Assembly (NCBI RefSeq): GCF_964188315.1 | Contig: NC_135656.1 | Span: 40,982,001-41,046,000 of the forward strand | DNA from: Podarcis muralis | Lineage: Eukaryota | Length of the DNA stretch: 64,000 nucleotides | Direction: 5' to 3' | Shown here: piece by piece, positions 1 to 64,000 of the stretch | Numbering within the stretch: position 1 is the first letter of the stretch | How the letters are laid out: each line of letters begins with the position of its first letter | Program-made: the position numbers and the translations under genes | The notes under the pieces: model-generated | Database searches by the model: none | What the model saw: only the letters and a program-made list of their open reading frames with translations | Told to the model about the DNA's origin: nothing

Positions 1-2937
1 GGATTTATAGCTCTGTGAGTGGCAAACTACAATTGCCAAGATTATTTTCTGCTGGGAAGGGAACTACTTTGAGTGTGCTTTAAAGGTATAGGATGTATAC
101 ACAACTTCTAGAACTGTGATTGGTGTGGATGTGTACTTTCTCATCTGGGGTGAAGGACCACCTGGTTATTTCCTCTTTCCATTATACCAGGAACTGATGT
201 CCCACCAAATGCCACTGGACTGCCACTCAGGGGATCCCTGACCATTGGCTGTACTGGCTGGGGCGGATTGGAATTGGAGTCCAACAGTATATGAATAGCC
301 ATACAGGTTCTCCACACACCTGCATTATATGCCTCAGGAAGTTGGTGCAGGTGGTGACTTCCAGTGTGGACACTAACAGTGCAATCCTATTGTTTGTCAC
401 TTGGGCTTACTCCAGGTGTGTGTGTATCTGTTGGTTCCTAACAGTGTAGTTGGGTTTACTTCCAGATAAGTGGGTTAAGGATTGCACTCTTAAGTCCCCT
501 AACCTCACTTTGGCAATTATTTATTATTGAGGGAGTATATGATCACACTGCTTATTCCAAGGTTGATGGACATGTCTGAAAAAAATAACATGATGTGGCC
601 TTTGAAGAATCAGATGGTATTCAGTGTTAACGCATACTTGTATCTGCATGGTAAAAAGATAATGACTTCTTTACTTTGTAGAAAGGTTGATTATGTTTCT
701 TATATTTGTCACCCCTCCGCCCCCACTTCACCATAAGGTGGTGTGTGTGTGTTTGCAGTGTGATAATAATTATTAATATGGGAAGTGGCCTTGCCAATTT
801 AGTCAATTGGTTGGTGTAAAAATACAGAAGCACTCTTGAATGTGTATTGCATTAGCCAGTCCGTTCCAGGGTGCCCAGAGCTTGGTTTGCTCTTGCAGCT
901 TGCTTAAGAGGTTGTGAAATGCAGTGTTGTTTTCTGGTCACAAGTGCTTTGTCTAAATTCCACATTCATTGTCTTCCACTGCTAGCCTGCCCATTCCCCT
1001 CAGCTCCTTATCTTGTTTTATCAATCCTCCTCCACAGCTCAGTTGTTTGACTAATTTGAAACATAATCAAATGATCATTGGTGGGTTGTAAACCACATAG
1101 ATACCTGACCTTAAATTCCAGGAGGGGTGCAATTCCCACCCCCACCCCAAGACTTTGCTTCTAGTTTTTACTGCCTAACTCTAGAGGAGTTCACATTCTT
1201 ATCCTGCGATATAGCTTGCTTTGCTCGTTTAAATACTGTATTTTATTGTTCATTTGAAATATCAGTCAGGGTCATGCCTTCAAACTTCTTTTCATGTAGC
1301 CATGGCAAGGATACTTTTTATTATTACTGTTATTCTAGATCATCTTGTATCCACTGATCTGTCCAGTTTTGGAATGTGACACCAACAAAGGATCTATTTG
1401 CAACATTGAGGCTACAAAGCTATGCATTCTTTCTCTGGATGTAAGTCCCACTGAACACAGTAGGACTTACCTTCCAAGTAAACATGGACAGGCTTTTGCT
1501 GCATATGTATTAACTAGAAGTAAATGCATTTAAGAAACAAACGCTTAACAACAGTTTTAGATGCTACAGTTTGAAGGTTCTTCCTCACTGAGGCTCACTT
1601 GGCCCAAGCATTACTTTCCCTACTCCTAGGCATTTGGTGGTATGTGACGGGCTAAATTTAGTGTTAATTGGTTTAATGCTGGTGATGTCTTGCAGGTATC
1701 TCTTTATTTTTGGTGTTGCATATTTTATTGTTATGGTTGTCAATTTCTTTTTGTGAGTTGACCTAGAACTAATTTTGTGTAAGGGGCCTACGAAATCAAA
1801 ATCAGGTTAAATAAACGATACAGTCAAGCTTTGAATTTGGGCTTCCTTGCTTAAGGCGTTTGCCATTTCAAACGCTTATGGACTGATGCTACTATCCTTT
1901 TTTTTAAAGAAACCAATACTAGTTTCAATTACAGTGTGGCTTTATATGAAGCTTTGGTATCACAGAGGAGGCTGTGAGTTTCTGTAGTAGCTAAAAGTGG
2001 AGCTTTCATTAAGAAACGAGAACTCGGGAGGGTACGCTGCTTTCATAATGAGACAGTTTTCTACACTGCCATTATGGGGCTGAAGAACCCAGCTGCCAAC
2101 TGCTACTTTGGTAGCACAATTCTCCCTCCACCCCCACTTCACCCCTTCTAGTGTCCTCTATGAAGCTTTGTTGGTAAAACCCATGTTTTGCTCACCCCTC
2201 CATCCCCCCTCCCCGTTTAGCAAATAGAAAAATGTACAGAATACCCTTGGAAGTCAATGAATGAAATCAATTTTCTAAATGCTTTTTAGAGCCTTAATTT
2301 TGTTTGCTTTTTGCAATACATATGTTTCCCCTGTAAGTAAAGAAGAATGTGGATGGGGGGTGGGGGTGGGGGTGGGGGAGAACGGGACGAACATCCACTA
2401 TCTCTAAATGAAAATAGTTTTGAAGTCCAAAGAAAGGCTTAAGTCTCAAGGGAGTCAAAGATGTACATACCCTTCTGAGAACAGTCATGGGAACAAAAGC
2501 TTCATTCATTTTAGAGTTGAGTTGGATGAACATATGAGGTGTGTTGATTTATGTCGTACTCTTGACTACCTTGAGCTCTAGTGAGTGTTGGAAAACCTCT
2601 TACAATTTTTACCTAAATGAGTGCACAGGCTAAACGATTGCCCATATGAAGCAGAAAAAGTGGCCTTAAAGCAAGAGAATCTTAACATGAGGCTGACACT
2701 CCACACCAAGTTGTTGTCTCCTCCTGGTTTTCAGTGCCTCATCTGCTGTTTATCTTTCTCTCTCCTCCCCCAGCCATACATGAAACTGTACATTCATGTT
2801 GGATCCCTCTTCCCCAAATGCTCCATGCTGCAGTCACTTTGTGTGTCAAAAGTCTGCAGACTTTGTGTTGCAGGGGGAATTGATCTAATTGGCTGCTCAC
2901 TCTTTGGATGTTTATTTATCCTTCCTTACCTCTTTAT

Positions 2938-3078
2938 CACAGAATCATAGAGTTGGAAGGGACCACAAGGATAATCTAGTCCAACCCCCTCCAATGCAGG
3001 AATCTTTTGTCCAAGGTGGGGCTGGAACTCACAATCCTGAGATTAAAAGTCTCATGCTCTGCAAGCTGAGCTATCTCC
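2938..3078 (-). mobile_element. tRNA-derived SINE with CR1-like 3' tail
   Basis: Reverse-complemented tRNA-like head (A and B boxes) followed by the CR1-type tail GGTCCCTTCCAACTCTATGATTCT. Confidence 0.7.
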
Positions 3079-6000
3079 CATCACTCCTGAACCATCTAGT
3101 CTCTGCCCTTGAATTGAATCTGGCTGCCTGAATACAGCAGGCATCTTATTTGTGCAACTTGGGAGCAGGTCCATCACTATGGGACTTAACTGTGGGGAAA
3201 CCTCGTGGGAAGGAGCCGCGAAACTCAATGGACATCGGGAATGTCCTCTACTCACCTGCTTGTCCTATATATTTAAGAACAAAAACCAATGGAGCAAAAA
3301 ATTCCAGAGCACTGCTACAGATGTTTGTGTACATTCTCTCTTCTGCTCTATCACACCTTCAATTTGTAAACTGTCAATTATGACTTTAAAGTTACGGTGT
3401 TATAAATCTTTCAAAATGCCTCCCATTGTTTTTGCTTGATGTTGACTGTTCCCTTGAGGAGTTATTCCAAGACACCAGCATAGTATATCTATTTAGATTG
3501 TATCCTGGATCTGGAACTTTGTGTAAACAAAACAAGCATCCTTCCAGGTGCCACTTCCTTCTATTTCCTCCATTGTTTTTGGCCATCTGCATTCATGAAA
3601 CATATTGGCTGATTTTTAAAAAACAGTTCACATGTATTGATGCAATAGTTTGCCTTGTACTCCTGGTGTTTGTCAATTCATAGGAGAGCAGATCTGGGAT
3701 TTACACTGGCCAGGCTCCAGACCCTGGCCCAAGACATTTTCCTACCTGAGGTGAAGCAACACACATTCTCACATCCTAAAATGAAGGTGCATAATCTCCA
3801 AAACTGGTCAAGGTATTTTGGCACCTGAGACAGAATATCCCACAATTGGCTCCCTCTTTCCCTGAGAGCAGAAATGACAAAAAATTACCTCTTCTGTACT
3901 ATAGGTTTAAAGCAGAAGCATACCATTTTAAATAGTCATAGCTTTCACCAAATAATCCTGGGAAGTGCAGTTTGTTAATAATAATAACAGCAACAACAAT
4001 AATTTTATAATATATATCCCACCTGTATGGCTGGGTTTCCCCAGCCACTCTGGGTGGTTTACAGCATATATAAAAACATAATAAAAACATTAAGGGTGCT
4101 GAAAGTTCTTAGGAAACCCCCTAATAAATGACAGTTCCCAGGAATTTGCAGGGAAACCTTGACTGATTAAAGTGGTATGATACTGCTTTAAATGTATAGT
4201 GCAGATGGGGCCAATAACAATTCACTGGATTTATTATTATTATTATTATTTGCTTCAGATCAGTTGCCTTGCTCTGTCTAATGGTAGAGTTGTCCCTGCC
4301 AGGGTCTACAATATGATAAAATGCCGTAGTGCACTATATAAATCATGTCTTGAGGCAAGAAACATTTTTTGTCTTTTTTGTGCCACTAAACAAGGGCACA
4401 TGCTCATGTCCTGCTACCTTCAAAAGAGCCAACAGTGAACAACATCCTGTAGAGGAAAATTATTTGCAAGACATCTGCTGCCTGATACTGTTGTACAGCT
4501 TTTATTCTCCTATTTTTCCCCAGTCAGTGATGAAAAGCAATCTTGTGGGGCTACTAAATTGGGGCCTCATTGCAAAGAGAAAAGGCTAGATCACCTTCTT
4601 CCTCCGGACATTATGCAGGCTGTAGAGAAAGTGGATAGGGAAAAGTTCCCCCTCCCACCTCTTCGGACTTAAAAATTTCTGTGGTGTCGTGTGCAATGGT
4701 GCCAAAATTTAGTGCTCCCCTTCCTTTTGCTTTCAATTGTTAGTCATTGTTGCAGTGCCCCCTACAGTGCTGGCTCAGCTCAGTGACCACCAGTGTGGGT
4801 GAACTGGTTGCTCTTCCCTAAACCTGCCTCTGAACTCAGGTCCATCCAATGTTGGAAGGTTCAGCTACAGCTGGGTGAAAAAACTTTGCCTGAAACCCTA
4901 ACTAGCTTCTGCAAACCAGCACTGAGCTAGACAGACCAGTGATCTGGCTGCATATAATACGGCTTCCTATGACCAGGAATAGCTGTGGCCCTTCAGATAT
5001 TGTTGGACTATAACTCTTCATCATCTGAGTCCAATAGCATACGGAGAGCTGGTGGTTAGCCAGCCCCATCTAGTTCTTTAGCTAATCCCCATTGCCACAC
5101 TTCTCCTCTCACAGTATCTGTTAATACATGGGGGCATGAGATGCAGGCTGTGTAATAAAACACTGCAATGTTTTTGCCCTGGTTGATAATTTTGTTGCTC
5201 ACACAGGGTTGAGAATGGTGAACTGGACCAGACTCATTCCTTTGCATTGGTAGAAGTGTTTAAATCTTTAAGTAGCTGGACTTTCATCTTTTGCAGAGCT
5301 GTGGAAATGACCTGCCAGCCAATAGGTTTGAGGTAGAATAGTAGTTAATAGTTGAGCTATATAGGTCAAACTTTAGGCCTTCTACCTAGAGGTTCATGCA
5401 AAGTTCAAGAACCAAGAGGAGTGGATGCTGATTAGAAGAGGCAAGACAACAGTGTAAAGCCAGTGAAGGTATAATGGTAGGGTTGCTACTAACATAGAAG
5501 AATGGAGATGAAGAAATGCAATGGAAGAGAGCAGGAGGGGAGGCAACCTTGAACTTAATCCTAAGTGGTGCTCAGGACTTAAGTGATGTACAAGTGTTCT
5601 TTGGCTGATTGGGACAGTGACCACAGCGCTGTCAAATTCAACACATTATATGCAGGTGAGCAATTGCCAAGAAAGTCCAACACAGTCACATTTGACTTCT
5701 AAAGAGGAAACTTCCCCCAAATGAGGGGATTGATAAAAAGAAAGTTGAAAGGGAAAGTGATTTGGCTCTCCAGTTAATACAGCGTTCTGATCTAAATATT
5801 TTTTTAATGTGAACTTTTCCATACAAGTGTCACATCCGCACCGTACATTTAAAGCATTCTTATACCACTTTCACAGTCAGGAGAACTGTAGGAATTATTA
5901 AGGGTGCTTGGATTTGTAGGTCTGCAAGGTCAGATTGTAAGTCTGCAAGGTCAGTATGCAGGATTCTTGTGGAAGCCTGACAGTTAAAGAGGCATAAGAG

Positions 6001-6089
6001 TGCTTTAAATGTATGGTGTAGCTATAACAAAGAACAATTATATGTTGTTATTCATTTTGACAGCTAATATCCATTAGCCGAGTATTGCT

Positions 6090-6502
6090 CAGGAACGCAG
6101 TACCTCAAGGACTGCCTTTTTCTATATGAACCTACCCCGACCCTGAGATCATCTTCTGAGGCCCTCCTTCGTGTGCCTCCTCCTTGAGAGGTCTGGAGGG
6201 TGGCAACACAAGAACAGGCCTTCTCTGCAGTGGCTCCCCATTTGTGGAATACTCTCCCCAGGGAAGTTCGCCCGGTGCCTTCATCTTTAGGCGCCAGGCA
6301 AAAACGTTCTTTTTTAACTAGGCCTTTGGTTGATCTGATGGACATCCTATAACCTTTTAAAATTTGGCTCTTTGGGGGGGGTATTGGGTTGTTGTTTTTA
6401 TTCTGATTTTATATGTTGTGATCTTTTCTGTGAACTGCCCTGAGACCTCCAGGTATAGGGTGGTATATAAATTCAATTAATAATAATAATAATAACAATA
6501 AC
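6090..6502 (+). mobile_element. L2 LINE 3' end
   Basis: YLKDCL...LRSSSEALL-like segment, GGCCTTCTCTGCAGTGGCTCCCC and a (TAA)n tail. Confidence 0.8.
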
Positions 6503-8025
6503 AACTCACTCTATAAAGCTGGGAGAAGTTGTTGTAAACTACCATAATAGAAGCTCTGCTACTAGAATGCAGACTGCAATTGAGGCAAGGTGGTACTAGG
6601 AATGAGAGAATGCCAGTGTGCTTAATGAACAAATTCCACATTAGGGACCATTAGGAAATTATTTTTTAAAATAAAAAACTTCTAATATCTTAAAGACTTA
6701 GTATAAATATATGGTGCACTTGGAATACTGTCTTAAGTTATGATCACTGGTGTTTGTGCATTGGGGTACACTTAATTTTTTTTAGGGCGGGTATCAGTGG
6801 CTATGTAAGCTGGACGTTTTATGTGAGGCAGGAGGTGAAGGGGATTTTTGCATATATCATGCAGTTTGGGGAAAGATTTGAGAAACTTTTTCAGCATACT
6901 GAGAAATTACTTCATTCTGCCAGTGGTCTGAGGGTGGGGAAGTTCCCTGTTTTTCTTTCCTGCATCAAAACATGAAATCCTGTGACATTATGGTCATGAA
7001 GAAAGGGTTTATAAATAAAAGTCTGGAGGAAGCATGGGATTGCAAAATAAAATATAGGGATGTTTGCTAAAGACCTCTCTAAAAGTTCATTTAGGCCAGA
7101 GATGTGAAACTTTTGCCCCCCTCATCCCTGATGATGTTGCACTCCAAGTTCCATCAGCCCAGCCAGCATGACCCATTGGATAGCTGATGCTGCTCTATAG
7201 AATGAGTACTGTCCAATTTGTTTTGCTTGTAACACAAATGCAAGAAAACCATCCTGGGAGCAGTGCACTGAGGCTTTTAGCAATTGTCTGGGTGCTAGTG
7301 GCCCCCAGCAAGACAAAGAAAGTCATGCTATTGGCTTATAAACACAAGATCTTAATCTAACCACAAAGACATAGCAACCCACCACAAACAAAAATACACA
7401 CTTTGCTGGCTTATAACTGCTCATGGTGATAGTACATATTTCTACGTGCAGAAATTAAGGTTTCTCTTACTGATACCCACACATCTGCTTCCGTCATCCT
7501 TATCTATGCACACATGCTTAATTTCTTACTTTATGCTGCTTCTTCCATTAAGAGACATCTTTCCATCCCCACCACCCTTACCTGCCTTGGATGAAAGGGT
7601 TTGAAGTCAATCAGTGTTTTAATAGAACTTATTCACTGCTTTTCGCCAAAAAGGCCCCAAAGTAGTTTCCCAGCATAATAAAAAGGTGCAAACTATAAAG
7701 CAAAATAACCCGACAACAACAATTAAAATTCTACTTCCTCCTTTCAGTTCTCCTGGGAAGGTCTTGATCTATACTTGGGGAGAGATGTGAGATATTGCCA
7801 TTCAATGTGGGTTGCTTCTACTCCAGGGTAGAATAGTTTTGCTTCATTCACTTACATCCACACAATGCCGTTCTCCTATGATGCCATCCTACATTTTCTC
7901 TGTGGCTCCTCCCCATTTTGTCAAACCACAAAAAGTCTGACTTTCCCCACCCAGAAAAATGGAAGAGAAGTACGATCTCTGATGGTGTAGGCGCCTTCCA
8001 TCTTTGGCTATAACTTTTATTATTA

Positions 8026-8279
8026 CAGTCATACCTCGGGTTGAAGATGCTTCGAGTTGAGCGCGTTCGAGTTTCGCTTCGCAGCAACCCGGAAGTAACG
8101 GAGCGCATTACTTCCGGGTTTCACCACTTGCACATGTGCAGGTGCTCAAAATGACGTCATGCACAGAAGCGGTGAAAAGCTAAGCGTGTGTGTGCAGACA
8201 TGCCGTCGCTAGTTACGTTTACCTCTAGATGTGAACGGGGCTCCGGAATGGATCCCGTTCGTATCTAGAGGTACCACTG
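8026..8279. mobile_element. Tc1/mariner (Tigger-like) MITE
   Basis: TIR CAGTCATACCTC / GAGGTACCACTG with flanking TA on both sides. Confidence 0.8.
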
Positions 8280-11200
8280 TATTATTATTATTAAGAGAGG
8301 CATAGCACTATAACACCATCATACTATATATAGCACAGGGCCAGGCAGCCCATGAAATGAGGTGTCCCATTTCCTTCTCCTCAGCCCACCTCCTCTACAG
8401 GTGTCCATGCCCTCTGCCCTGCTACAGCATTATTATAGTATGTGTCATTAGACTGTAGCATCATAGCGGTATGGTTATAGCAACCCTAAACCTCTTTCAT
8501 TTACAAAAGCCAGAAAAGTGTGTTGGTGATCATTATTAAAATATTTATTTACAAGAAAAACAAGCTCATAAAATGACAGCCACCACCACCAGGGTTATAG
8601 TGAGTGTTCTCTAAACTGCAAATGGCCTTGTCCACAGCAGCCAGGGTGTGCCCACTGGTATGGGAAGTATACATAGAAAAAGTTTGACACTCCTGAGAGC
8701 GTGGAGAGTCAACTGCAATTCCACTTGCAGATCACAGCAGAGGAATGGATGTCCCCTGTCTGGAAGCAGGCTTAGTCTGTTAATAGCAAGACGTAAGAAA
8801 CTATTCACATGGCATCAAACCCTTAACCTTGAGTAACCCTACCTTATGGGGAACTGTCTTCTTCATGGTAACCCTCGTGGTACTCTCTGTTATGGCTGCT
8901 TTAAAGAATGTTGGAGAAGCGAGAGACTCCTTTCGTTTATGACAACAGCCTCACTTCCTTTCTCCTACACACGCTCCTAAATGTTGGGTGTCCAGATGCT
9001 TCTATTGGCAATAAAGCCACCAGTGTATCCGATCGTGGAACCAACAGTAGCGTGGTTGCTCCTGGAATTAAGAACAGGCCTTTGTGATGATGACTAAATG
9101 TCTCCACAGGCAGGTGCAGGGAATGGGGCTGTGGCATAACAACGACTGTGCTTCATAGGTTCTATGGATTAGCTGCACTTAGGCCTCCAGCATATTTGTC
9201 GTGCTCCCCGCAGGGTCCTGTGTGGTCCTGTGTGTGTATTAGCTTTACAGCCTCTACAGCTGAAAAGCCTTTTTAGCAACATTGAAAAATAAGAAGCAAC
9301 CTGGAAATTCTATGTTGGATGAATATATCTAAAAGCTCAATCTGTGTAATATTCTCACTCTTTCTGGTCCCCTCCCTTTGACTACTTCTGCTTCTACTCT
9401 TTCTGCAAACCAGTTTCCACTTCTGCCTTGGGGTGCAGGCCTCTGAAGTCTCTCTAGTGGCTGCTGTTAAGGATGTGGGCACACACATCTCCTGTATCCT
9501 AGAATAGTGCCAGATAATCCTCAAAGGTAGGTGGTTGTGGCTTTGGAGCATCTAGGATGGGAGCTTGTGCCCCTCTAGAAACATTTCCAAGGCTGCTGAA
9601 GCTGGGGGGTGTTCATGGCATCTTATCACCACTGCGATGTGGTGGTGGGAAGAGCTGGGTCCGCATTTTCCTTATTGACAGTATGTGTTCATGCCATTTG
9701 CACAACTGCAACATTTGGCGACAGTGATATAAAAAAGGAAGGGAAATTGTGTTTTTCTGTAACAAAGCACTGAGGGTTTTCCCCTGTAATGATGGTGTGA
9801 TCTCTCACAGCAATAGAATGACAGATGTGCTTTTTGGAGGGAGAATGTCTGGATCTTCTCCAGTAACAGATTAATTGCTAAGCTCTGCTTCTTTACACTA
9901 TGATATTGAAGTCAGTAAAATCTTTGCACTTCATCACCATGATGCTGAATGTGCTCTGTGATACAGAAGTGCAGCATGTAGAATTTGGTGCATGCAGTCT
10001 TGGCTGGTTCATAAGGAGGGAGACTGGTAATGTCTGGTGTGTGTGTGTGTATTTTACATACACTCAGTTGTTCTTAAAAGTTTTGAGCCAAGAGTTCAGC
10101 AGAACATTAACAGAAACAAAATGACATATTTATTTATATACCACCCTTCAGTAAAGAATTGCCTTACTTAAACAAGTTGTAGAATCTAGCTGCATTTGGT
10201 ACAAAATCTGGGCTGTCTAGGTGCAAAAATGATTAAAAGCACTGTGTACAGAATCTCTCAGAGTTTGTGAGCTGCTTCTGTACGTCTGTGCTTTCCTCTA
10301 TCCGACGGAAGATGAATATGTACTACACAAGAAAGAGTCATTTCCACATAGTTCATGTATGTGTCAGTTTTGCATGCCTTGTGCAATTGTGGATTTCTGA
10401 GATGTCATACCTTCCAACACTTCATGGATCTAAAATGGGGAACTCTTGTAGCACTTACCCTACTTCCACCTATAGGTTGTATTAATTTATTCTGCAATAA
10501 TCTGTGCAGTAGAGACAAACACTTGACAAGGTGAGAAAGGTCAACCGTCTGGTGACATGTTGGTCAAATGGTAGTCAAGTATTCTTACTGAAACACATCT
10601 GCATTACTTTCGTGCAAGCTCTTAGCATGTGTGCTAAGAACAGATATAAGCATAAATGAAACAAATTGTAATTGGAAATACAGTAAAAGCATAGATAAGG
10701 CAATAGCTCAGAAGATTTTGTTTCAGGAATAGCCAACATGGGGTTGTAAATACCTAACCTTTACTCAGAGTAGCCCCATTGAAATTAATGGATTGAATAC
10801 AACCCAGGATCCCCTCCAGATGTTATGACCAGTAGCCAGAGATGGGAATGTCTAAGGAGTTGATCACTCTGTTTGAGTCTTCTGTGTTGAGTTAATGGGT
10901 AATGGTGATTTTGTGATTGCTGGTGTGCTGCCTTTCCACCCAACAACTTTCAGATTATGACAGTAAATTATTAAACACATTTCTTCATGCTTTCCTGTTC
11001 CCCCAAATCCAGCTATAGGTTTTGGAACTTGTATTGGTGCTTAATCAACCAGCCTCTTTTCCATATATTGAGACTGGGCACTCATAATTCAGTTTCTTTT
11101 TAGGTTCCCTTCCCTTGAAGTGCTGCAGAATGAAAAGAAGTCAAATCTGCCACAGAACACATGATGCTTGTACAGCAGAATTTAATCTGGGACTTGGGCT

Positions 11201-11705
11201 GCACATAGTTATGAATGGAGAACGTTTGTTTGAAACCAATTGAGAAAGTGAACTTTGTTGTCAGCAGAGTTGGTGCACTGGAAATGAAAAGCAGAAGTGG
11301 GGAGAAAAAGAGGAACTGAATGGGCAAAATGTTAAATTATCATTTGGTTGATGCTGTTGGATTCCCCCAGCCCACCCTTCTTCCATTCCATACACAAACA
11401 AACAAACACACTTCCCTCCTGTCTATTTGTACAGAGAATAATGCTGACTGTTCTAGGAGATGCCTGAGTCTAGCACAGTGTTTCCCAACCTTTTTTGGGC
11501 AAAGGCGCACTTGTTTCATGAAAAAAATCTCGAGGCACACCACCATTAGAAAATGTTTAAAAAATTAACTCTGTGCCTATATTGACTATATATAAAGTAA
11601 CTCTCTTTAATAGGAATCAAATAAACACAAAGATAGTATTTTATAATTACTTTATTATGAAATAGTAAGTAAACAGAAATATGAAAAATTATAAAATACT
11701 TTATT

Positions 11706-11874
11706 CAGTGCGCAACCTGGGCCTGTTTACCATGCGCACAACATCATCCAACACATGAACTAGGTCTGCTGGTAAAGTCTTGGCTACGAGGGCCTCACGG
11801 TGCAAAAAACAATGCGTAACAATCACATCTGGATTTCTTTCCTTCACTCTGCTTACAAAGGCTTTGAAACCTTC
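11706..11874 (-). pseudogene. hAT Charlie/Buster transposase fragment, internally deleted
   Basis: Minus strand reads [45 protein letters not shown] (hAT CxxH motif). It is joined, in another frame, to the typical C-terminus QAQVAH* followed by AATAAA. Confidence 0.88.
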
Positions 11875-11883
11875 CTAGATATC

Positions 11884-11950
11884 ATCGTCATTTGCATGCT
11901 GTTTCCATAGTTAAAAACCATGCTCGAGGCGGCTTACGACATGGCAATAT
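11884..11950 (-). mobile_element. LINE (L2/CR1-like) 3' tail within the captured segment
   Basis: Reverse complement TGTCGTAAGCCGCCTCGAGCATGGTTTTTAACTATGGAAA...GATGAT resembles the tail at about 52880-52950. Confidence 0.55.
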
Positions 11951-12679
11951 TTACATAATTACCCAAATGCACTCATAAGAAACCGTATCAAAGCGCCCAC
12001 AACGAAATTAAGCAATCCCCACAAAAGTGCCTTAATCCTAATTATAGGGTTTTGGGGAGAGAGTGCTAAAGTGCCTCTCATCCACCAGAAGATCCTTAAA
12101 GTGAATTTCCCAAAACTGGACTCATATTGGTATGTTAATCTAGAACCAGGAGTGTTTCCAGGATGTGAACCTGCTGTTTTGAGGGCGTAAAACACCTCCT
12201 CCACAATTCTTATATTCCAGAATATAAGAATTTAATGTGTGACCACAACGGCCTCATGCTTACTTAAACCTATTGACAGCCCCTAGTAATTTGTACTAGG
12301 ATGTCAAAGTCATGATACAGAATGTGCAAAAGTACAAGTTTTAATCAGCCCTCATTGCCGGTGGATTTTGCTGCATGGTATGTTCAAAATTACATCTGTT
12401 CGTGGCGGAGGTTTCTGGATTTCAGCAAAGGCTCCTAACTGCTTGTTTGCATTATACTATTAAAGTGCTTTCAAAATTATGAAAATATGCAGGATCCTAA
12501 ATAAATCCTTTCGCATCAAAGGGTACGGAGTGGTAAGGATGACTGAAAACAAAGAATTTGGCAATCTGAAGTGGCTTAGTCTCTCTCTCTCTCTGTGTTT
12601 TTAAGGGGCTAACAAAATCCATCAAAGCCATTAAAGCATAAACTCACAGATTTTGTAAAAAAGTGAGAGTGGGATTTTG

Positions 12680-13225
12680 TTTATCATGGTGTGGAAGAGC
12701 CTTTGCAAACGCAGTTCAAACGAGGGTGGAACAAAAGCTTGCCCAACTGCAGTTTTTAGCGGAGTCTTATTGCAGCGAAAGGGGGCGCCGATGCCCACGC
12801 AGGCATTTCCAGCAGCTCTTCCTCTTCCTCCTCCGCCTCTTTTTGCGTTGCCAGCAAAGAAGGAATGAGGAAGAAAAGGCGCAGCGGCGAAGAAGCGCGC
12901 CTTCTCAGAACGCCGCTGCTGCCCGAGGACTACATTTCCCAGAATGCCGCGGCCGCCCAGCCGAGATGCGCCCTGATTGGACGGCGTTGCTAAGCCGCTC
13001 GCGCCGGGGCTGAGCGTTCGGCAGAGGCGCGCGCCATAAGATGGGCGTCGCGCGCGGAGCCTGGCTCGGGTCGCCAATGCTGTGGGCGGACATGGCGAGC
13101 TGGGCGGGACTCGGGCGCGCGCTGGGCGCCTGCTGCCTCCTGGGCCTCTTCTGCGGCGCTGCGCTGCCCTTCTCGCTGCAGGGCGCGAACGAGAAAGCGC
13201 CCGCCTCCCTCCCACGGCACACCAG
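12680..13225 (+). promoter_or_regulatory. CpG-island promoter inside the hAT element: ZNF143/THAP11 motif (12929-12947) and inverted CCAAT box (12973-12980)
   Basis: Dense CpG against a CpG-depleted background. ACTACATTTCCCAGAATGC and CTGATTGG lie about 60-110 bp upstream of ATG 13041. Confidence 0.75.
13041..13225 (+). CDS. Captured first coding exon of an unidentified secretory or membrane protein gene (signal-peptide-like)
   Basis: MGVARGAWLGSPMLWADMASWAGLGRALGACCLLGLFCGAALPFSLQGANEKAPASLPRHT, three in-frame ATGs, uncharged hydrophobic core, donor CAG|GTAACG at 13225/13226. No matching downstream exons found, and the gene was not recognised. Confidence 0.55.
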
Positions 13226-13339
13226 GTAACGTCTCGCGGCACACTAGTGTGCCGCGGAACACCGGTTGGGAAACACTGGTCTAGCAGAAGATAGCATCCA
13301 GAAAAGATAGAACCTGAATGAGAGCTGAATCTCTAGATA

Positions 13340-13690
13340 CACATGCTTGATGGAAAGTATTATAGGAGAAGATGCTTAGATAATGTGGACCTAGACCATT
13401 TAAGGCATTGTAATGTTAAAACCAAGTACCTTGCATTGGACATGGGGAAAGAAACATTTTAATACTTGCATATGTCTTCAAATAGGAGTTATGTAATCAC
13501 ACAACAAGCATCCAACAGTGGTTAGGTAATGGCGTTCAGTACTAGATGGAATTTCTGAACCATCATAAAAGGCATTCCCATGTACAGCACATTACAGTAA
13601 TCTACATGGGAAATCACTAAGGCATGGATGCCAGTGTCCAGGTCTCTGTCTTCCAGAAGGAACCTCTTCTAGTGAGTCAACATATCATGG
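13340..13690 (-). mobile_element. Old L2 LINE ORF2 C-terminal fragment
   Basis: Minus strand reads IHALVISHVDYCNVLYMGMPFMMVQKFHLVLNA, the degenerate L2 motif (HALVTSRLDYCNALY), with stops. Confidence 0.75.
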
Positions 13691-16600
13691 ATTGCCACGG
13701 ACTGCAAGCACTGCTTTCTGCAGAGGTTGGCTGCTCTGGTGGGTAAGATTGCCCTAATAAGTATGCACTTTGATGCATTAATCCCAAACTGGCCATTTTG
13801 ACATTCCATAGACTAGTCTTAACAGTCTTGGCTTCTTAATAAATACATGGGTCCTCACCTGCCTGGTACAGTGGAGGCTGTTATTGGAAGAGGCTGGAGC
13901 CAAAGGGGGATGTGAAGTCATAGTCCAGATTGGGAAACTGCAACAGACACTTCCCAGCACAGAATCCGGTGCTTCCCCTTGAAGGTGGTTTATGTGGGAG
14001 CAATTGCTGTATTTATAAAATACAGAAGTATGGAAAGCTGGTAGGATCACTTTTGATGAAGCAACCATTTGATGGGCCTCCATGGAAGCACAATAAACAG
14101 TTTATGAGCATGAGAGAACTAATGTCCCATAACCTTGCAGCTTGTGGAAGAGTTAGTCAAATCCACAGAACTAAGAGAGTCAAAGATTTCTTCACCATTG
14201 CTGTCACCAAGGAAACCTGACTGTTGTATGGCAGTATTTCCTCCTGGGGTTCTCTCTGATTGTTGAGTACTGTTTTTCTCCCCCCCCCCCGCCCCACTTC
14301 CCACTATGAACACTATAGTCACATCATAGGAAAGTGAGTCACAAAAATATACAGCTGATGCCTGTGTGTTTCCTGGTGACTGGCCAGTGTTGCGCCAAAA
14401 TGGTAGCATGAGGGTTGCAATTGTGACAGTGCTAGTGCAAGAGATTTTTCTGTCTGAGTCAGAGTAGTAAACGTAGTCTCCCACCACCAACACATAAGTC
14501 AAGGTGCATAATAGCCAATGCTGCAATAAATGTTAATTCCTTCAAATTCATTCTAATACCCAATGTCACTCAAGTTATTTGGATGAAAAACCTACAAGTG
14601 CTTCTTCCCTATTCTAGCAGTAAAAATACAACAATAATGAATAAGCCAACAATTTGCTGCTTTTTCATGATATCTGCCTGACAGGTGCCATCTTACTATG
14701 GCAAATTATAGAGTGGGCCCTGCTGAGCTACCATCTCTTGTTTTCTGCCAATGGGATGTGCCCAGATGATCTAGCCTTGAGTTAATTGCTTAATGGCATC
14801 TGATGTTGCCTTGAGGTGGACCTCCTTTGTGACATTTCAGATTCTTCTGTGATTAACTAGAGATGCTTTTGCTCATCTGTAAGGGAACAGATAACCTTTT
14901 AAAATCTTCTGTCTACAGCTTCTCAGGTCTGTGTTTTGTGTGAGAGAGGAATTATTTACTTCCCATGCAAAAGGTTCTTCCAGTCCGTGTAGACAGCACT
15001 GAGCTGAATGGGTCAATGGTCTGACTCAGGCAATTCCACATGACTTCAAAATGTTTTGGACTTTTCTCTAAATTACAGGGTTTATTCCATAGTTCTCCAA
15101 ATAACCTTGTGTGATAATCATCTATTGGTGCTATAGATTGCTGTCATTTTTGGTGCTGTCATCAAGTCTCTGCCCACAACCAAATGTCACCTGGGCGGTG
15201 GTTATGGCATTATTCCATCGATACAATTTTAACCTACTTTCCAGTCAACCTTTATATAAGAAATAAGCAGATAAAACCACTAAGCCACAGCAACCCTGTT
15301 CTGTTCTTTATGTTGCATTTCTGCCAGAAATTGAAGCAAATTTTTTGTGTGACAAAAATGGAGGGGCAGCTGCCAGAAGAACCCTTTAAATAAAGCATTA
15401 GGCAGAAAAGTTTCAAATCTGACAAAGTAGGTTTCCGCCCCCTTCTTATAGGTCAATTTTCATTTCACACGGAAGTTCTAGCAACCTATATGTACAGATG
15501 TTTCTGAGATACCTCTTCCCACTTCCATGTATCCACCCCTGCACTTACATTGTTTGTTTAACCCAATTAGCTCTTCAGTAACTTCATGGGTTGATGATTT
15601 GGCCATATTTTGCTTCCCATGGCAGGATGCTCTGGTTACGACAAGTGGTTCTTGTGGGTTAAATGCAACCTCTTTAAAATTGTTTGTGCTTGTTTTCTTT
15701 TTTTAAAAAAGTTTAATCCACATTTGTCAGCTTCACAAACAATTTCATGAAGAATTTTTTGCACGGTAATGAGGTCAGCTTCTAGTTCCTTTCAAAAACG
15801 TTCATGGCTACACAGTTTTGAAACACATTTCCAGGCGCAGACCCCCAACAGTAAGACCATCTCCCATCCTGGTTGTTCACAGATGAAATAAGCTATTGCA
15901 AGACACCCTTATTCAAATGACCCATAACATTTCAATCAAGTTTTTTTAAAAACAAAACAAAACAAAATGAGCCCCCTAACCTTGAATTCTGGATTCCAGA
16001 ATCTTTCCTTTCCCTTTACACCTGAGTTTATTAATGATCAGTAAAACTGGTGTTTTAGTAGCACATTAAGAATACAAAGCCATTGGCAAACATTAATTCC
16101 TTCAGTTCTGTGAAAGAGGTCAATACTGTTACCTGTTGGTTTCAGGCATGACACACAGAATGATAAGTAGAGGGTGTGTGGCTAAGTTAGATTTATGTCC
16201 AGACATAATTCAACACATTTTTTGGTGATGTATTTTGTCTTTTTCACCTTTTTTTGGCAATGCATAAATAACCATGCTATCTGGCTCTGGTGCCATCAAA
16301 TCAAAGAGTTAACATTCCATGTTAGAACTCAGTTTTTGAAGGAGCACATGGATATAGGAGGCAAACTTTCCTTTGTAGCCAAGGGGTTACACCTAAGAAT
16401 GAGACTCCCTGTTGACTAGCAGTGTCCATTCCTTAATTCTTGCAATTCTTTCCTTGGGATAAGTTGCACTCATTTTTTTCTCTTGCATAAGGACTGCTCT
16501 GTTTTCGCTTTGTGGCAATATGTGCAATGCATTGGATATGTCTTCCCCGATCCAGCTCAAGGAGGACGGGCGGGGGTGGGGGAGTGCACACAGCTCCTCC

Positions 16601-18084
16601 CAGTATGCCAGCCCTTCCTTTTCCATCCCCATATGCACAAACGAATCTGCCTTGAGCCAGAGCACTGGTCCACCTTGCACATTATTGTCTTCTACACTGA
16701 TGGGTAGCAGCTCTCCAGGGCTTCAGATGGGAGATATTTGCCACCTACCTGAAGATGCCAGGGCATGCAAAGCAGATGCTCGTAACACTGAGCTACACAT
16801 GGGAACAGAACATACAAATGCTGACATCTGTGCATAAAGTTCAACACACACAGCTGCAAATCATGTGGTTGAGTTCCTCCTTTCACATAGCAAATGGTCC
16901 ATATGACTTTTCACCCAAGTTTGTTGGCTGAAAGATGGTTAGGTGGCATTCACACAATCCATATGGAGGAGGCAGGGCTAACACACACAGTGCATGTGGA
17001 GCAGCTGCGCATGCTTTCTCCCTTCCATGCTCTGGGCTGGACCAGGGGAGATGTATCATCTGATTTGGGCTTGTGTTAATTTAGAGGACCTACACATATA
17101 TGTATTTTGGCATTTGTAATGATATTGCCAAGATAGTGGTTATCGGTCCATCTGTGAAAGAGTAAATCCACTTGCATGTTAGTAAACAAACTTCCAACAG
17201 GCCCTTTTGATTGCTTTGTTTTGGTCCCTGTGTGTTTAAAGGAGCATATTTAAGACTCTGAGTGCACAGGAACAACAACAGAGCATTTGGGGCTCTGTGG
17301 ATACTCTGTCTCTGATCTTAAGGTCTCTGGGCAGCTTGAGATGTGGGATAATGCAAGAGGTTGCAAAGCTGGAATTCATCCATACGTTAGACTTTCTCAA
17401 AGCTTGAGCAAAGATAATTGATGGTGCTTGCACTGCAAATAATGTACTGGATGTGGACTGGATTTTCTCAGGGGATCCTCAGCAAGGTGCCTACTGGCCT
17501 GCCTGCATATGTGTGCATGCATTTGTGCAGGTGTGTGTGCTCACACACGGTAACTTTACCAGATGATGATGGTCTTTCACCCTTCCATTGGGGTGGTTAA
17601 CCAGCCATGCTCAACCTGGTTCTGGTGACAGAGGCTGCAAGCTGCCTGCAGACTGTATTTCCCCAAAATGTCTCTGAGCCTTGCAATTCAACTCCCAGAA
17701 CAAAAAAGACTGCAGTGATCTACTTCATAATTCACTTTCTATAATCTTTTCCTGTCTTTTATGCCCACACTGATAAGTAGGTCATTATTGTTACTGCAAA
17801 TGGAGGGAGCTATATTTTTTTCTGTCTTGTATAAGATTTGTTTAGTTTTCAACCATTTCCTCTTTCTTCTTCAAGTGAGAGAAAAGGAAACATGAGGATA
17901 AAACTGATCGTGAGTGCAGAAGTATGTGGCTCACAGTGCACTGCATTTCTAAGAAATTCTTGTAAGCCTCATCCTTCCTATATTGGCCACAACTATGTTT
18001 GCACCACCCCGGGTGGTTTCAGATGTGCTTATGGCGTGTGCTGGTGAAGTAAATACTGTTCAAAGGTTTTATGTTTTTCAAAAT

Positions 18085-18562
18085 CTTGATAGCACGGTGC
18101 CTGAGTGCTGGAAGAAAGACCTGCTCCCTGCTGAAAGGCCCATTTCCACCTGGCCTCGGGTTCGGGGCTCACTACTCACCCTGAACAGCTAAAAGAGGCC
18201 ACTGGGACATTGTTGGAACCACTCTTGGGTTGGGGCAACTGGCTAAAATGTTTAAAAATGTTTTAAATGGTTCTAATTTTGGTTCCTCTGTTTCATTTTT
18301 CTTGGGTTGGTGTTGGTTAAACGTTTAGTTGGGGTTGGTGGTTACTTTAATTTGGGTATAACTGTAAACTGCTTGTTATTATTGTTATTGATTTTATTGT
18401 TTTATTGGTCTGTTTGTTGCTTGTATAGGATATCTTGTTTTTTTTAATGTTGGATGTTTTGTTGTGTTTTATATGTTGTAAGCCGCCCAGAGTGGCTGGG
18501 GAAACCCAGCCAGATGGGTGGGATATAAATTAAAAATAACAACAACAATTATTATATTATTA

Positions 18563-18614
<52 letters not shown>

Positions 18615-18627
18615 TTATTATATTATA
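18085..18627 (+). mobile_element. L2 LINE 3' end with long (ATT)n tail
   Basis: TGTAAGCCGCCCAGAGTGGCTGGGGAAACCCAGCCAGATGGG terminal motif; start approximate. Confidence 0.75.
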
Positions 18628-20120
18628 ACAAGGTGACAAATGTGAATGAGGCTGTACAGAAAGAATGAGGAATTTTCAGTGCAGGTTTGGGGAGAGACAG
18701 CAACCTTGCAGGGTAGGTCTTTAGATTAAGGTTTTGAATAGTCTTGCTGAAAATCTCTTAGATCAGCTGCCTGGTGGCCTCTGGGTGGTTTGGACCTGAG
18801 CTTCCATCAGCCCCAGCCAGCCCAGTCAAGCTGGCCATGGCTAATGGGAGTTGTAGTCCAGACCATCTGGAGGGCACCAGCTTGGAGAAGGCTGCTTTTT
18901 ATATTTCCTCCCAGTTAATTCTGTCTAGTGGCCTTCAAGCCAATTAAATTGGCTTGGTCAAGCATCCTGATCCATGGAGAGTTGGGAGGCAAGGGTTGAA
19001 TGCCTGCATGGGAAAGGAAGAAGGAGGTTCTTTCCGTGAAGAGAACAATGCAACCTGAACTTGGAAGTGTCTTCCTTGCCGACTATTGACATTGCCTATT
19101 CTGCCAAAGCCAACAGAGGACGATCCATGAGGCACAGCTGTATTTGCTCAACATTGTGCATATGCTGCAAAGTCTGAATGGTGGGGTCTGGCACCCATCC
19201 TCACCCTTCGCTTATTTGCTTGTTTGAATCCTATAAGGGCCATCTAGTCTGACCCCCTGCAATGCAGGAATCAACGCTAAAATACTTCCGCTCCATGATT
19301 CAGAAAAAAAGCTCCCAGAGCAGCTTAACATATATCAGTAGCATCATACTCCTTACTCTCTCAGACTTACAATCTAAAAGGTGAAGCACAAAAGGAAATG
19401 GCATTGGAAGGGAGGAGGAAAAGTGGGGCCCTGTCCCACCGAGCATACTTGTTATTGTGCGAGTTGGAAGGTGGCATCGCAGGTGCAGGCACATGAATGA
19501 AACAAATTGTGTCACTGGAAATATATCTCGTAGCTGTTCTTCTTTGCTAAAGCTGCTACAGTGTCCACTAATGTTCATTCTAGCTTTCAAAAAGTCTCCT
19601 TTCAGGTTGGATTCTGGAACAGATTTGCATATGATATTTGCAATATGTGTATGCTCTGTTCAGATCAATGAGTTTGTGCAACAGCATTGAGAAGGTGGTG
19701 CTTCCACTGTTGCCAGTTCTTTCCTGATTTTATTTGACACTATTTGGATGCTGCTTAATCACGAAAACCTCTCAGCAGCCCCTGAAGCCAAACGATACGC
19801 ATTTTGTACGTTGTGTCCTTGTTCCTAATAAATGCCGGCCAGTGAGAGGTGAAGGGATCTCACCAGCGTGCTTATATTCTCATTACCGTGTGTCTTTGGA
19901 GCCACATTAAATCCTAGTAATAAACCATTGATGTGAATGGAGTCTATGCCAGAGATGAACGCGTTTCTTTGTATTTAAGAACAGAAGAGTGATTGCACTG
20001 AAAGCCTGCCTCTCAGGGCAATAAACAAAGCCTTGTTTGTATCGAGATATTCGGTTTAATTGGTTTGCTTTGAGGCAAAAAAACAAAGCAAAACCCAGGC
20101 TCTCCTTAATGTGTCTGCAG

Positions 20121-20161
20121 TAGCAATAACCTAGTAGAGACTGAAGACGGACTGCCAACAG
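20121..20161 (+). other. Candidate 5' untranslated exon of PIK3R5
   Basis: Strong donor CAG|GTAAGG at 20161/20162, acceptor TGTCTGCAG at 20120, mild local CpG enrichment at 19780-20100. Prediction only. Confidence 0.4.
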
Positions 20162-22106
20162 GTAAGGGGAAGAAGGGGGGGTGAGTGTGTGTTGTGGTCA
20201 AAAGCCTAACATCTTAGTTCCACATTTGTCAGTTTCTTTGGAACTACCATCTTCAGTTCAGTAGCTTGTTACAGAGAATCTAGAGAGAATGTTTTTCTCA
20301 AAAGGCTATACAGTTCAGGGTTCCTCTTTTGGCCTCCTATGGTTTTTCAATCTTGACTGATGGCCATTTGGTGGCGGGTGGGAATAAAAGGCAATTGTAG
20401 CACTGCTCTGTCTAGTTTGAGCAGGCAAAAGCATATTGAGATGTTTCAAGGATCCTGTCCCTTTTTATTTTAAAGTCTCCTGCTTGCAGGATGGGGCCTA
20501 TCCATTCCCTCAACCCCCATGGACCATGCTGTGGATTAGCGATGAACAGTCTCTTATTTGCACCTTGACTAGTCTTTCTCGGTTGGCCCAGTGCCTTGCT
20601 TTTGTCCTGGGCTAGGGAAAGGGGGGCAAAACAGCTTTCTGTGCATTTCCCTCACTTCACTTTTAAAGCAAAAGAGCTCAGAATTAGTCCAGGAATTATG
20701 AACCAAAAGATTTGTGTACTGGATGCTTCTTTAAAAGTTGATTAATACATGCATGTGCAAAAGTTGTTCATGTAGTCTCATGCGTTTGGGTTATAATTTA
20801 AAATAGCTTCTCAGCGCACACCCCCCCCCAAATATAGTGTTATATTAATAATACTTTCCTGAGTAGGTGCTATTCTAGCCCTTGTCAACAATGGTGACTT
20901 TTGTTGTGTTTTCTCTAGGCACAATTCAGTGTTAGGGCCCCTCCAAATTGCTGTTCATTTTGTTTTTTCAACATGTCATTGATACAATAATACTGCATTA
21001 GTTAAGTATTTATGTTGGACCACCCACCTATCAGTCTACTTTATTAGTTGGTCTGAGATGGTTGCCCAGTGTTTCTGCATTATTGCCATTGGGAGGGGCA
21101 CTCTTGCACTGTAGTGCATTCAAAGCAACACACACCTGAAACATTTGTGGTACGACAAGTTTCAAGATTTCAGCAGGAAGCTGCAGGACATGCATCAACT
21201 GGAAACAAAGTAGTACTGTATGTCTGCCCCCAAAACATGCAGGCTGGGAATTGTAGTCTAGCAACATCGGGAAAGCACCACATTGACTATCCCTGCTATA
21301 TAGAAGCCATTGAGTGTTGTGTAGCTGGAATGTAGCCTACTGTACAAATGTAAGAGTGTCTGTGTTGCTCCGCCCACTTCTTCCTCTGGCCTGAACTACC
21401 ACTGGCAGGTGGCCCCTGGAAGGGAATGTGTGGTCTGTGATCTGAAAAAAGTCTCTTACCCTGGCATTAGAGACCATACAGTTTGCTTTCATAGAGATGG
21501 ATCAACAGTATCTCTTACTTAGTGGGTTTGGCCTTTGCTAATTGTAAGAAGGTAGCACACAGTCTTCACACATGTGCAGTATTCGCCTGGTTTGTCAAGA
21601 TTGCAGTTTCCAGATACTTGGTTCTGAACCTTGAGCTAATACTGTTAATCGCCAGTATGGAGATTTGAAGCCTTGCTGTTCTGTTCTGCTTTACCTTCAG
21701 CAGAAGGAATTTATGCGGTGGTGATATTTTCCCTAGCCATGTTCTCCTTCCTGTTGTGTTTCCTCTTTCAATTCACTTAATGACAGTGAACTTTATATGC
21801 ACACAAAAACATACTCTAGGTAATTAGGAAATAGACTGCATTCATAATGTGCAAGTCTGATGCTGTGGAGTCTAGACTTGGAAAATACTGCTTCCCGATA
21901 GCTAAATTTGCAAGAGCAGGGATAAATGGCAAGGCTTTGACTGTGGTTGTTATGGCTTCTTCCAAGTAAATCTCTGACCAGAAGATGGGTTTCCAGTGCT
22001 GCAATTTAGAAATAAGCTCAGTCCCTCTACTTTCTTTTCTTTCTTTCTTTACTTAAAAATTATATTTTGTGAGTGAAGTATATTTATTTAATCATCATGG
22101 TTTATA

Positions 22107-22351
22107 CAGTGGTACCTCGGGTTACATACGCTTCAGGTTACATACGCTTCAGGTTACAGACTCCGCTAACCCAGAAATAGTGCTTCAGGTTAAGAACTTT
22201 GCTTCAGGATAAGAACAGAAATCGTGCTCCGGCAGTGCAGCAGCAGCAGCAGGAGGCCCCCTTAGCTAAAGTGGTGCTTCAGGTTAAGAACAGTTTCAGG
22301 TTAAGTACGGACCTCTGGAACGAATTAAGTACTTAACCCGAGGTACCACTG
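22107..22351. mobile_element. Tc1/mariner (Tigger-like) MITE
   Basis: Perfect 18-bp TIR CAGTGGTACCTCGGGTTA, TA TSD, internal (GC)TTCAGGTTA repeats. Confidence 0.9.
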
Positions 22352-25300
22352 TATTGGGATAACTGACCTTTGGCCCACCAGATATTGTTGCACTACAATG
22401 CCCACCATCCCTGATTATTGACCATGCTGTTTGGGATTGATGGAAGCTGGAGTCCAGGTTAGTCACAGCTAGTTTATACGGAGTGCGTAGTTCAAAGATA
22501 AGAGGAGAATTAAGACTTCTGTTGTCAGTTTTTTTTATAGGAGGCCTATCCCTTTAAGAATCCCTGTGTTATGCAGCAGACTAACTATTCCATTTCAGAA
22601 TGGCAGGCCTATCATGTCATAATAATGTTACTTAATGAAAAATCAGCATCAATGTAGTGGCCCCCAGGAGTCTTCTTTGTGTAGGCCAATGGCCTATTCA
22701 CCATAAGCAATGGCGATGCTTTCTTGGGTTGAATGCCAAAGCTGCTCATTTCTGCCCCCCATCCTCCAGTACATGCTTTGGCTGTACTTTGAGTGCGGTT
22801 CATAAAACATGGTTGTCCGTGAGCCAGTCCTGCTTTAGGGAAGAATGTTAATCAGTTGACGCATTTACCGGTTGTTAATGTGACTTTAGACTTGTGAACT
22901 TACTTTATCATAAACCTCTTGAGTGTGCATACTCTGCAAAAAAAATGGAAATATTAAAAGAACAGCTAGTCTAGGGGAGTTCTGTGTGCATGTGACTGTG
23001 GTAAGCAAATGTCAATCTACATACAAAGGTGTGTTTATGTTGCCCCTGGAAAAGGCTTAGATTTTTTTTGGGTCAAATCTCCTAGGGAAAAGAAAATCAT
23101 CAATTGTTGAACAGTAGCCAAGAATACTTGTTGGCCCTCATTATTCAGGAGTTTCTGCATGAGTGGGATCACAAAGAGCTAAACCTTGGGTAATCGCTTT
23201 CTTTAGCTCTTCAGGCTAGTCATGTTTAGCGTCTTACATTTTTGGGATTGAGCATAATCTCCCACCGACTGAACGACTCTGGGAATGAGTCCACTGCAGT
23301 TACTTGACAACCTACCCACACCTAGTTCATTGCACATCAGTGGCTGAAAAAGAGGCGGGTTTGAGTAGAGAGGAAACCTGGATGCCTCTAGAATGTCAGT
23401 TTTGAGTTGTGGGAGCAATTCAAGCACATATCAAGAAATTAGAGTTTATGCATTAAAAAACACAGTTCAATAATAAAAAGTAAATAGTAGCAAGGAAAGG
23501 GTTTTTTTTTTAGAACAGGTAGAAGTGATTTCAGTGTGAAAGAAAATTAAAATTGTCGCTGGCATCCAACTACCTTGAGAGAGACTGGAATGTGCCTCCA
23601 GGGATGGAGAATCACAGCGCCTGCTGTGGCTGCAGAGATTGGTAACTCATAACTGCAGCCTCCTGCATTGTTTTGCTGTGTTAGCAGCTCTGAAGTGAAC
23701 TCTCCAGGGTGCAAGCCTGGACAGTGTGTATGGAGGCCCTGGGCTGTGTGAACAAATTATAAAGAGGTGTTTCATTTGTGATTCCAAAATTCAATGAACA
23801 GGACCCATCTTTCAATAAATTTGCTTGGTAATGGCATTATATTGCATATCATTGCAATATAGTGGGTTTATGCAATTTGAAGAGGATTAAAGCATTCTGT
23901 TGCCCCAGCACAAAAAAGAAACAGATATTTTGCAGCTGGGAAAGTGATGGGGAAACGCATTGGAAAGTATGGAATGAACAAATGGTTAACATGAAGACAC
24001 AAGCAAATAACGATGAATGCAGCTTGAATGCTCATTGTTGTATAATATCCCTACAAACTAATGGGAAAGAATGTTTAAAAAGACTGGATACAATGTAACA
24101 TCTGTACAAGCAGATCAGGATGACTTTATTATTATTATTAATCGGCTTCCACACATGTGTCTTAGAGCGATGCACAGGATAAAATAAAAACAGCTTTTAA
24201 AAGTAGCACAAAAATATAACAAAAGTGTTTTAAAAACAATGCAAAGTAGACTCCTGTAGCAGAGACTTATTCATATAGCTGGGAAAGCTGTAAAGATCAT
24301 CTGGAGGAACCCTTGCTTATCTTTTGGTTCAGGAAAGCTTGCTTGTCTGGACATTGTTCTTCCTTGCCCAGAACCAAGCAACTGTTTAAAAACTTGAATC
24401 AGGCATAACATTCCCTTGGGTTTCTAGGGACACTTGTATGATAGCAGATACTTCTGTAATATAAGGCATCATTCTGTTCTCTACCAGCCTTTTGGTGACT
24501 TTTGAACCCTTTTGATTTAGCTGATTTCAGAAAGTTGAAACCCGCCCTATTGTTGTACCGTTTTGGTTTCCTTGTTTTGTTTTTTATCATCAGCGTGTAT
24601 AAGTGAATTGTAGATAGGGCCTTTATCAGCAAGATTCTGCTCTGCAACAGTTCGGCAGGAGTACCCATTTTTCACTTGTCCTGCTGCCAATGTTCCTTCT
24701 TCTCGCCATCCATTAGACATTCAATGTAAGAACTACTTGAAATGTAAATGTAAATGCAAAAAAATTAAATTGAAACTGAAAACCAACAAAACACAATCTT
24801 TTCTAAATACAAGTAATTTCTGACATAAAATATAACTCATTTCTATTATTATAAGGTGATAGATAATATTCCTCACACATGTGGTTTTCTTTTCTTTTAA
24901 AAAACCAAAACCAAAATAAATAAATAAAGTCAAATATTAACTTAGGTGAGTGGTTGAAAGCAGCAAATCCTTTTATATTCAGAAAACAAGATCCCTTTGT
25001 TATGAATCCTACCATTGACATTTTTCTTTCTTTCTTTCTGATATAATGCATTAATTCCATTGTAAGCACAAATTCCCATGTCTTTTGTGTCACTTTTTGA
25101 AGGCATAACTTCTAATCACCATATTTTGGCATATAAGGTTCTTGTTGTTTTAACTATGTACAAGGCTATATTCCTGATGAATTAAGCTACCCATGTAGTT
25201 TAACCCAGGCAGACATATGGGCCAGGATAGATCTTGTCTAATAACAACTATTATAGGATAATTCCCCCACCTGCTTTTGCTAATTGACATTCACACCATA

Positions 25301-25879
25301 TATGACACAACTTTCCCTTTTTTTACCCTTGCCATCTCTAGGAAGTGGGTGGGTAAGACAGATAAAAATCAATCTTATTCCTCCTCCCGCTTAATGCTTT
25401 TTTGCACATGTGTATACATGTCTTGACATTTCACTGCCCAGCAGGGTATTCTGTTTGAGGTGGTACTCAGTGTGAACTATCTGACTGTTTCATACATGGA
25501 AATATTTACTTGATGCTGCAATCATGGAATAATGAAAGCATATGTGTGAACCTACCCTTGAGGCTACTTCCTATACAGAAGACACTTTAGTGGCTTCTCC
25601 CTCCCTTTATATTCCTGAACTTATATTCACTGGTGGCACTGGTGTTGTGGAATGCTGTCCCTGCTGAAATAAGAGGGGCCCTATCAGTATTGGCATTCCG
25701 CTGGCTCCTGTAGGCACCACCTGTTTAGGCAAGCATTCCCCTGAACTGAACTTTCCCTGTAACTGGTTTTTACCCCAATAGAATTGTTGTGTGTTTTAGT
25801 TATGTATTGATTGCATAGTTGTAAGCTGCTTATTTTGGCCCAATAGTAATAATAACAACTATTTTATTGTTTATTATCA

Positions 25880-26160
25880 TTATTTATTAAATTTATATAC
25901 CACCCTTCATCCAAAGATCAGTAGCCCAAAATAATTTAAACAAAAGCAACCCTCCCAACACACACACACACACACTTACTTAAAAGGCTGTAGAATATTA
26001 ATTAGCCAAAGGCCTGGTTGAAGAGGAACATTTTCGCCTGGCAGCTAAAGATGTATAGTGAACGTGCCAGACAAACCTCCCTGGGGAGAGCATTCCACAA
26101 ACAGGGAGTCACTGCCAAAAAGGCCCATTCTCAGTGTTGCCACCTTCTGGACCTCTCTAC
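25880..26160 (-). mobile_element. L2 LINE 3' end
   Basis: Reverse-complement match to the L2 ends near 6100 and 60450; boundaries approximate. Confidence 0.65.
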
Positions 26161-26927
26161 TACCAATTTATGCCTTTCCCCTCTACATAAATCTCCCTTC
26201 GGTTTGAACAACCTGCAGCAAAAAAACCCCCTAGTTAGTTCTTTTTACTCCAGCAGCTTTTTTCAAAAGCTTTAAAAAGATATAATACAGAGGTGAGAAA
26301 TATCTAAGGGGTTCCATCGCTGGATCTATATAACTAAGGGATGCATAAGCTTGTCTTGGTTTTGCTTGTGACTCTTCCTATCTCTATAGGGCTATAAAGA
26401 AAGGGACTGAGTGGTGACAGTTGCTTTCAACTTAGCAACAACATGAACTCTGGCCAATTGCCCTTGATGAATAATTAGTAACCCCTGAATGGTGCTGGGA
26501 GTAACTAGCTGGGAATATATATGCTGCCAAATTCTGCATTGGCTGGAATTTGGCAGCAGAATTGAGTTCCTGCCAATTTTGAGTCCTAGAATGAACCAGG
26601 CACTTGCTGGAGTCTATAGCACTTTACACCCCAGCTCTAAATGGCTTCTTTGATGTTGCAGGTTGTACCTGGAGATGTGATGAATAGGTTTCAGTGCTAT
26701 GTAGCATGGATTGCATTACTGAAGTGGGGTGTTTGTAGATTTTTGACAATGTTCCATGCTGCTCCAGTACTCTTTGAAATGAGGAGACTACAGAGTGGTT
26801 ATTTCTCAAGGCACAACTATCCACTTCAGGTATAAATAAGGCCTTTCTGAGACGTCTCTGGATAGATATGAGAGGTGGGCGGGTGGAAATGGAAACCACC
26901 GCACTTAGGTGATGTATGAACTATACT

Positions 26928-27114
26928 CAGAGGCGGAGCTAGCTGCTCCATCACCTGGAGCGGCGCACAGGCTGTGCACCCAGGGACGGGGCTAGCATCC
27001 CAGGGGGGCATTGCCTGCGGCGAGCAACCCAGGGGACAGGACAGCAATGTCACCCCCCTCAGGGATGACACCTGGGGTGGACCGCACCCACCGCACCCCC
27101 TTCCTCCACTAGTG
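26928..27114. mobile_element. hAT-type MITE
   Basis: 8-bp TSD ACTATACT at 26920-26927 and 27115-27122; degenerate TIRs; GC-rich body. Confidence 0.7.
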
Positions 27115-28803
27115 ACTATACTTAGTCACCCACTGATAATTTGTCACATTCCTATTTTTTGGCCTGAAATGATGGCAATGACAAGTATGACTAATGCTAG
27201 CCGGTGTGGTGCAAAATGCCTTCCCCCCCAGGAAGCCACGTGCCAAATGCTTCTATACTTGTTCAACAGGATACCCAAGCCAGGCATGATTCTGTTTGTA
27301 GTGGAAGATGACACAGAGGTTCAGTGCAGATCTTGCAGGTTCATTGTGCACCAAACCTTCAGATATGGCGTTAACAGCCTTTGGCAATCTGTGTGTAGTG
27401 TGTATATTATTGATTCAATTAAAAGCAAAGAGTAACATAAGATCTGAAGGGGGAAAGAACAATGCAGGAACTTTTCTTTTTCTTTTACAAAAATCTGTAG
27501 AACAGAGCAGTAAAATAGCAGAAGTGGGATTGGGAGGAGGGAATTGGCAGCAAAAAAGCTACATGCAGACTAATTATAAGTAAGGCATAGCCTTGTGAGC
27601 AGGGCCATGACTTTAATATAATTATATAGTTTTATATAGAAATCTAAGCCGTTTCCTGATTTGTAAAGGCAGGAGTCTCTGGTGGCATCGTGTTAGGAAA
27701 CGATGACAGGAACAGAATCTGCATCCTGTGGTTTTTGCACATTACGGGAATGTCCTGTCCTATCTCTGCTGTCAGTTCTCGATTGCACAACCCAGGGTTT
27801 TGAGAGAGACCAAATTTGCTATGAGGACTGGTCAGACTTCCTGCCAGTGCGTGACCAATTGGGGAAGGAAAGCCTTCTGCTGATCACACTTTGTGGTGTC
27901 CCATAAGGAACTGACATAAGAGAAGACTATTTCCAGGCCACTTTCAGGGTGTGAATCATGCCCCTTGTTCAATCACCACTTTCCTTGACATTTGCATGAA
28001 AATGTGATTAAGATGTTGAGAGAACGTGGGGATGCACGTTCTAGTTATTCTATCCTGAGCTCCTTTGGGTACACAATCTCTTCTGTACTGGTGCTATCTT
28101 AGAGTGGTAAACTTGCCCATAGAAGGATGGTCTTGTGTTGTGTGTGTATGGAGACCTTTAAGCCACCTGGGCATGTTGGCTGCCTGTCCTAGATGCACCT
28201 CTCCTGTGGAAGTACTCTTTGTCTAACTTGCACAAGTTATTGGTAACACTTTGATGCAGTGACTCCTGTCAAAATGCAAGGAAATTGACTCTTCAAAGGT
28301 CACTTCAAAGATTCTTGTAGCCATGAAATTCTGATTGCATGAGTTCTAGCTGGTCAGTTGGCCATTCTGTTTGGTGTTGATGGGAGTTGTAGTCCAACAA
28401 CATCTGGAGGAACACAGGTTCCCCAATCCTGGTATAAAAAATGGATGTGTATGAACAGGAGCAACGACATGGTAGAACACAGCTCAGCTGTGGATCCTTT
28501 CCTCTCTTTTATCTTGATGCCTTTTGAAAGTATAGGAAGTGCAGAGCTGTGGATTTTCATTTACCCTCTTGTTGCAAAGCTTTCCTGTTGGGTTATGTGA
28601 GGAGTCAAAATGAAGGCAACTGTTTCCCTTTTTCTGGCATCTCAAAATCCTACATGATCATGAGCAGAAGAAGATTGGGAAGCAGACTAGACACCAACTG
28701 GAAAAATTGGAGTAAACTAAAAACTGGGTTTGATTTATGTTTACCACTTGTGTGTGGCTAACTCTGACTTACTTCTTTTTATATCTACAGGAGATGAATT
28801 AAA

Positions 28804-31800
28804 ATGCAGCACACGACGTGCACAGAGGACAGGATCCACCATGCACTGGAGAGGTGCCTTCATGGCCTCAGCAGAAGCACTTTCTCTGCTAGCACTTGGA
28901 CTGGTAAGTGACTAACCCCATCACCATACCAGGATGATTTTTCTTTCCTCTTCAGTTTGTCATTGAAATATATTTGGAGGCTTTCCCCCACTCTTTAGTG
29001 ATTCTTATTGCAATAGCAATGTTTGCTCATCTGTGGTCAAACTATTAACCAATGAAAAGGGAAGCAATTCAACATTTAAACAACGAACTGACGTTAATCC
29101 TCCTTCTTACCCAAACTCTCTTGATTTTTCCTCCTCCTAGTGAAAGAGCTTGAAAGCCTAACCAACCACCTGCTAGTAAAAAATGTCTCATTGATAATTT
29201 GGGGAATAAGGTGAACATCACAGATGTTCCCAAATATTCTAGTATCAGTAGAACAGTGGCCACATTAGCACACTACACTAAGGCAAACCATGGTTTAGTG
29301 CAAATGCAGTAGCTCCCAAGGAAGAATTTGCAGCTGCTCTGCTCCTCCCTGGGCTTTTTAGGTCAGCGCAGTGCAGCAGCTACGTCAAGGTTTGACCTCG
29401 AATGCTGTGTGTCTCCTCCTTAACCATGGCCTTAAACTATAGGAGATTGTGGTTGAGGAGGAGAGACCTTAACCACAATGCTGGGTTTGGAAGACGTGCT
29501 AAGCCTAACCTTGGTTTTGCTGCTTTCCTCCATTGACCTAAAAAGCATGGGAAGAGGGGCCAAATGGGCGCATGTTGATCTCCGGAAGCCAGTATTCTCA
29601 TGTGGTCTTGCTAAGCTATGCTCTGACTTACTGTGGTGTGGAAACCAGGCCATTGCGCTGAGCTCTCGCCCCACATGATGGGACATGTTTTCAGAAAGAA
29701 ATCTGAAGCTAACTGGGGCTATGCAGCCATGTTGCCAGTTTACTGATTTGAAATCCTCATCCTACAGCCTCAATTTTTAGTTTTCAACATGGCTTTTAAG
29801 GATTGTGGGGTGGTTTTTTTGAGCCTCAAAATTCTTGACTTTTGCTCCAACCTCTTTCTTACAACAGAGCGGAGGGCAGGAAGATATTTGGCGACATTTA
29901 CACCATGCAGCACTTAAAAGTGCTGCGATACCACTTGATGCAATGGTAGGCAGCTTTATAGGTTCACATTTTTATATTGGCCTGCTCCAGGGTTTGGTGG
30001 GCATGGAGTGGGGCATGGGCAGCTCATACGTGGAGCCATGGTGGTTACAGCATCTCAGTAATGTTTCACAGCAATTGCTGGTTGCAAGCCATGAGCTGCC
30101 CTTGCCTTTCAGAGAACCGAGAGAGGAAATGCTAACCATCAATGCCACCCTACACAGGCAGCACTTGCTGGAGAAGGCAAGCAGTCCTCAGAAGAGAACT
30201 CACTGTTTCTGTTCCAAGAAAAACATCTCTTGAAGCTCATCTTAAGCTGCCAGCCGCAAATGTGGGTGCTGCTGCCACCCAACTTTTTTTTAGCTGTGCT
30301 GCTGCAGTGTGTTGCCATCTGGATACAGCCTTGCAGTGTTAATTTCCTCTGTTGCTGATCTAGCACTATTTTGCTAAACTAGAGGGGGAGGACCAAGGTA
30401 CCAGAAGTTAAGGAAGAGACAGCAAGGAGCACAGCCAGCTACTCTGGAATTTGCCTTCCATGCTGACCCTGCTATTATTGTTATTATTGTTATTATTATT
30501 TACAATAATAATTGAATTAATACCTTGTCCTTCCCCCCTAAGGAGCAAGCATAGCAGCAAACAGATAAACAATTTACAAGCAAAAACAAATCAAAACATT
30601 CTAAAAACAATTATAATTTAGAACATCTAAACACAAGTACAATTTACAACTTTCTAAAAGCAATTTCAAGTAACAGCTGCGTCCTTCCAAATATCTTGAG
30701 GTTGCCAAGTTGCTAGGTCCTTATCTACCATTTAGATTCTTATTCTCTAATACTTAAATCCCCCCCCAATAGCTCAAGGTGGGACACATACTTCTCTCTC
30801 CACCTCCTCCATTTTATGCCTACCACAACCCTGTGAGGTTGATTTAAACTGAGAGACAGTGACTGGCCCAAGGCTACCCAGCTAGCTTCATGTTTGAGTG
30901 GGGATTTGAACCTGGGTCTCCCCAGTCCTAACCACATTAACCAGTATGCCACAGTGGTGCCCATCCCTGTGTGGTTTGCACACACTGCATCAGTGTGTGT
31001 GTCTCTTTCTCACTTTTAATCCTTCCTTGCAGGACCAGCAATTTAACCGCAAAGATGCAAAAGAGATACAAAACTTTGCCACAGATCCTGTAGCAGGAAA
31101 AAGATGGAGAGTAGTATTGTCTATGGGCTGCAATGGCTCTTTGCTTTTACTGCTTCACCTCAGGGACTCAATGAATTATGTGTATTATGGATTGCTTATA
31201 TTATTTGGACATGTTGCCATAGGAAACTTTGAGGCAGCTCTACCCTAACAGTTAGTGCACATGATTTGTTGGAAATGTTGCAGGCTAATGAATTAACCCC
31301 AACTGGGAATAATTGGTGTAGTTCAAAAATACATTGTTTCCCTAATGCTGTATTCCAGGTTGTTCTTATCCCTAATAGGGTGGTAAATGCATTTTCTCTC
31401 TTGAAGAACTGGATCCACATAGTAGGTGACTACTGAGAAAGAAAGCTCATGCACTGTATCTTTCTTTTTTTAATAACTCCACACACATCTCTACTTGTAT
31501 CTTTCATTATGGTCCATGAATCTCTTTCATTTTGCCTATATCCCATCTAGCTTAAAATTGCAATGAACATCTGTCTTCTGCAATTAGGACACTGAGTGCT
31601 CTGGAATTCGTTCCATGCTCAGAACGTGACCTGTTTCTTCATTTTTTGGCAGCTGGGCTATGTCTGAATTGTTGGAGTCTCCAGGAGTTGGTCAGTCGTG
31701 ATGCAGGGAACTACCTCATCCTTCTGGAGAAAATCTTGCAAAAGACCCAAGAGGTAATATTTGTACAAAGGGAGTTCTTGCTCAGTCTGATGCTCTCTCT

Positions 31801-34800
31801 CTCTCTCTCTCTAAGAATCTGGAATACCTCTAATACAAATAAGAATGAAAAGTGGCTGGTTGCTTTGTGCATCAGCCCAGCTTGCTGCTGATTTCAGTTT
31901 GCCTTTGACCAAGTTCTGTGCTCTGCATGGTGTTTCAACATGTTAAAACAATTTAAGGCAAGAGAGTAGATGCACATAATACCTTGCAACGGGAGTAAAG
32001 GCAAAGGTAAAGGGACCCCTGACCATTGGGTCCAGTCGTGACCGACTCTGGGGTTGCACGCTCATATCGCTCTATAGGCCGAGGGAGCCGGCGTTTGACC
32101 GCATACAGCTTCTGGGTCATGTGGCCAGCATGACTAAGTCGTTTCTGGCGAACCAGAGCAGCACACGGAAATGCCATTTACCTTCCCACCGGAGCGGTAC
32201 GTATTTATCTACTGGCACTTTGATGTACTTTTGAACTGCTAGGTTGGCAGGACCAGGGACCGAACAACGGGAGCTCACCCGTTGCGGGGATTCGAACCAC
32301 CAACCTTCTGATCGGCAAGTCCTAGGCTCCGTGGTTTAACCCAAAATGGCATCAGCATGTCCTGGAGGAAGTCGCTAGTTTTTGAGGCCATTTGTAACTC
32401 TGTATGTTGGAAACAGAATCTGGTGTTTAGGTCAGTTTGTCACTCACAGAATTGCTCCCACCCCCTTTGCACCCTGGGAACCCACACATAAGTGGATATG
32501 TCCCACTTTTTAAATGATTAGTATTTTACAGGTAATAATAAACCAAGCAATAATCCCACCCCCATCCAACCAAACTGCCCCTGTACTTGATGTTGGTTGA
32601 ATCCTGCTTGGAGTCAGCCATGTCTTTAGGGTAGCGACAAGGAACCTGTGGCCCTCTAGATGTTGCTGGAGCAGAAATCCCACCATCCCTGACCATTGGT
32701 CATGTTGGGTGAGGCGGATGAAAGTTGGAGTCCCTGGAGGGCTTCAGGTTCCTCACCCCCTTTTTTAGAGTGAGGTATCCGTATAGTTGGGGACGCGGGT
32801 GGCGCTGTGGGTAAAAGCCTCAGCACCTAGGGCTTGCCGATCGAAAGGTCGGCTGTTCAAATCCCCGCGGCGGGGTGTGCTCCTGTTGTTTGGTCCCAGC
32901 GCCTGCCAACCTAGCAGTTCGAAAGCACCCCCGGGTGCAAGTAGATAAATAGGGACCGCTTACTAGCGGGAAGGTAAACAGCGTTTCCGTGTGCGGCTCT
33001 GGCTCGCCAGAGCAGCGATGTCACGCTGGCCACGTGACCCGGAAGTGTCTCCGGACAGCGCTGGCCCCCGGCTTCTTGAGTGAGATGGGCGCACAACCCT
33101 AGAGTCTGTCAAGACTGGCCCGTACGGGCAGGAGTACCTTTACCTTTACCTTTATCCGTATAGTTAAAGCTATGGTTTTCCCAGTAGTGATGTATGGAAG
33201 TGAGAGCTGGACCATAAAGAAGGCTGATCGCCGAAGAATTGATGCTTTTGAATTATGGTGCTGGAGGAGACTCTTGAGAGTCCCATGGACTGCAAGAAGA
33301 TCAAACCTATCCATTCTTAAGGAAATCAGCCCTGAGTGCTCACTGGAAGGACAGATCGTGAAGCTGAGATTCCAATACTTTGGCCACCTCATGAGAAGAG
33401 AAGACTCCCTGGAAAAGACCCTGATGGAAAGACTGAGGGCACAAGGAGAAGGGGACAACAGAGGACGAGATGGTTAGACAGTGTTCTCGAAGCTACCAGC
33501 ATGAGTTTGACCAAACTGCAGGAGGCAGTGGAAGACAGGAGTGCCTGGCGTGCTCTGGTCCATGGGGTCACGAAGAGTCGGACACGACTAAATGACTAAA
33601 CAACAATCTGGCCTCAGCAGCAGTCTCTGGGAACTTTTAAAGGACAGCAGTTTGCCAGTTACTTGGTTTTGCACATTGCTGCAAGGAGTGGGCACAAGAC
33701 ACCATGTGTATTACTTCTCCCCGCTGCCTCCCCACCCTGCAGCAGAATGTCTTGAGCCGGTGTTGACCTTGCTGTTTATGTGGCAATGCAGATACTGTGC
33801 ATGGGATCCTGTGGGATTCAGAGTCCTTGAGGATCATGGGTTGACTTGAGCCCAGCTCTGCTCTCTGTTATGCTGGATCTGGAGGTTTGAATTTCACTGC
33901 TGGGAAAAAGAGGACAATGAATGAGTTAGAACACCTGGGTCAGCAACTGTCAGAGTCAAGTGGAGATTTCCTACTTCCTGCTTTGTGCAACACCTCCCCA
34001 TTAGGGAGCAATTGTCTCTCACATGGCAGAATGTTGGGAGCTGCTTGGCAGGCTGAGCTCCCTGCCTCCATTGTTCCCCAGCTATTGTGATGGCAGGCAG
34101 TGGGGAATTGAGGAAGGGAGACCCCAGCTTGTGGCATATAAAAGGCTTTCCAGGACTCTTGTTTGCAACAGGGTCACAGCAAGGTTGCTGCCCAGGGAAT
34201 GAATGTAGCAGGTTTTCCTGTGAACCCGTTCGTTAGAAGCTGTTTCCCCCCGCCCTTTCTTTTTAAATTGTTGTCAGACAGTATAACTTCCTGGCGGGTT
34301 TAATGGAGGCCCTGCCCTGGCTATTCTGAGGAATTTTTGGCCTAAAAATAGTCTTGTGGCTCAACATGCACAAATCTGCAGCAGGTGAGAGCCTGCAAGA
34401 AGAAAATGTACTGCACTTAGAGGTACTATGTGCCACAGCATCATTATAGGGCCTTGCAAGAGCAGAAAGGGCCATAGAGGGGTTGTTCCCCTCTTCATGG
34501 AGCTAACCACCTCTCTTCCTTCTCTAGGAGATACTTCAGTTATAAAAAAAATAAAATAGTAATAATTAATAAAACGATAGTGATAGAAATAATAATAGTA
34601 ATGAGGAGGATGCACCTAAGTTGTTCTGTTCACAGACCAAGGTCCCCTTGTGCAATCGGACTTTCCCTCTCCGCCCCCCCTCCACCCCGGTGCCCCTCTG
34701 CACCCACTAAATCTGCTCTAGAGAGTTGGGGAAACCCCAGAACAAATTTAGGAGGCACATGTGAGGAGGAGTGCGGGGAAGTCTTCTTGAGTAAGTGGAC

Positions 34801-35197
34801 CTTATTCTACTCATGCAATGCCCCACTTAGCCCTACGCTAAGTTCCACGTAATAAAACACACACCACAAATTAGTATGATTAGTAGTAGCAGTAGTATTC
34901 AGAGTCCTACATCTTAAAGCGGATGATTCTCTCTACTGGCTGAACAGTCTGACTATTGCTTTCCAGTGGCTTACGTAAGAAAACCACAGCATAAGAAATT
35001 TGACCTGGAGATCTTGATATCAATTTACCTGTGCTAGGGTGATACTGAGACCCTGTCACACAGCTTCTGTTGTATTCTGTTGTGCAACTTGCAGCCTTTG
35101 CAGCTGTTCTGACTAAAGATGCAAATATACCATGTTTGGTTGTTGAAATGCTGCTTGGTTTCTCTTCTTGACAAAGAGGAACTATGTGAGAACTTCC

Positions 35198-35244
<47 letters not shown>

Positions 35245-38200
35245 TTACCCAATGATATTCTACCACTGGATCAAAAAAAATCATATTGTTAGGAATGTTT
35301 ACTAAGGTGTGCCAGGCACAGCTTCTATATACAAAAAAGGGAAATACAGAAAAAAATTGTTTAGAATGGCTAGGAAATCATGACACTCTTCTGAAATGTG
35401 AGGGCCATTTGGAGAAGGTGATTGAAGAACCCAAGAATGATGTGACTGGGCTCAGAGTCACCATGGAGGAGTGACTTGCCACTGCAACAAGTAACACCTG
35501 GAGAGTAGACTTTACCTAGAGAGAAGCAAATAGCAATCTTGTCAAGTCACACATCAATTCTCCTCCAAAGCTTCCAGGTGATCGGTTTGGGTAGCATTTC
35601 TTTGAGTAGTTTTACCAGAATCTCACTTCCCTCTTGTGCTTTCTTTTCTTCCTCTGCAGGTCCAAGAGAAATGCAACTATGATCTCTTTGCTCCACTGGC
35701 TCTGCTCTTCAGCTCAGCTGTTATGTGTGTAAGTTGTCCCAGCATGGCTGGTACGAATAGCTGAAGGCATTGGCTCTGTGGCTGTTAAAGTTGATGAGAA
35801 AACCTTTTGTTTTTGTTTAAAAAATTATATCTAGCTTTTCACCATGTAGGACTCAAAAGAGCTCACAGCAATTCATACATACAAAATTAAAACATAGATT
35901 AAACTTTGAGTTTCCCTACTGACTCAGGTCAACCTCTGTATTCCTGATTTTTAGGGGAACCATTGGTAGTTGGGATATTTTTATCAAGCTAAATACTGAG
36001 TGCTGGTTTACACATGCATGCTCATTGTGTGCTGACTTGTAACACTGACTGATCGGTTTGATAACCACCAAAGAGCTTCTGTCTCACCTGATGTCAATTA
36101 TTGGTACTCTTCAACAGAGGAAGTTCTAACTGTTGACTGCAAACTGAGTGCTGCAATGATCCATTGATGAATTCTATATGTGTGTGAACCCCCCCCCAAA
36201 AAAAAACACCTATTGATTTGTTCCATTTCATTATATGACTAACAGCAAAGTCAAATTACACTTTGGGTTTCACCTTGATGCTTTCCTCTTTGTTGGTGGT
36301 GTGTGCACATCTTTTGCGGCTATCACTCAAAGCATTCAGCACTGTTGCTCAGCAGGGGAAACTTGAACTTGAGCCCATCTGGCACCAGCCCGTGTCTTCT
36401 TTTTCTCTAATGGCTTCCTTGGCGGGGGGGGGGGGGATTTTGCTGAAGGAGCTTGATCACAGCGCTGGCAGCTGAAGCTGGCAGTGGGAAATGTGCATGG
36501 TTAAAGTTGCTGAATTCCTAAATCTGGAAGAAGATAAGGAGATGCTGGCCTCCACTTCTTGGTCTATTTATGCCACTGCTATTTTCTTTATAGACACCAC
36601 ACTTTCCTTCAGAGTCAGATTTCCTTCTGAGAGCCATGAGGACGTACCGTGACTTCCTCACCTGGCCTGTGCCATACTGCAATATCTGCCAGGAGCTCCT
36701 GACCTTCATCAGCAATGAACTCAAAGCCCCAGGTAGGGATCCAGATTGTCTGCTCCCAGCAGGGTTCCTTCAGCCCTCTGTGGTGCTGACTCTTCCTTCT
36801 TGGGGGGGGGGGGGTGCTTGGTGTTGATGAATAAGTGAGAAACCTAAAGTTGCACCAGTACATTTATGGCCCATATAGGCATTGAAGCTAACACTGTGCT
36901 ATGAACTGGAGTGGGCTGCAAACATCGTGGCAAGGGTTATTGCCAACAATGCAATTATAGTCAAGACAGTGATCCTGATAGTTGATTTTTAAAACACTCG
37001 TAGCCATATGTGTTCATGTAGAGGCACTCTCTACAGCAAGCACAACATTTTTGGAGGGTGTTTCATGCACATGCCTATATGAGTTTGGTGGCTTCATCCC
37101 ACACCATAAGCCTGCTGGCATGCTGCATGGTGTGCAAATGGTGCCAGCACATAGGGTAAAAGCATTAAGGCTGTATCCTGATGAAAGAAGCTTACTCAGT
37201 GATTGCATATCAACAGTATTGGTTCTGAAACAAGATGCATTATAGACCATATTGGATGGATTATTTACACAAGGCCCATCAAATAATGGTTAATAGAATC
37301 ATAGAATTGTAGAGCTGGAAGAGACCCCAGGGGTCATCTAGTTCAACTCCCTGCAATACAGGAATTTTGGCATCCAAGGCAGACTTTTACCGTATTTTTC
37401 ACCCTATAGGACACACTTTTTCCCCTCCCAAAATGAAGGGGAAATGTGTGTGTGTCCTATGGGGTGAATACAGGCTTTTGCTGAAACCTGGTGAGCGATA
37501 GGGGTTGGTGCACACCGACCCCTCTCCCTCTCCAGGCTTCAGAAAGCTCTGCGCAGCCTTAGGGAGCCCGGCGCGAAGCGCAGAGGTTGCGCAGAGCTGC
37601 CTGCGCTCCCGGGCTCAGCGCAGCTCCGCGCAACCCCCCAGAGCGATGCCGAAGCTGCGCTCAGCTTCGGCATCACTCTGGCTCCCGTTCTGGGGGCTGG
37701 GGTCGGGGGAAGCTCGGGCTTCCCCCGCCCCAGCCCCGTGCCTGGGGGGGGGAAAATAATTTTTTTTCTTTATTCCCCCCCCCCAAATCTAGGTGCGTCC
37801 TATGGGCCGGTGCGTCCTATAGGGTGAAAAATACGGTATATTACTTTCAGAGAAGAAAGCACTTTAACCCACCGAGGGAAATCCAGGTGGGCTGATGGAC
37901 TGTCCACATCTGAAATAAAGCCCCAGCACACAAAAGTATGTGCTACTATAAATCTCTTAATCTGGAAGGTGCCACTCTTCTTTTAGCATTTAATATCAGG
38001 GGTGGGGAATGTTTTTCTGCCCAAGGGCAAAATTCCCTAAATGGCAACCTTCCAAGGGCCACATACCAGTGCTGGTAAAAGTAGGCAGGGCCAGAGGTGA
38101 AAAGAAAGAAGAAACGAAGTGTGAAATAAGGGATGCAGTGTCAACCTTTGGACAATAGGCTACATTTCAGCCATGCAGTATCTCAGTTCGAGGACACATT

Positions 38201-41200
38201 CCAGCAAGGGTAGTATCTTCCTGTAGGGATTAAGAATGGGAGTACAGTGGTTTGTGTAAGGTTCCCCCTTCTGAAGTAGGATTTGAACCAGAGGCTGGAG
38301 AGCTCCTTTCAGTACTCTGAACTTTTATAAACCCATGGTTTCCACCCAAGGATAGAACGCTTCTTGTGCAAAGTCATTTGCCTGGCACAATGGATGTGGT
38401 TGCACTCCATTGCTCTCCTCCAGCTTCACTTGAAAGGGGATGAATGGCTCATCGAAATGCTCCAGTAACAACAGAGAATCCATTCAGGTAGACTTGGACT
38501 TTGAATGGGTAACTCTGTCAGATAATTTCCATATGATACACTGGGACCTCTGGTCTCTGCTCGTGTACTATGGTGCAGCCTCTGCTTAATGAGCTTAGAC
38601 TCTGCTCCCGTTGATTATCAGCACTCATAAGGGTTCTTAAAGTTTATGCAGTGGAAGCTTCTTAATTAGGCCATGCTGGCAGCCAGCCTTCTGTTACTCC
38701 TCATTAAGCAGTTTCCCCAATTAAATGGAGAGGCTTTCTTAGAAAGTGCCTGGGTGCCCAGCATTGTGTTTCAACCTGCAACAGATTCAGTGTCAGATCT
38801 ACCTTGGAAGAGCCTATTAATGCCATTAGAGGTGAAATACAGGGTGTCTCTTTTTCATTTCCTCATTAAGGCTGCCAATTCCTTGCTTCTGCTATAAGAC
38901 CTTTCAGTAAATCATCACAGTTTAAATTGAACTATTGGAGTTCTTAGGAAAGCTGAAGTTTGAGAGAGTTCAGTATGCTTATTCATTATGCTGTGCCTCC
39001 AATCGTTAATCTGATTTATCTGTCAAATGCCCGAGGGTGCAAATATCCAGGGGCCCAGTAGCTACTGGTGCCTTAAAAAACATGTGCCTCATCCACACCA
39101 TGCATTTAAAGCAGATGGTTTCCTTCCAAAGAAACCCTGGGAACTGTACTTTGTTAAGGGTGCTGGGAATTGTAGCTCTGTGAGGTGTAAACCCCGGAGA
39201 CACCATGCACTTCAAATGTATGTTGCCAGTGTGAAATGGGCCTAGTTACTACCTTATTGCTTCCTTTCAAACCATGTGACCACACGCAATAGAGAGTTCT
39301 TGAGTGGGTAAGTAAGAATTGCTCTGTGGGGTGTGTGTCCTTCAGCTGGACTGTTTCAAAGGTGGAGAAGCTGCACTGGAAATGGGTAGAATATTTGTGG
39401 AACATGGAAGAACTGTTGGAGTAGCGGACGTTGCAAAGGTAGCACTTTCTCAATGTGCAATGGCTAGAGACAGAATTCCCCAGTGGTGAATTATTGAAAG
39501 GAAGCAGTAGCTGAACACTCTTAAACAGGGGAATGCAAAACTTTCCAATTCCATTGGTGGGCTGACTTGAAGCTATCTTTCTCCAAGGCCGAGAAATTTT
39601 GAAAGCTGCTCTATGCTTTTTGCTCACCTTGCATGGTGGATCCTTCAGTCCAACAGATTTGCTGAGAGGCAATTGGCTTGATGGGTTGTTTCACTGCTGC
39701 TAGCAAATTGTATATGCTTTCTTTCTTTCTTCTGCATAGCTCTACACATTTGGGGAAATCAATGTTGGTAAAAGAAACACTGTGTGTCAAACTGTTTGGG
39801 AGTTAGACCCTATCCAAGAAGATAATGGTATTCAACCTGAATTCCTTCTTCCATTCACCCCTGCCCCCATGGGGTTCACCTGTCTCTTCCACCTGAGCCC
39901 ACCAGTTCTGTGAGGTCTCAGTGAGAAGTGGATGCCACCGCTGTGTTTTAACAACCTTCCCTTTCTTTTAACAGGGATTTCATTTCAAAGGCTGGTTAGG
40001 GCAGAGCAGGGTCTGTCTGCAAAGAGCTGTGAGAGTTCCATTGTGTAAGTATCATGCAGGAATCATGACTGCTTTCTGTGGGTTAGGAAAAGGAAGGAGC
40101 TTTTGGGGATATTGTCCTCCTTTAAATTTCCCAGGGCCTCCTGTTGCTCAGGGCTTGGCTTGTACCAGGGCTCAGCCCCAGCATTTATTTTAGGTAACAG
40201 AGGAAATTCCTGGACTATATGAAGGAAGGATAAATGAAATAGTCCCCCGAGTATGCAGAGTGACTTTCCATCACTACTGAGTAGCTGTGAAACCCCCCAG
40301 ACAAAAGATATGGCTCCCAGACCAGTGGTGGTAGGGTGACTGTAGGCAGGCTTGAGACCTGACAGATCGTAGGTCCCAACTGCACTAGCAGAATCCTGCC
40401 ACTTAAACAGCCATGGCTTCCCCTAAAGAATCATGGGAATTTTGGTTTGTTGTTAGCAGGTCTCTGTTCCCCTCAAATAGGTACAGTTTGGGAAAGGAAT
40501 GTGGATGGTGGGATCATAATGGATATGTACAGGATCAGCCCAGACTCTGAAGTGACCTGCGTCTGACCCTAAATTAATGTGTGTCTGCTGAGGTGCAGAC
40601 AAGTCTATAACTGCCCTTTTTCAGTCCACCACCCTATCAGAGATTATATAGTTATGGTTATCAGTTGTTCATGGATAGGGAGGGCTAGTTGTAGATTATG
40701 ATTATTTCTCTGCAGTCTTATAACTGCTAGCTATCTCAACAATGCCAGGCTATGTTTTCTAAGCATGCTGGTTCATAGAAGGGGAGTGGGTGTAGAAAAA
40801 CAGAAAAACTGTGCCATCTGCTGGTGCTTTGATGTGAATTAATTGAAGTATGGAGCCTCTGCATTTTTTCTCCTGCCCTCCAATAGCTCATAGATTATGA
40901 AAGTGATCTGTGGCCCCAGGCACAGATAAAAGTTGAGTCTCTCCATTTCTGAGTTGGGCTGTTAACAGCTTGCCGTCCTATTGCCTCTTCTCTCTTACCT
41001 ATTCGCCACCCCGCCACCCCGCCACCCCCACAGAACAGTCCTATTGCTGAACCCTTCAGAGGTTGATGGGGAGTTTCTCTCGGTCGCTGAAAAGTTGAGC
41101 ATGGCAGAGCACTCCCAGCACACGGTACTGGTGACACTCCTGGAGCACATCTACCAAGCTAACTTTGGGACCAAATGTGACCTGCCAAGACTACGTGAAG

Positions 41201-44200
41201 TTCTCAAGGTAGGGAAAGCTGTGTGGCCTGAGGCCTTGGATGCATAGCTTTGTGGAATGATTACTGAGCGACAGTGGCGTAGCGTGGGTTGTCAGCACCC
41301 GGGGCAAGGCAAGTAATTTGCGCCCCCTAACCCGTGGATTTGCGCCCCCTAACCTGTGGATTTGCCCTAACCCCAGATGTTGCGCCCGGTGCGGCCGGCC
41401 CCCCCTGCACCCCCCACGCTACGCCACTGCTGAGCGATCCTTAAGTTCCAGGAGTTTTCAGTCTTGAAGAAGCAGGCGTTTTGATGGCAAATAAGAAAGT
41501 GGCTTGGGTCAAAGGGTGAGAGAAGGAAGGATACTGAATAACTTGCCTCGCATTGTTTGCAGGTTGACTATTTAGTTCAGGAAGTAGATTGGTTTTACCC
41601 CAAAAACCACAGCAATTTTTTTTTCTGTGTGTGTGTGTGTGTGTGTGTGTCCTTGCAGCACTGCAGAATATTTACTTAAACTTAAATCCTCCTGCCTAAA
41701 CTGTGTGATCCTGTTCCTTGCTCAGAAAGGGCAGCACAGCCCATGCATCATGGTTAAACTCTGTCCTCCCATCCTCCCACCTGTTGCATATTGTGTAGTG
41801 TGGGAAATGGATGCTAAGATACCAGATAGATCTTCTGCTGACTGTTCTCTCTCTCCAGCTGAAACCTTTAGAAAAGCTCATGGAGATGTTTGCCAGCACC
41901 ACAGAAGCTCAGGAGCTGGCAGCTGCCACCAGCAATGACCTTTCCATGGCTAAGGAGCAGCTGGAATCTGCTTTGCTGGAGATTGCAAAGGCAGCTGGGC
42001 TGCCTGAAATCACAGGTGGGAAATTATTAGGGCAGTTTCTTCCTTGGGGTGTGGGTGGGCATGTTTGGATGTGGTCAGTTCCCTACCATCCTTAAGGAGC
42101 ATGTTGCACTCCTAACCTCTGGTTGCTTGTCTCTTTAGGGGAAGTCCAGCCTTGTAAACTCCACCTGATCCCCATCCCTGTTGCCCGGTGTTACACCTAC
42201 AGATGGGATAAGGATAACTTTGGTAAGCTTGGAAACATGTAAGCAAGTTTGGCTTGATTCCAGGAGATGTTCCTTGGCCCCTTCATGGCTTCCCATTCAC
42301 AGCTGTGTATATTTCTTTTTCCCAAGCGGTGATAATCCTGGCAACAACAGCTGTGCTCTAGTTGGACCCTTGTACCCTACAACATCTCCAAATCTAAAGG
42401 CTGATCTTTCAGTGGGTGCTATTAGAACAGAGCGTATAAAAGCAATCTCAAATTTAAAACTGTATACATTTTCTCCTTTTCTATTCCTAATTTTGCACCT
42501 CTGTCCCTTTTGCAGACATCTTGAATGAGGTACTAGACAAAGAGGGGCACTTCCCAAAGCCTGTGGTTTTGGAAGATGAGGAGGAGGAGGAAGAAGAAGA
42601 AGCTGATGGCTACTGTCCAGAAAGAACTTCCCTGTTGACTTCCCTGGCTGCTGTCTCCAAGGAATCTGTGTATTCCGTATTGTCGGAGGTCAGTCCCCGT
42701 GACTCGCAGGCACCGGTCCTCTCCGCCCTTTCCAAAGACTCTGAGCTCTTGTTGGCCTCTAAAAACTCTTTGAAGACTTTTGTCTCCAGCCTGAAGGACT
42801 ACACGGACAGCGGTTATGTGGAGGACAGTGACGAGAGCTCCCTTGAGCCGATGGGCCGCCTGGATCCAAAGGAGGAGAAGGCATCTCCCAGGCACCGGTA
42901 TCGCCTGAGCAACAGGATAATCAAGCTGTTCAAGAGCAAGAGCCAGCTCATCCTGGGCAGGGAATTGCGGGACGTTTCTGAGGTGGCGTCGCTCTCACTG
43001 CCGCTGCGCCGAGCTGAGAGCCTCTACAACCCCGTGGTCAAAGAGCGCATTCCCACACGCTCACGGCGTGCACACTCTCTGCCGCAGCATGCACTGAGCG
43101 CCACACTTTTCCAGACCCATGTGCCGCAGAATGCCTGTGTCCAGCGCAGGCCCTTCCTGAGCTGCGACGAGGACACCAAGGTCTCAACGCTGCGGGTGGT
43201 CGTGTTTGGCTCTGACCGCATCTCTGGGAAAGTGGCCCGGGCTTACAGCAGTCTTAAGTGAGTGGCAGAACAGCCTCCTGGCTGCTGGTGATCTCCTCTA
43301 CTTGCTGAGTCCCTGTTAAGGGATCAGCAGGCAGAAACGGGAGGGATTTCCTCTTAACATCCCACTTACCTACCTTTGGCCCAAGGGAGTGGGTGATAAG
43401 GTCCCCTCTGGAGTTTCACATCACACCATCAATTCATATCCTATCTTACCCTTTCATGCCACCAATATGCCATGAAAATGGTCTCTGAGCTCTGCAGTAT
43501 GCCTAACTACTACAGTACTGTACCCTTCTTTTATACCTTTTGATGGATGCTAGCAGACTGTAGCACAGGGGTGGGGAACTGGGTCTGTCTGGATCCATAT
43601 CCCCTCCCCACGGGCTGAGTTTGATAGGTAGTCATGACCACCCATGTTTCAATCAGCTGAAATTGCAATGAAGTCAGGTGAACCAGTTTTGCCTGCTGGG
43701 TTTCAGATCAAACCATGTGTTCAAAGGCACAGCATTCTGTAAGCCCTGGTGACCAGGTGTAGGGCAGGTGGGTGTGACTTGGACAAATAGGGAGGTTTGT
43801 TGGGCTTAGTTAGGACTGGGCTGAAGGCAGTAGCAAGGTGGTCTCCATCTCACTGTTTTCCATGTGTCCTATTCATTCGCTGCAGATCTCAGGAAAGCAG
43901 CTGCCCCTGGTTAACTCGGTACTTCAAACTGCAGTTTTACTATGTCCCCGTGAAGAGGAGTGGCTCTACCTCATCTGCACTGACCTACCCTCCTCCTTCT
44001 CCAGGAGATCCACATTCTCGTTCCTGTGGATCAATGGTATGCATTTGGGGAATGGCAGGCTTCCAGGGGGCATGTTCCATTATACCAGGAGACACAATAT
44101 CTTCACTTTTAGCTATTACTGGTGCTTGTTGGGTGCCTTCTTTTGGAAAGAACCTTCTTGCATTATCTGAGATAGGGTGGAGGCACATAAGCCAGGCTAT

Positions 44201-45641
44201 CCCCACTATCTCAGATAATGAACCTTTCACAGCAGGAATTTCAACCTTGATCTCTTTGGATGTTGGGAGCAATTTGGGCATCCTCTTGCTACGATTCTGG
44301 TAAGACCTGGCCATCGATAGCAGCAAGCTAGCTAATGGGCTATGCTTCTTTCTTTGATTTTCAGGATCCTAGTTTGGCAGGGTTGGAGAGCAGCACAAAC
44401 GATATCTCAGTCTACATTGGTATGCTGGATCCATGGTACGAGCGCAATGTTCTTGGGCTAATGAACCTTCCCACAAATGTTCTATGCCAGGTGGGTCCTG
44501 AACTCTATACTGCTTATACTGTAAAACAGCAGTGCTCTCTTTTTGTAAGATCCAGGCCGCGTGGTGTAGCAGTGTCCTATGAGCTTACACTCAGTCATCT
44601 CCCCCATCCTTGGAGCTTAGGTGCTGGTCAGTGTGGGTCTAGGGCCATGCTCAAGGCTACAGATTGCCATCACCACTGCCATCTCCTCAGCTATCCCAAC
44701 TAGCTGCCCACTCACTGATGTTGCCATCACCACCCACCAACTCACCAGCTATTGCTGTTGCTGCTGGGTTCCTTTGGGGGCTGTATGGAGCACTCTCCCC
44801 ATCTACATGTATCTGCCTGAAGAAGGGGTCCTTCTTCAAAGCAAAGCACTGAAGAGAAGGCAGCTGCTGAGAATGCTTATGCTATTCTCATTTTTTCTGC
44901 AGTGGTTGGCGATTCTGTTTTTAAACAGAATTGTTGTGACCAAGCGGTGCACATTTTCAGGCAAATAGCCACGGGGTGCTCAAATGCTGACTCCTCTCTT
45001 GGTCTTGGAGGATGCCAGAGCTCAGTGGTAGAACACCTGCTTTGCATGCAGAAAGTCATGGGTTCAGTCCTCAGCAAGTCCCAGGGAGAGATGTCTGTCT
45101 GAAACCCTGGAAAACCAGTGCCAGTGAGTTTAGACAATGCTGAGCTAGAGAGACCAATGGTCTGACTTGGGATAAGGAAGTTGCTTATGTTGCTGAAGAA
45201 AGAGTTACTAGAGTAGGTGCTGCAGTTGAATCACCAGGGCATCCTTGGCCTAGACCTGTGTGTGTGTGAATGAGGGGTTTGTTCACTTTTTGCTCTTTCC
45301 ATAGCAATCTGCCAAACCTGAGGGTGAGCCCCTAGAAGATACAGCAGAGCAGCTCCCCATCCTTGCTGACATGATCCTTTATTACTGTCGTTTTGCTACC
45401 CGCCCAGTGTTGCTGCAGGTCTATCAGGTAGAGGTGAGTTTGATCCTAAAGCCCCATGGGTTTGGCCAAGCAGCTAAAGACTCACTTCATATTTGCTGGA
45501 GAGATGAGAAGCAACTGCGTGTCCCCTGCCTTGTGTTTGGCCAGGCTGGGCCTCCATGATCTGAGCCTCTACTTTCACTCTGTAACAGTCATATTTGTCA
45601 AACATAGATAACTTGCAATGTGGTGGCCACTATCAGTTGTG

Positions 45642-45681
<40 letters not shown>

Positions 45682-46788
45682 ACTCCTGTCTACTAAAAAT
45701 GTTGTGTGTGCCTTAATGACAGGAAAATTGGAAGCCCCTCCATAGGAAATTGATATGGGTCCCATCAGAGAACAATTGTCTGCTCTTGGAGAGGACCCAG
45801 ATGTATGGTTGTCAGGCTCATGTGATCTTTAGGCAAATCACAGCTCATTTCCAATCCAGGACTGGAAACCCAGTTCAAACTGAGGCTTCCAGTTCTAGTT
45901 TAAGGCAAGCAATGGTTTGTCATAATCTTATTTTACCCAGTTCAGACAAGATAACAAACTCTGGTTTACCGTGAAATGAGAAATGAAAAAGTGTGTGGAC
46001 ATAAGTGTCTGATACTCTTTGTAAGTGTCTGATGACTGAACCACAATCTGAATGAAGTCACTGTGTAAATACGACCCAACTGCCTGACACAATCTTCTGC
46101 TTGTGGCTCCTTTTGAAGCCAACTCTGTGTGGCCTCCACACACACGGATGCTGGCTTCCTCCCTCCAGGCCTATTTGTTATACTCCATAGAATGACTTCC
46201 TCAGCAGCATATAATTCTGGGTCCTTGTGTTCTTCTTTTCAGTGATGCCTTTGAAAGGACCTGGTCTGTGTTTAAAAAGTTGTGTATTGGTACTCTGTTC
46301 ATTAGAATCCCATTTTTTGCCCCTAAGCTACTGGGTTGTTTTTAGAAAATGTTTGACCTAAAGAAGGGCTGAGCTGAATAGGGTGTCTCAGAAATGCTGG
46401 ATTGACCTCTTCCTTCCTCAATTCCACAGCTCACCTTCATTGGAGGGCAGACAAGGACAGAGATCTTCATCCACTCCCTAGAGCTGGGCCACTCAGCAGC
46501 CACACGGGCCATCAAAGCCTCAGGTATGCATCTGATCAATGTTGAAAGCAGGTTCTCTGTGACATCATTTTGTGCTGTTTAGTCTGCAACAAACTAACAC
46601 AGCTATTCCCCTGGAAGGTGAAGGGGAGAACAGAGGTGGGCAGGAGGAAACCAAATTCCTAACCCATAGAAAAAGCAGCAAATTGAGAATTTGGACTGCA
46701 TGATGATCTGCTGGGATGGGTATTCTCCTATTAATACACTGCTAGGATTAGGCACCTTTGAGACTCTTGGTGAATACAGACATAACAC

Positions 46789-46829
<41 letters not shown>

Positions 46830-48297
46830 AGGAGGAGGAGTTTGGACTTGGTATCCCGCCTTTCACTCCCTTTAAGGAGTCTCAAAGTGGCTAACAAACT
46901 CCTTTCCCTTCCTCCCCCACAATAAACACTCTGTGAGGTAAGTGGGGCTGAGAGACTTCAGAGAAGTGTGAATCACCCAAGGTCACCCAGCAGCTGCATG
47001 TGGAGGAGCAGGGAAGCAAACCGGGTTCACCAGATTACGAGTCCACCATTCTTAACCACTACACAAGAGGACCTTTTGCAGTTGTACTGACAGACATGCA
47101 TGCTATTGGAAATTCCAATGCTGGACTTGCCTCTCCTCTGCTTGAGGCCTGTTGCCTGTAGTGGACTCATGTATTTATCTGGTAGCCTCTGCTGCCATCT
47201 CCTCCTGTTGGGGAAAGTTAACAAAGCTGTGGACAGCAGCAGAAACGAGAGGATCACCCGCTCCTCCCCCTCCCCCTCTGCAACATGCAACAGAATAGAT
47301 AGGGTATGTGGAGAGCCTGGTTTTCTCTCTACCTTCACAGGATGAGGTGTGTTCTTTTCCTCTCTCAAACACCTATGTAGAGTAGGTTGATCAATCCTGC
47401 GAAGTTACTTCCAGCTGAACTGGGGAATGTGGCAGAAGAGTATGGGGTGGTGAGCCTGGGACATGCAGCCTGCCTCAAGAGGCAATGCTGATGATTGGGC
47501 AGCTTTTCAGTTTTTTTATTTGCACATCTGTTGGTTCTGTTGTGAAGCCTTCCATGTTCTGTTGCTGAAGAACTTGCCCTTACGCTGCATCTGCCTTCTC
47601 CTTTGCTCTTGAGTATAATGTCTTGGGATACATTACAAGAGACTCTGCACTACATGGCCCTTGTCTGTAACAAGATACTACCTCCTCTCTTTCCCCCTTT
47701 TTTTGGTGCAGGTCCAGGTTGCAAGCGACTGGGCATAGATGGAGACAGAGAAGCAATCCCACTAACACTACAGATCGCCTACAGCAAGGTAATTCAGAGG
47801 TAGCTGCTGCTGCTTGCTCTTATTGCTGATGTTTGCCTCTAATATCCAAGCCTAGTCCTTTAGCTGGGCTGGAAAGGACAGGACCAGCTGCAGAGAGGCA
47901 AAATACAGGGAATGAAGAGGCCAGATGTGAGCAAAAGACTTGTACTCTGGAAGCACTTTTGGAGAATGTTTTAATTAGATGGGGCTGGGGCTGTGAGCAG
48001 CAGTTGCCCCCCCTTTCTTGCATGCTTCCACAGACTAGAGAATAACTGGGGTGCTGTGTGATCCCTCCAGAGAGCAGTCAGTGGACGGAGCCGCTGGAAT
48101 GACATTCAGAAAGTCTGCACAACCATCAATCTCAGCAAGACCTGTAAGAAACAAGAAGAGCTTGGTGAGTCTTTATGCTAGGGTGAACATGACTTTTTGC
48201 AACCTTCTCCCAGCACTTAGGTGGAGAATGGGCCAGATGATTTGGAGAAGCCCTGTGCAACAGAAGCAGCTCCTGATGTAGATGAGCATGCTCTTCT

Positions 48298-48374
<77 letters not shown>

Positions 48375-51300
48375 GTGTGCAAGCTGTTTTGTCATGTGTA
48401 TGTATTTATATATAAATATATATATATGTTGTTGTCTTGTTCTGATGGTTCCTTGTTTTGCTGAAGCATATTGAAGGGAAGCTGCTGACATGCATATTTG
48501 GAATGGAGTTATGCCAATTCTGCCAGGCAAGGAAAAGGCTACTGCACACAAAATCCACACAATCTGGCTCTGTTGCATGTGTAGTTAGCCCCTTGGGGAT
48601 TTCAAAACCTCTTACAGATAGTGGGACACCACCCACCTGGATTACTACTTCTGCCTGTTGCATTTCTGTTGACCAGATGCTGCAACTTCCTTTTTCATCT
48701 CTCCCCTTTTGCTTTTTAAAAACAGCTTGACAGCTAGCTTCAGAACTAATCTGCCAGAGTCATGCAGTAATACACTTGGCCACAAGGTGTCACAAACTTT
48801 CTGGCCAATGCTGCAAGGACTCTGGCTCACCTTCTGCAGGAAACTCAGGGTTGACTCTGGTCCAGCTATTTTAAAGAAATTCTATTTTTAGCCCACTAAA
48901 GCAACTGGCTTTCGATTTGAAATACTTTTAATTGCTTGCATTGACTGAGTGGGGTTTTCTCACTGAAATACATTTTTAGGAACCATCTAGCACAACATCA
49001 CAGATTGGTTCTTGGATTTTGTAAGGTGTGAAATGGGGAGGCACTGCAGAAAAGTGCAGGCAAGTGTCTGCTGTGTGCAGCCTTGCCCCCAGATTATGTG
49101 CCAGGGAAAGGGATTGAGGTTAAGATAACTAACACATTGGTATTTGATACTATGGTGGTGGAAGAGGAGGAGGAGGAGGGATGGGAGATGAAAGTGTGAT
49201 GAGTTTTGGAGTCAAGGGAATGAGGAGAGGGGTGTATCGAGGTGCTGCAGAAACTGTAGCCGCTGGACTGCACCTTTCATAGACTTCTTCCTGAAGCTTC
49301 AGAACTTTTGCAGAGCAGCTGTGCTGTTCACAAAATGTAACTGTGTGTGGCTTAGTTTATAATGGGCTCTTAAGGGTCCTTCCAGACTGGTGCTTTCTTG
49401 AGGGTGCATTCTACAATGTGTCACTAGTGCAGTAATAGTGCAGGTTGATGCTGAACCATCCACACATCATTCAACTCTACTAGTTGTTATTTCCTAGTGT
49501 TACTGCATTACAGTGTTTGAAACTCCCATTGTTCTAGGCACATTTTGTGACAAGAAATTTCATTAGCGCAAGGCGTTTCTGAGCTCTGGGCACAGTACCA
49601 CACCTGAGATTTCAGATTAAAACTGCAGAGTGGAATGCCTCCCCATTTCCAGCTACTCTCTGAAGACTGGAGAAGAGACCCTCTTAAGAATATTAGGGGG
49701 GTGGGCGGGCAGGGGAAGGACTAGACCATGTGAAAAATGAACATAATATTTAGCTGCAGTTCATTCATTTTCAGCTTTGTATTCTTGTTATACAACAGCA
49801 TGCGTAGACATTCCATTGATGTGCCCATAACCTAGGTTTAGGGTGCCATTTAGCTCTTAGCTTTCATATCTCAGTTTCTCACACTGACGTCTGGAGGGGC
49901 ACTCTTGCACAAAGTGCAACAAAAGTGAGACATCACCCACCTCCAGGACATGTGTGGTATGAAAAGTGACAGGCTTTCAGTAGGTAGCTATGGAACATGC
50001 ACAGGTTGGAAGCATGTCTGCCCTGAAACCTTTGCAGGCACAGAGAGTATTGAAAGCAGGATCGTGTATAACCATCCTGATATAATCAGAACACAAATAA
50101 TCATGAATGCACAATAAAAAGGATGTCTGGAGGGACCGTAATTAACCTTACCATGAGGAAGGTGTTGTTCTCAAAGTTCCATATACTAGTATAGCTCCTT
50201 TCCTGTTTCTTCCAGATTCAAAAACCGAATGCTTAACTCTCACTGCAACAGAGGTAATCAAGAGGCAGAGTTCCAAGTCCAAGAAGAGTTTCAATCAGGT
50301 AGCCTGACCTGTGGGTCTTATTTTCATCTGACCTGTGGATTTATTTTCATCTCATGGTGTTGTTGGGTGGGCAAGAATGCTTTTAGCTTTGGTGAATTTC
50401 CCTGCTGCTGCAAGCACCACCAATAATTTGACTTATTTTTCTTCTGCAGCAAATCAGTGTGTCTCAGATGAAAGTGGACAAGGTCCAGATTATTGGGGTG
50501 AACTGTTCCTTTGCTGTGTGCCTTGACCAGGATGAGAAGAAGATTCTGCAGAGTGTCACCAGGTAGGGAAAACATGGGGGGATGGGACATTTCCCCGTAG
50601 TTGTAATTGAGCTCTTTGATGGGGGTGGGTGGATAGGGAAACTGCATTGCCCCCATTGGTCCATCCTGATTTAAAGGTAAGCCACTCTAATTCCAAAGCC
50701 TCGGGACCAAAGATGGTTGCTGGACCTTCACATTAGGGTATATCTAATTTAAGAATTAAACCTAAAGATACTTGGGGTTCTAGGTCTGGCAGCAGCCTGG
50801 TGTTCTGAAGTGTTGCCTCCACCAGTGTTGCGTCCACCAGCTCCTACATGTCACCTGATCTCTGCTGGCTCCACCCTTGGGTAGGTCTGGTGAAAAGGGT
50901 AAAGGGTAAAGGTAAAGGTACCCCTGACCGCACTCATCTAGTTCTGTAGGCTGAGGAAGCCAATATTTGTCTGCAGACAGCTTCCGAGTCATGTGGCCAG
51001 CATGACTAAACCACTTCTGCCGAACCAGAGCAGTGCACGGAAATGCCATTTACCTTCCCACCTGAGCGGTACCTATTTATCTACTTGCACTTTGACGTGC
51101 TTTTGAACTGCTAGGTGGGCAGGAGCTGGCACTGAACAACGGGAGCTCACCCTGTCTCAGGGATTCGAACCGCCGACCTTCTGATCGGCAAGCCCTAGGC
51201 TTTCTGGTTTAGACCACAGCGCTACCTGTGTCCCTGCGGTGAAAAGGGTTTTGGAGCAAATTCTTCATTCCCGCCAAGTTCCAGCAGATCCTGTAAGAAG

Positions 51301-52073
51301 GTTTAGTTAGTTTTGGGAACATATTCTCTAATCCTCAGCTGCTTAGATTGTTCAGGGTGACCCAAGTAGCCCTTTATGGTCATTTGGTTTGGGGGCAGCC
51401 TGTCAGTCGTCTCCCTCTAGATTAAGTCCATTAAAAAGTATGTAGTGTTGAATATTCTTTGTGGATAGCCTTAAGCTTGGTCTACTTTATCCAACAGAGA
51501 CCCTTCACTCCTGATTATGCAGCTTAGTCCACAATTGAAAACTTTCTCACAGGAGACCTCTGCAGTGATCTTCAGGATCCAAGCTGGGTGCCATTCACTT
51601 TGTGTACTTGAGCAGGCCAAACATCATCTGGGTTGCAATGGGGATCAGGACTTCTGATCTAGGATAAAATCCATCCAGATATACTCCTTGTGTATGGTGA
51701 AGCTGTGGCTTCTAAGTTTTCCAAGCAGAGTCCACCTCACTGCATAGTCAATCTACAGGTTCAGGGACCTATGTATTTCTGCTAGGCGGCTGCACCAGTA
51801 CGCCCACCTATTGACTGAACAATGTGGTGCAACTTTGCTCAGAATTAATAATGCACTTAAATGTGTCTGTATCTCCTCAGTAAATCAACTTCTGCTTCAA
51901 TCTCAATGCCCTGCTGTATTCACAGGTGTGAAGTCTCTGCATGCTACAAGCCCAAGATCAGTGAGCCCTGCATTGAGGAGAATCCCTGTTCACTTCTCCC
52001 TACCCAAAATTCCTCTGACTTCTGCTCTCTTCTCTGCTTACCCATTGCCACCTTCAGTGGGGCACTGCCCTAG
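28804..52073 (+). CDS. PIK3R5: Phosphoinositide 3-kinase regulatory subunit 5 (p101), 18 coding exons, 883 aa
   Basis: Exons read by hand: 28804-28903, 31653-31753, 35660-35728, 36594-36732, 39975-40044, 41034-41208, 41859-42015, 42139-42222, 42516-43257, 43886-44036, 44365-44490, 45305-45433, 46430-46523, 47712-47788, 48071-48164, 50216-50298, 50450-50562, 51926-52073. Sum is 2652 nt, all AG/GT flanked with consistent phases. Peptides match recalled p101: [58 protein letters not shown], poly-E tract, [55 protein letters not shown]-terminal [12 protein letters not shown]. Confidence 0.97.
31996..32342 (-). mobile_element. Sauria SINE
   Basis: Reverse-complemented (ACCTTT)n tail and characteristic body GGGTCATGTGGCCAGCATGACTAAG. 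Confidence 0.9.
32789..33152 (+). mobile_element. Sauria SINE (different subfamily) with 13-bp TSD
   Basis: GGGGACGCGGGTGGCGCTG head, (ACCTTT)n tail, TSD TATCCGTATAGTT at 32776-32788 and 33153-33165. Confidence 0.92.
33166..33607 (+). mobile_element. BovB (RTE-clade) LINE 3' fragment
   Basis: [75 protein letters not shown] and the 3' end GTCACGAAGAGTCGGACACGACT. Confidence 0.95.
37390..37836. mobile_element. Tc1/mariner-superfamily (pogo/Tc2-like) MITE with GC-rich hairpin core
   Basis: Perfect 23-bp TIR CCGTATTTTTCACCCTATAGGAC with TA TSD. Confidence 0.88.
41272..41429. mobile_element. hAT-type MITE
   Basis: Perfect 17-bp TIR CAGTGGCGTAGCGTGGG, 8-bp TSD CTGAGCGA (41264-41271, 41430-41437), internal roughly 22-bp repeats containing CCCTAA. 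Confidence 0.92.
42516..43257 (+). CDS. PIK3R5: PIK3R5 large central exon (acidic poly-Glu, low-complexity region)
   Basis: Overlaps track ORF 42521-43261. Acceptor TTTTGCAG ends at 42515; donor AA|GTGAGT at 43257/43258. Confidence 0.95.
45010..45190 (+). mobile_element. tRNA-derived SINE
   Basis: AGCTCAGTGGTAGAACACCTGCTTTGCATGCAG tRNA-like head; body shared with fragments near 4830-4975 and 14960-15030. Confidence 0.7.
46846..47062 (-). mobile_element. MIR-like CORE SINE
   Basis: CCCAAGGTCACCCAGC core with reverse-complemented tRNA head; related copies at about 30770-30945, 55180-55330 and 61590-61760. Confidence 0.65.
48300..48372. repeat. Compound (GT)n(GA)n microsatellite
   Basis: Seen directly. 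Other microsatellites: (CT)n 35204-35241, (CA)n 45645-45679, (GTA)n 46789-46827, (GGGA/GGAA)n 54707-54774, (GA)n 63464-63512. Confidence 0.95.
49374..50138. mobile_element. Possible PIF/Harbinger-type non-autonomous element
   Basis: Imperfect TIR GGGTCCTTCCAGAC / GTCTGGAGGGACCG (12 of 14), TAA on both sides (49371-49373, 50139-50141). Confidence 0.5.
50901..51237 (-). mobile_element. Sauria SINE in the last PIK3R5 intron
   Basis: Body and tail as in the other copies; about 12-bp TSD GGTGAAAAGGGT at 50889-50900 and 51238-51249. Confidence 0.9.
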
Positions 52074-54953
52074 GGAGTCAGAAAGGATGGAGTGAGTGAA
52101 CGGCTTCCAACTCCCAGTGCTGATCAAAGGTGCTACCAGGCATCCAATGGAGATGGACCTCCACTGAAAGAGGAAAACCCATGGCATGCGTCTTCCTGCC
52201 CATGCTGGATAGTTTGGCTTCAGCAGAAGCAGGGCATGGTAGTCCTCCCAGAACTGGGAAACAAGCACTTGACACGCCTGGAATATGAAAGGGTTTGGTG
52301 TTTTTTAGGGGAAAGAATATCTACCATCTGTGGTTTCTCCATGAGTGCTGAAGAGAGAGAAAGAGAGAGATTGCAGATGACATGGCATGGACGTGATGGG
52401 GGCACAGCTGAAATGCAGAGAAGTTGGAGGGTTTGACTGGCCAGTTTCTGCTAAACCACTGAAAAACTTCATTGAGAGTGAGAGAATTGCAGCTGCCTGC
52501 TCCCCCTTTTAAACAGGGCATTGTTGATGTGACTGGCCCAGGGCAGGGCCTGACAGACCTATAAGAACTGCTGCTGTGGCTACCACCCAGGAGGACTCCC
52601 CTGCTCAGTGCCTGAGGGCCCCAGTCCTGCCACTCACAGTCCTGCCCAGGGCGGGGCCTGATGGGCTCTATAAAGGACTGCTGCCGCTACTGCTGCTGGG
52701 CAGAGAGGGCTCTGTTTTGTTTTGTTTTTTACCTATGCCATTTTAAATTCTGATATGAATGGTATATTCTTAGTTTTAGATTTTGATTTATGTGGAAATT
52801 GTTTCCCATTTGGTTGTGTATTTTTTTGATGTGGTTTATTTATTGTTTATGACTTTTGTAATTATGTAAATCTTGTTATGCTGTAAGCCGCCTTTGAGCA
52901 TTTTTTTTTAACTGTGGAAAGGTGGCATACAAATAAAAAATGATGATGATGGTACTTACTGCCCTACAAACGAGTCCATAACAACAGAGGTGGGGTATTT
53001 TTTTTTTTTACAGCTGAAGCTGAATGCAGCTTTTGTGCTTATGCTTTGCTGCCATTCACAAATTGCAGGGATTGCGGTATGTTGCACCTTGGGTTTTTCT
53101 TTGTTAAAATTGCCTGGTGCTCAGTCTGTTAAGAGTCACCAGGAGCTGGAATTTGGAATTTGGTGGCCAGCAGGGGGTGGGCAGTGGCAGGAAGTGAGCA
53201 AAATGAATGAACATGCACTGAATGAAACTGAAGGGCAGATTGGAGCAGGGTGTGCTCTCAAATGGAACAGAACGGTTTGATGACAAATGTTAGATGAACC
53301 AGAGTGCTTCTCTGTAAAAATAAGATCGGAGAAGAAAACACTAATAGCCATCTATGGTTGTCAGTGGATGCCCTGCTTCTCTGCAGGAGAGCCTTTGGAG
53401 CAAACCTGTTCTATTTGCCTAACTTCCTACAGAATTGGATGGCTTTGAGCTGTTCTTGGCAAGCAATGCTTTTATTCCAGGCACAGGAAGCCTATGTTCC
53501 TCCAGGTGGCGCTGGACTCTGCCACCATCTTCAGCTGGGTATGGCCAGTAGTCAAGGATGATGGGAGTTGGGAGTTCAACAACATGCAGATGGGTACTGT
53601 TTCCCCATTCCTGGTATCGAGGAATGCAGGGCGTTATATGCTCTTGTGTTGCTCCAGATTTGCAACACCCAGGTGGAATCATTTTAGGAGGCACAATTGC
53701 AGAATTTATGAATGAGTGGTTGCTGTAGCAAAGAGGCAAAGAAGCCTCATAACAGAACTGGAAAATAACTATCATGGTTTCTCTTGTTCTGTAGCAGGGA
53801 TGGTCCTCTAGATGATGATGAACTCCCACCATCCCTCGTCATTGCCCATGCTGGCTGGGGCTTGATGGGTGCTGAAGTCCAACAATATATGGAGGGCCTC
53901 AAGTTCTCCATCCTTGGTATAGAGCAGGACTCCTTTCCCCCCTGAAGATGGAAACAAATGTTAACCTGAGAAATGTAGGTAGCACTGAGGTCCATTTTAA
54001 TCGCCTTCTTACTTGAATTAAGCCATTTTTACATGAAAGTTATAATAATAATACATGCTGTTTACTTGCTTGCTTTTGAGAGGAGAATGCAAATGGGTGA
54101 AACCGATTGTTGATAGTGGGAGGTGGTGACTAAAGGGGCATTTTGAACTCCCAGTTGCAGGGAGTGTCTCTGTGTGTGTGTTAGTGTCAGAAGAATGTGG
54201 AAAGGAAAAATCCAGGTGAACAGGGTCCTCCTACCTTCTCATTCCACTTTTTATTCTTATTGAACACACACACACATTTTGCATGGGTAATAGTTGCATA
54301 TTCTTTTCTCAGGGAGAGGAACAATCTGAGGTTAGGTGCAATGCAGATTTCTCAAAGTATCAGCTAGTAGTTTAATGATCAAGAAATTGCTGGGTGAAGA
54401 ATTGAGGACAAGGATGTCAAGTCTCAAATCCTTCCCTAGAAAGCTTTCAGAAAGGTGCACACACAGAACCCATGGGATGCTACAAAGTGGTGCTTTTAAC
54501 AGCTTTTGTATGTCCTGTTTTTTGTTTTTAAAGCACTGATTTTGTTCCTTAAAACTAGCTGTTTGCCCTTGGTTTCAAGTTGCAATCTTAACACCTTACC
54601 CTATCAAGACCACTGCTACATACCTGCCTGTAAAAGCAATTTGTGGCAATAAAGGCAGAGTGATGCACTGTGGTTTTCAGTAGCTGTTTGTAAGAAGCTT
54701 TTGGAAGGGAGGGAGGGAGGGAGGGAGGGAGGGAGGAAGGAAGGAAGGAAGGAAGGAAGGAAGGAAGGAAGGAAGTGTGTGCATTATAAATGCAAACTTT
54801 TCTACTGAAATTGAGTACCTTTTGTCTGTTGGAGCATTTCCTTAATAGATGCAAGAGTTGCTTGCTTTTGTACATAAACCCACTGTGTAAATTTTATATT
54901 GTGACCTAATTTTATAAAATATTGTTGAGATATTTTATTGTAAATTTATTTGA

Positions 54954-54959
54954 AATAAA
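54954..54959 (+). terminator. Candidate polyadenylation signal of PIK3R5 (about 2.9-kb 3'UTR)
   Basis: AATAAA in an AU-rich stretch with upstream TGTA elements and downstream U-rich sequence. An alternative AATAAA near 52932 lies in a LINE tail. Confidence 0.45.
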
Positions 54960-56488
54960 GCCACATTTTCATAAATCAAGACTCTACATGTTTTTAAAAA
55001 CAGCTGCATTGTTTTTAATATTTTCTCATTTGCTTCATTCTAATATTCAGGCTGCTTTTTAGCCAAGGGAAAGCTGTTGCATAGTTGAACCACTGGATGG
55101 CACCAAAGAATCCTACACAATTAGCCTCAATAAAGGCTTGTCCATAAGCAAAAAAGTGATTATTTGATCCTCCTGCACCTGCTCTGGGTGTCCTCTACAA
55201 AGTTCAATACAAAACCAAGGAGTGACGCAGGTTCAAATTCCCACTCAGACATGAATTTCACTGGCTAACCTACCTCGCAGGGTTGTTGTGTGAATGAATG
55301 GAAGGGGGACATCATATAGCAGGGGGGATGGGTATGTCAGGTCTGCCACTAATTGCTTGACTCCAGCTTCTGTTATTTCTGACCATTGGCCACAGTGGCT
55401 GGGGCTGAAGGGAGGCAGAGTTGAACAACATTCCTGCTATACACACTGCCTTGATCTGTCTGGAAGAAAGTTGGGAAATAAATACAATAAATAAATAAAT
55501 ATTTACTGGAACAGTACAATGCACATTTCAAAGCAGAAAAGGCCATATGATTGATAACCTATTACCCGCAAAGAACAGACTGTGTTTCTTTGTACAAAAC
55601 TATGATGAATTTCGATCACAACTGCAGAATTGTACAATGTATATTTGCTTCATTCAGTAATTATGAGAATTCATGAATTAAAGTGCTTTCATCAGGTAAG
55701 TTTTAAGACTTAATGAAACTGACAGACTGAATTTAGCCATGTTCATTCTTTTTAGTGAATCTATTGTGAGCAAAACCTCATTGAATATCACCCATCCCAT
55801 CATGCCACAGAGTCTCCAATAATTGGACAGTGCTATTTGACTTTGTCACGTGAGTTCACTTCCAACCTGAAAATAGTAGAAGTAGTAGTAGTAGTAGTAG
55901 TAGGAAATTGTGCAGAAAGGAGATTGCTCAAAGGTTCAGGGTGAGTAGCATTATCTTACACCAGTTGCAAAGTTATCTCCTACCTTATTTCGACAACTCT
56001 AGATGGCTAACATGCAATTTCAAAAAGCAGTGAAGTAGACTGTTCAATAAAACCTGATGTTAAAAGAACTCCTTTGTATCTCTTGAGCCTAGTCAGCGTA
56101 CAGTACACTAAAACTAAAATATAATACAAAACCACAAATTTGCAGACTTGGGCACCAAATTGCCTTAGACCCCAGCCTGGACCATCTTGCAGGTACCTGC
56201 AGTAACCAGCTGTACTTATTTCCAATAGCTTCACTTCATGTGTTTAAGGTTGTTTTTTCCAAACATGTGAAAAAACAATCTGTAGTAATCTAAATTGCTT
56301 CTGGCACTCATGTTTTCCTGTGCCTGAGCTATCATTATATGTCCCTCTTTTCTCCCCTGCCATGCAAAAAATGTTGCTTGTTTAATGGTTAAAAAATCCT
56401 CCCTGCTCTTAGCATTCTCAAATGAAGAGTGAAAATTAAAATCCAAAGTCCTTTTGTGTGTTTGTGGGCATTCAAACATCGTCCAAAC

Positions 56489-56766
56489 TATCCCCTGCTG
56501 GGCAGATAGTGAATTCCTTTTGAAAGACTACACCTTTCCCCCAGGAAACCCTTTAATTCTGAAGCTGTTGCCTCGAGAGGAACCTTGCAGCTACTGAGAA
56601 GAAATGTTCACATATTATTTGGTCTTTTGGGGGAAGCTTTGAAAGTTTCAGTTGTGAACTGTTGGCTGTCAACAGGAATTCAGATGAGAAACTTCTGAGA
56701 TGGTTGTTGACAATTCAGGATTTTCACTTTCTTACATTAAGGGAAGCGATAATGTCACTGCATTTG
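56489..56766 (+). repeat. 278-bp direct repeat, copy 1
   Basis: TATCCCCTGCTGGG...CACTGCATTTG; no mismatch found by eye against 58821-59098. Confidence 0.95.
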
Positions 56767-57193
56767 CGTGGCGAGTTCCCGCCCCCCCAGGATAAATAAA
56801 GACACGAGACACCATAATTTAAGGTTAATTGGGCGAATTAGGCCACAACTTTATTGAATTCAGGAATGAGAGGCATTGGCTTAGGCATTGGTCCTAATGA
56901 CTATCCGGCTCCAGCCCATTTGCTGGAGACACGGGGAAGGGTTAACCTTATATCGGGGGAGTCTCCTGCCGAGGCACGTCGACTAGGAGCTCCCCCGGGT
57001 CACCGCTCTGGGGCGTGCCTTTGGCCCTCACCTCCATAGGCTTCGGACAGGGCCACGCCCCCCGGAGTCCTTTAACGGACCACCCTTCTCTCACTGGGGG
57101 GAGGTGATGGCGTTCCTCCCCCCCCCCACATCCTCTTAACCCCTTCTTACCAATGCCTACCGCCACACGAGCAATCGCTCGCCGCCAATACTC

Positions 57194-57913
57194 TCATACC
57201 TGAAACCAATCCCTTACCCCCTTTGCTATATCAGTAAGCCACATGTCATTTCCCGCATCTGAAAGATGCACGCCATCAAGCCAAATATCATTTCCCGCAT
57301 CCGAAAGATGCACGCCATCAAGCCGGTAGAGGGCCTCGCAGTTGCCCGGGTGGTCAATGACCCACCCACCCAGGGCTGCCACTCTACGCACCACCGCCCG
57401 ATCCAAGGCTTTCCTAGCCCTATATGTGGCTATCGGGCACCTGCTCTCTTTCCAAACCCGGCTTTCCATCAACAAGGCCCCAAGAATGGTGATGTTTGGA
57501 TAAGAGGCCTTACGCACCACCGCCCGATCCAAGGCTTTCCTAGCCCTATTTGTGGCTATCGGGCACCTGCTCTCTCTCCAAACCCGGCTTTCCATCAACA
57601 AGGCCCCAAGAATGGTGATGTTTGGGTAAGAGGCCTTAAGTTCCTCAAAGTCACTAAAGATATGCCACATCAAGTCGACTGCCTTTCTGTAAGCTAAGTC
57701 CTTTTCACCTAATTGGATAACTAAAGCATCTGGGGAGCCCTCCGCTGCCACTCTGGCTCTAATTGTGGGCAACATTCCGGCCCAGCGCATTTCCCTCCGA
57801 GAGATCCAAGATATATTGATGTAGTTAAGGTGTGGCCCGAGACCAGAATTGATGGCGCAGACCCTGGCCCAATGCACAATGCTGTGCCCGATTATCCAGA
57901 TGCGCGCCCTCAT
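57194..57913 (-). CDS. SGNH/GDSL-like hydrolase ORF of the Ngaro-like element (239 aa, with in-frame duplications)
   Basis: Block I WIIGHSIVHW, block III-like LVIQLGEKDL (GxND Asn appears replaced by Lys), block V DGVHLS present twice. Function doubtful. Confidence 0.7.
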   Translation of the reverse strand: MRARIWIIGHSIVHWARVCAINSGLGPHLNYINISWISRREMRWAGMLPTIRARVAAEGSPDALVIQLGEKDLAYRKAVDLMWHIFSDFEELKASYPNITILGALLMESRVWRESRCPIATNRARKALDRAVVRKASYPNITILGALLMESRVWKESRCPIATYRARKALDRAVVRRVAALGGWVIDHPGNCEALYRLDGVHLSDAGNDIWLDGVHLSDAGNDMWLTDIAKGVRDWFQV

Positions 57914-58055
57914 AGCTCCTGCACCCTAGGGTCCCCGTTAACGGCATGGTTTCTATCCCGGTGGACAGTGCAGGGCCTATAATCCAAATGTGCACCACAA
58001 CGTCACCTGAAAGCAAAAGAAGGTAACGAAGCCAGGTCAAGTATACTGTGAACAA

Positions 58056-58706
58056 TCACAAGGTTTTACGAATATATCCCTTAAATGCATCAGACTTCAC
58101 TGCCCCCAAGTCCTTCATCCTTTCAGCTGAAAGTCCCAAATGCAGTGCTGTCGTGGCGGCCCCAATTCTAAAGGAGTTAGCCGCGAATTCAGCTGAGGAT
58201 ACACCGCAAGCAGCAATCTCCCTTTGCATAATGTGCTTGGACTGATGCCATGCAAGGCGGGAGCCATCCAATTGCATAAGGAATGGACCTAAGACGGATG
58301 CCATGCGAGGCGGGAGCCATCCAAATGTATAAGGAATGGACCTGAGATAGTTGGTCTCACGTACATGAAATGTTTAGTGTCCTTTACTGCTGATCTGTTT
58401 CGGAACATTGGACATGCAGGACTAAATTGGATCTGAACAAGGTCAGGTCTCTCAAACTAACCCCGGGCAGCGGATTCTGGTTGGCCCTTACCAACCACTT
58501 TGCCAATGCGCATAGCGCCAAATGCAATGGAGTATGCAGCTGAAAATAACCAGGCCTTGTCCTCGGACCAACAGATACTTTTTATTTTATTTTATTATTA
58601 TCATTATTTTAATTTTATTTATTTATTTATTTATTTTGGAATTGGCAAAGAATGTCATAAGGGCCTTCTACCATCACCTTTAGGAGGCTGCAGCCTGCGC
58701 CAGCCC
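58056..58706 (-). pseudogene. Disrupted tyrosine recombinase of the Ngaro-like element
   Basis: Stops, frameshifts, an AT-rich tract at 58579-58637 and a 53-bp duplication. The HxxR His reads Asn (ANSFRIG) and LGRW reads LGAV; the catalytic Tyr (YIR) is retained. Confidence 0.85.
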
Positions 58707-58707
58707 T

Positions 58708-58808
58708 ACAACAACAACAACAATAATAATAGTAATAGTAATAATAATTTATTATTTGTACCCCACCCATCTGGCTGTGTTTCCCCAGCCACTCTGGGCG
58801 GCTTCCAT
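58708..58808 (-). mobile_element. L2 3' tail, 5'-truncated, abutting the recombinase relic
   Basis: Reverse complement GGAAGCCGCCCAGAGTGGCTGGGGAAACACAGCCAGATGGGTGGGG plus a (TAT/TGT)n tail; same family as the tails near 18480 and 60680. Confidence 0.8.
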
Positions 58809-58820
58809 AGAAACCTTAAT

Positions 58821-59098
58821 TATCCCCTGCTGGGCAGATAGTGAATTCCTTTTGAAAGACTACACCTTTCCCCCAGGAAACCCTTTAATTCTGAAGCTGT
58901 TGCCTCGAGAGGAACCTTGCAGCTACTGAGAAGAAATGTTCACATATTATTTGGTCTTTTGGGGGAAGCTTTGAAAGTTTCAGTTGTGAACTGTTGGCTG
59001 TCAACAGGAATTCAGATGAGAAACTTCTGAGATGGTTGTTGACAATTCAGGATTTTCACTTTCTTACATTAAGGGAAGCGATAATGTCACTGCATTTG
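58821..59098 (+). repeat. 278-bp direct repeat, copy 2
   Basis: Same sequence as 56489-56766, offset 2332 bp. Confidence 0.95.
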
Positions 59099-59727
59099 TC
59101 ACATTTATCACATCCCTATCCAGCTGATGAGTAAAATTAGCTTGTTTTGATCTGATTGCACTCTCATCTGACCACTGGTATGTTGTGCAGATTGTGCTGA
59201 TTTTTGTACTTGCTGTTATGATTTGAATCACTGGGTGCCTTTTTGTACTCTTTTAACTGTATCACTTAAGTGTTTCAGCCTTTTAATCACTGCTAAACCT
59301 TAGGATGGTGGTTAAAGTAAAAGGCTATAGCCTATACTCCTCCGGAGCATACAGTATACATTTGCTGCCCCTGCTGCATATATATATATATTATTAATTT
59401 TCCAATATAAAATTATACAAAACCAAACCTCCAGTTTATCACCAAAATCCTCTTTTTGGACTTCCATCAGCATGTCTGATAATTCTCCATTTTACTCACT
59501 TCTTCCACATTTCTCAATTTAATATTGCACTATATTAATATCTTATTTTACCTTTTTTTAAAAACAATATTTCTACTATACATTCTCACAGAACTCCCTG
59601 AAACCCCTGCTGCTCTTTAAACTCACATGAGTTTAAAAATAAAGTTTGCCATGAGATCTACTTTAAGAGAAATGAAGGCAATGATTTGCATCAGCAAAAT
59701 GGTGAGGGAGTGGTTAAGACACTGTTA

Positions 59728-60050
59728 AAGGTAAAGGTAAAGGGACCCTCTGAGGTTGCGGCGCTCATCTCGCTTTATTGGCTAAGGGAGCCGGTGTACA
59801 GCTTCCGGGTCATGTGGCCAGCATGACTAAGCCGCTTCTGGCGAACCAGAGCAGTGCACAGAAACACCGTTTACCTTCCTGCCAGAGCAGTACCTATTTA
59901 TCTACTTGCACTTTGACGTGCTTTTGAACTGCTAGGTTGGCAGGAGCAGGGACCGAGCAACAGGAGCTCACCCCGTCGCAGGGATTCGAACCGCCGACCT
60001 TCTGATCAGCAAGTCCTAGGCTCTGTGGTTTAACCCACAGCGCCACCCAC
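59728..60050 (-). mobile_element. Sauria SINE
   Basis: 12-bp TSD AAGACACTGTTA at 59716-59727 and 60051-60062. Confidence 0.92.
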
Positions 60051-60439
60051 AAGACACTGTTACCCCACTATTATTAACCTAATCCAATTCTCTCCTCACC
60101 CTGCTTCCCAAAATCTAATAAACGAATATACTCAACATTTCACCTAGTTTCCTGCTTAAGGGTGGGTTGTGTGCAGAGTGGAAGCAACAGATGGGAGACA
60201 GCCAGCAAGCAGTTGGTCTCCCTGCTTCTGCCCTACCAGCTCCATGGACACCTGCCACCATTGGATGATAATTTCCTGCAGAAATGGGAGTGAGATTGTG
60301 TAGTGTGTGTGCCCACCCATGTAGTGAAATTCATTGTCCTCATCTGTATGAATTATTTCTTGCCTTTTAAACCAGTCTTCAATGATCTGCTGGATATTTA
60401 TTTCTTTAAAGCATTTTTCCCCATACCCTTCAGCCAAAG

Positions 60440-60730
60440 CAGAAACACTGAGGTCCAGCGCTGAGGGCCTTCTGGTGGTTCCCTCACTGCGAGAAGCCAG
60501 GTTACAGGGAAGCAGGCAGAGGGCCTTCTCGGTAGTGGCACCAACCCCGTGGAACACCCTCCCACCAGATGTCAAAGAGAACAACAACTACCAGACTTTT
60601 AGAAGACATCTGAAGTCAGCCCTGTTTAGGGAAGCTTTTAATGTTTGATGCATTACTGTATTTTAATATTTTGTTGGAAGCTGCCCAGAGTGGCTGAGGA
60701 AGCCCAGCCAGATGGGTGGGGTATAAATAA

Positions 60731-60779
<49 letters not shown>
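60440..60779 (+). mobile_element. L2 LINE 3' end
   Basis: TLRSSAEGLLVVPSLREARLQGSRQRAFSVVAPTPWNTLP plus terminal motif and (TTA)n tail. Confidence 0.88.
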
Positions 60780-60780
<1 letters not shown>

Positions 60781-62399
60781 GCCCTCTCCCAGATCAGCTT
60801 ATAAATGTCAGGTGATCTGCCCTGAGGTTTCCAGCGCAAAAGGCACAGCACAAAAGGAAAAGGGATTGGGAAGGAGGAAGGGGAATAAATCAAGCTCCAT
60901 GCATGAGTTCTTAGTTACAGAGTTTGTTTAGCTTTTAGAAATCAGATACTGCAAGCACTCTCTTGAAAGGCTTCCTGCTTTGCATCTGCAGGAAAGTGCC
61001 ACTGGTAAACATTTAAACCCATGGGGGTTCAGATCTTCCCATATAAGGATCCTGTTGTCCCTGCACTTTTGCCATGTGCTTGCAACATACTCTGTTAAAT
61101 CAGGATGATTCTGTGACAGACCCCTGAATATATGATCTGGAATAAGGCTGCACATCTAAGAAGAGATGACCCTGAAGCCTCACTTGGACCTGAGCCTGGA
61201 GTGAACTGAGCCTCTGAGGAGCTGAGGAGCAGCTGTGCACAAAGGTCCTTGAGAGGGAGATTGGATCACTAAACCGAGGCTTCATACACACTATGCTTTC
61301 AAAGCCTATTCAAAGGACGTTCTTTCTCAAAGAATTGTGGGCACTGTCATTCACCCCTCAATCCCCCAAAACCCTTAACACACCAATTATTGGGAAGAGG
61401 GGGGTGTTTTCTAATGTGCTTTAAAGGTATTGTGTGTTTGCAGCCTCAAAGATGGTGGAATTTGGAAACTGGAGCAGCTTCAGAGGTCGGAGAATCATTC
61501 TCTACTCCATGATCATGACCAGTTGCCTTTATTGAATGTTATTACATTTTTAAAAATCCCACTCCTCTTCAAAACAGCTCAGATGCCCCTCTTCAGAATA
61601 GAGTACTCTGTTCCCCTTTTAGATTCACAACAACCTTGCGAGGTTGTTGAGGCTGAGAGGTGCCCACTGGCACAGGGTCCCCCAATAAACTTCATGGCTG
61701 AGTGGAAATTTGAAACCAGATCTCCCCAGGATACGTCCCTACTACACCCTATGCCTGTTACACTTGCATTCTTCAACCTTGAGTTGCCAGGTGTTGTTGG
61801 ACTACAACTCCCATCATGCCCAGCCAGCTTAGCCAATGGGAATTGTAGTCTGACACTATCTGGTAGGGTGCCAACTTGAATAAAATATTGGGGGGGGGGT
61901 GGCAGGTAAGTCCTGCCCCACATAATCGATCACAAGACGTGGCACACACACACACACACACACACCCCATTTGAACAACAAGGCCGGTTAACTTGGGGGG
62001 CAGCCCCCTCAAATATTTTATTGGGGACCAAAGGGATCTAGGTCCCTAGGAGTTGGCTCCTATGCCCTGGGGGCCTTAGTTGAAAGAACACTGCAACTCG
62101 CCTGCCCACGTTTATTGTATGAATTGTCCATTGAGTGATGGGCTTTTGGGTTGAAGGTTTGTTAGCACACTGCCCATCTTTGGTTTCTAGCTTGAGGAGT
62201 TGCTCGGAAGTGGTGTCAAAACAGAACTTTGGGGTTCAGCTGTGCGCCCCACCAAACAAGGATGTGCGTCTGTGGTTGTTGGTTAGTACATACAACTTCT
62301 TCTTTCTTTCTTTTTAAAAAAGTTTTTTAAAAGTTTACCATCTCAGATGGAGGAAACTGATGAACAGGAAACACGCAGAAATGCTGAAAGGGGGCCTGG

Positions 62400-63300
62400 G
62401 AACGAGTGATTGAGTGGGGCCGCCATGCGCTGTGCCCACGAGATCGAGATCTTTTTCTGCTGCCAAGAGATCTTGGGAGGCCGGCTCAGCTGCTCCCGCT
62501 GCCGGGAAGCCCTCGGAGCGGGGCAGCACCTGCCCGATTTCCTCGTAGCAACCTTGTTTGTGTCCGTCTCTTTATTTAGCCGAGGCCTCTTCCTGTTGGA
62601 GGTGCCAGGGCAGAGGTGTCCAGCGCAGCCACCTCTCTCCTCGGACAGAGGCACCCACGCGCACATCTCCCGGACTGGGCAGGGCGCAGCGCGCCGGGCG
62701 AGTGAGTCAGGCGCTCCTTAGTGTAGCTGTTGGCAGCGGCTGCATCCGCCGCCGCCGTCCCCACTTGACTTCTGGAGCTGGAGAGGTGGCGGCGAAGGCC
62801 AGCGAAAGGTTGCAGCTCTGCGATTCCTCGGCGCCGAGAAAAAAAACCAAGCAGCAGACGCCGCGGAGGCGATCGGCGCGGTCGCCTTGCGGTTGGGCGA
62901 GAAAAGGAAGCTTCTTTTTCGTCCTATAGTAGGACGCGCCGTCGAGTTTAGCTTCTCGCTCTGCTGAGCGAGCGAGCGCCCGGCGACTTCCTGAGCAGCC
63001 CGAGCCAAGGCGGCGAGCGGCGAGGAACCAGACGGCGCTAGACCTCCGGAAAGGAGCGAGCGGGCTCCCGGAGGTAAGCTGAGCTTGTCTTGAAACAGCG
63101 GTTGCCGCCGCCACCGGCACGGCTGCGCTTCGGCTCTCGATTCCTGTCTCTTTTCGGGTTTGTTTTCTTTTGATGTGCCTTAAGTAGACCTTTGAGCAAT
63201 ACGAGCCGAAAAGGAAAGAGGTCCCGGGAGTTAAACAGCGTCCTTTGGAGGTTTGCGAGGAGATGTTGGCGGAACGTTTTAGAAAACGTGGCTTTCAAAA
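62400..63300. promoter_or_regulatory. CpG island, probable bidirectional promoter of an unidentified gene
   Basis: Dense CpG, ETS core ACTTCCTG at 62986-62993, plus-strand donor GAG|GTAAGC at 63073/63074, minus-strand donor ATG|GTAAAC near 62338. Confidence 0.7.
62950..63073 (+). other. Probable non-coding first exon of the next + strand gene
   Basis: GC-rich segment without ATG ending in a consensus GTAAG donor; the start coordinate is approximate. PIK3R6 follows PIK3R5 in human, but nothing here proves identity. Confidence 0.5.
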
Positions 63301-63459
63301 CGCGCCCTCCAAGAAGCCCTGAGTCCGGGATCTGGGCAACCCTTTCCAAAATCTTTCCGGAGAGGGCCCTTGTGAAATTGCAGGAAAAGACCCTGGTGGT
63401 ATATGGGGCTAGCAAGGGACAAATTAGTACATACTGTATTATGATGAGCAAGGAGAGGG

Positions 63460-63518
<59 letters not shown>

Positions 63519-64000
63519 GGAGAGTTCTATTTCTGCCAAGAAACAACTTAGGAAGGAAGCTACTCCAACAGGATATCGATGCTTCCTTTTCCTAAGTCAA
63601 TTTCATGTGCAAGGGAGATGGTGATTATTCTGGGAAGGGTGGGCCGGAGAAATGCATCCGTGCAGAATGGATCCCATCAAAACAACTGCAGAGGAAGCGT
63701 TTAAGCCCAGATGCTATTCAACAGGTGTTCCCAAAAAGTTTCAGTGTGTCGACGCAGAGAGTCGTCTGGCCCCCTTCTGGCTCCCAAGGGCAAGGAAGAG
63801 CTGTTTATTCTCTTGATCTTCCCTCTTATATTGCTGGTAAAGACTTTACAGGCTTTGTCGTGGGAGAGACACAATCTGGAAGAGAGGCGTGGGGAAGTTC
63901 GCAGATGCCTTTTGGGAACAAGCACTCCTCAAATACTTGCGCAAACCCTGTCTTGTGTTACAAGGAGGTTTCCCCCCCCCCTCTAAGCACATTTTGTTGG

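Follow-up and report, generated by a model that had tools for sequence, protein, structure and literature searches.

The locus analysed here raises the question of what a promoter-like, CpG-rich sequence is doing between the ends of a DNA transposon. It lies some 13 kb into a 64-kb stretch of wall lizard (Podarcis muralis) DNA (GCA_964188315.1, OZ076955.1:40,982,001-41,046,000), referred to below as the window. Such a sequence could be the true start of a host gene, a part of the transposon itself, or host DNA that the transposon has taken up. An earlier note on this DNA proposed the last of these. Our analysis leads us to favor the same reading, a young non-autonomous hAT element in which most of the transposase has been replaced by approximately 1.33 kb of lizard DNA, otherwise known as a Pack-hAT, and we assign this a probability of about 0.68. 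The features on which the argument is built are collected in Table 1.

Table 1. Features of the element and of its nearest coding exon (window coordinates; a slash in a motif marks the splice junction).
Feature	Position	Strand	Basis or remark
Left TSD copy, GTCTAGCA	11468-11475	.	Identical to 13279-13286
hAT left arm (3' part in transposase sense), AT-rich	11476-11879	-	Composition, motifs
Left TIR, CAGTGTTTCCCAACC, begins CAGTG like hAT ends	11476-11490	+	Exact-copy scan
Putative transposase relic, 57 codons	11704-11874	-	ORF list and Atlas lead
Cargo part 1, last ~150 bp of lacertid retroposon	11880-12030	-	Alignment to second copy
Cargo part 2, moderately AT-rich, ~770 bp	12031-12799	.	CpG observed/expected 0.53-0.59, far above flanks
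Cargo part 3, CpG island	12800-13211	+	GC 0.68, CpG observed/expected 1.06
ZNF143-type site with ACTACA extension, ACTACATTTCCCAGAATGC	12929-12947	+	Exact match
Inverted CCAAT box (ATTGG)	12976-12980		Read from sequence
ATG ORF, 62 codons	13041-13229	+	ORF list
hAT right arm, ~67 bp, including palindrome and right TIR	13212-13278	-	Motif array
Splice-donor-like CAG/GTAACG	13223-13231	+	7/9 consensus positions
Right TIR	13264-13278	-	15/15 inverse match to left CAGTGTTTCCCAACC
Right TSD copy, GTCTAGCA	13279-13286	.	Identical to left copy
PIK3R5 first coding exon, ATG at 28804	28791-28905	+	Acceptor cttctttttatatctacag/G at 28790/28791

Both ends of the element, which is 1,803 bp long between the duplications, are intact. 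The earlier note had described perfect 15-bp terminal inverted repeats (TIRs), an identical 8-bp target site duplication (TSD) on both sides, and subterminal GGCACAC motifs at both ends together with a perfect 22-bp palindrome at 13235-13256, and all of these are present as described. Subterminal motifs of the CGNGGCACAC type (CG(N)GGCACAC-type) are found once on the left (11528) and twice on the right (13210 and 13232), with a GGAACAC variant near the right end at 13250; the GGCACAC/GGAACAC cores stand at 11534, 13216, 13238 and 13256. The left arm also carries a GAGGCACACC motif at 11532-11541, and the right arm contains three CGG(C/A)ACAC(C/T)(A/G)G motifs. Exact copies of CAGTGTTTCCCAACC occur twice in the 64 kb, at the two TIRs, and matches with 3 mismatches occur at chance level. 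Two near-TIR matches at 30952-30987 adjoin a SINE-like stretch and were set aside as looking like chance. We calculate that chance alone would yield about 2e-6 cases per window of 15-bp repeats in perfect inverse orientation, no more than 2.5 kb apart, with matching 8-mers at their outer borders.

The TIRs of hAT elements have a consensus start of (C/T)A(G/A)NG, and repeated subterminal motifs serve as transposase-binding sites in these elements. An 8-bp TSD, TIRs that start with CAGTG and subterminal motif repeats at both ends are all found here, and this is one hAT-type insertion event of a non-autonomous element. Since identical 8-bp duplications lie directly outside perfect TIRs, everything between the TIRs appears to have been delivered by a single insertion. 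The empty site expected at the orthologous position would read ...GCCTGAGTCTAGCAGAAGATAGC..., and no paralogous empty site was found in the 64-kb window, where the joined flanks are unique.

Relatives of these ends were found in metagenomes. A metagenome scan recovered the exact 23-bp left terminus on 50 contigs, where it marks the termini of short hAT-like elements bordered by nTnTA-type 8-mers, a pattern that the TSD of the lizard element also fits. Most of these elements share little with the lizard element past the terminal 23-34 bp, so they represent related (sister) families from some different host. The short element L028:114-452 is among them; its similarity extends to both arms, at a weaker 73-75%, and it has four CGGAACAC(C/T)(A/G)G motifs at the end equivalent to the right arm. 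This motif array places the junction between cargo and right arm at approximately 13211/13212. Neither the window nor any of the four lacertid PIK3R5 loci that we compared yielded a further copy of this hAT family.

What remains of a transposase is confined to the left arm, where the earlier note had recognized a Charlie/Buster relic. This minus-strand frame had no match in Pfam or PDB, while the ESM Atlas language model gave leads to FAM200-GTF2IRD2-like (FAM200A-like), ZBED8-like and DUF4371 clusters with scores of 0.87-0.93. Proteins of the FAM200A-like, ZBED8-like and DUF4371 kinds are domesticated or active Buster/Charlie-type hAT transposases. The frame and its hAT-type lead are in line with the earlier description, and the hAT identity of the relic is best read as a language-model lead. 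Its reading frame ends at about 11878, and there is no transposase-like reading frame beyond it in the element. The interior between the arms, approximately 1.33 kb from 11880 to 13211, shows no sign of transposase, and this apparently foreign DNA occupies exactly the place of the missing transposase gene.

The interior begins with a repeat. It is the end of a retroposon, whose ATG-repeat-like tail directly abuts the transposase relic, and BLASTN within the window gave 82.5% identity over 63 bp between this segment and 52858-52920. P. raffonei and P. lilfordi share the second retroposon copy (52537-52945), which Lacerta and Zootoca lack; this sister copy is Podarcis-specific, and the cargo therefore includes lacertid repeat DNA. 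The cargo retroposon retains CpGs where the second copy has TpG. The earlier note had called this segment a LINE tail; it is the 3' end of a retroposon, about 150 bp in length, and we leave its class (LINE or SINE) simply as retroposon. An explanation of the whole cargo as one nested retroposon was ruled out, as the similarity extends over about 150 bp only, the remainder is unrelated, and there is no TSD at 11879/13212. For the middle part of the cargo, neither the window nor Rfam or Pfam yielded a match. It includes the (CT)n tract that had been reported earlier, here as (TC)7.5 at 12580-12594. Scans for Rfam families, tRNA-like sequences and bacterial promoters returned nothing relevant.

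The last part of the cargo is the CpG island. Under criteria of at least 200 bp, GC above 0.55 and CpG observed/expected above 0.6, positions 12800-13210 (about 410 bp) qualify, and no other CpG island occurs in the window before 32 kb. The ZNF143 and CCAAT boxes that had been reported within it were confirmed. For ACTACATTTCCCAGAATGC, which we take to be a ZNF143-type motif, 0.05 matches are expected by chance at up to 2 mismatches. A one-mismatch copy of this motif also lies inside a squamate repeat at 21239-21257, so the motif by itself is no proof of a gene promoter. Judged by its composition and motifs, it is reasonable to regard the island as a plausible vertebrate CpG-island promoter.

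CpG retention extends to the transposon sequence itself. CpG observed/expected is 0.56 in the left arm and ranges from 0.53 to 1.06 within the element, versus 0.07-0.08 in the flanks. A CpG-rich element with flawless ends between CpG-depleted flanks suggests either that the insertion is recent or that the island is unmethylated here. The earlier note had taken the perfect ends to suggest a young event.

Could this interior be the element's own sequence, that is, the GC-rich 5' region or promoter of a hAT family, or a module shared across such a family? Read in the transposase sense the island does occupy the element's 5' end, the expected place for a transposon promoter, and the failure to find a parent gene (see below) would be accounted for. 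However, the island reads best as a promoter on the strand opposite to that of the relic, and on the minus strand it is not followed by a transposase N-terminus. Island and relic are also separated by a host retroposon tail as well as a microsatellite, and the interiors of the related elements that share these termini are unrelated. We consider this origin very unlikely. The case for capture is an anatomical one, in which foreign DNA at the transposase gap, a host repeat, the lack of a transposase frame and high CpG content together point to host DNA.

The earlier note had further described a captured first exon with an ATG-initiated, signal-peptide-like ORF, and we conducted a closer analysis of this frame. 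The ORF is present and includes a hydrophobic stretch at residues 24-45, and its final five codons and stop codon fall in the transposon arm. Its length is at chance level for DNA this rich in GC, as ATG ORFs that reach or exceed 62 codons appeared in 73% of 1000 dinucleotide-preserving shuffles of 12800-13230. No homologue of the 62-aa product was found among proteins of similar length (34-108 aa) in a set of 5.8 billion proteins, nor was there a match in PDB. ESM Atlas likewise gave no homologue for it, and its recognition was low (1304). Ten ORFs from around the site, looked up by exact match, likewise gave neither homologue nor parent. The island ORF is probably not a meaningful coding exon, and the notion of a captured first exon is not supported by the shuffles and searches.

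The relation of the element to the neighboring gene bears on whether the island might belong at this locus. The largest ORF in the window (42521-43258) matches PIK3R5, the p101 subunit, in a representative protein library. When a turtle PIK3R5 protein is mapped onto the window, it defines 17 plus-strand coding exons that run from the ATG at 28804 to the last coding base at 52070. Among the squamate orthologues compared, P. muralis PIK3R5 is identical to the translation of the big exon over all 248 residues. The P. muralis locus retrieved with this protein agrees with window 18804-62073 at every base, and the element accordingly occupies OZ076955.1:40,993,476-40,995,278. The strong acceptor at 28790/28791 means that at least one non-coding PIK3R5 exon must lie upstream. 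The element is 15.5 kb upstream of the PIK3R5 start codon with the island oriented toward the gene, and the first PIK3R5 coding exon is the nearest plausible splice partner of the donor-like site in the right arm.

This geometry invites an explanation in which PIK3R5 would have its own promoter in the island, together with the gene's first non-coding exon, and the TIRs would be unrelated to it or derive from a rearrangement. The island is the sole one upstream of PIK3R5 in the window and faces the gene, the acceptor of the first coding exon calls for an upstream exon, and protein accessions point to two transcripts coding one same protein. Such an explanation has to contend with identical 8-bp duplications placed outside perfect TIRs, which two independent insertions would match by chance in 1 of 65,536 cases, and with a donor that falls in transposon sequence. 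We regard it as extremely improbable. Since the donor-like site sits between two transposon motifs, it is a contribution of the hAT arm and not of a captured intron.

Under the Pack-hAT reading the island may still matter to PIK3R5. An in silico join of 13225 to 28791 produces a 63-codon ORF whose stop lies 6 nt ahead of the PIK3R5 ATG, and it would thus be an upstream ORF, with no fusion protein predicted. With the island directed at PIK3R5 and a GT donor available in the arm, this gene could thus have a mobile promoter-plus-donor cassette upstream of it. The earlier statement that the apparent gene start is cargo agrees with its position inside the TIR- and TSD-bounded element, but to call it just cargo may undersell an island that faces PIK3R5.

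If the interior was captured, a parent would be expected elsewhere. BLASTN of the element against the 64-kb window revealed no donor within the 11 kb upstream or the 50 kb downstream. No parent locus was found in the PIK3R5 loci of four lacertids (Lacerta agilis, P. raffonei, P. lilfordi and Zootoca), which start at window-equivalent positions of 17.9-20.0 kb, 4.6-6.7 kb short of the element site. A 203-aa minus-strand ORF compared with 5.8 billion proteins had no parent among those of 112-355 aa. Because the protein searches covered lengths of 34-108 aa and 112-355 aa, and thus not full-length parents, the negative result for a parent gene is a weak one. With no parent locus found, the term captured is based on anatomy and not on a donor. 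The earlier claim that the interior is host DNA is in keeping with the retroposon tail, the CpG-island marks and the missing transposase frame, and the parent gene that should accompany it was not found in these searches.

In the mechanism that we propose, a hAT copy would have suffered a double-strand break, within it or at it, and a template switch during the repair would have brought in the interior as a copy of a host gene's 5' end. The chimeric element would then have been moved to its present site by transposase supplied in trans, creating the 8-bp duplication. The order of events may also have been reversed, with a plain hAT inserting first and producing the TSD, and a later break being repaired with about 1.3 kb from elsewhere, in which case the cargo never transposed and would be single-copy. 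Perfect TIRs and a TSD fit this order equally well, and a second copy of the cargo was not seen in the 64-kb window. In a survey of animal genomes, which identified 370 Pack-TIRs in 100 genomes, 208 of the 370 being hAT, the most frequent carrier, single-copy Pack-TIRs mostly arose in this way, with the gap filled inside a previously inserted transposon (Tan et al. 2021, Nat Commun 12:4280, PMC8277862). In primates a plain transposon was found at the orthologous site of the outgroup in 94% of cases, and few multicopy cases had truly transposed (PMC8277862). However, donors for such filling are usually nearby, 57% of them within 15 kb (PMC8277862), whereas none was found here within 11 kb upstream or 50 kb downstream. 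The typical gap is also small, with a median of 4.6% of the element, while here nearly the whole interior is replaced. We consider filling in place unlikely, if a serious contender, and capture at a donor site followed by transposition fits better, though unproven, given the lack of a donor within these distances and the replacement of almost the whole interior.

A more ambitious interpretation is that wall-lizard hATs are a still-active vertebrate counterpart of Pack-MULEs that preferentially copy and scatter CpG-island promoters, and that the promoter and the donor in the arm drive transcripts spliced into PIK3R5. We regard this as speculative and quite unlikely to hold in full. If it were true, a promoter of the housekeeping type and an upstream ORF of 63 codons would be added to PIK3R5, which acts in leukocyte signalling. 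Capture of gene fragments by cut-and-paste elements is well studied in plants, while for animals most of what is known comes from a single survey, with none in its lizard. A clean young example with a whole promoter-like CpG island is therefore useful, and a single copy by itself is a good specimen and not a discovery.

Among known systems, an internally deleted, MITE-like hAT has the same ends, 8-bp TSD and subterminal repeats as the element described here, and a transposase remnant to which the putative relic would correspond. It differs in that such an element carries only transposon sequence, whereas here 1.33 kb of apparently unrelated promoter-like DNA sits at the deletion junction. The probable Pack-hAT here is an example of a known, rarely reported kind. 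The survey found no Pack-TIR in its one lizard genome, anoCar2, and reported that Pack-TIRs often make chimeric transcripts with neighboring genes; the terms first exon and GC-rich do not appear in its main text (PMC8277862). The element resembles the animal Pack-hATs in being a DNA transposon bounded by TIRs and TSDs with what appears to be a non-transposon host interior. It differs from them in two respects, since a parental copy is part of their definition and was not found here, and the replaced share is far larger than the median gap of the survey.

Pack-MULEs of plants favor GC-rich 5' gene ends, which is a possible parallel to the island in the lizard element. Both Pack-MULEs and Pack-CACTA are cut-and-paste elements that pick up gene fragments and are able to move them (PMC8903248). 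They differ from the element here in belonging to other superfamilies, with 9-bp or 3-bp TSDs and, in MULEs, long TIRs, and in being found in plants in thousands of copies.

The bat Helitron HelibatN3/NUBPL carries the promoter, 5' UTR, first exon and intron start of a host gene (Thomas et al. 2014, PMC4224331). Vespertilionid Helitrons capture 5' ends with a marked preference, and promoters and splice sites acquired in this way contribute to host transcripts (PMC4224331). These elements are rolling-circle, have no TIRs or TSD and are present in thousands of copies, and their donor site comes from a captured intron, whereas the donor here comes from the transposon. As a DNA transposon that bears a gene's 5' end, the bat Helitron is nevertheless the closest functional parallel among vertebrates to the element described here.

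The left terminus of the hAT element upstream of PIK3R5, a 23-bp sequence (CAGTGTTTCCCAACCTTTTTTGG), recurs exactly on 50 JGI metagenome contigs (L003-L052; for example Ga0210059_*, JGI24021J15306_* and JGI24158J21664_*). On these contigs several distinct families of short elements, whose interiors are unrelated, end in this terminus, and nTnTA-type flanks lie beside them. Among the complete elements, some measure about 200 bp and have asymmetric ends, CAACCTTTTTT at one and CAACCG(G/A)GGTGCC at the other. The occurrence of the same 23 bp on metagenome contigs reflects either deep conservation of the termini or transfer of elements between distant hosts.

The retroposon tail within the cargo of the hAT element and a retroposon located beside PIK3R5 (see the table) are members of one repeat family. 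The latter copy is found in P. muralis, P. raffonei, and P. lilfordi and is missing at the corresponding site in Lacerta agilis and Zootoca vivipara, and it is therefore an insertion of the Podarcis lineage. Motifs of the ZNF143 type, of which the cargo also holds one, occur at two further sites in the window, and the first of these is near a stretch that is repeated elsewhere in the PIK3R5 locus of L. agilis. Squamate repeats seem to carry this motif, which makes it a weaker marker of promoters in these genomes.

Features of the window outside the hAT element
Feature	Position	Strand	Remarks
ZNF143-type motif ACTACAA(T/C)TCCCA	21239-21257		apparently non-promoter DNA
PIK3R5 (p101), complete coding region	28804-52070	plus	17 coding exons
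ORF fragment	33100-33480		within PIK3R5 intron
Retroposon, ~410 bp	52537-52945		just 3' of PIK3R5 stop codon
239-codon ORF	57194-57913	minus	internal duplication
ZNF143-type motif ACTACAA(T/C)TCCCA	61801-61819		apparently non-promoter DNA
Strong CpG island	62400-63200		observed/expected up to 1.4; ~10 kb downstream of PIK3R5

The first coding exon of PIK3R5 holds a tiny upstream ORF, ATG-AAT-TAA, immediately 5' of the start codon. The 239-codon ORF gave a weak match to GDSL-like lipases/esterases (E 1.4e-4, below the Pfam cut-off) and may represent an esterase-type ORF1 from a LINE. The intronic fragment had no match in Pfam, and we take it to be typical of the C-terminal part of ORF2 in LINEs of the BovB/RTE type. 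The CpG island downstream may serve as promoter for the gene that follows PIK3R5; by synteny with human, that gene would presumably be PIK3R6.
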